This document shows, piece by piece, positions 1-64,000 of a stretch of DNA of 64,000 bases; the first letter of the stretch is position 1; every line of letters begins with the position of its first letter. The notes beneath the pieces are model-generated. The model saw only the letters and a list, made by a program, of their open reading frames with translations, was not told where the DNA came from and searched no databases. The stretch comes from Hyaloraphidium curvatum SAG 235-1 (taxonomy: Eukaryota; Fungi; Monoblepharomycota). Location of the stretch: positions 124,001 to 188,000 of the forward strand of contig JAIVFI010000031.1 of the NCBI GenBank assembly GCA_025558095.1. Reading direction: 5' to 3'. The translations under genes and the position numbers were made by a program.

Positions 1-417
1 GTGCCAAAACCCAATGTTGACAGGACGTTCCATGCGCAGCAGGATGCTCCGACGGCTGGCTGACGTCAATTCGTGCGGAATGCGACGCAGCATGCGACGG
101 TCCGGAGCGGCTGGGGATCACGAGCTCCGAAGACCTGCAAAGTCGAGGCGACGATACAGATGCCGTTCCAAGTACCCTTCAAGAGCACGGGGGAATTCAC
201 AGTTGCAATTGCTGACGACTCACCGTGTCGATTTTCGGGCGGAGGTGTCCCTAGCTCGGGCCGGAATTTCGAGGATCCAGGGACGCAAAAACGTCGAAAC
301 TCATGCCAAGTGTCCCTCATCACGTCCTCAGCCCCCCGCTGCGCCCCTGTCGAAGAAACCCCACCTCGCAACAGCAGCCGCCTGCCGATAGTCGCTGCAG
401 GCACCCAACTCGTTAAC

Positions 418-1856
418 ATGGCGCCGACCTCGTTCCTCAGGCGGGCGCTGCTCGCCGCCGCCGCGTCCTTGGCCCTTGTCCCTGCTGCGGTAGGTCGCAC
501 CCCACGGCCCCTCGGCGGGCCGGCCGCGGGCATGCCATGCTCACCTTGCTTCTGGCAGAGCGCCTTCGTGGAGGGCACCTTCACCGCCGCCTCGGGCCCC
601 GCGGTCAACGCGACCACGGTGACCGTCGGCCTGTACGCCGCCAACGCCTACGAAATCCTCCCCAACTCCAACACCTTCTACTTCTCCGGCTACATGTGGC
701 TGCGCTGGCCGGCCACGCTCGAGAACGAGCCCGCGGCCTCGTTCGAAATTATCAACTCGGTCGACTCTTGGGGTCTAACACTGACGCCCATCTCGGAGAA
801 CGCCACGATCTTCTCCAACGGCGAGGCCGGCAAGCAGTTCAAAGTCCAAGGCCGCTTCTTCCAGCCGTTCCAGATGTCGTCTTACCCCCTGGACTCCCAA
901 ACCCTCGACATCGTCATCGAGGATACGGACATGACGGCCGACAAGATCTACTACGTCGCTGATCGCGAGATGTCGGGCAAGGACGTGAGCTTCCAGCTGC
1001 CCGGCTGGAAGATCACGGGCATGACGTTCGCCGAGCAACTCCACGAGTGGGTTCATCCCCCATCGGCGGCTCCCGCATGCGCTGATCAGCCTGTGATCCG
1101 CTAGCTACAAGACCAACTTCGGCGACCCGGACAACGCCAACGCCAACCTGTTCTCCGCCGTCAAGATCTCCATCGCAATCGAGCGGCAGGCACAGCTCTT
1201 TGCCTTCAAGCTCCTCATCCCGTGCGTTGCCGACCGCATGCCCCGTGATCTCTGCCTAACTCTGTTGCCGCCTGCGTCGTGTTCCATCCTTGCTCCCCCT
1301 GCACCCCCGCCCCGTAACCCATGCTCGGCTCTCTCGCTTCGAAAGCCTGATCCTGGTCCTGATCACCGGCTGGCTCGCCCTCGTCCTCAACCCCCGCTAC
1401 ATCGAAGTCCGCACCGCCATGTGCGCGACCGCCCTCCTCACCACGGTCTTCCTGCAACAATCCGCCTCGGACCCCTCCCAGACCACCAGCCTGACCATGA
1501 TGGACACCATCTTCATCGTCATCTACTGCGTCATAGTGATCACCTTTGCCCAGGTGATCTGGGACAACAATCGCATGAACAAGGTCATGCACCCCGGCGC
1601 GCACCACGGGCCCATGGCACCCACCGGCCTTATGGAAATCAAGACTGTCGACCGGAAGGCAGACGGCGAGGTTGAGGCCATCAAGAAGGACGTGGAAGCC
1701 GCCGTGAACGGGGCGCCGGCCGTGTCGGCGGCCGACGACGACTACTCGGAGCACCCCACCGTCAAGTCGATCCGCAAGTGGGACCTGATCTCGCTGGTCG
1801 TCCAGGTGATCGTGACCATCATCGTGATCACTGTTTTGGTCGTCACCTTGTCGTGA
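418..1856 (+). CDS. Cys-less (Pro-loop) pentameric ligand-gated ion channel, GLIC/ELIC-like
   Basis: Exons 418-1046, 1105-1221, 1346-1856 join in frame (introns GTGGGT..TAG, GTGCGT..AAG). Signal peptide; ECD motifs VTVGLY, TFYFSGYMWLRW, FQMSSYPLDSQTLDIVIE (Pro-loop), GWKI, IER; four TM helices incl. M2 EVRTAMCATALLTTVFL. Confidence 0.85.
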
Positions 1857-2088
1857 GAGGAGTGATGGAGGCGTCCGAGCGCGGAAAGGACACTTCGCGA
1901 GTGAACCATGCTTTGCGAACACTTATGCGTTATAATTTACGGAGATTATATGGGAAGGATAGTGCCGGGAAAGAAGAACGACATTGTACGTAGATATTCG
2001 GCCTGCGTATTGTAGAGGGCCGATGGCACGATGTAGCTGCAAAAGATGGATTCCCGTACCGTGCCGTTATACAAGAATTGCCCCCGCC

Positions 2089-3533
2089 TCACGACTGCTC
2101 GCTGTTGGCCTCCCAGTCCGCCAGCCGCAGCCCTTCCATAGACCCGAGCCCGCCGTCCTGCGGATCGCGCTCGATCAGCTCCAGCTCCACCTCAAACCTG
2201 CGAAACATGAAATCCATCAGCTTCCGAATACCCGGAGCACGCGAAGGGCAACCCACCCGTCGTACAGCTCCTGCTCCGCGACCCAGCACTGCTGTATCTC
2301 CACCTGCCGCAGCACCGCCTCCTCCTCGTGCTCCCGGCACGTCCCCAGCAGCGGCACGGCGAACGAGAGCCTCATCGTCCCGTCGGCATCCCACCGCCAG
2401 CCGTCGGCCCACGCCCAGTCGACCTTGTCCGCCCAGTCCGAGAGCGCCCGCCCGCGGCAGCCGCATTCGGCAGGGTACAGCCGGAGGACCAGTCTGCCGA
2501 CCGTCTCGAAGGCGCACATGACGTCGTATCGCAGGCGCTTCATCACCTCGCGGGTTTCCGCGGGGAGGCGGGAGAAGGAGGCCGTGTGCTGCAGGGAGGG
2601 GAGGGAGGAGACCACGCGCGCCCAGGCCTGGTAGCGCACCGTGGGGAGGCGGTAGCGCTCCGCGAGGAGGAGCATGGTGACAAAGTCGCCGTCGTAGGAG
2701 TAGTCCGAGACCTTGTCGTGCAAGTACTGGAAACACATTTCCAGGAGGCGGACCTGGTGCAGGCGGGGGAATCAGACATGCCCGACATCGCCGCAGAAAG
2801 CAACCCACGAAACCCTTCTTCCTGTACTCGGTGCTCCGCACGAAGCAGTCCTCCAGGTTCGTGGAGTTGATCACATCCGCCGGCTCGGCCCCCTTCAGGT
2901 ACTCCTCGCACTCGCGCGTGAGCTTGGGCGAGTCGTACCGGACGCTCAGTGCCATCAGGTCCAGCGCATTGTGGCTCGTAATCTGCGGCTGATCTGAGCT
3001 CGCCCTGCCCCGCGTCGGCGAGGAGCCTGGGTACATCCAGCGCAGGAGGGTGGCGAACCGCGCGGCGGTCTCGTCGGGCAGGTACAGGGGGGCGGTCAGG
3101 GTGGCGAGGGTATCGACGGAGCCGTCGGGGTTGCGGGGCTTGAGGGCGATGATGAGCTCCTCGAGCTTGCGGGAGTTGAGCATGAGGACGGCGCTGTGGA
3201 CCTTAAAGAGGGTCCGCTCGACGATTATGTCCTAAAAGAAGGGAGCCATTCAGCGGTTCCACCAGCACTATCCAGTCAAATGACACCCACGACGTCGCCC
3301 ATCGCGCTGTGGAACATCGGGTGCGGGGTGCATTCCAGCGGTGACGGCAGGTAGGCATCCTTCGCCTTATTGTCCCCGTGCTGCGGCGACGCCCGCGACA
3401 GCAGCCCCGAGCCGTGAGCCGACCGCGACGGCGGCGAGCCCCGCCCGTTCGGAGTGTGGTACCCGGCGTGCGCCGGACGGTCAGCCGCGTCGCCGTTGGC
3501 GGAGCCCGAGTAACTGGTGCCCGAGCGGGACAT
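2089..3533 (-). CDS. BTB/POZ domain protein (multi-exon)
   Basis: FKVHSAVLMLNSRKL...FATLLRWMYPG...LMALSVRYDSPKL BTB-like pattern; ORF pieces 3276-3533, 2089-3183 and 2217-2738 linked by short introns. Confidence 0.65.
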
Positions 3534-3988
3534 GTCCGTTTAGGGAGGGGAGAAAGGAGGCGCCAGGCCAGTGGGAAAGCAATAGGAGGAATTCCAGGCA
3601 GCGAATGCCGGCAGGCCCGGGCAGAAGCGTCCGCCGAGGCACCCCAAACTGGCGTGCGCGGCGGAGTGCCCGGGCAACTGGTGTGCGCCGAGAAGTCGGC
3701 CAACTCCAGAGTACTGCGGCGGCAGGTGCTGTGTCGGCTTTAGATGCCCCTAAATCATCGCAGTTGGGCCCTCAGAGGCCCGCAGGGAGCTCAGGGGAGG
3801 GTCATGTGAAGACGAGTCGCTCCCGTGCGTCTGCCCCAGCCCGCTTCCGTTCACAGCGGCCAGCTGGCCCAGCAAAAGGGACGCAAGTGCGGTGGACTCC
3901 GATTCTCTGTAAAAGCACTTTGGCTTCAAGGTCCAAGCTATTCGAGCATGGTCCGAGGGAGCCCGATCGGACAAGTGTCGCATGTCCT

Positions 3989-4672
3989 CTATCGCTTCCT
4001 GCTCCCCACCGATGCCTGATAGGCCTCACTGACGTCGCGCCGGCAATCCAGGTTGTTTTGCTTTCCGTCTGATCGGCCCGTCAGCTCCTTCCCTGGGGCG
4101 GAAACCGGCACGTTACCGCCGATCGACCCACGTCTTTGCTGGCCCTCTCCTTCCTCTGCCTGGCTGCCTCCCCCTTTCGCCTGACCGCCTCCTCCTTCTG
4201 CCTGGCCGCCTCCTCCGCCGCCGCCTTGGCCGCCTTGATCGCCGCGCGATCCCTCTTCCCGGGCTTGGGCTTCTTGATCTTGGGCTTGACGACGCCGGAC
4301 GCGGTCACCTTCCAGGGACGCGGGGCGGGTGCGTTGTTGAGAGGAGAATAAGGATAAGACTGTCGGAAAGACGGGACTGAATGAGCGGCGCTGCCTGGCC
4401 ATCCCGTTTCTAGGCCGTACCGTTTCGCCGTGGCTTCCAGCATGGTACGCGACCCCCTGCCCCACGAAGTCCTCCGATCCGCCCACTGACGCCCACGCCT
4501 GGTACTTTTCCGCACCCCAGTAGCCCTGCTGTCCGGACCACGGCGCGTACGCGGGGTCGAACGCCCAAGCTGCGCCGTGCGGCTCGGGCATGGCCCACTA
4601 CCCGTGCGGGCCGGGCGGGCCGCCGTTCCAGCCGCCGAAGGAGCCGTAGTGCGGCCAGGTTCCGCCGTTCAT
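3989..4672 (-). CDS. hypothetical protein, possibly pseudogenised (Gly/Trp/Pro-rich N-terminus, Lys/Ala-rich coiled coil)
   Basis: ATG at 4672 with an in-frame TAG near 4599; a downstream frame encodes VVKPKIKKPKPGKRDRAAIKAAKAAAEEAARQKEE; structure uncertain. Confidence 0.3.
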
Positions 4673-5358
4673 TTCGGGTCGTCGGGTCGTCGGGAGGAGG
4701 GCAGTCGAGTCACGATTCGTGGAGATGAGTGGGATCCGCGTCCCACCATCACTTGTTGCGACTCAAGGCGCTGGCGACCGCAGCGAGGCCTCAAAGACCA
4801 AGGAGAATTGTCGGACGAGCGTCGGCATCCACACATGGTTGGCAATTTGAATCTCTCCCATCAGTCTTGCCAAAGCGGGGCCGATCAAGGGTATAGCAGG
4901 TGGAAAACCCGGGACCCATCTGCTCGAGCTTTCAAGCGGAATGGCGCTCGGTCCGGTGATGCCGAAGCACTCGCTATCGGCGGAGTGCAAGCGAGAACGA
5001 CCGAGCGATTTCCATTTCGGATTCGCGTCCGTTTGGAGGCGACGGATTGCGCGGCGCAAAAGGGGCAGTTGACTGGACCCGTCGATCCCCCTCAACCCGC
5101 CCGCAACGCCATTACGGCATCCGCCAGACGCCCGCAACGATGGCACGCGGCGCGCGGCCGCTCCTCGCCCTCGGCCTGGCCGCGCTCCTCGGATGCGCAG
5201 CGGCCGGCTGCCCCGCGCCCGGCACGAAGCTTCTCCCCGCGTCCGATCCTCGGCCGCGGCCGGGGGTCCATCTTGGACACAACCGTTTACGGGCCGGGAT
5301 CGGGGAGGCGGCGGCTGCGGCGTTGGCTAAACTCCATGATGTCGCAAACCGAAAAGGT

Positions 5359-6325
5359 CTATTCCGGCAGGGTCTGCGAGAAATCCGAGCGCACGAGATC
5401 CGCGTCCCGGTCCGACCCCGTCCAGCGCTTCATCGCCTCCGCCGCCGCCATCCCGATCCTGTAGACTTGTCGCCGCCGACGCGCTCGTCAGCACGATCAC
5501 GGCAACCGGCCCCGGAGGCGGCGGACCCACGTTTGAGCTCCGTCTCGTCCAGGTAGTTCTTGAACCTGTCCTGCACCGCGTCCGAGGCGCCCAGGCCGCC
5601 GTACACGCGGGACTGGGTGTAGTCCATGATGAGCTGGGCGCGGGAGGCGAACGAGTCGACGAGGAGCTTGCTGAGGCTGCGCTCGTCGAGGCTGGTCCGC
5701 GGGCGGGGCCGTGAGACGGGCGGCGAAGTCGGGCCGCGAGAGACACCCACAGGCCAAAGACCTTCATCCCGAACTCGTAGAAATACGGGCACAGCTTGCG
5801 CAGCTCGACCGTGTTGGGGTTCGCCAGCAGGTCGTTCCTGCTCCGGCTGCTGAAGCACCGCGGCAGCTCCACGTCAACGTACTCGCTGTTCAGGGGGCAA
5901 GTGCCCGTTCAGCCCCAAGAACAAGTCAAAAGGACAGGCAAGGAACAGGCAACCCACTTCAGAGCCAGCTCCGAGGCCATCCAGAAGGGCAGCTCGATCC
6001 TGCTCCGCGCCGGCAGCTTCGCCCCCGTCAGCACCTCCCGAGGGCCCCGACACGCGCAAACCTACGCTCCCGCTTGCGTCCCCTCTTAAATGCCCGTATG
6101 TCGGCACGTCGTCGCGGAAGAAGCACGAGAGTTTCTGCGCAAGCGGTTCCGTGTCGGCCGTCCCGTCCCCTCGAGCCCCGACTGCGGCGGCCGACGGCGC
6201 ACCTGGTGGTCGGCCAGGATCGCGTCGAGGTCCCAGTACTCGCCGCCGCCGGCATGCGGCTCCTCGGGCTGCGCGGGGTCGCGCACGTGGTACCCGCCGT
6301 CGTGGCCGAGCGAGTCGTCCTCCAT
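5359..6325 (-). CDS. PSF3: GINS complex subunit Psf3
   Basis: YWDLDAILADHQ, RIELPFWMA, NDLLANPNTVELRKLCPYFYEFG, YLDETE motifs across several short introns. Confidence 0.85.
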
Positions 6326-6637
6326 CGGCGACGCGCGGCGGTCAATGCGGGGAGCGGGGAGAAAAGGGACGCGTCCCTCCGCGGTCTGCTGCCGGGGAAT
6401 AGGCGGGTTATCGGGGGGCTAGGAGGCCATGAGCGGGGGTGGATTTGAAACGGCGGTTGGAGGGGGTCGCCCGACAACAACTCAACACAGACCGCCCCGG
6501 GCCCCATCGCGCCCGTTCGGGCGGTCCAATCCACCCCTCTCCCATCTGTTCCCGTTCTTCCTCCTGCAAAAGCCCACCTCCGGGGCGGCAGCCCCTTTCC
6601 GCACGCCGCCCGTCTCCCCCCCCCCCCGCAACCGACC

Positions 6638-7296
6638 ATGGTCCGCAAGCTCAAGTACCACGAGCAGAAGCTCCTCAAGAAGGTCGACTTCCTGCAATGG
6701 AAGAGCGACCAGTCCCTCCGCGAGATAAAGGTCATGCGGCGGTACCACGTCCAGAAGCGGGAGGACTACGTCAAGTGGGCCGTCTTGCGCGATGTCTCTC
6801 GCACCTTCTGACCCGCCCGGCGGAAAAGGTACAACAAGCTCTGCGGGCAGATCCGCAAGCTCGCCAACCGCCTCTCCCTCCTGGACCCCCGCGACCCCTT
6901 CCGCGCGGCGCAGACCGACGCCCTCCTCAACAAGCTCTACGCCCAGGGCATCCTCACCGTCGACCGCACCCTGAGCCAGTGCGAAAAGGTCACCGTGTCG
7001 GCGTTCTGCAGGCGGAGGCTGCCGATCGTCATGGTGCGGCTCAAGATGTCGGAGACGGTCAGGGAGGCCGTGACGTTTGTGGAGCAGGGCCGTGGGTGGA
7101 CCTTCCCGGCCGTTTCGTTTTCTGGGCTCATTTGCTCGCGCGTTCAGACATCCGCGTCGGTCCGGAAGTCGTCACGGACCCCGCCTTCCTCGTCAGCAGG
7201 TCGATGGAGGACTTTGTGACCTGGGTCGACACCTCCAAGATCAAGAGGAAGATCCTGGCCTACGCCGACCGGCTGGACGACTACGACCTCATGTGA
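6638..7296 (+). CDS. IMP3: U3 snoRNP protein Imp3
   Basis: [22 protein letters not shown]...[17 protein letters not shown]...[35 protein letters not shown]; 2 introns. Confidence 0.95.
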
Positions 7297-7836
7297 TTCC
7301 CGGCTTGTACCCCCCCGACTGCGTCTCGCTGCGATGCCCAATATACCCGAGTACCAGGCGGGCGGGAGAGGCGGCCCGGGTGCTTGGAATGTCGCGCCCA
7401 GCGTATCCGCCGCCCCATCTCGAGCGGGGCGGGGATTAAAGAGGGCGCTTCTTGCCGAACAAAGACCGCTCTTTCTTGATGGCGTCCGCCATGCACCGTC
7501 CGATGCTCCTCGGTTGGCGTGGAAAGGCGCTGAACCGTTCGCGGTTCGAGGTCCGCGGCCCGGGGACGGGAAAAGGTCCACGGGGAAGCGCATCGCGCCG
7601 CTCGCGCGCTCGACGGCGTAGATTGTCGATCGAGGAAGTACATGCATAGAGCGGCAGACGACCGTTGCGGCTCGCAAGGCGGTCCGCACGTGAGATGGCC
7701 CGGCGCAAAATTGGGGCGCCACGCCGCCGCCGCAGTCAGCCGCGCGGAAACGGAAAGGATGCCGGTTCTGCCGGCATGTCGCCGCCGATAAACACCGAGC
7801 CTGCCGCGCAGCCATTCTAGAGCTCCCGGCTCCGCG

Positions 7837-9375
7837 ATGCCCGCCGACGGCGCTTCCCCCGTCGATGGGGAACCTCCCGCGCCCGACGGAGATTCGGGCG
7901 CCCCCGGCCCCGCAGCCCGGCCACCGGCCCCGGACAAGCCGGAGCCCGACCGGCAACACAGTGCCCTGCAGCTCTCTGTCCTCACGTGCGCCTTCGTGGG
8001 CGTGAACGTGCTCTGGAACTACATCATCCTCTTCGCGACCCCCTTCTTCATCTCGCTGGGCGTCTCCAAGCCCGTGGTGCCCCTCCTGTGGCTCGGCGCC
8101 CCGATTTCGGGCATCGTGGTGCAGCCCTGGATCGGCGCATTCTGCGACGAATCGACCTCCCGCTGGGGCCGGCGCCGCCCGGCCCTGGTCTGGTCCATGA
8201 TCCTCGCGCTGGCCTCGCTGGCCGCCATGGCCACCTCCCGCGCCATCTGGGCCGTCGCCGCGGCGTTCCAGCTGCTCAACGTGGCGGCAAACGGGGTCGA
8301 GGCGAGCTGCCGCGGGCTGGTGATGGACTCGATCTCGCCGGAGCAGCAGCCGGCCGCGTGGGCCTACGTGGGCATGGCGAGCAACGTCGGCACGCTGCTG
8401 ATTAGCGTGGCCGGCGGGATCGATTTTGTCTCGCTTGCGCCGGGGACCATGTCGCAGTTCCAGTGGATGACGGCGCTTTCTGGCCTCTTCCTGGTCGCGA
8501 CGGCCGTTGTCACTGTCTTTGCCGTCAAGGAGACGCCGTACCGCCCGCTGCGCCGCGTTCCGACATTCATGGCCGGGGAATCGGAGCCCCTGCTTTCACT
8601 GGCCCCCCTCCCCGAGCTCTCGTGGGGCTCGCACCTGCAACGCTCCTTCGTCAAGGCCTTCCGCTCCCTCGTGCTCCCCGTCCCGCCCATCCTCTCGCTC
8701 ATCAACACCGCCAGCTTCTGGGGCTGGGGCGCCGGCTCCCTCGTGAGCATGTTCGGCACGGCCTGGGTGCAGCTCCACGCGCCGGACCCGGACCTGGGCC
8801 TCCGCGTGGCCAGCCTCTCGAGCGTCGCCGGGACCCTCCTCGCGACCGTGTGCACCCTCACCGTGCCGCCGCTGGTGCGCCGCCTCCGCGTGCCGATGAA
8901 GTGGGCCTGGGTCGCGGGGAACCTCACCGGCGCGGCGCTGCTCGCCGCCGGCCCCGCGTTCGCGGGGGACATGTTCGCCTCGGCGGCGGTGCTCGCGAGC
9001 ACGGGGTTCTACTGGATGGCGCTGGTCTGGGTGCCCATGGCGCTGCTAGGCGAGTTCGTGAGCGCCAGGACGGCGAGGCCGGGGGAGGAGGAGGTGCTGG
9101 ACTACGACGCGGAGGAGGGTTCCATTGCGGACGTCGTGGACGGGGCGTCGACGAAAGAGCCCCCGGAGGAGCGGGTCACGGCCGGCGGCTCCATCGGCGT
9201 GCTCAACTTCTACCAATCCTTCCCCAACCTGCTCACGATCGCGCTCAGCACCGTTATTTTCGGCGTCGCCGATGACGGCGCGGATACCATGGCGGTCGTG
9301 GGCACGTCCTTGCAGGTCGGGGGGGCCATGGCGCTGATCTCTGCCTTCTATGCCGCACGGATACCCAACGAGTAG
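7837..9375 (+). CDS. MFS sucrose/alpha-glucoside transporter (SUT/SLC45-like)
   Basis: Intronless 512 aa with ~12 hydrophobic helices; WLGAPISGIVVQPWIGAFCDESTSRWGRRRP signature; GVLNFYQSFPNL. Confidence 0.85.
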   Translation: MPADGASPVDGEPPAPDGDSGAPGPAARPPAPDKPEPDRQHSALQLSVLTCAFVGVNVLWNYIILFATPFFISLGVSKPVVPLLWLGAPISGIVVQPWIGAFCDESTSRWGRRRPALVWSMILALASLAAMATSRAIWAVAAAFQLLNVAANGVEASCRGLVMDSISPEQQPAAWAYVGMASNVGTLLISVAGGIDFVSLAPGTMSQFQWMTALSGLFLVATAVVTVFAVKETPYRPLRRVPTFMAGESEPLLSLAPLPELSWGSHLQRSFVKAFRSLVLPVPPILSLINTASFWGWGAGSLVSMFGTAWVQLHAPDPDLGLRVASLSSVAGTLLATVCTLTVPPLVRRLRVPMKWAWVAGNLTGAALLAAGPAFAGDMFASAAVLASTGFYWMALVWVPMALLGEFVSARTARPGEEEVLDYDAEEGSIADVVDGASTKEPPEERVTAGGSIGVLNFYQSFPNLLTIALSTVIFGVADDGADTMAVVGTSLQVGGAMALISAFYAARIPNE

Positions 9376-9469
9376 ATAACTTGTTTCTAATGCGATGGTA
9401 GAGCTGGTTCATCACTGCGTCGTTCGACGAGCTGATCGAGGCCAGCGGCCAGCGGGCGAATGATGAGGC

Positions 9470-9650
9470 AGTGGACCTCGACGCGTCGAACTTCCGTCCA
9501 ATCTTCCCGGCCTCACCGCGCCGAATCCACCTCCGCTTCTCCTCTCTGGAGGGAGAGAGGTTGGTTAACTCCTCCGTGAATGCTCAGGACCCGAGAAAGC
9601 CCTGCCCGAGAGCAATCCACACTCACCCATTCAGGTTCACGCCGGGTCGT
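9470..9650 (-). ncRNA. candidate omega-RNA (Fanzor guide scaffold)
   Basis: Directly 3' of the RuvC stop codon. Nested stem at 9576-9620 (GTGGA-T-TGCTC/GAGCA-TTCAC enclosing CAGGGC/GTCCTG), perfect 7-bp hairpin CCTCTCT/AGAGAGG at 9541-9560, 12-bp palindrome TCGACGCGTCGA at 9478-9489. Boundaries are guesses. Confidence 0.4.
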
Positions 9651-9651
9651 T

Positions 9652-12600
9652 TTATCCGGCAGTTCCGCGCAAAGCAGCGGGGTGGGTGAAGGTGGCAGGC
9701 CGCTGGCCGGTGGCGATGATGTGCAAGAACACTCGAATGAGGCACAGCGTCGCCGACCGATTCTTGTTGACTTCGAGCTTGTCCTTGAAGCCGTGCTTGT
9801 CCGAGCGGCCGGTACAGGACGGGCAGACCTTGTGCTCGACGTCGCCCTTGCGCAGAGGGTACGCCTTGAGTTCCGAGAGGCACGTGGGGCACCGCTGCGA
9901 CGTGTTGTGCTCGCCGAGCATCACCACCAGGAAGTGGCGCGAGAGCAGCTCGGCGATGCCGCCGCGGTACGGCATCTTCGACGACGAGCCCTGGCCAGCG
10001 CCGCAGAGAACAATGGGGTTGGGCACGGCGGCGATGCGGTCGACGGCCTGCTCCGCGGCCTCGCGCGCCGCGCGCTCCGTGATCCTGAGCTCCTCCGCGG
10101 TAGGCTTGCGGCCACCGTGCGCGCCCTGGGCCTGCCGGACGGCGGCGTTGTAGGTCTCGACATACGTCTTGCGCCGCCACAGGGCCTCGCAGGCCTCCGT
10201 GATCCAGTTGACGATGGCGTTGCTGCGGGCCTGGAAGGCGCGGAACCGGTAGGCCTTGGCCAGCTGGGTTTTGCGGCTCTGCGCGTGGTCGAGGAGGGGG
10301 CCGGCACTGCGGAGGAAGGCGGCACCTGGGCACGGGAAAGAGGTTAGCACTGCGGCGCTCAGAAACGCGGACGACAGCTCGCGCACCGGCCATGACGCCG
10401 TCCATGGGGTACGGCGACCTGGAGATCCCGCGCAGCCCCTGCGACATCGCGCCATGTGCCTCCCACCAGGCCGCCGACCTCGCCTCCTCGTCGCGCGCAC
10501 GGTACCCGGCGGACGAGAGGGGCTCGAACTTGCGGTGCACGGTCAGCTGCTCCAGCTGGCCACCCTCGCCGCGGAAGTGAACGGTGACGCTGATCGTGTG
10601 GCCGCCGGTGCCGGGGTCGACCGCGACCAGGATCGCCTCGAGGGCGAGGCTGTCTGCCGCCTCGACGGTCGTCGAGTGCCTGAAGAAGTACGGCACGTCC
10701 TTGCCATCCGTCTGCAGCTTCTGATATCGGTGGCCGCCGGGGCCGGATGGATGGCGACAGCAAAGCTGTCCTTCCAGGACCACGATTCGCGCGTGGTCAT
10801 GCGTGCCGGCGGCTCCGGCGCGAACGTGGCAGCACGACGAGGAGCAGCGGCTGGATATCGGGGTCGAGCCGCAGGCCGGGGGCCCGCGCGGGGCGGGAGG
10901 AGAGGGAGGAGTGGGTGGAGGAGCAGGAGGGATGCCGGCGGTCGCGCTCGCGGCCTCGTTGTCCGCCGCCGGCGCCGTTGCCGTGGTCGCGGCCTTGATG
11001 TGCCGATGCCCGGCGAGTTCGGGCAGCGTGCGGCGAAATGCGTTGCTGGTCACCTGCGCATATTGCTCAGGCTGCGCGACGGACCACGTGCACGACGTCG
11101 AGCTGGCGGAGCAGTGGCTGCGCGGCACCGGATGGCGTGAGACTCTGGCGCCGGCACGCACATCAAAGCTGGAGACGCACCCGCAGGTCGGCATGCATCC
11201 GTCGCAGTCTCGCTTTGCCGCCTCGCAGGGCTTGCATGTCGGCAGCTCGTACACGCACGCGCGGTTGGCCGCGGCACAGTCGCTGATCGCGGGCGTCAGC
11301 AACTCGAGATTAGGCATATCGGCGTCGTTGATCGTGCTTGACACCTACGAGCAGCCGGGGTACAGCCGATCGCACTTGCCCTTCTTGCAGCCCCTGCAGT
11401 CGATTGGCCACCGCGGGTTGTCGCCGAGGATCGGATCTCCCGCCTGCCTTTGAGCGGTCGTCAGCATCTGCCCGCAGTCAGCTGCCGCTGCGCCAAGTGA
11501 CCCACCGCAGTCTTGGTCCGCACGCCGCCGAGTTGGTTGTAGCGGTGCGGATGGCGCTGGTTGGTCACAAGTATCCGCGTTTCTGTGCCGTTGGACTGGA
11601 AGTGGTTAGACTTGTAGGGCTCGAACCTGTCCACGTGCGCGTCCCCGCGGTCCATCGCCTGACCGCGTACGACGCGGGCAAGGCCGGGGATCATCTTGTT
11701 CATGAGCGCGGGGAGGCCGGGTGCCGTGGCGGTGTCGATCGATGTTTGCTGATTCTGCTTGTCCAGGGCATCCTCGACGGCCTTGATGCGCGGCACTTTC
11801 CAGCCGCGAACGACGTCGGCAAGGGCAAACGCGACGGGCTTGCCGTCCATGTCGGTGCCGCCCTCCTTCAGCCGATGCAGATGTCCGATATAGGCGGAGA
11901 TCCAGCGCCCGAACGCCGAGTTGTCCACGGGCTGGAAGCGGTCCCCGGCATGGAGCCGTGGCACGACGTTCTGGCGCAGCTCGCCCGCCACGACCCCGCG
12001 GCGGACCATCACCAGCTGCTCCACCAGAGTCTGCTTGGTGAGCTCGGTTGCGCCCAAGCCGACCTCGGTGCGCACGTCGTCCTTGTGCTTGGCCGTGCGG
12101 ACACCTCCGTCCGCAACCGTGAGCAGGTTCAGGAACAGGTCGAAGGCGGCCTCGATCGGCCCGCGCTTCTCTGCCGACAGGTCCGCGGTGAAGCGCTCTC
12201 GAAGACCGGCAACGTCGCCCTCCACCTCGCCGACCAGGATGGTTGCGCGGGCGTAGATGTCCAGCACCGTCTCGGCGGGCGTCTCGTCCGCCACGGCCCC
12301 GGCAGTGTCCGCGTCGTCGTCGCCCGTGGCCTGGCGCACCCCGGCGAACTCGACCTCCTCCGCCTCCTCGTCTCCCTCTTCTTCGGTCGCGACCGCGCGC
12401 GCGCCGCGCTTCGGCGGAACGAGGACGCAGCGGAGGCGGTAAGCCAGCGCGTTGATGAGCCCGCGCGGGACCCCGGGCGCGAACGCCTTGGAGAGGTAGG
12501 CGTGCGCCTTGTTGTACACCAGGCGGCGGAGACCGTCGCGGGCGAGGCGCGTGAGGGTGGCGAAGAGACGGCCGGAATGGATCTGCCCGAAAGCACCGGG

Positions 12601-15600
12601 GAACAGCTTGTAGGAGTGGTGAATGGTCTCGTGCTCGATGAACGAGTCCGAGATTGCCAGCGACGCGGCGGCGAGCGAGACCATGAGCGGGGTTCCGGAG
12701 GCGTCGGAGTCGGGAAAGTTCGCGTAGGCCCGCGGGAGCAGGCGCTCGATCGCCAGGCGCGCACCCTCGTCGACGTTTGCCGCGGCGCGCCAGGAAGGAC
12801 CGACGACGGCGGCGTCGCCCGGCACGAGGGAGGGGTCCGGGATGAGGTTGATCGCGGTGATGGAATCCGCGAGGTGCGACGGGAGCTTGACCCCCGAGAT
12901 CGGGTGCGGGGCCATGGCGACCTCGACGTCGGTCTGCCGGATGAGCTCGTCGTTGGTGACGGGCTGCAGCCGCAGGCTGGCGACGCCACCAGTGGAGAAG
13001 GGAAGCGGGGTGGTGGAGACGTTGCGGCCGGCAGAGGCGGCATCTAGCACCTTGCGCATGTTGACGCCGAGGCCCACGAGTAGCGCGGGGCGGAAAGCTC
13101 GGAGCTCGTGTCGCAGGAACTCGAGCTGCATGCGGCGGTGGAGCGCCATCGCGCGGCGAGCCTCGTCCTTGGTGAGCTCGGGGGCCTTGTCCCGACCGAC
13201 GCGGAGCATTAGGGGGAGATCGCAGCAGCAGCACTCGTCGCCGTCGTTCTGCGCGGAGGCGTCAGTCGAGTGCTCGGAAGGTTAAGGCAATCAACACCCA
13301 CGAAGAGCATCGGGCACATCCTGTTGACGTCCGCGAACACGATGTTGCCCAGAACGCGGCAGCGCGCGGCGGTCGCAGCCTGCCAGTGAGGGTCCTCGGG
13401 GTCCTTGAGGGGCACGATCTCCTTGATCACGTCGATGTCGGCCTTGATGGCCATGATGTCCTTCTCCAGGACCTCGGCGGGGTACCGACCGGGATCGCCG
13501 CGCTGCGTCGATGTGTCAGCACGGGTGAGGGTGTGTGTGCTTCCGAGCGACGGGGAGCCCACCTTGGCGCGCTCGAGGGCGCTCTGCAGCCGGTGCAGGG
13601 CGACGACGTCGAGAACGTTGAACAGGAGCTTGTTGGTCGGGTTGAGGAAGTGGCGGCGGGAACCAAGGAGCACGTCGAGCTTGGGGCAGTTCCCAAAGAG
13701 CAGCGTGACGGGAAGCGAGGGGTCAAAGGCCGGCGCCGACAGGTCCCCGTACACGAAGCGGCGGGTGGGATCGTCCAGGGCGCCGCCGCGGTGGAAGGCC
13801 AGCCCAGGCTCTCGGGCGAGCACGCGGAACCTGGCTTCCACGAAATCAACAAAGGCAAGGCCGCGCAGCTGCCTGCCGGCGGCTTCTTGCATCGCGGTGA
13901 GGAGGCGATCGCTGCCCATTGCGATGCTGGTTTCGCGCATCGCCTGCCGATAATCGCGCCGGAGGTCGGGGTCCACGGGCTGCGGCGCCGGGATCTCGGT
14001 GCGGTCGGGTCCCGCATTCTCGTCCGTCGCAAATGCCAGCTCGGCAGGCAGCCCGAGGATCTCGTCCGCGCGGTCCTGGCCATCCGCCCCGCGGGGACTC
14101 CAGGATCTGAGCGGCGCCAGGCGGAGTATGTTGCGTTGCAGAAACAACCTCTTCCTTCCGTCCTCCTGGTCGGTTGAAATGGGCTGGTCCAGGTACTCGC
14201 GCGCGAGGTCCGGGAAAATGCGGCACAGAGTTCCGACCTCCATCTCCGCCGCCCGCTCCAGATGCGGGTTGCGCTGCCGCGGCGGCTTGCCGCTTTTCGC
14301 GAGATCCTCTGCGTAGGCAGCCCCCGCGGCCGCCTTCTTCAGCTTCAGCCACTCCTCAAAGCCACTGCGGATTCGCACCGGGTCCTCGTCCGCTTGCAGG
14401 CCGATCCGGGTTAGTTCGGCATCCAGCTCCCTGAGGAAGGCGCGGATCTCGGGGATCCCCGGACCCATTCGAGCTGGATCTCCGCCGCCCTCGAGCCTCA
14501 GCGCGGTGGCGACCGCCGCGTACGTATTATCAATTAGGGCTTCCGGATCGGAGCAGTTGAGAGACGGAGGCACTCCCGGGAACCACGCAGCCCGCTGCTC
14601 TTCGTTCAAGTGCAGGTACGTGTCCAGGACGACGCGGAATGCGGCATTGCCGGCCATCAGCAACCTCTGCTGCGTGCGGAACGCCAGCGCCATGAAGTCG
14701 CCGAACTTGCGCCTCTCCGCGAGCTCGACCTCGGCCTGCTTCTCCGTGCCGACCATAGCATGCTGCTTCCGCATAAAGTCCTCGATGTCCGCGTCCGACG
14801 GCCTGCCGTTGCCCTGCCGCACCTGCGCCCAGATGAAATCCTTCACAGGGCCCGACCAGGGCTGCACCAGGTGGTCGAGGACGGGGCCAGGGATCGTGAC
14901 GGGGCTGCTGCCCGCGCCGCCGCCCTTGCGCGCGTCTTCCTCCTCCTCCTCTTCCGCCTCGTCCATCTTGGCGTCCTTCGGATCCAGCTTGAAGCCCTCG
15001 TCGGCCTTCCCGCGGCCGCGCTTCTGCTTCTTGGGCGCGGGCGCGGGAGCCGAATCCTGGCGACCTGCGCCCCGCGCGTTGCCCGACGCCGGCGCGTGAT
15101 CGCCGGGAACGTGCTCCCAGCGCAAGCCTTCGGCGTCCACTTTGCGCAGCCTAACCAACAGGCGCGGCCATTCGGCCCCACGACCCTGCTCCGGTGCTCC
15201 CTCTCGATCGCCCGCGGGTTCCCCTGCACCAGACGTCTCCTTGGTCGCGCTCCGGGGATCCACAGTCGCGTGCAGCGGGTCGAACATCGGTTCGGCCCTC
15301 CCCTTGCCCTTGGCCTGCCTCGTTCTCTGCCTAATCTCGTCGTCCTCTGGAGCTTCGTCGTCGTCCTCTTCCGGATCCGGACCCGCCGCGGGCGCCTCGT
15401 CCATCGGCACGTCGTCCACGGCAGTCGCGGCGCCGCCGGCGGGGGCGTCCTCCATCATCGCCTCCTGAGCCGGTTCGGGCGATGGTGAAGCCTCGGGAGG
15501 GTCCAGCTCCATGGGCGCCGGCGCGGCAGCTCCCGCTGCGGTGCCTCCGGGGGGTCCTGCGTCCGCGGCAGCTGCCGCACTCCCGCCCGAGCTCCCGCTA

Positions 15601-18600
15601 GCAGACCCGGAGGCGGCTTCCGCCGCGACTGCCGCGCACACCGCGTCCCTAGCGGCGCCCGGCGTGGCGGTCGAACGGATCGCGGTGCTGCCGACAAGGA
15701 AGATGTAGCCGTCCCCGTCGGGCTCCTCCTTGGCCGCGTTCCAGGCGTGCTTGCCGACGACCTCGCGCCTTTCCTCCTCGTTCTTGGCCCGCCGCTCGAA
15801 CGCGGCCTGGATGCCCTCGCCCATCTTAATGGCGACCTTGACCGCGGCGTCTCGCTCCGGAGTCATGGCCTGACTGGACGCCGGTCCCGACGACGATCCC
15901 GAAGTCGGGCCCGCGCTGGCCGATGCCGATGCGCCGGCCGAAGGGTCGGCCGTCTGCTGCGGGTCCACCGGTGCCGGGGAGGAAGGACCGGGCGCGGCAG
16001 CGGCGGGCAAAGGCTGCGCGAGCGCGGCCTGGCGACGGTTGTGCGTGAGCTCGATGTCATCAACCGCCGCCGTTCGCTCCCCACCTTCAGGCTCACGTAC
16101 TGGTGCCGCCGTCGGGGCCTCGGAGACGGGGTCCCGGCGATGCTGCCCGGAACGGGCCGCTGGCCGAGCTTCTCGAGCACGTCGATGAGCTCCTCCTTCA
16201 TGCTCTCGCGCGTCTTGGCGTCCGCCTTCGTGAGCTTCTCGCCCGGGTCGTACCGCCCGTCGAGCCTCCGAAGACCGCTGCGCAGCTCGTTCCGCCGGGC
16301 CTCCAGCGCCTCCCGGTGGTCCGCAGCGAGTGGATCCATGGCAAAGACCTCGGCCAGGGGCACGAGGAGGGGAAACATGGCCTGCGCCGACGGCGCGACG
16401 TCGAGCGGAAGCCGGAGACGGCGCTGCGGCGTCCCGTCCGCCCGCTTGCCCTCGGTCTCGTGGTAGATGCGGACCAGCTCCTCCTTGTCGGCCGCGATGA
16501 GATCGCGGGGTTTGGGGGTGACGAGGTTGTTCTGCACGACCATGTCCAGGCACGTACGGATCCAGCCGGACCCCGGAACAGCTTCCCGCGCCTGGAGCCA
16601 CGCGGCGTCAATGATCGCCTTGTTCGCCCGCAGCACGTCCCGGAACCGCTTGGCGCCCTGCGGGGAGGGACAGTGAGCCGCCGTTCCCTTCAGCCTGATC
16701 GCAAAAGCTCCGAATCAACGACACCCACGATGAAGTGGCTCGTCGTGTTGTGGCTTCCCGCCACGAGCACCGATGCCTTGAGCTCCTCCGCGGTCACGTC
16801 CAGGTGCGCCAGGATATCCTGCTTCAGGAACAGGCTCGGCGTCGCCCCCTTGACGTCGGTGAACAGATCGGCGATCCCGTGTATGGCGCCCTCGCGGACG
16901 GCCATGTACAAGGGGTCGCGGTCGCTCGTGACGACCAGGCGCAGCTCCTGTTCGCCGTGGGAATCCAACCGCAGCTCCGCGTCGCGGACAAAATGGCCGT
17001 CAGCCTCAGCCACCACGAGCTGAACATCCGTCGCGCCGAACATGGCGTGCGCAGCCCGGAGGCGGTCGCGGACGAGGCGCGAGAGAACGAGCATGAGGCC
17101 GGGCCCCAGGCGAGCGGAGCTTGCAACGTGGCCGGCGCGAGCCGTTGCTAGACCTGGATGGAATGAGATGAAGGCGGTGAGCGGGAGCCGTTTTCGGGGG
17201 GTGGTCCCTTGTGAGACCCACGATTGGCACCGGTACGATCGTCCGGCCGGTCGAAGGCCTTGCGCACGCCGTCGGCGCCCGGCTTGCCCGCGACCTTGAG
17301 GAAGCCCTTGAGGGCGCCGTTGAAGCTCTCCGAGTTGGCCGTCCCGCGCTTCTCGGCCTCGTGCACCTGCTTCCGCAGGGCGTAGAACGCGCCTCCTTGC
17401 TGCTGCTGCTGCTGCTGCTGGCCGTCGAACACCTCCGGTACCAACTGCCACGGCTCTGCATCCGCTGCCCCGGGCAACGCGATCGGGTGCTTGCCCGCGC
17501 GGGCCTGCTGTGTTCCCTGCGCGGACGGCTTGGGCGCCCCGGTCTCGAAGTAGACGACAACGGTGTCGCCGCGGGCGCGAGACGCCGGCGTTGCCCTGAG
17601 CAGCCGCTTAAGCTTGTCCACGAACGCGCGCGCGAGCTCCCCCAGGCTGTCCTCCACCCAGGGGAGGGTCTCGTCGGCCGGCGGCAGGGTCATTGAGTCC
17701 GCACGCCCAAAGAGGAGCGGCGCCAGGGCCTGCCGCGCCTTGGCCTCGTAATCCGAGCCGAGGATGGAATGCAGGATCACGGAGGCGTCGACGTAGAAAC
17801 AGATCCGGTTGAAGGGAATGCGCTGCCGGGCGAGGTGGTCGTCGATCTGCAGGCGGTACGATGCGCCGCCGTGCAGCTTCATCGCCACGGGCCAGATCTC
17901 CTTGTTGGTCGCGGTCTTGCCGCCGCCGTGCTTGCCGCCGATGGTCTGCACCTCGCCTTCCGTCAGCGTGCCGGTGAGGCCGCCGCCGGCCTTCTTCTTG
18001 CCGCCCTTGCCGCCTGCCCGCGCCGTCGTGCCCTCGGGGGTGTCCATGGCCGGCAGCTCGACGCGTGGGCCGCGCGCGGGGGTTGCTGCAGCAGAAGTTG
18101 CCGCGCGAGAGGGCTGGGACGGAGAAGGCCCGGAGGAAGCGGGCTCGGAGGGAGACGGAGCCGCGGCCGGGGTGGAGTGCGCGGGCGAGACCGAGGGGCC
18201 GGGCGCGGCACCAGCATTGGCGTTCCGCAACCCCGCCCTGCGCGAGGTCCGTTCCGTGCCCACCCCCCTGCCGCCAGTCGTCACCTCCGGATCCGGGTCG
18301 CTGTCCTTGTCGTCGCCCTCGTCCTCGTCCTCCGACCGAACCCGCTTGGGCGTCTTGGGCACCTGGCCGCCCCTCCCACCCCGACCACCGCCCCTGCCTC
18401 CCCTCCCCCGCCTTCCTCCGCTCGAAGTCGCGTTCTTGGCCCCGCCGGGTAGGCGGACGGTGGCCAAGAGGGTGGCCTCGTTCCAGAGCAGGTCCCCGAC
18501 CTGCTCGTCCCCGACCTGCCCGTCTTTCTCCAGGACGAGGCCGCTCCGTGTGCGTAGGTAGAAGGACGTCTTGGGGACGCCGAGGCGGGCTGCGACGGAT

Positions 18601-21228
18601 TTCTGCGCGCGGATTGGGAGGTCAGCAAGACAGCCGGGTGCCATGGTGAGAATTTGGCCCACCTTGAGCGCCGAGATCCGCAAGTCGGAGCCCACGCGGA
18701 CCGTCAGGGTCTTGTTCAGCGAGTGCAGGCCGTCGCTGAGGGTGATGGGGAAGGAGGAGACGAATAGGGTGAACTTGCGAAGCCGGCGGGCAAAGACGGA
18801 GCTGCCGGCCTGGATCCCGCACTGGCCCAGCGACGCTGCGGGGCAAAGTCGCCTGCGCCGATGGTGGTCGGAAAAGAGGTCGACGGCAGAGACACGGCAG
18901 CCGATGCGGTCTGCGACGAGGACCTGTCGCGATCGGGAATGGGCGTAGGAAGGGCGTCAACTGCTTGCGCCTCGACAGGAATGGATCGCGACGAACCTGG
19001 AGATCAGACACCGTATCCGAGGCGCGCATCGAGATCTCAACCCCGCGCGAGGCGTTGTGCCCAGCCACAACGTCGGACGGGAGGTGCAGAATGAAGAGCA
19101 CCTCCGGCTCGTCGACCTCGCCCGCCTCGGCGGCGGTCCACGGGCCGGCCAAGGTGAACCGCGAGAGCGGTCCATTCCAAGGGACCCGGGGAGCGGGCTC
19201 GTCGTCGGCGCCACCCGCAACAGGCAGAGAGCGCGCGCCGGCGTCATGAAGAGGAGGTCCGCTGGGCGGCGCCGCCTCCGACGCGACTGCGGGGCTTCCG
19301 CCCTCTCGCCAAGCGGACGACGACGGCCGGGTGAGGGGCGTCGGGGGGTCGTCGTCTCCGTCGCGGCGCTCTGGGCCTGCCGCCACGACCGCAGAAACGG
19401 CGGGGTTGGGGGAGGGAGGTCGGGGAGCTGGTCGAGAGGCTGGGGTCCAGGGCGCGGGCGCATTGTCGACAGCTCCGGCGACGACCTTGGCCGCAACAGC
19501 GTCGGCAGCCAGTGGCCCGGGCCCTGCGGCAAGCCCGGCATCGGCAGCGCGCGGTGCGGGTTCGGCGGCGGAGGCGTCCGGCTCGGAGGGAGGGTGGATG
19601 GTCAACGACGGAGCCGGGATGAGCGCGGCGCCCGAGGCCGGCCTGACGGGGGGTGTCCACGAGGCCGGAGGCGTCTCCATCACACCACACTGGTGGTCGT
19701 GTGCGGTAGCATCGGCGACGGCGGCGGAGGGCGCCGCGGAGGCCGGACGCCAGGGGCCCGACATCTTGAGGCGCCAGGTGAGCGCGGCGCCGACGAACGT
19801 TCCCCATTCGGAATCTGAACAAAGAGAGGCGGCACGTCAGAGATGGCACCGAAGGGCCCACATGGCAGCTCACCGGTCAGGTAGTCGAGCTTGCCAGGAC
19901 GGTCGCACATGCGGTCCCTGAGCTGGAAGGCAATGACAGCGTGGCGGAGCTGGGTGCGGGCAAGCTCGGCCTGCGCGCGCCTGGCGAGCTCGGCATCGCA
20001 CATGGCAACGACGTCTGCGCCAGCGGACGAGTGGGGAGCGTCAATGCTGCGAGCTCCATGCGATCCGGAGCGATCAAAACCCACCGGCTGCGGTGTGACG
20101 CCCCAGCAACTTCTCGGCGGCGCGCGCCGCGCAAGGAGACCCGAGGCGTTGGGCCGGGCGAGACCGTGATGACGGCGCCGCAGACGGCGCGACATCTTTG
20201 GCGCCGGCCCCTTGCACTTCGACAGGCTGCGCCGGGTGCGCGGGTCCCGGGCCGCTGGCAGGGGTCGGAGCGACGCGGCGAACAAGGCGCACCCCGCTGG
20301 CGTCCCCATGCAACGATGCGGATGGTGAGGACGGCCGGGCGACGTGAGCTCCGAGGCGGTGCACAGATCTTGTCGACTTCGGCAACGACCCAGAGATTCG
20401 CGCAGGTAAGGCGGGGAAGTCGCTCGAGCGGCAGTCGGGGCTCCCGTGTCCGACGAGAAAGACGGCGACCAGAAGCGCGACGACGGCCAGGAAAGCGGCG
20501 GCGACTCGCCGGGTAACGAGAGCCGTCCAAAGACCCTTGGCAGCGGCGGCGACCCCTTCGAAGGCTCCCTTGGCCACTCCCTTGGCGATGCCGGCAACTG
20601 ACTGCATCGTGATATCCAAGAACGCCGCGAAGCCGAGCAACACGCCTAGGGCCATGCACAGACCCACAGCCGCGGTCGAAGCATCGTAGCTAACGCGTCG
20701 CGGGTGATGCTCAGGGTGCTCCACCTTGCCCGCGGCGACATCCTCGACCCTGGTGGATCTCCTCGCGTCCCGGGCCTCGGCCTTGAGCTGCCTCGCGAGT
20801 TCAATCTGCACCCTGCGTTCGGTTCTCCGTTCTCGGGCAATGTACTGAGCCACCCGCTTGTCCAGAACCGCGGCGCGGACCCGGCAGTAAGTCTGGAACA
20901 GGCCCTCGTAGTCGCACTTGCCGCCGTCGTGGAGGGCCGACGCTCGCTTGGCGGCGACCTCCTCGTCGGCCGTCTTGCGCGCGCGCATGTTCATCTTGCT
21001 TGCCTTCCCCCGGGGAACGGCCCTGCGGGGCGACGTGCCGTCTTCGGGGTCGACGAGCTCGCAGATCTCGAGCCGCAGCGCCGCGGCCTCGGACGTCTTG
21101 TCGTACATCTCGTCGAAAAAGCCCAAGATGACGGACGTCGGCGCCCCCTGAAGCGCCGCGCTTATGTCCTCGGGCGGAACAGCACCCGGGTCGGGCAGGT
21201 CGACTGCGGCCTCGGCGGCCCCGGCCAT
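9652..21228 (-). CDS. giant multidomain Fanzor/TnpB-family fusion protein (~3,580 aa): TM-Ubl-Ubl-PIN(XPG/FEN1-like)-UDG-like-2xZn2Cys6-RuvC/ZnF
   Basis: Exons 21228-20085, 20014-19874, 19814-18997, 18923-18663, 18602-17222, 17153-16729, 16657-16097, 16028-13563, 13502-13302, 13248-11506, 11443-11349, 11282-11181, 11117-10387, 10325-9652 sum to 10,743 nt (3,581 codons). All 13 introns are GT..AG, 53-73 nt, phases consistent. RuvC motifs ILVAVDPG, IVLCGAG, LGEHNTSQRCPTC..CPSC, VNKNRSATLCL, QRPATF. Confidence 0.75.
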
Positions 21229-23164
21229 GGTCAGAATCCGGAAAAGATGAGATCAGAACACGGTGAAGAGCACGAGGTCGCAGAGATCTGGCGCGGGAAC
21301 GGCCGTGAGCAAAGGCCGGCGAAAGGTTCTGCCGGCTGGGCCCGAGCGCCGGCTGCACGGACCGCCGCGGCCGAGGGAGCCCCCGCAAACCGCAGCTTGC
21401 GACCCAAAGGTCGCAGAACCGGGCCAGACCGGGTCTCCGCCGGCGGCAGGCGCGGATGGCCGGGGCATAAAGTGCCCGAGATGGAGGTCGCCCCAGGCCA
21501 ACCCCCCCCCCCTCCGCGGCGCTGCCCGGCCGCGCCAGTCGCAGATCAAGACAAAAAAGCTCGGAAACTTACGCGACTGCTGGCGCCGGAGGTCTGGTGC
21601 GTGAAAGACGACACGGGGGGAGTCCTTTGTTGACCTTGTTTGCAAGAGGCGTCCTGGTCCCACGAGCATCAGGTCGCCACAGGCGCGTCCGAGCTACATG
21701 CAAGCCGCTTCCGAGGCAAAAGATCCTCCCTCAAAACAAAGAAACGTCCTAGAATTCGAAACGAAGAAGATCCGCCGCATGCGAGAGAGCGACGCCCGCC
21801 ACGTCACCCGTCCAGCTACCGTTTCAGAGACTCAGGCAAAACCACTATTCCATCGATACAATGGCGAACAATAGCAAGAGAGCATGCGAGTAGACGAGGA
21901 CCGGATGACACCGCCGTCGCGGCCGCTGAGCTGCCCCTAGCTGGGGTTTGCCCGTTGGCCTTGCCGGCGGCGGCGTCCCGTGCCGCTTGCGCACGGACGG
22001 AAGAAATGGCAGTGTGTCCGATCCGGTGGCACGCGATGCCGGCCGCCCGAGGCAACGAGTTTGACGACGGTCCAGGCATCCAAATGGTTCCGGGAATGAG
22101 CAGCGGGCCGCAACACCGAGGAATCGCGAAAGGGGCGGATGCGGTTCCTAGCGACGACGAGTCAGCCGACACCGCGGATAGCATCGCGGCGCGGACACTC
22201 ACATTGGCGGTTCACGGGCACTCTGCTGCCGATATACGCCAACGCCAACGCGTGGGGGAGTAGAGGGCGCTCTGCCGGATACGATCGAGGTCCTCGGCGT
22301 GCCGTCGCAGGAGCCGCGCTCCGCAGCGCCGCGTCAGAATCGTGCCCGGGAGACGCCGACTTATAGCTAAAAGAAAAGAAACGGTCCCGCAGAAGCAGCG
22401 CAACGCGCTCCCCAGCGTCTCGCCGCCGCCAGAGACGGTGGCACGGAGCCCCCTCGACAGGGTACCTCCTCGCAGCCAAGAACAGCAACGCAAGCGCGGC
22501 CATCCAACCACCGCCGGCGGCGACGAGGCCGCACAGGCAGGCGGTCGAACCGGCGGCGCTCAAAGCTCCGCAGGCAGCGACAACTGGCATCGGGCGCACA
22601 CCCCATCCGGCGGCACAGGAACAAGGCGCCCAAGACAAATCCACGCCGACATTCTTCCTGAGCGGCCCCCAAAAAGAAATCTCCGAGCAATAAAACGACG
22701 GGAGAGCCGCGCCGACGGCCCGCGCCCGACCGCCGTCTGCCCGGGTCAGCTGCCGTCGCGCAAAACACCCATCGACGGGCACCACGGGGCTACGCGATGC
22801 CGCCGAGGTGTGTGCAGCCACGTCGCTTGGTCGAACACCGCCGGCAAGGCCTGCCGCCGCCGACGATCGCTCCTGACCGCGGTGGGGCCCAGCGTCCGCG
22901 ACACCGCCCCGCGACCGAATCCCGGCGCCATCGCCGGTAGAGGCGCCGAGAAATGAACCAGCTGAATGAAAACCGATGCACAGCGTGGCGCGCCGTGCTC
23001 TGCAGCGCGTGTGAGGGGTTCGGAGGTTTGGCTGTTTGCGCGAGTCGTATATTGCCGTTTCTCCAAAGCTTGCCCACCCGGCCCCACCCCGCACACAAAA
23101 CTGGGCGCCGAATCTCCCATCCCCCAGGCCACGGCAAAAGCAGGAACCAATAGGAAATACCCGG

Positions 23165-23340
23165 TAAGGGGGAAGGGGGAGGGGGGGAGGGAAAAGGGGG
23201 GGGGGAAAGAAAGGGGAAGGAAAAGAAGGGGGGAAAGGAGAGAGGGGGGAGGGGAAGGGGGGAAGAGAAGGAGAAAAGGAAGGGGGGAGAAAGAAAGGGG
23301 AAAAGAAGAAAGGGGAAAGGGGAGGGGGAGAGGGGAAAAA
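23165..23340 (+). repeat. polypurine (G/A) low-complexity tract
   Basis: ~175 nt almost entirely G and A. Confidence 0.9.
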
Positions 23341-23414
23341 TCTCCGCTTCTCCTCTCTCTGTCGCACCTCTTTCCTCGGACGATTTGGAACGCGTGTCGC
23401 CCTCCGGAATCGCG

Positions 23415-24114
23415 ATGCTCCCCGCCCGCCTGGCCCACACGCGCGTCGTCCTGGCGTCGGCCTCGCCGCGCCGGAAACAGATCCTGGAGGGCATCGGGAT
23501 CGCCGCCGAGGTCGTCCCGAGCACCTTTCCCGAAACTCTCGATAAGGCAGCGTTCGCGTCGCCCGCGGGATACGTGCTGGCCACTGCAGAGGGCAAGGGG
23601 AAGGAGGTGCTGGAACGCGTCGCTGCGGCGGGCGGGGAACCGCCGTTGGTCGTCGCAGCGGACACGATCGTGGTGCTCGGGAACGAGATCCTGGAGAAAC
23701 CGGAGTCGCCCGAGGCGGCAATGGACATGCTCTCGCGGCTGAGCGGGCGTTCCCACACGGTGCTCACGGCCGTCGTGCTGCTCCACCCGGATCCGCGGGC
23801 GCCGGGCGGGCCGCCATTAAAATCGGCGTTCGTGGAGGAGACCGAGGTGTTTTTCGCCGAGCTGTCGGAGCAGGAGGTCGAGGCGTACGTCGCGACGGGC
23901 GAGCCGATGGACAAGGCGGGCGGATACGGTGGGCTCCTTCGACACGTGCCTCGTAACACGGAACTGATTTTCTTATCTGCTTTTGCCAGGCTACCAAACC
24001 GGCGCGGGCTCGCTGCTGGTGGAGCGCATAAACGGCTGCCACTACAACGTCGTGGGATTCCCTACGCACCGGTTCGCGCGGGAGCTTCGGCACTTCCTCG
24101 ACAAACTACCGTGA
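23415..24114 (+). CDS. Maf family nucleoside triphosphate pyrophosphatase (YhdE/ASMTL-like)
   Basis: VVLASASPRRKQIL, VVAADTIVVL, ILEKP, TGEPMDKAGGYG|YQ...INGCHYNVVGFP; one intron ~23929-23989. Confidence 0.92.
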
Positions 24115-24448
24115 AGCTATTCAAGCCTGTTACGGCGTGTTCAGTCAGCAGGATCCCGGACGGCCACGGCTAGCCACGGTCGACGACGCGGAATCCAAGC
24201 TCATGTCAACGGTAACCTCGCACGAGGGTCTCGTTTGCTTGGCATGTAGGGACTGGAGCTGGCCCTTCACATCGAGACATCGAACTTCTGGGCAAGAGGA
24301 CCTCCAAGTCCTCGGCGCCGCTGGACAATCCTGAGCACTTCAGCATGGAGCGTTGTGGGGCCTGCACGGACCGGCGATTGGCAACGGTGTGATCGTGAAT
24401 GAAACCACCGAAATGTCACATCGCACAGCTGCCCTTATCATGTACAAT

Positions 24449-26020
24449 TCATCCTCTCTCAAAGTCAACGAGCGATTGCAACTCCTCATCCCTCACTAGC
24501 TCACACCTCCCACAAGTGCGCGGCTTACGCGCAATGTAGTGCTCCATGATGGCCAAGTTGAAGTCCGGGTCCCCAGCCGCGTCAAGGTTCTTCAGCCACT
24601 GCGTCCGCGGGGTAACGACCCTGAGCGAGTGGATTTCATCGATCCCATCCATGGAGAAGGGCAAATCTCTCGGCAGCTCCTGCATGAAGCCCTGCACGAG
24701 GCAAAGTTGCTTCCTCACGTCGAGATCTGCAAGAACGCCGGTCAATATAATGGCTTACACGTCGTTGCAAGACACGCTCACTTTCCAGGTGTTGTTCGTC
24801 TTCAAGGATCGACTTCTTGTCGAGCTTCCTTGCTCCCATACGCATTGCACGGCACCAAAACAAGAACAGTTCCGCCGTCTTCTTCTTATACTGTTCCCAG
24901 ATCTTGGGAAGCGTGAAGGCCACCCGGCCCAACGAAAGCCACGTGGCCCAAATGGTCTCTTGGAAGTTGTGGTCGAAAATGCAACGGAGCTCAAGGCACC
25001 AGTCGGCCCACGACCAAAGCCAATCATCATAGCGAGGCAGCGGTCGCTTGTGCACGTTGTGGTTACGTTCCTTGAACTCGGCCAAAGTGCGGGGCGTGCC
25101 CGGTGCGGCGAGAATATGCGATTCAGGCAAGATGGGAGCATGGTACGTTTCGTCCACGTAGTCCAGCAGTTTCTCGACATCGTCAAAAAGAGCTCGAAAC
25201 TCTGTGGCACGCCGCCGGATTTTCTCTAGAAGCAGTGTCAGCGTGGAAATGCGCTGACCAAACTTGACAGCTTACGGATTTCTTCGTGCGCGGCAGAGCA
25301 CAAGGCGCCCCATTGAGGGGCGCTGCTAAAGTTGTTGCTGGCCTTCATTTGCATCAGGTCCATCACCAAGGCCGGGACCTGGGCCTCGGGAACTTCCGCT
25401 TCCCCGTTCCCTTCGCTCAGCGGTGCCACGTTCCGTGTGCGAAGAACCTCCAGGCAACCATTAATGAGCACTTCCAGTGGCGCGTTCAGCAGCTTGTCGA
25501 CAGCATCGATACTGGGGTCGCAACGCAGCCATTCGATGGCGGCAGTCGCAACGGCATCGTGCTCAGCCGTCCACGGAGCAGACTTTGTGCGAGCGACGAC
25601 TTCGGCTCCGAGGTTGTCATAGTATCTCACAACAAGCACGGCGCTATGTCCTTCCAAATGAAGGGCGACTGACGATGGGCTCTCGTACTTGATTGCTTTT
25701 CCACATATCCTGCACATGAAGACCCGATTGCCTCCTCCGTCGAGGTACGACTCCTGGGACTCGCAGCCCAGTAGAACGTCCTGGTGCCCACCATCATCGT
25801 TGCGGAGGTAGAAGCGACGAGTTGCGATCCCCCCGAGGCCCTTCACGACAAAGTCCCGGCCGATGGGCCACCACCCAGCAACGGGGAGAGCAGTTTCGTC
25901 GTTCGGTGCCACCACTCTCTTGCCCGTAGACCGCTTGCGCGCGTCGGCCGGAGCGACGGGGTTCTCCCCAGATAACTCAATGGACCGCTTCCGCGACACG
26001 CTCTGGCCGTGACGCGACAT
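24449..26020 (-). CDS. hypothetical protein with BED/C2H2-type zinc finger (multi-exon or decayed)
   Basis: FMCRICGKAIKYESPSSVALHLEGH at ~25650-25720; same-strand ORFs 24636-25157 and 24449-24745 probably belong to it; lower GC. Confidence 0.4.
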
Positions 26021-26327
26021 TATTTCCCAGGCAGTGAGGGTCTGAGAGCATGGGAATGCTGCTACACGACTTACAGTAGATCGTCGATCGATTCCGCGGA
26101 TCCGCATGAATCTCCCTTCAAAATGACTTGTCTTGCTTCTTCTTGCTGTTTTGCTTTGGTGTCGGCTGATGTCCTGCCCGAGAAGCGCCGTACCGCTCGG
26201 GAACGTTGCATGCGAGGAACCTGCCAGGTTCCAACCTGCCAGGTTCCGACCGCAGCGCTTCCCGTGGACCCTTCCGAAACGCAAGCGACCTCTCTCGCAA
26301 GAGACACTCTCTTGCTTTCGCGACAAC

Positions 26328-27011
26328 ATGGCCGCAGCCGGCGTGAACATGGCCCTCACGATTCCCTACGTCAGTCGCCTCAACGACCTCCAGTACATCG
26401 CCGGTCGTCGCGACGATCCCACCAAGACCATTCGCGATGGGCTGATCACCCTTAAAGCCGGCAACCCGGTCTTCAACCTCTACACGGCCAAGGCTGCGAC
26501 TAGAGACTTTGGCCTGTACCATCTTGGGGCCACTCATGCCGTTGTCGTCTTCCGCGGGACGGACCTGGGAAACGGTGTGCCCCAGATCTTGCGCGACGCA
26601 CTGCACGACGCACAGCTCTTCTTCAACTCGGTTCCGACCCGCACCGAAGCTGCGCGCCTCTTTATCACCCAGAACTGGGCTCACTGGACGAATGGCCGCA
26701 CTCTGGTCTTCGTCGGGCACTCTCTCGGTGGTCGTATCGCTGCGGAGCTGACCGCCCACTTCCCGAACTCTTCGGCCCACATTTTCAAGTGAGCGTTTCC
26801 TCTATCTCAAGGTTTCCCCCCACTGAAGCAGTGAATCGCCAGCCCCGCGTACCCAATCCATGACGGCAGGCCTCCTGCACCCCACCTGCAGCGTGTCGTC
26901 GCCTATTGCATCAAGGGCGACTGGGTCTGGCAGTCCTTCAACGGGCCCCACCGTTTTGTTATCCCCGTCACGCAGAAGGACAAGCACGCCCTTTCCAACT
27001 TCATCAGGTAG
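26328..27011 (+). CDS. class-3 lipase-like alpha/beta hydrolase
   Basis: VVVFRGTD, FVGHSLGG (Ser), then after an intron at ~26789-26842 FNPA, KGDWV (Asp), KHALSNF (His). Confidence 0.8.
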
Positions 27012-27871
27012 TGTGCTTCAGATGCGCTCGTGGTATGTGCTGCGTACCGGTCTGCATTCCCGCACGCCCTTGACACTCTTTGTCTTACGCAGTTCGAATA
27101 AAGGAAACGAAGCAATGGGAGCAGGCGGATAACGAAAGGACCCTATTCGGTGGGCAGGGGGAACCGAACTCTATCCGGAAACATGGAGAAGCCCAGACAT
27201 AGGGGTATTGACTTTGATGGTGATGTCTACTAGCGGACGTCACCTGATCTGTCGCGATTTTGTTGTACAACATTGGGGAAAGCACTACAGTTGCAGTTTC
27301 AACTCCGCGATCAGCGATTGCCCCGTGTCACCGGGTTCGACACCGGTCACCGGTACGTCAGGCTCACCTGACAACCAGGTTAGCATCTTTGCCTGGCCCG
27401 TTCTGTCCATCAATGCGTGTCCGCTCACCCCAACGGTGGGTCGGTTGGAATCGGAGAAACAACAATAAGCATTCTGGGCGGACAACTCTCGGCAAGATCA
27501 AACTCACGCCTAACCTCCTATCTTGTCTTTCATTGGACCGCAGGTTGGATTCAAACTCATCTGCAACCATACGAAAAGAGCTTGATTTCGGACTGTAAGG
27601 TCACCTGCAGCTTCCAATCCAAGACACGGATGTAGTGAGCCTGGCCCAAAGAAGGAGAGCCACTGGCGTGCGCGACCGACAATCCGTCCCGCGCGGATGC
27701 GACGTGCCTGAGCCAAACTGCACGCCTCCCTTGGAGAGTGGACACGGTCGGCACCAGAAGCATCACGGCAAATTCGTCCGTCGCATTAAACCAGCAAAGA
27801 CGCAGCCTACTAACGTAGAGAGTTATCGGGGTATCGCATCCCGCCCGACCCGGCCTTCCGCTTCCCGCCGC

Positions 27872-30337
27872 CTAGTCCTTCCTCTTCCCCTTCCTCTTGG
27901 GGGCCATGGGGTGCTCCCCCCTTTCGATCCAGTGCGCGTGCAGCCGCGCCGCGTACTGCGAAAAGGTCGACTTGGCGGTGCCGACAAAGTGCGCGCCCGA
28001 GGCGACGGCGATCTGGTCCACGAGGGGGACGAAGAGGTGCGCCGTGCGGCGTGTGAAGACCTCGGCGGGGACCAGGCGGCCGTCGGGGAAGGCCACGTCC
28101 TTGGCCTTGGCCAGGCCCGAGGGCTGGTGCATGAGGTCGCCGAGGACAAAGGTGCAGGGGTACTTGTCGAAGAGGGCGCGGAAGGAGGGGTTGTTGCGCG
28201 CGTCCAGGGCGTCGGTGGCCACGTAGACGATGGGCACCGACCAGGGGTCCTTGGCCGTCGCGTGGAGGTGCTTGCAGATCTCGAGCAGGGACTCGGGGTC
28301 CGAGACCGTGCTGGGGTCCGCGGGGAGGTAGGGAGAGAGCGGGTGCGACGCCGGCCCGGCGGCTGGGGCGTCGGTGGCGTTGGCGGGCGCCGCCCCGTCC
28401 GCGGCGGCGGCCTCCTTGGCCTCCTCGGGCGCCTTGTCCTCCTCCCCCTTGGCGGGCTCGGCAGCCTCGACGACCTTGTCCGCATCGGCGTGCTCCGCCG
28501 GCGGCGCCAGCGCACCGCCGATGTTGTTGAACTTTGGCGGCCTTGCCTCGTCGAGCTCGGGCGCCTTGGGCGGCGCCTTCTCGGCCGCCGCCGCCGCCTC
28601 GCCCTCCTCGTCGGCGGGCTTCCTGTTGCGCGGCGCCGGCACCGACCCGACCGCAATCATCCCCCCGGGCTTGCCCTTGCCCTTCTTGCGCTTCTCGACC
28701 GACCCCTCGGTCACCTTCTTCCACAGCCCGCCCAGGTTCTTGGTCCCCTGCCCCTTCTTGGGCTTCTTGCCGTTGGCGGTCGCGTTGCGCCTCGCCCCCT
28801 CCACCCACGCATCGAGCTCCGCCACGGCGGCCGCGATCGTCTCGTCCGGCTTGCTCGAGAACATCTCGCCCCCGCCGCGGGCCTCGCCGATGCGCAGGTG
28901 CAGCCCGAGGAAGCTCCCCCGCCCGCCGAGCTTGCCCACGACGCCGTCGGCCAGCCGGTGCAGGACCGGGTTGGCGTACAGCATCGCGTCCTCGACGGCC
29001 TTGGCCAGCTCCAGGCCGCGCTTGGATGACATGACGACGCGGTCCGAGCCAAAGACGGAGCCGAAGTGGAGGATGCGGAAGTCCCCGTGGGCGTCGAGGT
29101 CCGCGCGGAGCTGGGTGAGGTTGAGGAGGGGCCCGCGGTACTTGCCCAGCGTGACGGGCTGCCGCGGGCCGGGCGGCTTGTTGGAGCGGTTCTTGGACGT
29201 CTTCTTCTGCCACGGCGGCTTGTACCCGTTCTCGGCGAAGCGGTACGCCCACACGTGCTCGTCGTCCTCGAAGACGACGGTCTGGTTGGCCCGGCGGAAG
29301 GGCTCCAGCCAGTTGTGGTCGCGCACGTCGGCGCCGACCTCGTCCATGAACTGGTCCATCGAGATCCACCGCATGCCGAGCTTCTCGAGCGAGTCGAGGC
29401 GGAACAGCTCCTCCCAGGGGAGCACGATGCGGTTCCACCGCCCGCTCTTGTCGACGCACGTGAGCAGCTTCATGTCCTTCCACTTTTTCGGGCGCTTGAC
29501 GAAGCGGCACTTTACGGGGTCGATGTTGGAGAGGTGCGTCTCTGCGAGCAGGCGCTGCTCGACGGCGAACGGCCGGTGGGGTATCGGGTCGCCCAGCATG
29601 GCGGGCGGGACGACGAGGGTGAGGTTGAGGGTGTGCGCGATGAGGAGGGCGTTGGCGAAGGCGACCCGCTGGTTGTTGAGGCCTGTAACGGAGCGAGAAG
29701 AGCGAGCGAGGGGTCAGTTTCCGGGAAGCCGGCCGGCGGGGAGCCACGCACCGCTGTGGTACATGTACAGCATGTAGCGCCGGCCGTCGGGCACCGACGG
29801 CGCATCCCGCCTGCGCAGCCGCTGCTTGAGCACTGCCCTGCCGGCCTCGACGTTGCGTGCCACGGCGGCGTCCGCCTCGACGTCCGCGTCCGAGAAGGGG
29901 ATCCGGTACGGCGGACGGCTGCCGATTGCGGGGGCGGGGTCCGGGGGGGCGTCGGGCGGCGCCTGTGCGCCGTCCCCGGTGTTTATGGGGTTATTTGCGG
30001 GAGCCTGTGCATTATTTTTGATTGCGGGGGCGGCGGAGAAGGGGAGCGGCGCGCGGGCGTAGAGCAGCAGGGCGAGGCCGGCCAGCAGACAGAGCAGGCC
30101 GACCCGCCGCGGGCCCCAGCCGGCCGGCAGGCCCCGCGGCGCCTGCGGGCGGAGCAGCTGCAGCCCGCGCGGTCTGAGACCGTTCAGAGTGTCCAGCGCC
30201 AGCCGGTTGGCGGCCTTCCGCAGCGGCGACGGCGCGCCGTGCGGCCGCGCGACCGCCGGCGCCGGCAGCTCGCCGTGCACGCGCGGCGCCGGCAAATCGC
30301 CCTCGGGCGTCGCCGTGCGGGCCACCGCGCCGTGCAT
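27872..30337 (-). CDS. O-fucosyltransferase-family glycosyltransferase (type II membrane)
   Basis: TM helix; YMYHSG|LNNQRVAFANALLIAHTLNLTLVVPP; FLGLHLRIGE; VYVATD; VDQIAVASGAHFVGTAKSTFS; one intron ~29683-29751. Confidence 0.8.
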
Positions 30338-30877
30338 GGGCGATCCGCGGCTGCCGGCTCGGCCGCTGGCCGGGTGTTGGTCGAGTTTGGTCGTGTTGAT
30401 TGGGCTCTTGTCGGTTTTCCAGTTTGGGACACCCCCTGCCTATTGGGGCCCAACCCGCTTGAACGGTCCCTTCCGTGATTCATGGCCCTGCCGGCAGCGC
30501 GATGTTGGCTAATCTGCCGGCAGAAGGCCGTCCGTGGGTTCGTGCGCCCTAGGGACCGGGATGCTCTTCCGCCGGCCATCCCTCAACCCCGAGACTGTCC
30601 GACCGATCCATCCGCAGATCGGAGCAGCCTCGATGGACGCTACGGACCTGCCTTTGCTGTTTGCAGCGGCAGAAGAGGGATTCGCTGGGCCTCACCGTCC
30701 CACGCCTCTGCGACCCTCGCGGCCGGACCGCCAACAACCATTCACGTGCTCCGATCGGACCCGCAACCGACACCAAACCACCGCCAGCATGCCGCTTTCG
30801 AGCAGGGAAACACCGGCCTCGCGGACGCCGGCCTCTTTTCTATTGCCCGGCCCGGTCCGTCCCGCCGCGGGGCCCGC

Positions 30878-32177
30878 CTACTTCTTGACGAACGCCACGC
30901 CCTTCTCGATGTTGCCCTTGAGCTCCGGGATGCACTTGGCCAGCAGCTCCTCCTCGTAGGCCGAGATCTTGCCGATCGGGTGGATCTTTTCGGCGCCCGA
31001 GGGGCCCAGCTCGACGCGCGAGGAGAAGAAGGCGACGCCGGGCTGCACCGAGGACTCGACGTAGGTGCACTCGGAGGTCTTCTTGCCGCCGACGACGGCC
31101 TCGAGCAGCGAGTTGGCGAAGCTGTTTGTCGGAAGGCGACGGTGGAATTGTTTGGTTCGGAGCGGCACGCAAACGCAAAAGACAGCGGTCAGATAATCCC
31201 CCCTTCCCAACGTGCGAACGACCCACCGCTCGGCGGCCATGGCCATCGACAGCGTGGCCGACCCGGTGCCGTCCTTGGCCTTGACGACCTCGTCGCCGCC
31301 AAACTGGATGCGGTGCGTCAGCCTGTCCAGCTCCTCCTTGGTGAAGCTCAGCCCGGTCTGGCTGAGCAGCGGCACGATGGTGGCGCCCGAGTGGCCGCCG
31401 ACGACGTTGACGTCGATCGCGGTGGGGTCGGAGCCCTTGATCTCGGCGACAAAGGTCGCGGCGCGGACAATGTCGAGGGTGGTGATGCCGAACAGGCGCT
31501 TGGCGTCGTAGACGCCTTTGGCCTTGTAGGTCTCGGCGAAGATGGGCACCGTCGAGTTGACGGGGTTGGCGATGACGCCGACAAAGGCCTTGGGCGAGCC
31601 CCTGGCAGGAAGGCGGGCGTCAGACCTCCGGCCGCCGGCACACGCCCCGCCGGCGGACGTACTTAGCGCAGGCCTCGGCGAGCCCCTGCACAATGCTCGC
31701 GTTCTTGTTGAACAGGTCGTCGCGGGTCATGCCCGGCTTGCGGGGCAGCCCGGCCGGGATGAGGATGAGGTCGCACCCGGTGACGGCCTCATCGAGCTGC
31801 TCGGGGCCCTTGAAGCCCTTCACGGGGCGGGCGCGCGAGTTGATGTGGCTCAGGTCGGCGGCGACGCCGGGGGTGTTGACGACGTCGTAGAGCGAGAGCT
31901 CCGAGACGTGCGGGTTCAGCTTCATGAGCAGGCTGCGTCGGGACGTTCCCTCCGTCAGCAACGCCTCCATCGCCGTCCCAATTGCTGCAATAATTCACCT
32001 GAGGGGCTGGCCGATGCCGCCGGCCGCGCCGAGCACGGCGACCTTGGCGCCGGACTGCCGGGGGGGGTCGATTCAGCGCGCGCCGACGCGGCACCATCCG
32101 GCCGCGCCCACCTTGCCGCCGACGTGGCCGACGGCGTAGCCACGGATGGCGGTCTGGAGCTTAAGCGAGGCGGCCAT
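30878..32177 (-). CDS. MDH1: mitochondrial malate dehydrogenase
   Basis: [67 protein letters not shown]; N-terminal presequence; 4 introns. Confidence 0.95.
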
Positions 32178-32322
32178 CGATGCGGTTGTTTGGGTCGCGG
32201 GAGGCGGTTGGAATGAGCCGAGCCGGCGCGGCGCGTCGTGGCGTTTTTCTGTTTCCGGCCCGCCGATCCGTTCGGCCACACAGAGCGGACATCGTCCGGC
32301 TTTCCATGCCGTGCTTCAATCT

Positions 32323-33102
32323 CTATTCATCAGCCTCCGCACCGTCCTCGAACGCGAACCGCGGATCGGCAGACTCGTAGTTTGCCAGGCAGATAAAGTC
32401 GTTGCTCAGCCTGCCTCCCTCGTGGGCAGGCCGGAACCGCGTGACGCGCAGCTGCGGCAGTATCCGCGCGAGGAAAGGCTTCATTACGGCGCCCGTGCAG
32501 ACGAGGATTTTGGCGCCGGGAGCGGAGAGGAGCCGGATCGCGAGCGCGAAGCGGAGCCAGCATTCCTCGGAGAGGAAAGGCGGGTCGACTGAACGGCGGC
32601 CTAGTCAGACGACAGAATACCATGCCCAAGCAGAGTACTGCTCACCGACGAGCATGTCCATGGCCCCGCGGCACCGCTCCGGTAGCGCGTTCGGCTCGGC
32701 ATAGTCGTACCGGACAAACTCGTCCCCGGCGCCGACCGCGAACCTCGCATCGTACTCGAACAGCACCGCCTCCCCGCCCCCGGCCCGCTTGTAGGCAAAG
32801 TACGGCCCCGGCGTCGACAGGAACCCCACCGTCCCCTGATGCGCGGCCAGGCACTCGCCCGCCAGCGCCTCCCTCGTGGGGACGTCGTACCAGAACTGGC
32901 TCAGCTGGTAGTCCTCCGCAAAGTCCTCGATCCCCGCGCGCGCCGCGAAGCCGGCCTCGGCGGCGGCCTGGAGCTCGGCGAAGCGGCGCTCGGACTGCTC
33001 CTTCTCCGAGAGGAAGGAGGCGAGCGCCGCCAGCGTGTCGGCGGGGAGGCTCGGCGGCTCGTCGTCCGAGCCGGCGTCGGCTATTCGCGAGTCGGCATCC
33101 AT
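32323..33102 (-). CDS. EFM5: EEF1A lysine methyltransferase (Efm5/N6AMT2)
   Basis: LPADTLAALASFL, FAEDYQLSQFWYD, LFEYDARF, VDPPFLSEEC, LSNDF. Confidence 0.9.
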
Positions 33103-33241
33103 CGTCCTCGGACCAACAGAGACGAGAGCGCACAAGAACGAGGAAATATGTCGCCGCGGTTCTGACAGGTCTCAATCAATCGGCATCGCCCTGCCGGCAA
33201 CCCATCCTCTGCTTTGGGACGGCGCCGCAAGCCTTAGGACG

Positions 33242-34501
33242 ATGCAGAATCTTCGGGTCGACAACTGGAAGCCCGCCGATGTGTCGTTCGACCCCGTCAC
33301 CGTCCGCGTCCGGGGCCCGAGACCTCGTCATCCCGGGCCTCGCCTTCGCGCCGCCTCCAACACCGTCCGCCTGTTGCTCACTCCGGACGACGGCAGCGCA
33401 GCGCACATTGCTATGCTCCGGGCGTCGGCGCCGCGGCCTCCGCGGACCCTGACACTGCCCCCGCCCGCGGAGGACGAACGGCTCGCCGATTATCGATCTC
33501 AGGAGGAAGGAGCACGGTTACGTGGCCGGTGCTCCGCGGATCATCGCGTTTTCCAGGGGGTGCCCGTCGATGGCTCCCAATCCGAGCCGGGAGGGCGGGA
33601 CGGACCACTGCTGGGGCTCGTGGTCCTTCGAGTACAGCAAACTGCGCGTGCGGGTCGCCGGCGTGCCCGGGACCGAGCTGTGGGCCATCTATGCGCGGCC
33701 CGGGGTGGTCGATTACCGCGGCCATGTCGGCGATGCGGTGGTGTGGCCGACGCCCAAGGACAAGGGCGAGATCAGGATAGCGCTCTTTGAGCGGACGTGC
33801 GAGATGGGGACCTGGATTCCTTCTTCATCCTGGTCCGCCAGATTGAGGACTACGTCGCGATGTTCCCGAAGCTGAGGCCGCGGGCGCTCGCCGCGCTCGA
33901 GAAGATGTTGCCCGTCATTCGGGCCACGAGCATAGTTCAGGACGAGGCGTTCCTACTCTGGACCCTCGGAGAGCAGCTCGAGGCGGTGCAGGACTACGAG
34001 GGAGCTACTCTGCGCTACTACGACGCCTTTGTGCTGTGCCGGAAAAGGCCGGAGGAGGTCGCTTGGGGTTCGCTGGCGCTGTCGACCAACTTCCTCGGTG
34101 CGCACACCGAAGGCGTCCGCTGCTTCGGGCTGCGCTGACCCGCGACCGTAGGCCTGGCTCCGAAGCGTGCCGATCATTTGGACGCGGCATCGGCGTGCTA
34201 CCGCCTCGGCGCCGCGACTGACGACGGCTCTGCGGACTCGAACAGAACGTTCCCGGACCTCCTTTTCACCCTGTTGAACCAGCGCGGCATGGACGCCGCT
34301 ACAAGGAGCCAGCAGAACAGGGAATCGGTCAGGAGGCACCAGGGAGGCGCGGTGCGGGCAGTCGCTACGTGCGCATTTTGCGGCTACCCGGACAGCGCCC
34401 ATGCAGCTTGTACCGAGGAGAAGAAGCAGCTGAAGCAGTGCTCGAAGTGCAAGACCCGCATGTTACGCACAAGGCCGAGTGCAAGAGACTGCAGGAAATG
34501 A
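33242..34501 (+). CDS. TPR-like / MYND zinc-finger protein (paralog of 38557-40068), possibly truncated
   Basis: WKPADVSF, FERTCEMGDLDSFF, RYYDAF, CAFCG...LKQCSKCKT. The MYND C-terminal half looks degenerate and there may be frame breaks. Confidence 0.55.
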
Positions 34502-34720
34502 GGTCCCAATCTTGAGGTCGGATTTGCGCGCATTATCTCATCGTGGTGGAGGATTGCGTTTGATTGGCTCCGCGTGGATGATCGAGGAAGAGCGGGGCCA
34601 CGGATTTTGATAGCGAAGCTAAATCCTGTGCGTCTGTTGTGCAAAGGAGGGTGAATCCACTGCGTCACTTTGTAGGTTGTTCGATGAATGATAGTTATGT
34701 TTGCCCCGTTCGGCTATGCA

Positions 34721-35376
34721 TCAGACAACAACCCGACTGCGATCCACCATGTGCGCCAATATCGTTGGCAAGACGTACAGCGGGATCGAGTACAGCGACA
34801 TGTCGACCGCGCCGGAACGGGCCGCGGGGTCCGGCGGCGAGGCGTTGAAGTAGACGGCGTAGCACTCGGCGACCATCACGATGCCCAGCGCCCAAACCCA
34901 GCCGTTCCCGAGCTTGGTCGGCCGCGTGCGCGACAGATAGACGTAGAAGGTGCCGAACGTGACGGCGAGCTCGACGGCGAGGGAGAGCATGGGTCGGTCC
35001 CACAACGCCCAACCATACTTGGTTCCCCAGTCCAAGACAAGCGGGAGGTCGGCCCGATGGAAGGGGAGGTCGAGGAACCAGTGGGAAAGGACCAGGGCGC
35101 CGACCATCATCCCGTCTTTGTCGGCAGGCGCGAGCTGCGCCGCGGCTAGCGCCCAGGTCGCGCCCGCGGCCAGGCTGTGTAGTAGTATATGTCGAGCGGC
35201 GTCGCAAGTCCGCGCGCGAGGAGATCCTTGTCGAGCCTGGCCTTTTCCACGCCCGCGAAGACGAAGTTCATGTAGCCGAGGTCGACCAGCGTGACGGCGG
35301 CGAAGCAGGCCGCGAGGGAGGGCGAGCCGCGGAGCGCGCGGACGAGGAATGCGGGGCCAAAGTGTCCGATGAGCAT
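34721..35376 (-). pseudogene. bacterial-type membrane-bound metal-dependent hydrolase-like gene with a frameshift
   Basis: MLIGHF...VDL...GVE in one frame; HSL...SHWFLDLPFHRADLPL in another. The shift is at TACTACTACACAGC (~35176-35190) with no intron signals. Confidence 0.55.
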
Positions 35377-35802
35377 CGTGCTGACTCGTGAACGATGCGA
35401 GGTGTGTGTGTGTTGGATTCGTCGCGCTACGGCCGCGACACCCTTGAACTTCCGCAGAACGTTCGACGACCGTTCGAAAGAATGCATGCGCACGTGCCGA
35501 CCCCATCAGAAAGCCTTATATGCTGCAAGGTTGATGCGTCATCAGTTCTGTCTCCAGAGTTGGATGCTGGGACGAGAGGAAAGCGGATGCGACCGGCGTG
35601 TTGACAACAAGCCACTCGCCGCCGCGCTGTCCTGCAGTTGTCCCGTCCACGGCTCCTGCGGCACGCCGAACAAAACCAGCATTCCGGCGCCGGCGTGAAG
35701 GTGTCGCACTCAGGCTGTAGCAGTGCTCGCGCCTTGCGCCGCCGTGGAGATCCGGCTGCAGCACAGCGCACGCCGCCAACCAACGTCGGTGGAGCAGCAC
35801 CC

Positions 35803-36144
35803 ATGCCGGACGGCCCCCTCCCGCGCATCGAGTTCCGCCGCTCCGACGGCACCGTAAACACATTCCTTCCCAGCTCCGGACCCGGCGTCGTCCCGCCCGA
35901 ATGGACGCGGCAAACCCCGGACGGCGGCACCATCGCGCTCCGGGTCGAAGCGGGCAGCGGCTGGCGGATCCGGGCGGCGGACGGGGTGCTGCTCGGGATC
36001 CCGTGGGATAGGGAGCACGAGGAGAGGGAGATGCCGGGGGAGGGGAAGTGGGTGTCGTCCAAGGGGGACAAGGCGTATGTGTACGAAATGCACATCGTGC
36101 AACACAACGACCCCAGGAGGAATGGGGCGCTACTGAAAGAATAA
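35803..36144 (+). CDS. small hypothetical protein
   Basis: 113-aa ORF with host-like codon usage (MPDGPLPRIEFRRSDG...). Confidence 0.4.
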   Translation: MPDGPLPRIEFRRSDGTVNTFLPSSGPGVVPPEWTRQTPDGGTIALRVEAGSGWRIRAADGVLLGIPWDREHEEREMPGEGKWVSSKGDKAYVYEMHIVQHNDPRRNGALLKE

Positions 36145-36206
36145 ACACCATTGTGCAGCTTCCACTTGGCTACGCAGCATCCGTCCTTACCATCCAATAG
36201 TGGCGA

Positions 36207-37785
36207 TCATGCCGCTGCCCAAAGTGTCCCCGCTCCGGCCACCAAAGCGAATTGCACGAAGCCGGCTCTGGCACGGCGGCCGGCGGAGGGCCTCGAAGTC
36301 GTCGACGGGGCGGGCGAGAGGGTGGCGAAGGAGGTGGCTGTAGCCGAAGTCGTGGGTTTTGTCGCGGCCGTGACTGTGGCCGTCGCCAAGGTGGTCGCGA
36401 AGGCGGAGGTGGTCAAGACGACGCTTGTGGAAAGCCCCGCCGTCACGCTCGTGGATAGCCCCGGCGTCGCCGTCGTGGGAATCGCCGTCGAGATAGCCAG
36501 CGTCAGCACGGTACCCGAGCTCGTTGCGGCCGGGCACAGCCCCGGCGGGATCCTGGAGCACGGGAAGCACTCGCCCTCCAGGCATCCCTCCCCCGCATCG
36601 CACGCTGTACCACATCCGCCGCAGTTCTTGGGGTCGGAGGTGGTGGGGGCGCAGACGCCACCGCAGGGCGTGAGGTTGCCGGGGATGGGGTTTACTGAGT
36701 TGGGCGGGGTGCAGGTGCATTTTCCTGGCGAGTCGATAATGTCGGGGCTGCCGGCAGCAAGGAAACGTGTGGGACACACCTCCGACGCAGAAACCGGGGT
36801 AAGGGTAGTCATCACTCCTAACAGGACAGCTCGATCCACAAGCACCGCAATTGCTCGCGTCGTTGTTGAGGTCCACGCATGCAAACACCGTCCCGTTGGC
36901 GGCAGGGCAGGAAGCGTACCTGTTGGGCGACGCCTGCCCGCCAAAGGGAGGGCATCCGCACGAGCCCGAGATGCACGACTGCCCAGGGGAGCAGATAGTG
37001 CCGCAAGAGCCGCAGTTGAGCGGGTCCGAGGAGAGCTGGGCGCACGTGCTGCCACAGAGCGTGAAGGTGCCCTCTATCGGCGGCACCGCGGAGCACGCGA
37101 CGCAGGCGCCCGAGGAGCAGACGGTCCCGGCGGGACACTCACTGCCACACTTTCCGCAGCTGGTGTCGTTGAAGTTGAGCCAGACGCAGCCGATCCCGGG
37201 GCAATACGTGTCGTAGCTCGCCTCGCAGATGATGGGGCGGCAGGTGGGGTTCAGCCCGTCGTCGCCGCTCCTGCACTGCGTGCCGTTCGTGCACGCACTT
37301 TCGCACGAGCCGCAGTTGGCGTCGTCGATCGGCACACAGCGCCCGCCGCACTTTATCTGGCCGAACTCGCACTCGGCGCAGGTGCCCGAGGTGCAGAACG
37401 GCTTGGAGGCCGGGCACGCGTCGCCGCAGGCGGAGCAGTCCTGTGGGGTCCCCGTGCAACGCGTCGGGTCGCCCGTGCCGCAGAACGAGGCCCCGCCGGC
37501 GTATTCGCGGCAGCACTGCGGGCCGCTGATGCACTGCCCACCGCGACAGACCGTGGCGTTAGAGCAAAGAGCACTGCACGCGCCACAGTTGGCGTCGGAA
37601 GACGAAAGAAAGACGCAGACGCCGGTGGCCTCGTCGGGGCACCACGTGCAGCGCTCGATGAACGGGGGCACGGAGCGGGCCGCGAGGGCGGCGCTGCCCG
37701 AGGAGGTGCGCGCGCCCGAGGCCTGCGCCGCCATCAAGGCAATCGATGAGATAATGAGGAGGAACTTGAGTGCGGTGGAGGGCAT
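36207..37785 (-). CDS. secreted Cys-rich STIG1-like repeat protein with Ser/Thr stalk and hydrophobic C-terminus (GPI-like)
   Basis: Signal peptide; ~7 repeats of DxxNCGxCxxxC; Thr/Ala-rich tail; one intron near 36725-36779. Confidence 0.8.
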
Positions 37786-38065
37786 TTTTCGGTGTGGAAC
37801 GCGAGAGAAGCGGCCAGGATTTGGCGAAAGGGACAGCACCGCCACGATTTGTCCCCCAATCCGGATTTTCCGCTGACGTCCTCCACGAAGCCGGCTTTCA
37901 AGTTCTTACGGCGCTCTAGCCGCATTGACTGCATGAAAGCCATCTTGGGCTGTTCCATGCGGGGAACAATGAAATCGATTAAGGTGGGAGGGCCGAGGAA
38001 GCGAGGGTGATCGGCCACCTGCGAGAGGATCCGGAGTATGTTTCTATGTCGCCGGGAAACCTAGG

Positions 38066-38395
38066 ATGTTGTTGAATCGGGCCGGGGCCTGGAAGCAGTT
38101 CAGGTCCACCAAGAGACACCTCTCGACCTGTGCAGGCTGCGGATACCCGCGAGGCACGCCGGACAGCGAGCGCAAGGGGGAGCCTGAGAAATGCCCGATT
38201 TGCAAGACGGCGCTGTTCTGCAGCGTATGCCGCCTCCGATGTCAAACAGCGTGCTCATCGCCTACGTGCGCCAGCCGGGAGTGCCTTGTGGAGTACTGGC
38301 GGAAGCACAAGGGCGAATGCAAGCTGCTGCAGGAGAAGAGGATGCTTGCCGCGGCGTCGCCTGCTGAGGCTGCGTTACATACGGCTCCTATCTGA
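38066..38395 (+). CDS. isolated MYND zinc-finger fragment
   Basis: CAGCG...CPICKTALFCS|RECLVEYWRKHKGECK. Confidence 0.5.
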   Translation: MLLNRAGAWKQFRSTKRHLSTCAGCGYPRGTPDSERKGEPEKCPICKTALFCSVCRLRCQTACSSPTCASRECLVEYWRKHKGECKLLQEKRMLAAASPAEAALHTAPI

Positions 38396-38556
38396 TGCCC
38401 GTGTGCATTGCATGTATAAATACGATCTCGAATCTGTATTAAAAGGTCGGATGCTGCCACGCCGGCTTCAGCGTAACGGAGAGAGCCAGCACGTCGATCG
38501 TCACCGCGATCGTCCGCCTTGTTTGCCTCACCGTTTCCCTCACCACGCAGAGCGCG

Positions 38557-40068
38557 ATGGACATCCGAATCCTCGGCAAACAGAACCCGGGCCCAAATGA
38601 TGCGAAGGATTTCATTTTCCAGGCCAAGTGGAAGCCTCAAGAGGTTTCATTTCCCGAGCTGAACATCAGGATCCGCGACCGCGATTTGACCATCCCCGGC
38701 CGCGACTTTGGCCCGAAACCGCCCCCGGGCATCATCAGCGTGGAGCTCAAAACGATCAAGCGCCTCATGAAGCGCCACGTGGCCCTTTTCCGGGACCCGC
38801 CGGGCCCGGGACCGGCGCGTGTGGTCCTGCTCCCGCCGCTGGAAAGGGACGAGCCCCTCGTGGAGGTCATCGAGGGCCGCGACGGGTTCCGCATCGAGAA
38901 GCAGAAGCAGCGCGGGTACATCGCCGGCGCGCCGCGCGCGGTCAAGCTGCACCGCGGAATGGCCACCGTGGCGCCCAACCCGGACCCCAACTCCAGCGAT
39001 CGGCAGTGCCGGTGGGGCCAGTGGGAGTTCGACTACGTGAACGTACCGGTGCCGTACGTCAGCGGCAAAGGCACGGAGCCGCGGATGGTCAGGGCGGTCC
39101 CGGGCCTCGTGCAGATCGACCAGATGGCCGTGAAGTCGGCCCTGATGCCGAGCCGCAAGGAGATGGCGGAGATTCACGTCACGGTGTTTGAGCGCGTGTG
39201 CGAGCTCGGGGACCTGGACTCGTATTACGTCCTCGTGACGGGCGCCAACGGGAACGCCAGCATGTTTCCGCGGCTGGCGCCCCGCGCGATCAAGGCGATC
39301 GAGAAGATCATGCCTGTCATCGAGGCAAACGCTCCCGTGCACGACAAGCTGTACGCTCTCATCATGATGGGGGAGCTGCACGAGGCCATGGAGGATTTCG
39401 AGGGCGCGATCCTGCGGTACTACGACGGATTCCAGATTTGCTTGGAGAAGCCCGAAGAGGTGGGGCGGGGTTCCCTGTCCCAGCTGCTCAACTTCCTTGG
39501 TGCGGTGGCTCGCGATCCCTATCTGCCGCCCCTGGTACTGATCATGTGCCGTTTATGCAGGCCTGGCGTTCAAACGCGCGGACCATTTCGACGCGGCGGA
39601 AACCTGCTACCGCCTCGGCTTCGTCGCCGGCGACGGCTTCCCCAAGGCCCAGGATCTCTTCCTGGACCTCATGCGGGCGCTCTCGGACGCGCGGGGCAAC
39701 GACGCCGCGACCAGGAGGGTGCGCAACCTCGGCGGGCTGACGCACCAGACCACGGGGGCGATGCGTGCCATCGTCCGGTGCTCGGGTTGCGGGTACGTTG
39801 CGCCCGGTCGACCGGCTGCACGGGCGGCTGATTGTCTCGCCCGAAGTTACCCTCACGGGCGCGAAAAGGAGATCGGGGACAACACGCCGCCGAAGGAGCT
39901 CAAGAAGTGCTCGGGGTGCAAGACCGTCGTGTTCTGCAGGTGGGTCCGCAGCGCGGAGGACGGTATGGCGGCATCTGACTGCACGTCAGCCGCGAGTGCC
40001 AGGTCAGCTTCTGGCCCGAGCATAAGGAGGCGTGCAAGCTGTTTCAGCAGGAGAGGCAGAAGGCGTGA
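38557..40068 (+). CDS. TPR-like / MYND zinc-finger protein
   Basis: CSGCG...LKKCSGCKTVVFCS|RECQVSFWPEHKEACK; 3 short introns. Confidence 0.75.
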
Positions 40069-40312
40069 TTATACCACCAATCGGATACCAGTTGCTGCAT
40101 TGCGGCAGAAGCAGTCAGGTACCGTTGCGGCAGGAGCGACGAAAGTCCTGGCCGTCTCGGCAACCAGATCGGCTGACCGAGCAACTCGATTATCGATGTA
40201 ACTTGTGTAATTGATCTGATCTTAGCCAAGAGCCGCCGGATTGGTTTGGACGCCTCGGTCTGCGCAGGCGGCTATCAACAGACGCGAGGACCAACGAACG
40301 TCCACCGCCGCG

Positions 40313-41266
40313 ATGAACGGCTCCAGCTCCTCCTCCCCGGCCATCAAGATCAAGCCCGAGCCCGGCCTCGTCCCCGTCAAGCCCGAACCCGGGCTCGCCG
40401 CCAAACCGGACGCGAAACCCGACGCGAAACCCGAACCCCGCCGTCGCCCGCTGCTGCAGTTCCCGCCCACCGCGGAGCTCGACGCCGCCCCGCTCCACGC
40501 GGGCAAAAAGCTCTGGCTGGTCAAAGTCCCGCGCTTCCTCTCGCAGCACCTCTCGTCGCACCCCCCCGGCGCCGACCTGGGCGAGCTGGTCGTCGAGAAG
40601 GGCGCCGACGGGAAATCGCGGATCAGGATCGAGGTGCCCTCGGCGCCGCAGGGCACGCCCTCTTCGTACGAGTGCGCGCTGCGGGAGGGGCAGCCGGCGG
40701 GCTACGCGTTCGCGGAGGACGGCAGGGGCGCGGGGACGCGGGTCGCGGGCAGGATCGTGAGGGAGCTCAACGCGCGGCCGGCGCTGGGGGAGGACTACCT
40801 GAGCATGATCCGGGCGCGGACGGCGCTGAAACCCGAGTGGGAGACGGGGTTCATCGGGGACGAGGAGGCGAACCGGATCGCGGCGGTGGGGATGCAGGTC
40901 GGCAGGCGGGACGACGGGTTCACCAAGGCGCGGCGGCCGGCGCCGAGGAACGTCAATGCGCGGGTGGAAGATGTGGGGGAGCTGTTCGAGATGATCATGG
41001 GGGCGTTCAGGGACGCCGAGTACTGGGCGTCGGACTCGCTCGCGGACACGCTCAAGCAGCCCAAGCAGTTTGTCCGGGAGAACCTGCCGACGATGGCGGT
41101 GCAGGAAAAGGGCGGGCCGTATGCGGGCATGTGGAAGCTCAAGCCCGAGCACAGGGCGTTTTTGAACGGGGAGCAGGAGCAGCCGGCCATGCCGGAGGAG
41201 GAGGACGAGGACCTGGAGGACGACGACGAGGAGGACCCGGACGACGAGGATCCCATGGAGATGTAG
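40313..41266 (+). CDS. TFG2: TFIIF beta subunit (RAP30/Tfg2)-like
   Basis: KLWLVKVPRFL N-terminal motif; winged helix F..AEYW...L...LKQP...GPYAGMWKLKPEH. Confidence 0.8.
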   Translation: MNGSSSSSPAIKIKPEPGLVPVKPEPGLAAKPDAKPDAKPEPRRRPLLQFPPTAELDAAPLHAGKKLWLVKVPRFLSQHLSSHPPGADLGELVVEKGADGKSRIRIEVPSAPQGTPSSYECALREGQPAGYAFAEDGRGAGTRVAGRIVRELNARPALGEDYLSMIRARTALKPEWETGFIGDEEANRIAAVGMQVGRRDDGFTKARRPAPRNVNARVEDVGELFEMIMGAFRDAEYWASDSLADTLKQPKQFVRENLPTMAVQEKGGPYAGMWKLKPEHRAFLNGEQEQPAMPEEEDEDLEDDDEEDPDDEDPMEM

Positions 41267-41461
41267 CGTCGGGCCTCGTGCTCGAGGGACTGGCGGCAGA
41301 GACGGTGCGAAGGATATGTCTGAACCCTGGTCATTACGCGGCCCCTGCCGCACCGTGTACAAGCGATCAAGAAACAAACATTACCCGTATTCTTCGCATG
41401 GCATTCGTAGGTATCCTTCCCGTCCGTGCCCAAGACCCCCTTCCATCGAGCAAGCAAGAGT

Positions 41462-43438
41462 TCACGCCTCGCCGCGCCACCGCATCCCCGCTTGGTCCCA
41501 CCACCCCAGCACCGCATCCCTCGCCGAATCGAACCCCCAAATCACGAGGTTGCGCGCCTGGTACGCGCGCTCCCGCCACGTCCACGGCAGCGCGAACCCG
41601 TCGTCCCGCCCCGGATCCGGCAGCCCCGCGAGCAGGTCCCCGACCGGCTCCCCGGCGCACGCGCGCGCCCACACCCCCCTCAGCACGCGCTTGGCCGGAT
41701 CCCCGGCGGCGAACTTGCGCGCGAACTGCGCCCGGGACCTGACGACCCCCGGCAGGTCGTTCGTCCCGAGCGTGCACGGGGACCACCCCCACGGCGCCGT
41801 CGACCTGCGGGAGAGGCACCCGTTCCTGCGCTCCGAGTTCCACACGACGTGGATGAACGGTCCCGGTGCGAGCTGCGACGTGCCGTTGAACGGCGAGTCC
41901 ATGAGCAGGGTCGGGAAGAACATCTCGTCCGACGCGTGCGAGCCCGACTCGAAGTAGGCCAGCCACAGGCGGGAGCGGTGCGAGTTCGCGGCGAAATACG
42001 CGAACTCCCGCGAGAGCAGGACCCACTGCGGCCCCTTGTACACGGGCGCGCCGCCGGGAGTGTGCGACATGGTGCTGCAGGAGGGGTCGAGGCACCGCCC
42101 GCGCTGCTTCTTGCAGTGCTCGTCCGCGCGCGTGGACCCCCAGCGGCACACCTTCCACGGGCGGTCGTAGAACACGATGTTTGCCCGCGGGTCCAGCCGG
42201 GAAAGCCATTTTTCGCGCTCGCAGGGGGGTTGGGACGGGTAGCTCGTCCCGCTGGCCACGACGGCGAACCGCCATCCCGCCCAGGAGGTCTCGGCGGCGC
42301 GGAGCGCGAGCAGCTCGGCGCGGACCATGCTCGCCGCGCCCCAGTCCACGCGCACGCGCGGGTATACGAGGTTGGCGGCGCCGGCGGGGAACCGCGCGGC
42401 GATCCCGTGCAGGGCGAGGAGGGCCGCGGGGGCGGCCTTGGCGTCCAGGTGCACGTAGAAGCGGGTGAGGTTGGGGTGGGTGTAGACGGCGTCCATGAAC
42501 TCGCCGGCGCCGAGGGCAGAGTCGAGGTCGTGACAGAGGAGGATGTAGGCCACGGCGACGCCCGACGGGGTGACTGGGGTAACGGGGGTCGAGGCGTCGG
42601 GCAATCGGGGGAAAAAGGCGTCGTCGACCGGTCCTCGGTCAACGACAGGGTATGCGGCGGTGCCGCGGAGGTACCGCAGCGAGGAGCGCAGCGGGACCAG
42701 GGGCGCGAACGGAGCGCGGTCCGGGTTGGCCGCGTCGGGCGCGTAGGCCGACAGCGGCAGCGTCAGGAACGGCGGGCTGCTCTGCAGCGCGACCGTTGCT
42801 GGGTTTCCGGCGCTGTGAACGAGCGCGTACGGGCCGCCGGGGGGCAGCAACTCTGCGGCGACCGCCACGTCAACCCCGGGCGATCTCCGCGAGACCGCGT
42901 CCGGGAGGGGCAGAATCGAGAAGGGGAGGTAATCCGGTGGCGCACGATAGGAAGGAGCGTCCGCGGATCCGTTGGAGAGTGTTTGTGCGGCGGCGACCGG
43001 GGCAGCGGCTTCCGGCTGCCGGGGTGCCTCGGGCGCCCACGCGGCGCCTGCGGCCTGCTGCCCGGCGAATCCACGGCGCAGACCCGTTGGCGACCCGCGA
43101 GGACGCCCCCCGCCGTGGGGCGCCGCGTGCGGCGGGCCGTGCGGCGCGGGCTTGCCGTTTCGCCCGCCGACGAGAGCCGACAGCGCCAGGCCGGCGAGCA
43201 GCGCCAGCCCGAGCAGCAGCGGCCCCGCGCGGGACAGCAAAGCAAACAGCGGCCGTCTGCGCCCCGGCAGCGCCGCCCGGCTGGCCGCCCTGCCGTCCCC
43301 GGCCGCCTTGCGATAGCGCCAGGCGCCGCCCGCCGCCGCGCCCCATTCGTCGCCCGGGGCTCCGAGCGCGCCCACTTCTTCGACCAGCGCCGCAGCGACG
43401 AGCGCCGGCGGCAGAGAGAGGCGCCGCTGCCGCAGCAT
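41462..43438 (-). CDS. GT14 core-2/I-branching (xylosyltransferase-like) glycosyltransferase
   Basis: TM anchor; VAYILLCH, FYVHLDAK, VDWGAASMVRAEL, SGTSYP, YKGPQWVLLSREF, SDEMFFPTLL, FARKF. Confidence 0.85.
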   Translation of the reverse strand: MLRQRRLSLPPALVAAALVEEVGALGAPGDEWGAAAGGAWRYRKAAGDGRAASRAALPGRRRPLFALLSRAGPLLLGLALLAGLALSALVGGRNGKPAPHGPPHAAPHGGGRPRGSPTGLRRGFAGQQAAGAAWAPEAPRQPEAAAPVAAAQTLSNGSADAPSYRAPPDYLPFSILPLPDAVSRRSPGVDVAVAAELLPPGGPYALVHSAGNPATVALQSSPPFLTLPLSAYAPDAANPDRAPFAPLVPLRSSLRYLRGTAAYPVVDRGPVDDAFFPRLPDASTPVTPVTPSGVAVAYILLCHDLDSALGAGEFMDAVYTHPNLTRFYVHLDAKAAPAALLALHGIAARFPAGAANLVYPRVRVDWGAASMVRAELLALRAAETSWAGWRFAVVASGTSYPSQPPCEREKWLSRLDPRANIVFYDRPWKVCRWGSTRADEHCKKQRGRCLDPSCSTMSHTPGGAPVYKGPQWVLLSREFAYFAANSHRSRLWLAYFESGSHASDEMFFPTLLMDSPFNGTSQLAPGPFIHVVWNSERRNGCLSRRSTAPWGWSPCTLGTNDLPGVVRSRAQFARKFAAGDPAKRVLRGVWARACAGEPVGDLLAGLPDPGRDDGFALPWTWRERAYQARNLVIWGFDSARDAVLGWWDQAGMRWRGEA

Positions 43439-44062
43439 GGCGGCGTGCGGGCGGGTCTGCAACCGTTTGTTTCGGCGATGGCGTTGCTCCCGGCCCGGCC
43501 ATGCTGATTGGGCTGAGCTGCTCAGCCCGGAAACGCACCGTCATGCCTCGATCGCCCGGGGCACGGTGCGCACGCGCGTGCCGGCGGCCTTCTTGGCCTC
43601 GGAATCAGATCAGTTTGGCGCAATTGATCCATTCGATCCGTGGGGCTTGGTCTTCCCGTACCAAGCTGCACCGCACCCGGAGCACCGGTTCGGAAGCTAC
43701 AGCCGAGGACTACCAGCAGGGTAAGACGTGCGAAGGGCGCTACGCGCGGGAGAGAGGTCGATCTTCTGATGAATCTTGCCAGAAGCAAGGAAGATGGGTC
43801 TTTGACACGGCAGGTCGCTACCTCTTGAAACTGGCCTCAGTCATGCTATCGAAAAGCATGACGGGAAGTAAAGTCCCCTTCCCTCCGGTTCTGGCACTTC
43901 GCTCGACTCTCATGACTCTGTCTCTGCCCGGATCATGCCACACGTAGAAAGACGGCCGACGATATGAGTTGCTGCCCTCGTTGCTGGCCTCATACAACGT
44001 GCTCAAGAATGACCTCTATTCCCACCCGAGTTCAGATTCCCATTCCATCCCACCGCATGATA

Positions 44063-44813
44063 TCAGATCTTCGTCTTCGGTGCCCTGAAGAACATCCGTA
44101 TCACGCCGACCTGCACCGCCGACATTGCAACGATCAGGAAAGCAATGATCCCGTTGAACCAGAAGATCCTCTCGCTCGTCGAGACCACCGTGCTTTCGTT
44201 CCGGTTCTGCCGGGTCCTAAAGTACTTTTGGTTCCGCACGATGTTGGCCATCCCGTTGCCGACGCGGTCCAGCGCCTCGGTGAGCTTTGTGTCCTCCTCC
44301 CCGCCCTTGCCGCCCTTGCTCTTGTCCAGGTCGTGCTCCACCGTGATGTCGAAATCCACCAGCTTCTCCGCAAAGGTGCTCATCACGTTGGAGAAGCAGA
44401 AGGAGTACTCCCCGATGACGGGGGCGCTGAACACAAAGTCCCCCTGCCGCTCCTTGGACCCCGAGATGACCTCCTTCCCGTCGGGGCCCGTGACGGTATA
44501 GTCCAGATCGAAGGAGCCTCCGGATTGCACCTGTGAATGGGGGGGGAGCGGAACACGTCGGACGCGTCGCGCGGCGTGGCAGCCGGTGTTAGCGCCGGCT
44601 TGGGCCTGGTGTCGGCGGCGGAGCGGCACGCACGGCGTAGTAGAATGCGATCTTCTCGTCGGCCTTGACGGCGTTGACGTAGAAGCACGCGTTCTCGTTG
44701 GGCTGCATCTTGTACGTCAGCGTCACCGCCGACGCGAGGGGCAGCGCGGCCAGGAGGAGCAGGGCGAGCGCGGCGCCGGCCGCGGGCCGCCGCGCGGGTC
44801 GCCGCGGTTGCAT
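44063..44813 (-). CDS. p24/emp24/GOLD family cargo receptor
   Basis: Signal peptide; FYYA|VQSGGSFD, GEYSFCFSNVMSTFAEKLVDF, RNESTVVSTSERI; C-terminal TM + FF. Confidence 0.92.
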
Positions 44814-45035
44814 GGCCGGGAGCGCTCCCGCGGAGGTGTCGCGGAAGCGGCGAGTTTTGGTCGGGGAGCTGGGAGCGGTGCTCTAAACCTTGAATAATTC
44901 CGGCAAGGTTTCGGAATTGTAAACAGCCATCGCTCGCGCGCGCTCTACACCAACTCGCGTCCTCCTCGCACCGGACTCTTCGACGAGTCTCTGCCTCCTC
45001 TCGTCCCTCTCTCTCCGGAGTCGATTGTCTCAGAA

Positions 45036-46159
45036 ATGGCGAGCGTATCAAAGAAGCGGAAGGTGACTGTCGTGGAGACGCGGACCACCGCCCGGACGCC
45101 CAACCGCGCTCGCTGTCGGCCTCTTGATGAGTCCGACGCATCGGCCTCCACTTTCTGACACCTCTAGTGTCAACCGGCGGCCTTGCTGCCGGTAATGCAC
45201 GGAGCATCGATTCTGAAGACGACCGCGGGCCGCTTCCCGCGTGGCGGGCGCGGGGCGGCGTGGGCCGGGGCGGGGCTCACGGGGCTGCTGCCGAGGAACA
45301 TCGCTGACCATCTCCTTTGCTTGCCTCTCTCGCACCTCGCCGTCTCGTGCGCAGTTTGTCGCCGACGGTGTCTTCTACGCCGAGCTCAACGAGCTGCTGA
45401 CGCGGGAGCTGGCCGAGGACGGTTACTCGGGCGTCGAGGTCCGCGTCACCCCCGCGCGCACCGAGATCATCATCAGGGCCACGCGCACTCAGAGCGTGCT
45501 GGGCGACAAGGGCCGCCGGATCCGGGAGCTCACTGCCATCGTGCAGAAGCGCTTCTCGTTCCCCGAGGGCACCGTCGAGCTGTACGCCGAGCGCATCCAG
45601 AACCGCGGTCTCTCCGCCATCGCGCAGGCCGAGTCGCTCCGCTACAAGCTGCTCGGCGGCCTCGCCGTCCGGAGGGCCTGCTACGGTGTGCTGCGTTTCA
45701 TCATGGAGTCGGGTGCCAAGGGTGCCGAGGTCGTCGTTTCGGGCAAGCTGCGGGCGCAGCGTGCCAAGTCGATGAAGTTCACGGACGGGTTCATGATCCA
45801 CAGGTTGGTTTCCGCCGCGGAAGAGTTTTGCACAGTTTGCTCAACTCCCCCATCTACAGCGGTCAGCCCGCCAAGGACTTCGTTGACTACGCCGTCCGCC
45901 ACGTTCTGCTCCGGCAGGGTGTGCTCGGCATCAAGGTCAAGATCATGCTCGACTCGGACCCGACCGGCAAGGCCGGCCCGAAGAAGCCCCTCCCCGACAG
46001 CGTCACCATCCTCGTGAGTCTCAAACTCCCACCGAAACGAGGCATATCGCTGACTGGGTGTTGCTTCAGGAACCCAAAGAGGAGGCCGAGCTCCCGATCC
46101 CCCTGCCCGAGGTCCCGCAGGCACCCGCGGCCGTGCAGGAGCCCATCGAGTCGCTGTGA
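45036..46159 (+). CDS. RPS3: 40S ribosomal protein S3 (uS3)
   Basis: MASVSKKRK|[33 protein letters not shown]...[11 protein letters not shown]; 3 introns, the first ~290 nt. Confidence 0.97.
45115..45223 (+). ncRNA. candidate intronic box C/D snoRNA
   Basis: In the long RPS3 intron 1: box C TGATGA 45125-45130, D' CTGA 45155-45158, box D CTGA 45213-45216, terminal stem GTCG..TCT / AGA.CGAC. Confidence 0.55.
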
Positions 46160-46249
46160 TTGGGCAGTCTGGACCCGTGTACATTCTTCGACGCGGCAAT
46201 GTGATTTGCAGTCCGCTACATATGTCTATTGTCGCCTCAGTCAGTCCAC

Positions 46250-48572
46250 TTAGACTGGAACGTCAGTCCCGGGTCAAAACCAAACAGCAACGGGCGGCAG
46301 CAGCGAGACTCACATGCAGAGATTGCTCTTGCCGAGAAGTACTTGACGTCGATGTCGCTGTCGTCGTGGAGCCGCATCAGCGTCGGCTTGATCTGGTCGT
46401 TGACGAGGGACGAGAGCTCGGGCACGTTGAGGACCGGGCTCAAAGTCTCGATGGATTTCGCGACGTTGAAGCGGATGTTGGGTATCGGGTCGCTGCTGAG
46501 GTTGAGGACCGTGGGTATGATGACGTCGTTCAGCACTTGGGGCGTCGAGACCTGTGCGAGCGTCTGGAAATCGATCTCAGATTAGAACCCTGTCAATACG
46601 CCAAACGAGCGACTCACCGTCAGGGCAAAGATGGTCGTTATCCGGTAGAGGTAGTTCTGGTTCGTCGCCAGCTCCAGGACCCGCGGGATGATGGCCTTCT
46701 TGGCCCAGTCGATCCCAAAGACCTCGGTCAGCCGCCGCAGGTTGCCCGTCGCCGCCTCCCGGATCGAAAACACCGCGTCGCCCAGCCACTGCATGCACAG
46801 CACGCCCAGCTTCTCGTCGAAGAAGTCGACGCCGAGCTGCTGCGCCAGCAGCGGGATGTTCTCGATGATGGCCAGCCGCACGCGCCACTGCTTGTCCTCG
46901 GCAAGCTCGACGATTGCGGGGAGGAGCGATTGCGAGAGGAGGTCGATGCCGATGACTGTACAGACATGAGTCTCGGTGACTTGCCAAAGGCGGGCCTATC
47001 GTACCTTCGTTCACGCGATCCAGCTTCGAAATGATGTTCAGCCGAACCTCGGGGGCCTCATCCTTCAGCAACTGCAGGAACATGGGGAGGAGCTGCTCGA
47101 TCGTGCTGCAAGTGCTGTTCAGTGAAGCCCCGTCTTCAACAGCGAAGAAGACTCACGCTTGCTTGCCGAGCAGCGGTGCCAGACCGCTGATGTGCGTGGC
47201 GAGCGCGGCACGAACGTACTGGGACTGGTCGACGGCCAGGTCCTTGACGCACGGCAGGATGTTCTGGACGATTGAGTCGTAGCCGATGGATTCCGAGAAA
47301 CCAGGAACCTGGGTCGATGCTGCCGTGCGCACCTCCGCCTCCGTGTCCCGAAGGAGGCGCACGTACGCCGCCAGCAGTTCCTCGCGCACCATTTCTTTCC
47401 CGACCGCGCTGCTCAGCTGCGGAATCACGGGTTATTGTCATGGCCTTGCTGCCGCAACTGGAAAGGAACCCACAGAAACAAACTTGTCCGCCACCATGTA
47501 TCGCACCCTCCACGACTTGTCGGTGCACATCGTCTTGAACACCTGCATGACGTGCTCCGCATTCTCCTCCGGCGTGAGGATCTCGGCGATGACGATCAGG
47601 TCCTCCACGGCGAGCAGCCGGACCGAATCCTGGTCGTCCTGCGCGATGATGTTGAACAGCGGGATCATCTCCGAGATGATGTGGGCCTTGTCGACGACCT
47701 TGGTCAGTTTCTTGAAGGTGAAAAGGAGGTGAGCGGCCAGGAGAATAGTGACGAGCAGTTGAAGCTCACGCCAAGGTTGCTGGCGGCTGCGCGCCGGACC
47801 ATGGGCATCTCGTCCCGGCACAGCTGACCGTACAGCCTGCAGAACGCGGAATCAATAACCAATCCCCATCCAGAACAGAAAAGAAACCTACTTGCGAAGC
47901 TCGTCCTGAGTTGCAGGAGCGCATTTGGAGTAGACCGGCGCGTACAGCCCGCACGCGCTCGTCCGGCTCGTGAACCATTCTCCTCCTGTCAGCCGCTTGA
48001 TCAGGGGCATGAAATATTCCTCGACCTGTTTTTGGCTCAGGACGGCGACGATTTTGCCCAGAGAGTCGACCGCCTGCGTCCGCGTCGCGTTGGCCAAGAG
48101 CACCATTTCACCGGGGCCGGTATGCCCACCTTCTCCCGAACCACGGTCTCCTCCACGGCAGCAAGATTCTCCAGAGGTCCCAGAAGAATGTGCGCGTACT
48201 CCGGCCCGCCGACAAAGTCGACGAAACCGCCCAGCTCGTCCGCGAGCGCGAGCAGCACCTCGTCCTCGTCGTCGATGGATTCTGCCGCGACCGCGCCGTC
48301 AGAGCTCCGCAAAGATAGCCTCGGCCGCCGGCGCCGGCCCGCAGCGCCCCGGAGCCCGGGCAATGCAAAGGGAAATCACCATCGAGGAACGGGACCAGCT
48401 CGTCGCGGGTGCGCTCCACGCCCAGCGCCAGCGCGATTGTCGACAGCCGGCGGATCGCATTGAGGCGCAGCGCCACGTCGTCGTGCTTCAGCTCGTCGAT
48501 GAGGACCGCGATCGGGTATAGCGACTCCTGACCGCCGTCCCCGGACACGTCCATTGGCTGCGCGGCCTCCAT
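46250..48572 (-). CDS. TPD3: PP2A scaffold subunit A (HEAT repeats)
   Basis: [69 protein letters not shown]; many introns. Confidence 0.95.
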
Positions 48573-48781
48573 GCCGGGCGGCGCTCGGCGCGCCTCCGCG
48601 CACAGGTGACCAGAGCACGAGCGGGCGCGCCTCGGACGGACGCGCGGATTCCGGACCCGCGCCTCTACGCGCGAGCGAGTGTGGCGCGTTTGTCGCACCT
48701 GAGCCGTTCACGCGCAGAAACGCTTTGACCAGGGGTGTTCCAACACTGTCTCGACGACCAATAGAGAGCTTGAGCGCGGCA

Positions 48782-49299
48782 ATGTCGGAGCCGGCGGCGT
48801 CCGTAATCTCGCACACGACTCCAAGCGTGGTTTCGGAGGCAGTCTCTTCGAGCACCGCGCCGCAGACTGCCGGACCTTCGGAACCCCAACCTCCCTTGGA
48901 CGATCCGGACGCGTTCCCGAAAGATCAGTTCCCGAAGGACACTGATACCGAGGAGTTTTACGCGAAGCTCGACAATATCCGGCAGCAGCAGCTCGCTCTG
49001 GCCGCCGAGCACCTGAAGCTGACGTCGATCGAGCCCGAAGGCTTGAACCTGAAGGACATGATGGCGGAGGACGAGGAGACGGCGGCAAAATATCAGCGCA
49101 ACAACGAGCAGTTTGCCAAGAAGGAGGCCGAGGTCGCTGGACTCATGGACAAGGTGGGACGTCGCAAGGCAGATGGCAGAGTGGCTTCCTGACCCCGATC
49201 GCCACGAAGCTGGAAGCTCTCGCGCAGTCTATGGACGAGCTCTTCCAGAAGCCTCTCGGCGCGACGGATCCGAATCCTCCACCGAAGGCCCCGCCTTAG
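48782..49299 (+). CDS. small coiled-coil protein (CCDC28-like?)
   Basis: KLDNIRQQQLALAAEHLKL...GLMDK|LEALAQSMDEL; one intron. Confidence 0.5.
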
Positions 49300-49511
49300 G
49301 GCGCGCAGAGTTGTCTTTCGCAGTCTTCCCATTCGCAGTTCGCCCGCTCGGCGCGTTACTCCCCCATCGGTTCATACCGACACTCCTTGGCTGCCGCCAC
49401 TGTAGCTGGGCAATATGTCTCGCGCTCGATCGGCACCATTAGCGGGGAGAGGCGTCGCGGCAGTGATGGGCGAGACGCGACAACCAATCAAATAGAGTTG
49501 CCCTCGTCCCG

Positions 49512-52500
49512 ATGGGCAAGGGCGGCAAGCGGAAGGCCGACCCGAACAAGGCCTTCCAGAAAAAGAAGCAGAAAGTCGGCGGCCCCAAGGGCCCGCGGCC
49601 GAATGAGACCAACACGTCCTTCACGGCGAGGAGTGGGTCTCCCATCCCGGCTTCCGGAGCGCGAACCGACCCTCGGCCACAGCCGTGCTGGTTCCGACCC
49701 AGAACCTGACGACAGCCAGCGACGATGAGGAAGAGAACGGGCTGCAGGTGGCCGATTTGGTGGCCCGGTGTCACCACCACAAGGGAGCCGCCAAGAGAGG
49801 TCGGCTCGCCTGTCACCTTGGCTGTCTCACATCTGACATATGGACCGTGGGATTAGACGCCGTCGTGGCGCTCCACAAGCACGTGGTCGGCAACGCGGAC
49901 GTCGTGGCGAGGGAACTCGGTGCTATCGTCGAAGGACTGGCCCCATTGGTCGTGGACGACGTTGGTTGCTGTCGGAGCTCCGTTCATGACCGCCTCGTTA
50001 ACCATTCAACGGCTGGACAAAGGATGCCGAAGTGCGCAAAGCCGTTTGTTCTTTCCAGGAGGCGCTGCTGGAGACTTTGCCTCGAGTAGGGGCATCGAGT
50101 GACGTCTCGCGAATGAGGCCAACGTTCTACCCCGACAGGACACGGTGCGCGCGATATCCAAGCTTCTCATTATGTACGTGGTTTCGGCCATGACCCACAT
50201 CGACGAGGACATTCGGGTGGACGCCTTGGCGTCCGTCAGGATGTGGCTGGAAAGCAACCTCTTCGACGACGTCGAGTTGCGGGAAAAGGCGAGTGCTACA
50301 GAGAGGAGGATAACTTGCAGGACGCTTATCTGAGGACGTTGCAGATGTTTCAGAACCTTGTGGCGATGATGTCGAAGGATGCCAAGACGTCCCACGGAGC
50401 ATGTTGGTGGATGTCCTGGTGCAGCTGACTGGCCCTTACCGTTCCGAATCATAGCTCTCAACAGCCGTATGCTGTCTCCCAAGAGCCAGTTGGAAGCACT
50501 GGTCTGCTTCCGCCTTTCCCTCGAGTCGTCAAGCACCCCGGTGCTGCTGAATGGCCAACGGCGATCGGGTGTGAGGAAGTGGCCAGTAACTGTTGGTTCT
50601 CCCTACCTCTCGTCCTTGCTTCAGCTCACGTGGCTCTGCTGCTTGCCAGGAGGGTCAAGTTTGCCAAGTGCCAACTGCTGACGATCTCTACAAGATTGTG
50701 GGTGCACATACGGAAGGGCTCGCACATCAGGCCTGGTCTGACACTCCGCTTCAGGGCAACGACAATTCGTCGCGTGGAACCCTCGCGAGCAAGATCGATA
50801 AGAGCCTGGCCGAATCCGTTTGGTCCTTCCTGATCGACTGCTGGATCGAGAGTCTTCCCGAGGCAATGAATCCTTCAATTCCGAAAGGAGCCATCCGGTA
50901 CAACATCCTGGTCGAGATCCTGAAGGTGATGGATCGCCTGTGGAGGCTTGCTTTCGCTTCGGGTGCCGATGGCGAAGCCGTTCAGACCCGGCTCTGGACT
51001 GCGGTGAACAAGCACGTGGCTTCCGTCTTCCCTGTCGGTTCCAAATCCGCGACCAAGGTGGTGGCATCTGCACCTGCGCCTCCAATTCGTTCTCACTCGC
51101 TTTACCAGGACCAAACGCTCTTCCGCGATCTGAACTTTGCCTTCTGCGAGCTCGCCGGATCTTTTTCGGAGTCTTTGGCGGGACCGGAGGTGGAGCAGGC
51201 GTTCTTGAGCGCGGCAAACTTCCTGAAACGCTCTCTTGCTGCCGAGGTGTGCTCGATCGTGCTGCATTTGTGGCTCTTGCTCATTTGCTCCTAGGTCACG
51301 GGCTGGACTTCGGTCACCGCTACGGCCAGGAACCTGATGGGAGTGCTGGAGAAGGCCATCGGTCTCGTCGATCTTGAGGTGGCGCAGTCGCTCCTTGAGG
51401 TTTGCCTGACGACATGTGCCCGCAATGGCGCAAACTCACGTGCACCCGCAGCCTTTCATAACAGCTCAACGAGAGATCCATTACTCGACACCGGCGCGGT
51501 TGGAGTCGACCCGTTTCCTTGGCAATCTTTTCCATGCTTTTGCCGCTCGACACGGTTATGCCGCCGCGTTCGGCGCTTTCCGAGCTTGGATACTGTCCCT
51601 GCCAGAGCTGCTCTGGCAGATGCGATCCAGCAACTCCCACGATTCCTTCGCGGTACGCACCGCCCGCCTGTGGCATCACTTGTTGTTGCTAAGGACTGTT
51701 GTCTCAGGCCATTGTCGACGTTTTCGGGCGTGTGATCAGCAGCCTGCCTTCCAAAGAAGGTTTCGCGGATGCCGACTTGACCGCAGCTCTAGACAAGGCC
51801 TTCACCCCGCTCTTTACCGTGAACGTCCCCAAGAAAGGTTCGTTGATCACGCCGAGGGAGTATTGGCAATCATCTCACTCCGTTACTGCTGCCAGGGGTC
51901 ATTCTCGGTCCCTTTGTCCGGCAGCCCGATGATGTGCAGAGGACACTCATCGCGATCGCCTTTTGCCACGGGCTTCCGCAAGATAAAGTATGCCGTGCTC
52001 TTGTCTACTGCTGCAACAGTGAGTTTACCGCGCTTGGACGGTGCGTTGTCTTGACGCTGCTCCTATCAGTTCCGACTGTGTCTCTATCGACCGTTGATTT
52101 TGCGCTGGACTTGCTGGAAGCGGCGGTCGAGGACGACAACGCTGCAATGCCCACCTATCTCGGCGCGCTGCTGTCGCTCCTCGTCGGATACTTCTCGGCG
52201 GATTTGCGCGCGCTTTCAGAGGGCAACGCTGTCTTGGACGTTGATGTGGGCTTGCGGGAGAAAGTGCAGTCATGGGAGGCAAGTCTTGAAGTGCTTTTCT
52301 TCGCTACATCAAGCTTGACGGATAGAAAACGTTCGCAATCCTACAGAGAAGCGGCTACAAAGCTTCCGCTACTCGGGACGATGCGCACGCGCGCCTCGCG
52401 GCCATGACTACGGCGGACTTTGTGTCGTGGCGTTTTGAAGTCGCCAAGGTGGGTTGGATCGGACACAGCAGAGCACTGGGATGCTAATCGGACGAATCTG

Positions 52501-53123
52501 CAGCTTGTCATCAATCACCTCGGCAGGCTGGCGCCCGCGGAGCTCCAGCGTGCTCTTCGATCCTGGGCTGCGCCTATTTCTTCATGGGCAAAGCTGCCAG
52601 CACCTGCAGACTCTTTGGCGGCGGTCCTGCTCGCCCTCTGCACCTTTCCGCTTCCGGACGAACTTCATGGTATCGTTCTCGAGCGGGCAATTGCCTTGCA
52701 CATTCACGACCGGCTCAAGCACGGAGCACGGGAGGTTCGTTGACCTCGGAGCCACCAAATTCATTCGAATGACTTTTGATCTCACAGGTTTCGTGGATCC
52801 GCGATGCCGTGGATCTTGCTTTCCGCTGGATAGTGCGCTCCTGTCTGCCTCTCTTTGCGGACGTCCTGGAGATTGTCGTCACATCTCCGGACACGGCGGC
52901 GGACCGCCTGCTCGGGCACCTCGATTTCGCGCAGGACCTCTTCGATTCCGGCCACATGGCGGGCGCATCCCTCGATGCGGCGGTGACAGCCAAGCTCCGC
53001 GGCGCCTTGGAAAAGGCGCGCGCCGCTGACCGCGGCTTTTCCCAAGCCGACAAGCTGCAGATCGCCCAGACGGCCTCGCGGGCCGGGGCGCTGCTGGGCT
53101 CGATCATTCTTCGGACAGGGTGA
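49512..53123 (+). CDS. IPI1: pre-rRNA processing protein Ipi1/TEX10 (ARM repeats)
   Basis: FQKKKQKVG...PNETNTSF.AR, YVVSAMTHIDEDIRVDAL; many short introns, 3' exons approximate. Confidence 0.75.
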
Positions 53124-53198
53124 GGCAGGACCTCGCGTCGGCATTGTCCATCTCCTGCGCGCTCCCTGCGGTGGCCATCTCCGGCGCGCACCGCCGCA

Positions 53199-54327
53199 TC
53201 AGGGCTGTTTGTGGTCGAACGTTAGCCGTTGTCGCTTGCGACTGCGGTTCGGCGCACCCAGGAAAGGTTTGTAGCGCTGCTCGGCCGGTTCGTCGTCCGC
53301 GAGCCGCCTTTGCTCAGCCGCTTCCTCCTCAGCGCCGCCCGTTTTCCTGCGGTCCGAGTCAGCCGGGTGCTGCAAGCAACCAAGGAGCAACGCACCAGAC
53401 CCGCGCCAGCCTCCGCTCCTTGTCCGAGATCGGCTTCTTGTCGAGCGACGTCAGCCCTCCCAGCGCGGCCAGCACGGCTTTCCGGTAGCCGCGGACGTTG
53501 CGCACGATGGGGTTCTCCTCCAGCGAGAGCACGGCCTGTTGGCGGCGTCAGCCGGCGTTGGGAGGCGGCACGTGGTCGGCGTACCAGGCTCGGCATCCGC
53601 GCGAGGATGTCGATCAGCTCTTCGCCGGCCAGTCTGTTGTACCCCAGCTCCAACACGCTGCACGCACGGGAATCAGCCGCGCTTCCCGGCATCCCCGCAT
53701 CTCCCGCACCTCAGCTTGGCGCACCCAGCGACGCCCTCCACGTCCTCGGCCCGCGCCAGCATGTTCCTCGACAGATCCAGCGTCTCGAGGCACGGCAGGT
53801 AACCCAGATCCGGCACTTTGCAGACGAGGTTGCCCGAGAGGTTCAGCGACGTCAGCTTCGCCAGAAAGTCCAGCCGCGGGATGTCGCGGATCGCGTTGCA
53901 CTGCAGGAAGAGGCAGCGGAGCTCCGCGAGCGAATCTGCCCCGGAAGCACGTCAGCTGCCATCTCTTGCGACCGGCAACCAAGACAGACCGAGTCCCTCG
54001 ATGTCGCGGATGCAGTTGTTGTCCAGGAACAGCGTCCTCACCCCCGTGTACGGCTCGAGGTTCCTGATCTCCCCGAACCCTTCCCCCGGCAAATCAGCAC
54101 CTTCGTCCGGGCCGACCGGCGGAGAAAGCACCTTGGTAGTGCAGGAACAGCCTGTCGTTGAGCTCCGGCACGGCGTACAGCCCCTGCGCGCGGCACAGCT
54201 CGCGGAGGAGCCGGGGGGTCATGAGCGTGCGCCCGAGGGAGTCGAGCTCCCGCGCGCGGAGGGGCTTGGTGGGGAGCTGGATGGTGCCCGGCGGGCCCGG
54301 CGAAGGAGCGGGGTCCTCGGGATCCAT
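53199..54327 (-). CDS. DNAAF1: dynein axonemal assembly factor 1 (LRRC50/ODA7)-like LRR protein
   Basis: MTPRLLRELC..QGLY.VPELNDRLFLHYQG, NLEPYTGVRTLFLDNN, LRRs, LRR cap YRK...LTSLD.KPI..KER. Confidence 0.8.
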
Positions 54328-54453
54328 CGGAATTGCAGTTCGAAGTCCGATTTGCCAGGGTGACGGTGGCGATCAGGGACAGTCAGGGGGCCAGCTCGCA
54401 AGCAGTGGAACCGCACGACCGCGCCGCGCGACAAAGCCTCGCATTCTCTACAT

Positions 54454-56719
54454 CTACCGTGCCCTCAAGCTCGCCCCCGCATCCAGCACCTCCTCGGTGC
54501 ACCCCCCCAGGTCCAGCGCGTCCAGCGCCTCCCAGTCCGGCTCCCGCGGCTGCCCCGCGCCGGGCCGCCGGCGCTCGTAGAAGAGCACGTACACGTTCTG
54601 GCTCGCCACCACCTCGGGGGTCGTGGGGAGCGCGACCGAGTCGTTCATCTCGAACCACGCGTCGGCGCCCGAGTTGTAGACGTAGGAAACGTAGTGTCCC
54701 GATCCGAGCTGCCCGTGGTGGACCACGGCGGCGTAGAGATCGTAGAGGGTGTTCTTCACGTGGTCGCTGAAAGGGGCGGGTTGCGACGTCAGCGGCGTGG
54801 CAAATCTCCCGCCGGCCGCGGCTTACCTCGTGAACGGCGCCATGTCCAGCCCCACGAGCGGGAACTGCACGTACGTGTCGATTTTTGCCCTCGAGCTGCG
54901 CGAGTAGCGGAACCGCTTCACGTGCAGGCACAGGATCTCGGGCAGCCGCTTGATGAGGAACTTCTTCGTGATGCGCTCCATGTCCTTGCAGTTTTCGCAG
55001 CGGTACCGCTCGCTCTCGGCGAGGGTCTCGAGCTCGGTGAAGGACTGGAGGCAGTCTGGCGGCGCGGGAGCGTTCAGCGACCGGCCGACCTTTCCACCGG
55101 TCCCCCAAAGACTTACCGACGATGGTGCAGGGGTACAGCTTCTGCTCCAGCTTGTTCCTCCTCGCCACGAAGCGCTCCGGGATGGTCAGCGACATGTCCA
55201 GGAAGGGGTCCTCCTTGCTGGACACGCGCGAGCACCGCAGGCACGTGACCTGGTTCCACAGCACGCCGCGGAAGGTGCGCATCATGATGCCCTCGTCGCC
55301 CGCGCTCAGCTCGTTGTGGAGGCGGTCCAGGAGGTAGCGGAGGAATTCCTGTGCGTCCTGTGGGGGCACGTCAGCGATCCCTACCCAGTGAGAAGCCCGC
55401 GCCGGGCAGGTACCTGCTGCTGGTAGCCCTTGAACATGGGCACCACCTTCCAGACCGACTGCAGGAAGCTGTCCGGCGACAGCGAGAGGCTCTCGGAGGA
55501 CCACATGTCCTTGATGAGCGCGGCAAACTCGGCCGAGAGCGAGACGCCGCCCAGGTTGGTCATCCTCCGCGTCAGCGGGCGCGGCTGCGGGCCGCCCGGG
55601 GCCGACGTGGGGCTGGCGGACGACGAGGCGGGCACGGAGGGGGCGGCGGAGGGTGCGGAGGAGGGGAGGGGGGGAGGGGTGTAGTTGCTGAAGTAGTCCT
55701 TCAGCAGTTCCGTCGCGCTGGCGGGGTGAGGCGTCAGGCGAGGGAACCGGCAGCGGCCGCCGGCGGTCCCACCTGAGCGCCTGGAGGATGGCGTTCATGA
55801 AGCACGTGTTGCCGAGGTTCATGAGTCCGGTGATGCCGCGGTGCTTGACCAGCTCCAGCTTGCGCTTCTTCCGCGCGCGCGGCTGGACGGCGCCGCCGCC
55901 GCAGAGGTCCGCCTGGCGGTGCGCGCGCAGGCTGTCGCGTTGGCCGAAGCGGGGCGGGAGGTGAGCGGGCGGCGCCCGGGGTCTGCCGCCGGGGGTCACC
56001 GACAGCGGCCGCCTCGGCAGCGCGGCGCCCTCGGCCACGACGGCCACCGAGTAGTCCGAGGCGCGCGACAGGTCCGACAGCGTCTCGTCGTCGTCGCCAA
56101 AGTCGTCTGGGTCGATTGCGCGGCGGATGACCTGGCGCACGGGGTCGAGCAGCTCGTCGTGCGAGCCGACGTAGTCGTCGCACTCGTAGCTGGGTTGCGG
56201 GGGGTGGGCGGGTCAGGGGAGCGTCCCCGGGGTGCCGGCAGCAGGGGTACCAGAATGTCGACAGGTCCAGCGGGTTGATTGTTGCTGCGTGGCCTGTCAG
56301 CTTGTGGTGCGCCAGGCCGTGCGCCGCCTCGTAGCTGGGCGGGGGTCAGGGCGGGCCGGGCGGGGCCGGCGGGCCACCCACCGGCCGCAGAAGGTCTCGC
56401 CGCACGCGAGGCACGTCCACAGCGACGGCCCGTGAGCGCGGCAGTCTGCGCGGGTCAGCCTCGGGGTCGCGGGAAACGGCGGCGGCGCACCTCGGCACAC
56501 AATGTCCCGCGCGCGCGCCACGCCTCTGAGCCCGGCGGCGACGCGGGCGGCGTCGATGGCCGGCGCGCCCGGCGCTGCTGAGAGGTGCGGGCACTCGCCG
56601 GCGGACGACACGGGCGACGGCCTGCAAAGGGTCAGCGGGGCTCCCCCAAAGCGCCGCCGCACGCACCACGGCGACACCACCGCCGACGCCGCGCCGCCCA
56701 CGCGCGCTGGGGGCTCCAT
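54454..56719 (-). CDS. ubiquitin-specific protease with zf-UBP (USP3/44/49-like)
   Basis: LWTCLACGETFCGR (zf-UBP), TGLMNLGNTCFMNAILQAL, QQQDAQEFLRYLLDRLH, VVHHGQLGSGHY, YVLFY. Confidence 0.92.
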
Positions 56720-57417
56720 CGCCGCGCCCGCGGCCGGGGAGGCCGACGGGGTGCCGGTCGAACCGGCTCAGAGAGGCCGAAACCAAAAGCGGGTGGTGCT
56801 GGCAGGTGGCTCCCTGGGTCACGTGAGACAATCACCCCGTCCCCGCACCGACGGGGGCCGCCGAATCAATCCATCACGGACTAAAATTCGCCGGGCAGGC
56901 CGGCACCTCGCTGTTCCGCATGTTTGCGGCGGTCCGCTGCCTCCGTGGTGCCATCCGGCAAGGGTCCCGTCCCTCATCCCGCCAGCCCAGATCAACGGCC
57001 AATGCAGCTTGTTTCTGGCTCTCCGACCTTCGACTAATGCTGCTTAGAATGTTTTCTCGGTCTCCTTGAGAGACCGCGGATTCGCCGGACCACTCCCTCC
57101 GGCGCCTCGCCACGCAAGCCCGAGATCGCGCTGCGCACCGGCAGGCTCTCCTACCCCCGGCAGAAACGTGTTCAAAAGCTGAAAAATCCAACGATGTCGT
57201 AGGGATGCGGGATTGGTCGGTGGGGAACCCGCGATCAGTCGCAGCGAAAGGAGAAAGCTGACTCAGCAAGTCGGCTTTGCCCCCCCGACCGAGCCCTGGC
57301 GGACGGGGGACGTACCGAGTCTCCGAAGACTCCGAAACGACCAGAACCCCATTCCTTTCCATCAAACGCTATCTCTTATGGCACACGCGACCATCTGGCA
57401 CCCTTCCGGCACGCCCG

Positions 57418-58295
57418 CTACTGCCTGGCGACCACCAGCCTCAGCGACCCCACCCACTCCGCCGTCCGCCTCAGATGCCCGTGCTTCCGATCCCATTCCC
57501 CGCTCTCCAGATCCCTCCTCAGCGCATCGACGCACCGCTGCTCCTCCTCCCTCGTCACGAAGCTCCACGACGACTGCGCCCGCCTCGCACCCTCGTCGAG
57601 GAACATCTCTGGCCGGCCGTAGTACGCCTCCACGAACCCGTCGCCACAATTAAGCGGGATCGGCACCTCCACGACCTCGGCGTCGCCTCCCAGCCCTTCC
57701 ACGAGGGTGCGCAGGGAAGGGAACCGCGGCACCTCGTTCTCGACGAGGGACGGCGTGTACTCGGCGAGCCAGAACTTCCCCAACCCCTCCGGATCGCACG
57801 TCAGCAAAACGATCCTGCCGCCGGCCTTGGTCACCCTCCTCATCTCCGCCAACCCCGCCGCGAGATCGCGCCACTGGTGCACGGTGAAGGAGCCCATGGC
57901 GGCGTCGAAGCCGGCGTCGGGGAACGGCAGCGCTTCGGCGGCGGCGTCGACGGCGGGCGGCAGGTTCGGCGGGCGTTGCGCGCGCATGGAGGCGCTGGGC
58001 TCGACGGGGACCACCTCGATGCCTTGGAAACGGCGTCGTGAGCGCGTGCCGGCGGCATCATCGGAGCGGGGAACGCACCGGGACCTTCGGGTTCGTAGCT
58101 CCCCGCCCCGGCGCCGACGTTGACCACCCTGCACGGCTTCCCGGCTTCGATGCCGAGGTGTTCCCACAGCATCTTCGCGATGGCCGGCTCCGGCCTCCTG
58201 TAGCAGCCGTAACCGGTCCCGTGGGCCGCATAGTCGACGTCACCGGCGCTGCCGTCCGCGGCGCGCGCTTGCGGGGCGGCGGGTGCGGCGGCCAT
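57418..58295 (-). CDS. class I SAM-dependent methyltransferase (bacterial-like)
   Basis: YGCYRRPEPAIA, VVNVGAGAGSYEP, VEPSASM, AEALPFPDAGFDAAM, VHQW, AYYGRPE; one intron. Confidence 0.85.
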
Positions 58296-58594
58296 CTTGC
58301 GGAGCGTGGACGGCGGGAGCGGGGTTTTGAAGGGACGGTGGTGAAGCACGGCGCGTTGTTCCGCCCGATGTCATCCGCGCCGGGCTGCGGAGGAAACCAA
58401 GTGCGGAAATGCAACGTTCCGAAATCGAGGAGCGATCGCTTTCCGGAGTTCGACGGACTTGTTCCGACGTTTTGGGATGATTCAGCGCGCGCCTCAGATC
58501 GTTAGGGTCGGGCGTCGCGCTCACCGTCGCGTCGCGGCGTCCTCAACCGACGCCCAACCGCTCAACCCCCCCACCGAACCCCGCGCATTCCACA

Positions 58595-59513
58595 ATGGTC
58601 CGTCGGCGCGCCTCCCGCCCGCGCGCGCGCTCACCCCCCATTTCCCGCGCGCAGGGCAAGGCACCGGCCAAGGACAAGGACGCCGCGCCCGGCAAGAAGC
58701 CGCGCAAGCCCGCCGAGGCCAAGGAAAAGGTGGCGGCCGCGGACGTGGACGGCGTGGTGCTGGCGTACCTGCGGAGGCAGAACAGGCCGTACAGCGCGAT
58801 CGTGGGTGGGCCGCGCGGGCGGTGCGAAATCGCGGCTGACACCGAACTGCTGATACAGGACGTGTTCAACAACCTCGGAGGTGCCGTCTGCATGGTTTCC
58901 TCCGTCCGTCGCGATGCCGATCGGCCCCTTTTGCGCGCGCAGGCACGATCCCCAAGGCGCAGGTGGTCAAGTCCCTCGCCGGCCTCTTCTCGTCGAACCA
59001 GATCCACGGCAAGTCGTACAGCAAGAGCTGGATCTACATGGCGCGGCAGGACGAGGGGGAAGCGCCGAGCCAGGCGGACCTCGAAGCGCTGGACGCGAAG
59101 GTGGCGGGTGAGTTGCCCGCGCGAGAGGTGCGATCGGTCCGCGCGATCGCTCACGGCATGGGATGCCGCCAGACCTCGAGAGCAAGCGCGACGATGCGCG
59201 GGACGAGAACAAGCGCAGGGTGCACGAGCTCCACGCCGCGCTGGCGGAGCCCACGGACGCTCAGCTGGAGGAGCTGCTGCCCAAGCTGCGCGCCGAGACG
59301 GAGGCGCTCGCCGCGCGGCTGGCGGCGCTGCGGAGCAACGCGGTCGCGGGTCCGAGCGAGGCCGAGAAGCTCGCGATCGCGGAGGAGGAGGCTAGGTGCC
59401 TGGGGAGGAAGAGGGCGTACGCGAGGCTCGAGGCCGACGTCGTGGGGCAGCTGTGCGACGCGACGCAGAGCAAGCCCGCCGCGTTCAGGGAGCAGGTCGG
59501 GCTCGAGGACTGA
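58595..59513 (+). CDS. HOP2: meiotic pairing protein Hop2 (TBPIP)
   Basis: VLAYLRRQNRPYSAI|DVFNNL, VVKSL..L...IHGKSYSKSWIY..RQ; coiled coil; C-terminal VGLED. Confidence 0.88.
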
Positions 59514-59635
59514 TACCCAAGGCAGTGAAAGCGAATGGTCCGAAGTACGTATCGTGTTCCTGGTATCATGCAGCAGCAAAACACAACCTCGATCGAGCCC
59601 ATCCGACTCCCAGCCGGGCCTCGTTTCCGGCGCCC

Positions 59636-62187
<2,552 letters not shown>

Positions 62188-62353
62188 ACGGGCGCGAGGC
62201 AGCTCTGATTTTGGCTGAGCTGGCTCTGTTTACGGCGACGCGCTCCGGCACAAAAGCTGCTCCACTTCGCATTCTTCATTCCACGCGTCCCGCACACCGT
62301 CTAGCCGCCGAATCCAGCGCATCGCATCGTCCACATCACCATCCGAGAGTACC

Positions 62354-63204
62354 ATGGCAGTCCGTGGGTCCTGCCGGCCCCGCAAGCCGCGGCACATCGC
62401 CGACATTCCTTCCTCCCGCCAGGCGCCCAGTTCGAAAACAGCAACGACATCGGCGTCTTCGCCAAGCTCACCAACTCCTTCTGCCTCGTCGCCATCGGCG
62501 GCTCCGAGAACTTCTACTCGGTCTTCGAGGGCGAGCTCGCGGACGTGATCCCTGTCGTGCACACCTCCATAGCCGGCACCCGCATCGTCGGCCGCCTCAC
62601 GGCCGGCAACCGCCACGGCCTGCTGGTCCCCAGCACGACCACGGACCAGGAGCTTCAGCACATCCGCAACGCGCTGCCGGACAAGGTGGCCATCCAGCGG
62701 ATCGAGGAACGCCTCTCGGCGCTGGGCAACGTGATCGCGTGCAACGACTACGTCGCGCTCGTGCACCCGGACGTGGACCGCGAGACGGAGGAGATCATCG
62801 CGGACGTGCTGCAGGTCGAGGTGTTCCGCCAGACTATCGCCAACAACGTGCTCGTGGGATCGTACTGCGCCATCAGCAACCAGGGCGGGCTCGTGCACCC
62901 GAGGACGTCGGTCGAGGACCAGGACGAGCTGTCATCGCTGCTGCAGGTCCCGCTCGTCGTGGGTATTGGCCCGTTGGCACTGCCTGTTCATCTTGCTGAC
63001 CGGATTCGACCGCAGGCCGGGACAGTCAATCGCGGCTCCGACGTCATCGGCGCCGGCCTCGTGGTCAACGACTGGTCCGCATTCGCGGGCATGGACACGA
63101 CCTCCACCGAGCTCTCGGTCATCGAGGGCATCTTCAAGCTCCAAGCACAGGGTCCGGGTTTCGTCGTCAACGAACTCCGCGACAGCGTCGTCGACACCCT
63201 GTGA
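62354..63204 (+). CDS. TIF6: translation initiation factor eIF6
   Basis: MAVR|[22 protein letters not shown]...[13 protein letters not shown]...[10 protein letters not shown]. Confidence 0.97.
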
Positions 63205-63334
63205 GCGGGCCCGCCCCGATCCCCTTCCCTTGCCCCGCCGGCCCTCGGCCGCTTCGGGTCGGCGGCTACCCGGCTTATCGGCGGGCCGTGCCTGCGCCGC
63301 TGCCTGGGCGACGCTCGCCTCGCCACGCACCGGT

Positions 63335-64000
63335 TCAGTACGGCACCGAACACCGCTCGATGCCCCATATCCGGCTCGCGTATTCCTGTATGGATCGGTC
63401 GGAGGAAAACTTGCCCATACTGCGGATGGGTCAGCCTTCTGCGGCGCGCCGGCGATGCGGACTGCGCACCTGAAAGCGGCGGTGATGACCTTGCGCGCCC
63501 AGCCCTCGCGATCGCGGAAGGCGGCGTCGACGATTGCCTGCGTGTTGATGTACGAGTCAAAGTCGGCGTTGACGATGTAGTAGTCGCCGCCGTTGGTGAT
63601 GGTGGCTGAACACGGCGGATCAGGGGAGCTGTTCTGCGCGCGCCCGTCCGGCTCACCGATGAGGGGTTCGAAGGTGTTGGGTTCGCCAAAGGTGCCGTGC
63701 TCTATGAGGTCGACGACGACCCGCAGCTTGGGGTCCATGTCCATACGTCTATATCTGCGGGCGCAACTCCGCCTCAGGTCTGCAAAGCCCCGCGCAAAGC
63801 GAAGGACCCACCGGTTGCCGTGCCGCACATCCTCCACCTGGTCGGCCTTCTTGCCAAAGAAAAAGATGTTCTCCTCGCCCACTTCCTCGCCGATCTCGAT
63901 GTTGGCGCCGTCGATGGTGCCCAGGATCAGGCCGCCGTTGAGCACAAACTGTGGCGAACGTCGGTGTAGGGCGCAGGAGATTGGACCGACCGACGTACCT
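63335..64000 (-). CDS. GPH1: glycogen phosphorylase, 3' part (truncated by window edge)
   Basis: LNGGLILGTIDGANIEI.EEVGEENIFFFG, GDYYIVNADFDSY, GKFSSDRSIQEYA..IW. Confidence 0.95.

Follow-up and report, generated by a model that had tools for sequence, protein, structure and literature searches.

A probable giant Fanzor1 gene with a FEN1/XPG-like nuclease module in a multicopy mobile element of Hyaloraphidium curvatum

The minus strand of the analyzed window (64,000 nucleotides of contig JAIVFI010000031.1 from the fungus Hyaloraphidium curvatum) very probably carries one giant open reading frame spanning all the protein modules in Table 1, in which a Fanzor1 nuclease is joined to a FEN1/XPG-like PIN nuclease. 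Judged by its copies, the gene belongs to a recently copied multicopy element and is not a host gene. The usual view of eukaryotic Fanzors is that they are small transposon passengers. In the present case, fusion to a FEN1-like nuclease extends over a broad Fanzor1 clade, and the element appears to spread in a fungus without a transposase of its own. Our tentative reading, held with slightly less than even confidence for the mechanism as a whole, is a selfish element whose single gene would encode a Fanzor1-based polyprotein supplying its own spread.

Table 1. Coordinates of the element and its predicted features in the window
Feature	Position	Strand	Remark
Whole element, ~13.5 kb	9546..23040	-	full 94.9% copy at G000:C8:319067-332501, unrelated flanks
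5′ non-coding arm	21229..23040	-	
5′-arm blocks	22160-22412, 22489-22577	-	74-84% conserved in distant C14 copy
Candidate 5′-UTR intron	21522-21572	-	
Exon 1 (aa 1-381): N-terminal domain of helices, then two predicted TM helices	20085..21228	-	
Predicted transmembrane helices	20614-20682, 20458-20526	-	hydropathy
Exons 2-3 (20014-19874, 19814-18997): linker of low complexity, then beginning of Ubl 1	18997..20014	-	
Putative ubiquitin-like domains (two in tandem), interrupted by introns 3 and 4	18441..19095	-	
FEN1/XPG-like PIN + H2TH, exons 5-7	16560..17990	-	motifs VD, FE, EAD, SDRD; dN/dS 0.09
Conserved helical block of exon 8	13791..15110	-	dN/dS 0.23
UDG-superfamily-like domain, exons 8-10	12890..13790	-	GNCP motif, CCCC cluster, HP motif
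Putative REC/WED lobe, exon 10, ending in SNG (=TDG) strand	11506..12889	-	iE 4e-7 to P0067
Two Zn2Cys6-like clusters, each split by a phase-2 intron	11084..11398	-	dN/dS 0.13
Fanzor1 RuvC + TNB	9652..10850	-	dN/dS 0.11
RuvC-I D	10610-10624	-	aa 3280
Rearranged RuvC-II E	9898-9915	-	
C4 zinc ribbon	9814-9894	-	CPTC..CPSC
RuvC-III N	9754-9768	-	
Candidate omega-RNA scaffold core: conserved 5-bp hairpin over stop codon (9641-9660) + CTGA motif	9627..9660	-	
Candidate terminal 81-nt spliceosomal intron	9546..9626	-	GTGAGT donor, TTAAC branch point, CAG

In the proposed mechanism, the pre-mRNA would be spliced to one message and would read through the right end to give the omega-RNA, with removal of the terminal intron linking the scaffold, which precedes the donor, to the flank that follows the AG and would act as the guide. 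The precursor would stay tethered to a membrane (or, in the C14 paralog, be myristoylated) until a deubiquitinase cut after RLxGG, which would free a nuclear enzyme of ~2,740 aa with an NLS at its start. The Fanzor would then make the break, the FEN1-like domain would resect it or trim 5′ flaps, and host DNA synthesis, starting at the right end, would copy the element into the break, with an early stop giving 5′-truncated copies. The UDG-like and Zn2Cys6 modules may be accessories of this lineage that provide additional nicking or cleaning and affinity for DNA. Whether an RNA-guided nuclease and flap processing are enough for copying is a testable question. A rather unlikely extension is that such elements form a new, transposase-free class of eukaryotic DNA transposons, in which a Fanzor-FEN1 fusion would prime DNA-templated copying from the right end and splicing would join the scaffold to the downstream exon and so programme the nuclease.

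The copies of the element, only a handful, were 90-99% identical and lay at unrelated sites. Their right ends clustered within ~15 nt, the left ends were ragged, the introns were kept, and those on C15 and C17 were 5′-truncated and 3′-anchored. The earlier note had cast the gene as a host-style editing, repair, or regulatory machine, a view not supported by its placement in a recently mobile multicopy element. No TIR, TSD, DDE transposase, or Rep-helicase was detected within the element, in which the exon-8 helical block has no assigned family. Ends of the TIR or TSD type were rejected, as was LINE-type retroposition, since the introns were kept and there was no poly-A. At C1, a 45-bp stretch that matches the terminal intron perfectly and shows microhomology suggests that the right end may serve as a repair template.

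Findings that weigh against self-spread include the small number of copies, right flanks unlike the predicted guides, close copies that stop short of the terminal AG, the His/Asn at the last FEN1 acidic position, and the three Helitron Rep loci in the genome. The last of these is in keeping with a non-autonomous passenger, on which Helitron2 or another transposase would act in trans while the Fanzor would only restore it by homing at empty alleles and the PIN domain would speed repair of the resulting break. This explanation, which we regard as rather unlikely, has precedents in Spu-1, which lacks a transposase, and in the Helitron2-mobilised CRe-1/2/3 elements of Chlamydomonas (PMC3627910, PMC10432273), which likewise have an intron-containing Fanzor1 and 5′-truncated copies with intact, anchored 3′ ends. 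However, CRe ends are 98% identical to those of their Helitrons and CRe elements have TSDs of 7-19 bp, whereas no such TSD or Helitron-like end was found here, and the protein is a giant multi-enzyme one. In a comparison with DNA near the Helitron loci, neither end of the element gave a match, nor did the ends match any other family.

At the right end of the element, the conserved hairpin over the stop codon was 100% paired, its two compensatory columns representing a single event between two families. A longer scaffold stem, with the last codons pairing with the CTGA motif, was rejected (z near 0), and an Rfam search over 9300-10000 was blank. The acceptor of the candidate terminal intron coincides with the right end of the element, and two of four close copies stop 5-14 nt short of the terminal AG. 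A splice donor just past the stop codon was present in 10 of 14 lineages, compared with 1.2 expected, four of the 14 coming from this one genome. Such a conserved donor would offer a concrete route from a Pol II transcript to an omega-RNA. An intron also overlaps a TnpB-type guide RNA at the right end of IStrons (bioRxiv 10.1101/2023.11.20.567912; PMC13565253), but these are bacterial group I introns that span the element, whereas the candidate here is spliceosomal, short, and confined to the 3′ UTR. The idea that existing guides pick new sites was rejected, since the right flanks were unlike the predicted guides of other copies.

The same predicted guides bear on whether the protein is an RNA-guided weapon against rival elements or viruses, in which the Fanzor would open the target, the PIN and UDG-like domains would degrade or damage it, and spread would be a by-product. 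A 5′ nuclease with a glycosylase-like fold would suit DNA destruction, and a membrane tether with a Ubl-GG release site would suit an inducible effector. We nevertheless consider this improbable, as the predicted guides are plain flanking DNA and no array of them was found.

The earlier note had assigned the C-terminus to Fanzor, and both profile searches and motif order agreed. By these measures, the C-terminus is a Fanzor1 with a D-E-N triad. Exon 14 scored 4e-29 on a profile built without this genome, and the clade profile matched PpFz1 at 7e-11 and SpuFz1 at 1.4e-3. When the raw frames were run against Pfam, the sole match was to TNB, below threshold. The motif of Bao and Jurka, D-x(125-275)-[TS][TS]xx-C4 zinc finger, was found with the TS 218 residues past D3280. 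As expected of Fanzor1, in which Gly/Pro takes the place of the canonical RuvC-II Glu, that site reads LCGAG, and an alternative Glu precedes the zinc finger (GEHNTS). The RuvC-III position is KN instead of RD in every copy in the genome, compared with Asp in ~90% of scored relatives. The putative REC/WED lobe of exon 10 gave weak in-register matches and nothing in an ESM atlas search; both AlphaFold models were poor, with pLDDT values of 37 (exon 10) and 42. The known Fanzor1 proteins SpuFz1, PpFz1, and GtFz1 (PMC11423790, PMC10432273) share the rearranged RuvC-II Glu, the C4 zinc ribbon, a C-terminal RP motif, and a location at the right end of a mobile element, GtFz1 also having D-E-N. However, the protein predicted here is 3,580 aa long, compared with the usual 600-700, and has PIN, UDG-like, Ubl, and Zn2Cys6 modules fused to it; its element has no inverted repeats and a terminal splice donor.

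The Asn at RuvC-III, together with the two GAL4-type clusters and a host-like intron density, could point to a domesticated, perhaps nuclease-dead Fanzor that uses RNA to bring modules for repair and transcription to chosen sites in the host. This seems improbable. GtFz1 is active with a D-E-N triad, and in SpuFz1 the D606N change increases activity (PMC11423790), so that a RuvC dead from the D-to-N change alone was rejected. Moreover, the RuvC region has a dN/dS of 0.11, the element is multicopy and recently mobile with varying flanks, and intron-rich Fanzors are known in transposons (PMC10530073).

The XPG/FEN1-like PIN nuclease proposed earlier is supported by its acidic motifs and H2TH, which occur in the expected order, and by concordant profile and fold matches. 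Six of seven acidic positions are conserved in three paralogs, the last FEN1 acidic position being His/Asn in this lineage. The PIN family profile matched Pol I, Rad2, and FEN1, all 31 best PDB profile matches and the top 13 fold matches were members of the 5′-nuclease family, and an independently built PIN profile matched the paralog at iE 0.002; a direct Pfam match to the region was not obtained. In its acidic motifs and H2TH, the domain resembles FEN1, XPG, Exo1, and Pol I, from which it differs in its last acidic position and in being fused to a Fanzor in a mobile element. An XPG-like nuclease is also encoded by the eukaryotic AcademX DNA transposons. Academ is not known to carry a Fanzor and has TIRs, TSDs, and a DDE transposase, none of which was detected here.

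The UDG-like, Ubl, and Zn2Cys6 modules were seen only in this lineage, whereas the PIN-Fanzor core is widespread. The helical N-terminal domain is common to three paralogs (p<0.001 vs shuffles), and the predicted TM helices are present in the C8:81-90k copy but absent from C14. The earlier claim of a Ubl module has weaker support, as two putative domains. In all three paralogs the second ends in RLxGG (aa 838-842), after which comes a basic, NLS-like stretch. When the domains were aligned with host ubiquitin, their halves fell in register, at half-domain p values between <0.001 and 0.66, while the region had no Pfam match and was absent among PF00240 matches. The UDG-like proposal drew support from ESM features (0.90), for which all ten best family matches fell in the UDG family or clan, but Pfam, PDB, and homolog searches were all blank; GNCP and HP are candidate UDG motifs. 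The Zn2Cys6 module consists of two Zn2Cys6-like clusters, also with weaker support, which interrupt the Fanzor in the stretch that separates the WED strand from RuvC-I. Cluster 2 fits Cx2Cx6Cx5-12Cx2Cx6-8C, but cluster 1 has four instead of six residues between Cys2 and Cys3, and Zn_clus was matched in a paralog at E=0.014, below the cut-off. Word-based homolog searches for RuvC, PIN, and UDG found nothing new, and PDB searches with paralog-only profiles returned noise.

The giant frame itself runs from 21228 to 9652 and, rebuilt from coordinates, exactly reproduced the earlier model of 13 GT..AG introns (53-73 nt) and 10,743 nt in one open frame, encoding 3,580 aa plus stop. The branch points noted before were recovered 6-35 nt before the AG in 12 of 13 introns (vs 6.5% of exonic YAGs), and G at donor +5 in all 13 (vs 27% of exonic GTs). 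Alternative boundaries of intron 10, totalling 10,749 nt, were set aside because the paralogs favour 11505-11444. Introns 4, 8, and 12 are in-frame and stop-free, and their predicted removal is based on splice signals and paralog conservation. The modules for PIN, UDG-like, Ubl, zinc clusters, and RuvC are each interrupted in mid-domain by introns and therefore need splicing. Module searches on the spliced model were run exon by exon, and joined coordinates were used for the frame, stops, dN/dS, and motif positions.

Comparison with other copies and paralogs in the genome argues for one giant gene. The 94.9% identical copy kept all splice sites and an open frame of 3,578 aa; its exon indels are net multiples of 3, whereas its 5′ non-coding indels mostly are not. 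Against this copy, the whole-frame dN/dS was 0.28, by which measure the giant frame is under purifying selection. The C14 paralog, ~35% identical overall and 23-58% in single exons at the amino acid level, is open over 3,030 aa and keeps 11 introns matching introns 3-13 in position and phase. The independent public annotation of a third copy, KAI9027716.1 (2,449 aa), covers the Ubl end through RuvC, PIN included; P0001 is a public annotation of a paralog. Two or more adjacent genes (e.g., TM-Ubl, PIN, and UDG-Fanzor) joined on paper only are very unlikely, since, although the public paralog model starts inside Ubl 2 and omits the N-terminal part and intron 7 lies between domains, junctions and phases are identical in three paralogs, a single exon of C14 holds both the N-terminal domain and the start of Ubl 1, intronless relatives encode PIN and Fanzor together in a single ORF, and no frameshifting indel occurs over the 10.7 kb of the sister copy.

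No published description of a giant flap-nuclease-Fanzor design was found, nor any paper with both Fanzor and XPG in a search largely outside subscription journals, and neither FEN nor glycosylase appears in an OMEGA review from 2026. In metagenomes, PIN-Fanzor fusions occurred in at least seven unrelated proteins. The two are encoded in a single ORF in P0007, P0035, P0039, P0051, P0054, and P0171 (in P0115 by motif only), and in L082 a 53-nt intron, in phase, joins them. Their contigs, 4-6.7 kb long, had no called transposase gene, although a transposase may lie beyond the contig ends or act in trans, and viral contigs held no relative. The PIN-bearing members were scattered over the tree of the clade, which fits an ancestral fusion. 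The intronless nuclease-exonuclease fusions measured 1.2-1.6 kaa, making them ready candidates for biochemistry and genome editing.

The splice model derived from the sequence joined 14 exons through 13 GT..AG introns into one open frame of 10,743 nt (3,580 aa). The splice signals are far above background, with branch points in 12 of the 13 introns (background 6.5%) and a +5 G at every donor (background 27%). In the C14 paralog (3,030 aa) there are 11 introns, whose positions and phases coincide with those of introns 3-13. The independently made public model of the third subfamily, the Hyaloraphidium curvatum paralog KAI9027716.1 (2,449 aa), extends from the Ubl end through RuvC. Database searches with the protein were performed exon by exon.

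Positions of the element, the giant gene and neighbouring features in the window
Feature	Position	Strand	Remark
MFS/sugar transporter gene	7837-9375	+	host flank, tail to tail with element, 170 nt apart
Element (13.5-kb repeat)	~9546-23040		
Terminal-intron hairpin	9574-9618		
Giant gene	21228-9652	-	
Introns 1-5	20084-20015, 19873-19815, 18996-18924, 18662-18603, 17221-17154	-	
Introns 6-10	16728-16658, 16096-16029, 13562-13503, 13301-13249, 11505-11444	-	
Introns 11-13	11348-11283, 11180-11118, 10386-10326	-	
118-bp stub of another repeat family	23050-23167		adjoins element left end; then purine run
Maf-like gene	23415-24113	+	host flank
Island of lower GC	24100-27900		56-59% GC, with putative spliced genes

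The last-exon profile retrieved 205 proteins, and the clade profile matched PpFz1 (7e-11), SpuFz1, and TnpB in the PDB, in agreement with the Fanzor/TnpB RuvC C-terminus proposed earlier; exon 14 gave 4e-29 on a profile made without Hyaloraphidium curvatum sequences. The protein keeps the RuvC-I Asp and the rearranged Glu; at RuvC-III it has Asn, with which GtFz1 is active (PMC11423790). By motif and profile, the protein is classed as Fanzor1 except for a strict RD. Most Fanzor1 proteins have 600-700 aa (PMC11423790). Since exon 10 could be aligned in register, if weakly, to the REC/WED lobe of the clade, the two zinc clusters would be an insertion inside the Fanzor, which refines the Zn2Cys6 modules first described as fused to it. 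In a relative found in a different organism, the zinc-cluster site is occupied by a CCHC knuckle and an intron stands at the intron 10 position. Further long Fanzor1 relatives (P0114, P0115, and P0147; 1.1-1.4 kaa) have different or divergent N-terminal extensions.

The XPG/FEN1-like PIN of the earlier note was borne out: its motifs are kept in three paralogs, and the best 31 PDB matches of the metagenomic PIN profile were all Pol I, Rad2/XPG, FEN1, and Exo1. FEN1/GEN1 also ranked first for a structure model, of poor quality, of the paralog's PIN. The same PIN lies N-terminally in one ORF in six long metagenomic Fanzors (a seventh by motif only), and one more relative joins PIN to Fanzor via an in-phase 53-nt intron. 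PIN-bearing members are scattered over a long-branched clade tree, which would fit an ancestral fusion, short of proof. No published description of a FEN1/XPG-Fanzor fusion was found in a literature search. In two samples, a PIN-Fanzor ORF (L045:4992-6233, L046:5082-6113) lies at the same site, tail to tail with a neighbour resembling the RNA polymerase second subunit.

The other modules stood in part. The UDG-like assignment rests on ESM features (0.90, with a consistent clan) and on motifs that we take to be those of UDG. Both Ubls matched host ubiquitin weakly, with RLxGG and a following basic stretch conserved in 3/3 paralogs. Exon 1 is homologous among paralogs; two membrane helices are predicted in two, and C14 begins MGG instead.

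The "host-style" label was not supported, as the gene lies inside a multicopy repeat with copies 90-99% identical in the 31.9-Mb, 55-contig genome. A full copy (C8:319067-332501; 94.9% identity) has unrelated flanks and a still open 3,578-aa frame; between the two copies dN/dS is 0.28 overall (PIN 0.09, RuvC 0.11, zinc clusters 0.13). Their divergence is a mosaic (exon 14 1.6%, exons 2-4 ~0.3%, exons 7-12 ~6%), a pattern suggestive of recombination or conversion between copies. Only the 3' part is present on C15 (470 bp, 99%) and C17 (2.6 kb, 90%; frameshifted). As to copy number and domain order, raised in the earlier note, exon order is kept in C14 and in C8:81-90k, the distant subfamilies. 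With C14 goes the truncated C5 copy (C5:742-743k), whose RuvC exon carries an internal tandem duplication. The stub's family has at least 7 copies, 99% identical and >500 bp elsewhere.

Right ends fall within ~15 nt and left ends are ragged; TIRs, TSDs and a transposase were looked for and not detected. A 5-bp hairpin spans the stop. Its stem is completely base-paired in nine copies, and two of its columns show compensatory change between the two families. A splice donor lies 25 nt 3' of the stop, and the element terminates at or near the AG of that candidate intron. Strict donors within 90 nt of the stop occurred in 10/14 lineages (1.2 expected), four of the 14 being from Hyaloraphidium curvatum. 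The pre-donor part is conserved, while in one subfamily the terminal intron itself varies and lacks structure; this suggests a scaffold that stops at the donor and a guide provided by splicing. Shielding from early polyadenylation or plain 3'-UTR splicing would also fit.

We tentatively favour, at somewhat under even confidence, an element that copies itself: Fanzor would cut DNA, the FEN1-like domain would process the cut ends, and host synthesis would copy from the right end. The precursor may further be tethered, then freed at the diglycine, and the UDG-like and zinc modules may act as accessories. The main rival, movement in trans by a Helitron, is rather unlikely; CRe elements show the same one-ended truncation pattern (PMC3627910) and three Helitron Rep loci exist (L062-L064; C2, C35, C8), but no ends in common were seen. 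The element fell outside Helitrons, TIR transposons, and IStrons on each membership test, although IStrons likewise overlap intron and guide, here both candidates. Perhaps a quarter of our confidence goes to the element being a new class of transposon in which splicing programmes the guide. A weapon against other elements is improbable. The earlier interpretation was partly supported overall, though not in its editing, repair or regulatory machine; the domesticated-regulator version is improbable as well. Least credible are separate genes: the 13 introns and single coding sequence claimed earlier were confirmed in sequence by splice signals, the open sister copy, and paralog introns.

A second, more distant family (L025-L028; C2, C11, C13, C30; up to ~9 kb) shares the Fanzor part, with Asn at RuvC-III. 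Hairpin and donor are as in the element, and the right end likewise terminates at an AG; its PIN-like signal is faint, and the ORFs tested gave no Pfam match. On C1 (1157782-1157826) the terminal-intron hairpin recurs as a perfect 45-bp copy; it shows CAATC microhomology together with an 11-nt duplication and resembles filler DNA made by templated synthesis.

Follow-up and report, generated by a model that had tools for sequence, protein, structure and literature searches.

Two introns split a tandem zinc-cluster pair upstream of a Fanzor-like module in the fungus Hyaloraphidium curvatum

A pair of zinc clusters containing two real introns lies upstream of a Fanzor-like module in the window, a stretch of 64,000 nucleotides of contig JAIVFI010000031.1 from Hyaloraphidium curvatum SAG 235-1. 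Zn2Cys6 domains are the commonest DNA-binding domains of fungi and are known to bind double-stranded DNA. Fanzors, which represent the TnpB/Cas12 lineage in eukaryotes, are known as compact RNA-guided nucleases acting on their own. In the gene described here, the tail of a protein of 2400-3000 residues is a RuvC of Fanzor type that lacks the RuvC-III Asp and has gained tandem zinc clusters. The combination of a Zn2Cys6 pair with a Fanzor-like module is not previously described; in the literature searched, we found no paper naming Fanzor together with Zn2Cys6.

The gene belongs to a family with many copies in this fungus. Two of its paralogues, P0001 and P0076, are public spliced models of Hyaloraphidium curvatum (2449 and 2987 aa), and L002 and L003 are further copies of the window's gene. 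The parts of the window's copy are as follows.

11506..13209, minus strand: exon E1, an open reading frame of 568 codons, 94% identical and also open in L002
11601-11506, minus strand: last 32 codons of E1, with a conserved motif, FQSNGTETRILV..YNQLGGVRT, also present in the metagenomic relative L040
11448..11505, minus strand: intron 1 as seen in RNA, 58 nt, GT..AG (joint 11446>11505, cut +1)
11349..11447, minus strand: exon E2, cluster 1 Cys1-Cys4 (C-x2-C-x4-C-x6-C), aligned with P0001 and P0076
11283..11348, minus strand: intron 2, 66 nt; interrupts, in phase 2, the codon following cluster 1 Cys4; GTAGGT..CTGAC..CAG
11181..11282, minus strand: exon E3, cluster 1 Cys5-Cys6, a 6-residue linker, cluster 2 Cys1-Cys4 and one extra Cys
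11118..11180, minus strand: intron 3, 63 nt; interrupts, in phase 2, the codon following cluster 2 Cys4; GTGCGT..CTCAC..CAG
10387..11117, minus strand: exon E4, cluster 2 Cys5-Cys6 (11113-11090), a linker rich in Ala and Pro, and RuvC-I VDPG (Asp codon 10618-10616)
10326..10386, minus strand: intron 4, 61 nt, joint seen in RNA
9652..10325, minus strand: exon E5, RuvC-II Glu, zinc ribbon and RuvC-III; stop codon 9654-9652
9912-9910, minus strand: rearranged RuvC-II Glu in E5, E-x6-CxxC
9891-9814, minus strand: zinc ribbon in E5, CPTC..CPSC
9768-9751, minus strand: RuvC-III in E5, 'NKNRSA', with Asn in place of the Asp of relatives

The minus-strand exons 11349-11447, 11181-11282 and 11117-10387 encode 13 cysteines, the first at codon 11398-11396 and the last at 11092-11090. 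The Cys codons of E2 are 11398-11396, 11389-11387, 11374-11372 and 11353-11351. Cluster 1 reads C-x2-C-x4-C-x6-C-x2-C-x6-C and is split by intron 2 between Cys4 and Cys5. Cluster 2, six residues away, reads C-x2-C-x6-C-x6-C-x2-C-x6-C with one extra Cys within its third loop. On re-reading the window sequence, the spacing of both clusters was as given in an earlier note on this DNA. The same note held that the clusters are hidden by introns, and this is borne out by RNA: spliced contigs of the public run X1 omit exactly 11283-11348 and 11118-11180, so that both proposed junctions are used. Three further introns (10326-10386, 13503-13562 and 9546-9626) are also absent from these contigs.

For assignment to a domain family, we compared the clusters with the spacing of PF00172, C-x2-C-x6-C-x5-12-C-x2-C-x6-8-C. 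Cluster 2 fits this spacing in the window, L002, P0001 and P0076; cluster 1 fits it apart from its first loop (x4, x5 or x7). In the Pfam scan, where the gathering cut-off of Zn_clus is 21 bits, an excerpt of P0001 scored 27.2 bits (E 4e-6) with both clusters and 21.5 and 21.0 with single clusters; the corresponding excerpt of P0076 scored 22.9 bits with both clusters and 16.1 and 21.6 with single ones. The two-cluster scores barely exceed the cut-off and are lost in whole-protein scans (11 bits in one). In this Zn_clus scan, which the earlier note had proposed for the spliced protein, a match was obtained with excerpts of the spliced paralogues but not with whole proteins; for P0001, the whole-protein scan gave no Zn_clus match and an excerpt was required. 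No Zn_clus match was found in the window or L002 when single exons and unspliced frames were scanned, as is to be expected with introns separating Cys4 from Cys5 in both clusters. The same splitting explains why a six-frame scan of the genome with PF00172, which gave 111 matches, had none at the window locus or its paralogues.

Other comparisons also led to Zn2Cys6 proteins. A profile built from the family only, searched against PDB sequences, had LAC9 (9e-4), PPR1, HAP1/CYP1 and RSC3 as its top matches. An AlphaFold model of the pair has four short helices, each beginning at a CxxC, with pLDDT 71-78 in the core. Foldseek matched this model with Zn2Cys6 structures only (HAP1, GAL4, AlcR, Pho7, LAC9, PUT3 and PPR1; E ~0.2), although the model is biased towards this fold because its alignment was seeded with genuine Zn_clus sequences of the host; with the same seeding, the match to HAP1 had a probability of 0.99 and an rmsd of 1.2-1.4 A over 38 residues. 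Pfam on the spliced paralogues, the family-only profile and the fold matches agree in supporting the Zn2Cys6 type proposed for these motifs from the sequence.

The pair shares with Zn2Cys6 domains (PF00172; GAL4, HAP1, PPR1, LAC9, RSC3) the spacing of six cysteines, exact in cluster 2, the signature C-D-x-x-x-P-x-C, an aromatic residue two positions past Cys6 and, in the model, two short helices per cluster that start at CxxC. Cluster 2 combines canonical spacing with a conserved C-D-G-x-x-P-x-C and a basic first loop bearing Lys/Arg; in the window, this loop nearly matches those of transcription-factor-like clusters of the host. Cluster 1 is degenerate, departing from the invariant x6 first loop. 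The family also differs from typical Zn2Cys6 factors in other respects. Its domain is internal, about 2000 residues into the protein, whereas that of the factors is near the N-terminus. The two clusters of the window are separated by 6 residues, compared with 14-60 in the host's own tandem pairs, and each is split by a phase-2 intron. No coiled-coil dimeriser is evident downstream of the clusters.

The earlier note placed the clusters upstream of a Fanzor-type RuvC, and the C-terminal module indeed has the expected features. Published criteria for Fanzor/TnpB include DPG in RuvC-I and a rearranged Glu in E-x6-CxxC (PMC10711439). In the window, RuvC-I reads VDPGTGG (Asp codon 10618-10616), and the rearranged RuvC-II Glu and zinc ribbon read E-HNTSQR-CPTC-x18-CPSC. 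PF07282 scored 17 bits in the window and was matched by 61 of 74 relatives. A model of P0001:2060-2449 (pLDDT 80-95) matched Fanzor structures in Foldseek with probability 1.0, and had Z 13.2 with PpFz and Z 13.1 with SpuFz over 243-245 residues, in agreement with a RuvC/TNB fold. This likeness required structure comparison, since a PDB sequence search with P0001:1650-2449 gave no Fanzor match.

In contrast to these features, the catalytic Asp of RuvC-III is absent: the window, L002, P0001 and P0076 read NKN-RSA, whereas most relatives have N(K/R)D-xSA. Asn was also found in four of the relatives, P0002, P0003, P0005 and P0063. This family-wide change from Asp to Asn suggests that the module is more likely to bind DNA than to cut it. 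In summary of the comparison with Fanzor1 (SpuFz1 8GKH, PpFz 9CF0), the window's protein resembles it in DPG, in the Glu six residues before CxxC, in a CCCC zinc ribbon, in the superposition of the C-terminal 350 residues at Z 13 (model) and in being multi-copy in the genome. It differs in the RuvC-III Asn, in some 2000 extra N-terminal residues, for which no Pfam match was found, and in the Zn2Cys6 pair upstream of RuvC-I. WED/REC is not recognisable either: in a large AlphaFold model, the clusters and everything upstream had pLDDT below 50, and a profile made from the 270 residues upstream found no homology with the 74 relatives. The strand that the earlier note called WED-like falls within this low-confidence part of the model. 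A search of positions 9300-24000 with Rfam gave no family and no omega-RNA. No transposase or terminal repeats were identified.

Searching 1.84 billion representative proteins with exon E5 gave 75 matches, and the Hyaloraphidium protein is the sole one among them with the clusters; the relatives came from metagenome or Logan contigs. The upstream motif '(T/S)(D/N)G..TRILV..GGVR' and the RuvC-I region (aligned to L040 at E 2e-12) are also present in two outside relatives, L040 and L041, which lack the clusters. Upstream, the likeness to them consists of this one short motif. At the cluster site, L040 has a different small zinc motif, the CCHC-type knuckle C-x2-C-x4-H-x4-C, and another outside relative has none. 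As the nearest outside relatives share the flanks without the clusters, the pair is a lineage-specific insertion; that the clusters are inserted had been suggested by the earlier note. The insertion lies in a variable linker between the conserved upstream motif and the C-terminal RuvC/zinc-ribbon module.

Within Hyaloraphidium curvatum, the family consists of units of about 13.5 kb encoding proteins of 2449-2987 aa. The unit is duplicated at 94-96% identity and has no evident terminal inverted repeats. All Cys codons are identical in the copies L002 and L003. Between the window and L002, dN/dS was 0.09-0.18 for the exons that carry the clusters and 0.11 for E2-E5 together, values indicating that both cluster exons are under strong purifying selection. 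In the paralogues L011, L012 and L014, which are only 33-42% identical here, no Cys is lost and the two introns keep their positions and phases. The same zinc-cluster module was read in residues 1977-2040 of P0001 and 2519-2579 of P0076, both of which belong to the paralogues in this range of identity. The first loop of cluster 1 varies across the family: it has 4, 5 or 7 residues, and in P0001 it is acidic.

We consider it fairly probable that a tandem Zn2Cys6 insertion was joined to a Fanzor-type module that binds rather than cuts DNA, and that the window's copy of it is frame-shifted. Cluster 2 would then serve as an accessory contact with double-stranded DNA, near the DNA entry of the Fanzor-derived module, and cluster 1, with a first loop variable in length and charge, may be mainly a structural zinc module. 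That the Cys pattern arose by chance in a GC-rich frame, or from a wrong gene model, is extremely improbable. The window's own exons have no Pfam match, as such an origin would have it, but the RNA junctions are exact, paralogues at 33-42% identity keep every cysteine and the phase of both introns, dN/dS is about 0.1, and Pfam, the PDB profile and the fold comparison match nothing but Zn2Cys6; we therefore rejected it. A more serious alternative is that the clusters are purely structural and stiffen a long linker without reading any DNA sequence. Compact Cas12/TnpB relatives offer a precedent, for example in the ZF domain of Cas12f: their CCCH/CCCC finger inserts are bacterial in origin and structural in role. 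Like these, the pair is a small zinc module added to a TnpB-family protein beyond its RuvC/TNB core; unlike these, it is a eukaryote-specific binuclear DNA-binding domain, in tandem. The variable and, in P0001, acidic DNA-reading loop of cluster 1, the six-residue separation with no evident dimerisation helix, and the knuckle or absence of any zinc motif at the same place in outside relatives are all consistent with a structural role. Nevertheless, we regard this alternative as unlikely in view of the canonical spacing of cluster 2, its Lys/Arg first loop, which in the window is nearly identical to those of the host's transcription-factor-like clusters, and the strong purifying selection that acts on the two cluster exons.

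Binding of RNA instead of DNA, such as an omega-RNA scaffold, could be considered from the position of the insertion: in TnpB and Fanzor structures, the region separating the N-terminal part from RuvC touches guide RNA. The knuckle of L040, a motif often tied to single-stranded nucleic acid, would fit such a role. Zn2Cys6 domains are nevertheless known for double-stranded DNA, and the Rfam search of 9300-24000 gave no omega-RNA; RNA binding seems very unlikely. If, as in the reading we favour, the clusters read DNA, they would represent a natural accessory, protein-encoded recognition on a TnpB-family core, and the window's family would be a candidate case of a domesticated or re-purposed Fanzor. 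It is conceivable, if rather doubtful, that a nuclease-dead Fanzor-derived module was rebuilt, in this single early-diverging fungus, as a DNA-targeting domain, in which an inherited and possibly RNA-guided core and captured transcription-factor zinc clusters steer an N-terminal part of about 2000 residues, encoded by a self-propagating gene of 13.5 kb, to selected sites in DNA. In such a natural hybrid, recognition of DNA would be coded partly by protein and partly by RNA.

The window's copy itself probably makes little or none of the zinc-cluster domain. In the RNA contig, intron 1 ends at an AAAG acceptor at 11448, 4 nt short of the in-frame CAG ending at 11444. The resulting 58-nt intron shifts the Cys frame relative to the 568-codon E1 and leads to a TGA at 11069-11067 in E4. 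L002 and L003 have 3 extra bases in intron 1 and no AAAG acceptor, so that the in-frame CAG is their sole acceptor. A 3-base deletion in the intron preceding the clusters created the new upstream AG in the window's copy. Its transcripts use this AG, so the frame is shifted.

Whether the window's copy is a young pseudogene, with its dominant mRNA frame-shifted before the clusters and with neither clusters nor RuvC module translated here, appears evenly balanced. The AAAG acceptor and the stop codon after it, the origin of this acceptor by a deletion not shared by L002 and L003, and the lack of an in-frame ATG for the Cys frame in the spliced RNA all argue for a pseudogene. In line with this, word-based protein searches returned P0001 and P0076 only, and no public model with the C-terminus of the window's copy or of a sister copy on contig 8. 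On the other hand, all five exons of the window's copy are individually still open, the in-frame CAG just 4 nt downstream could be used by a minority of transcripts, and RNA contigs lose rare isoforms. Two other gene models were rejected here: a 38-nt intron 1 ending at 11468, which is absent from RNA, and a translation start at ATG 11467, which lies within the intron. The sister copy on contig 8, 95% identical to the window's, retains the in-frame acceptor and has E1-E5 open; its stretch around the clusters is at 330.5-331 kb of that contig. At least the 3' end of this copy is transcribed, because a loose end of RNA at 9627 corresponds to the flank of the contig-8 copy.

The zinc-cluster gene is encoded on the minus strand, in a region with 66-70% GC (window = contig 31:124001-188000; assembly size 31.9 Mb). 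Read exon by exon downstream of E1, it gave exactly the Cys spacings that the earlier note had claimed for two tandem Zn2Cys6 motifs, cluster 1 and cluster 2.

E2, 11447/11443-11349, minus strand: C-x2-C-x4-C-x6-C at the exon end
E3, 11282-11181, minus strand: x-C-x6-C and, after a six-residue gap, C-x2-C-x6-C-x6-C, whose last loop contains an extra Cys
E4, 11117-10387, minus strand: opens with x-C-x6-C-T-W; Ala/Pro-rich stretch; RuvC-I VDPGTGG (Asp codon 10618-10616)
E5, 10325-9652, minus strand: E-x6-CPTC-x18-CPSC, then NKNRSA

Both introns proposed to split the clusters, 11118-11180 (63 nt) and 11283-11348 (66 nt), are real, being skipped exactly in contigs of X1, the sole run containing this stretch. 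These are Logan contigs from one study, labelled 'RNA?', and give no isoform proportions. Introns 10326-10386, 13503-13562 and 9546-9626 were also skipped, and all five are GT..AG on the minus strand. The joined forms represent RNA, because the assembly holds no intron-less copy of the gene. The 60-nt intron 13503-13562 is in frame within an upstream ORF of 1130 codons, which is thus not a single exon. Both cluster-splitting introns are in phase 2, in the codon after Cys4 of the respective cluster, so that E3 consists of the back half of cluster 1 and the front half of cluster 2. This arrangement suggests that the tandem pair was born by duplication of an intron-bearing unit.

Three older paralogous loci, 53-62% identical to the window in E5, also contain the pair of clusters, without the loss of any Cys, and the positions and phases of both splitting introns match. 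Two of them correspond to public NCBI models, both named 'hypothetical protein', in which the spliced clusters are contiguous: P0001 (2449 aa; residues 1977-2040) and P0076 (2987 aa; residues 2519-2579). The first loop of cluster 1 differs in length, from 4 residues (window) through 5 (P0076) to 7 (P0001, where it is acidic); nothing else in the pattern varies. The C-D-x-x-x-P-x-C signature is retained in both clusters, as is an aromatic residue following Cys6.

A Pfam scan of the window's unspliced exons found no Zn_clus match, as expected because the clusters are cut between Cys4 and Cys5. With the PF00172 cut-off at 21 bits, P0001:1960-2060 scored 27.2 bits (E 4e-6, two stretches) and its clusters singly 21.5 and 21.0 bits; P0076:2500-2600 scored 22.9 bits and its clusters 16.1 and 21.6 bits. 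Whole-protein scans gave no match for P0001 and 11 bits for P0076. A family-only profile, which took in the window exons as fragments, matched LAC9 (9e-4), PPR1 (5e-3), HAP1/CYP1 (8e-3) and RSC3 among PDB sequences. These matches support the Zn2Cys6 assignment. Structure prediction agrees, from a folding alignment that included genuine host Zn_clus sequences and is biased toward this fold: AlphaFold gave P0001:1960-2050 four short helices with CxxC at the start of each (core pLDDT 71-78), and Foldseek returned only Zn2Cys6 structures, namely HAP1 (probability 0.99, rmsd 1.2-1.4 A over 38 residues), GAL4, AlcR, Pho7, LAC9, PUT3 and PPR1, with weak E-values owing to the small size of the domain.

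The clusters do lie upstream of a Fanzor-type RuvC. In an AlphaFold model of P0001:1700-2449, residues 2060-2449 were confident (pLDDT 80-95) and fitted best the fungal Fanzors PpFz (Z 13.2) and SpuFz (Z 13.1) over 243-245 residues, followed by Cas12o and CasPhi. A search of 1.84 billion representative proteins with E5 gave 75 matches, the only strong one being P0001; PF07282 (Cas12f1-like TNB) was matched by 61 of the other 74, and none of the 74 had Zn_clus or the Cys pattern. The first ~1950 residues of P0001 had no Pfam match. Of the Fanzor criteria in PMC10711439, the DPG motif is present, and so is a Glu six residues ahead of CxxC. The RuvC-III Asp, another such criterion, is missing, the family having NKN-RSA versus N(K/R)D-xSA in most relatives. 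At RuvC-III (9768-9751; Asn codon 9762-9760), every Hyaloraphidium paralogue has NKN-RSA, and four metagenomic relatives have EKN or DKN; Asp is kept, as N(K/R)D or something close to it, in the other relatives with the motif in view. Asn thus takes the place of the catalytic Asp in a whole subclade.

The claim of an insertion into the Fanzor core stood in part. Among outside loci the two nearest, L040 (metagenome contig) and L041 (Logan contig), have the RuvC-I region in common with the family, as well as a short motif upstream. In L040 the motif reads QTDGHSTRILV..YNRIGGVRS and the RuvC-I region aligns at 31% identity (E 2e-12); L041 has a weaker form of the motif. Neither has Zn2Cys6 between these landmarks, so the pair is an insertion specific to this lineage, placed in a linker that varies. 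The reading of the upstream strand as WED gained no support: pLDDT was <50 upstream of the clusters in the P0001 model, and a profile of this region found nothing among the 74 relatives. At the linker position L040, the nearest outside relative, has a C-x2-C-x4-H-x4-C knuckle (L040:540-720), for which Pfam zf-CCHC_6 scores a weak 15.6 bits; in L041 this position is free of any Cys module.

Double-cluster proteins are unusually abundant in the host genome, which has at least 111 six-frame Zn_clus matches, with tandem pairs in many ORFs. At least 10 ordinary ORFs (L023-L032; contigs 35, 26, 4, 16, 8 and 30) carry two Zn2Cys6 in tandem, 14-60 residues apart. Cluster 2 is close in sequence to the second clusters of these pairs, and capture of the pair from a host gene is plausible.

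In the same X1 contig, the intron directly upstream of E2 was spliced as 11448-11505 (58 nt). E1 (568 codons) finishes in phase 0 at 11506, and the Cys frame requires a CAG acceptor ending at 11444 (62-nt intron); with the observed acceptor at 11448, the frame meets TGA at 11069-11067. Nor does the Cys frame have an in-frame ATG in the spliced RNA. The sister copies on contigs 8 (L002) and 17 (L003) have three extra bases at this intron and lack the AAAG acceptor; therefore, the in-frame CAG is the only option there. The public paralogue models are also spliced in frame at this position. By its splicing, the window copy thus appears to have been disabled recently, unless a minority of transcripts take the CAG 4 nt further on; it is probably not translated through the zinc-cluster/RuvC module.

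Most likely, cluster 2 is a working DNA-contacting Zn2Cys6, with cluster 1 as a degenerate or structural partner. The pair would then supply a Fanzor-derived module, itself probably no longer able to cleave, with a protein-encoded contact to double-stranded DNA. Rfam showed no guide RNA or other family in window 9300-24000. No paper joining Fanzor with Zn2Cys6, GAL4 or zinc cluster was found in the literature searched, and in two key Fanzor papers (including PMC10711439) a C-terminal CCCC finger is the sole zinc feature mentioned. The combination is so far limited to a gene family of one species. The intron-split tandem clusters are confirmed as an observation; their interpretation is partly supported.

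The gene is part of a 13.5-kb unit (window 9551-23040) repeated at contig 8:319067-332501 with 94-96% identity. E1-E5 are all open in the contig-8 copy; frameshifts break the contig-17 copy. Between the window and contig 8, dN/dS was 0.09 (E2), 0.18 (E3), 0.09 (E4) and 0.19 (E5), 0.11 overall, with intron divergence of 3-9%. In the RNA contigs, a loose end at 9627 equals the contig-8 flank in reverse complement, which shows that at least the 3' end of that copy is transcribed. The 81-nt intron 9546-9626, after the stop codon, has its donor within the unit and its acceptor on the unit's 3' boundary (9551) or slightly beyond it; in RNA of the contig-8 copy, the shared donor is joined to that copy's own, different flank.

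Directly 5' of the other boundary, a 118-nt sequence (23049-23167) recurs at 99% identity at at least eight loci on six contigs and matched no Rfam family. A lone 3'-end fragment at contig 15:287480-287949 (470 bp, 99-100% identical to window ~9542-10011) runs from RuvC-II to just past the stop. Summed RNA contig depth peaks at 9497-9890, which extra 3'-end copies may explain.
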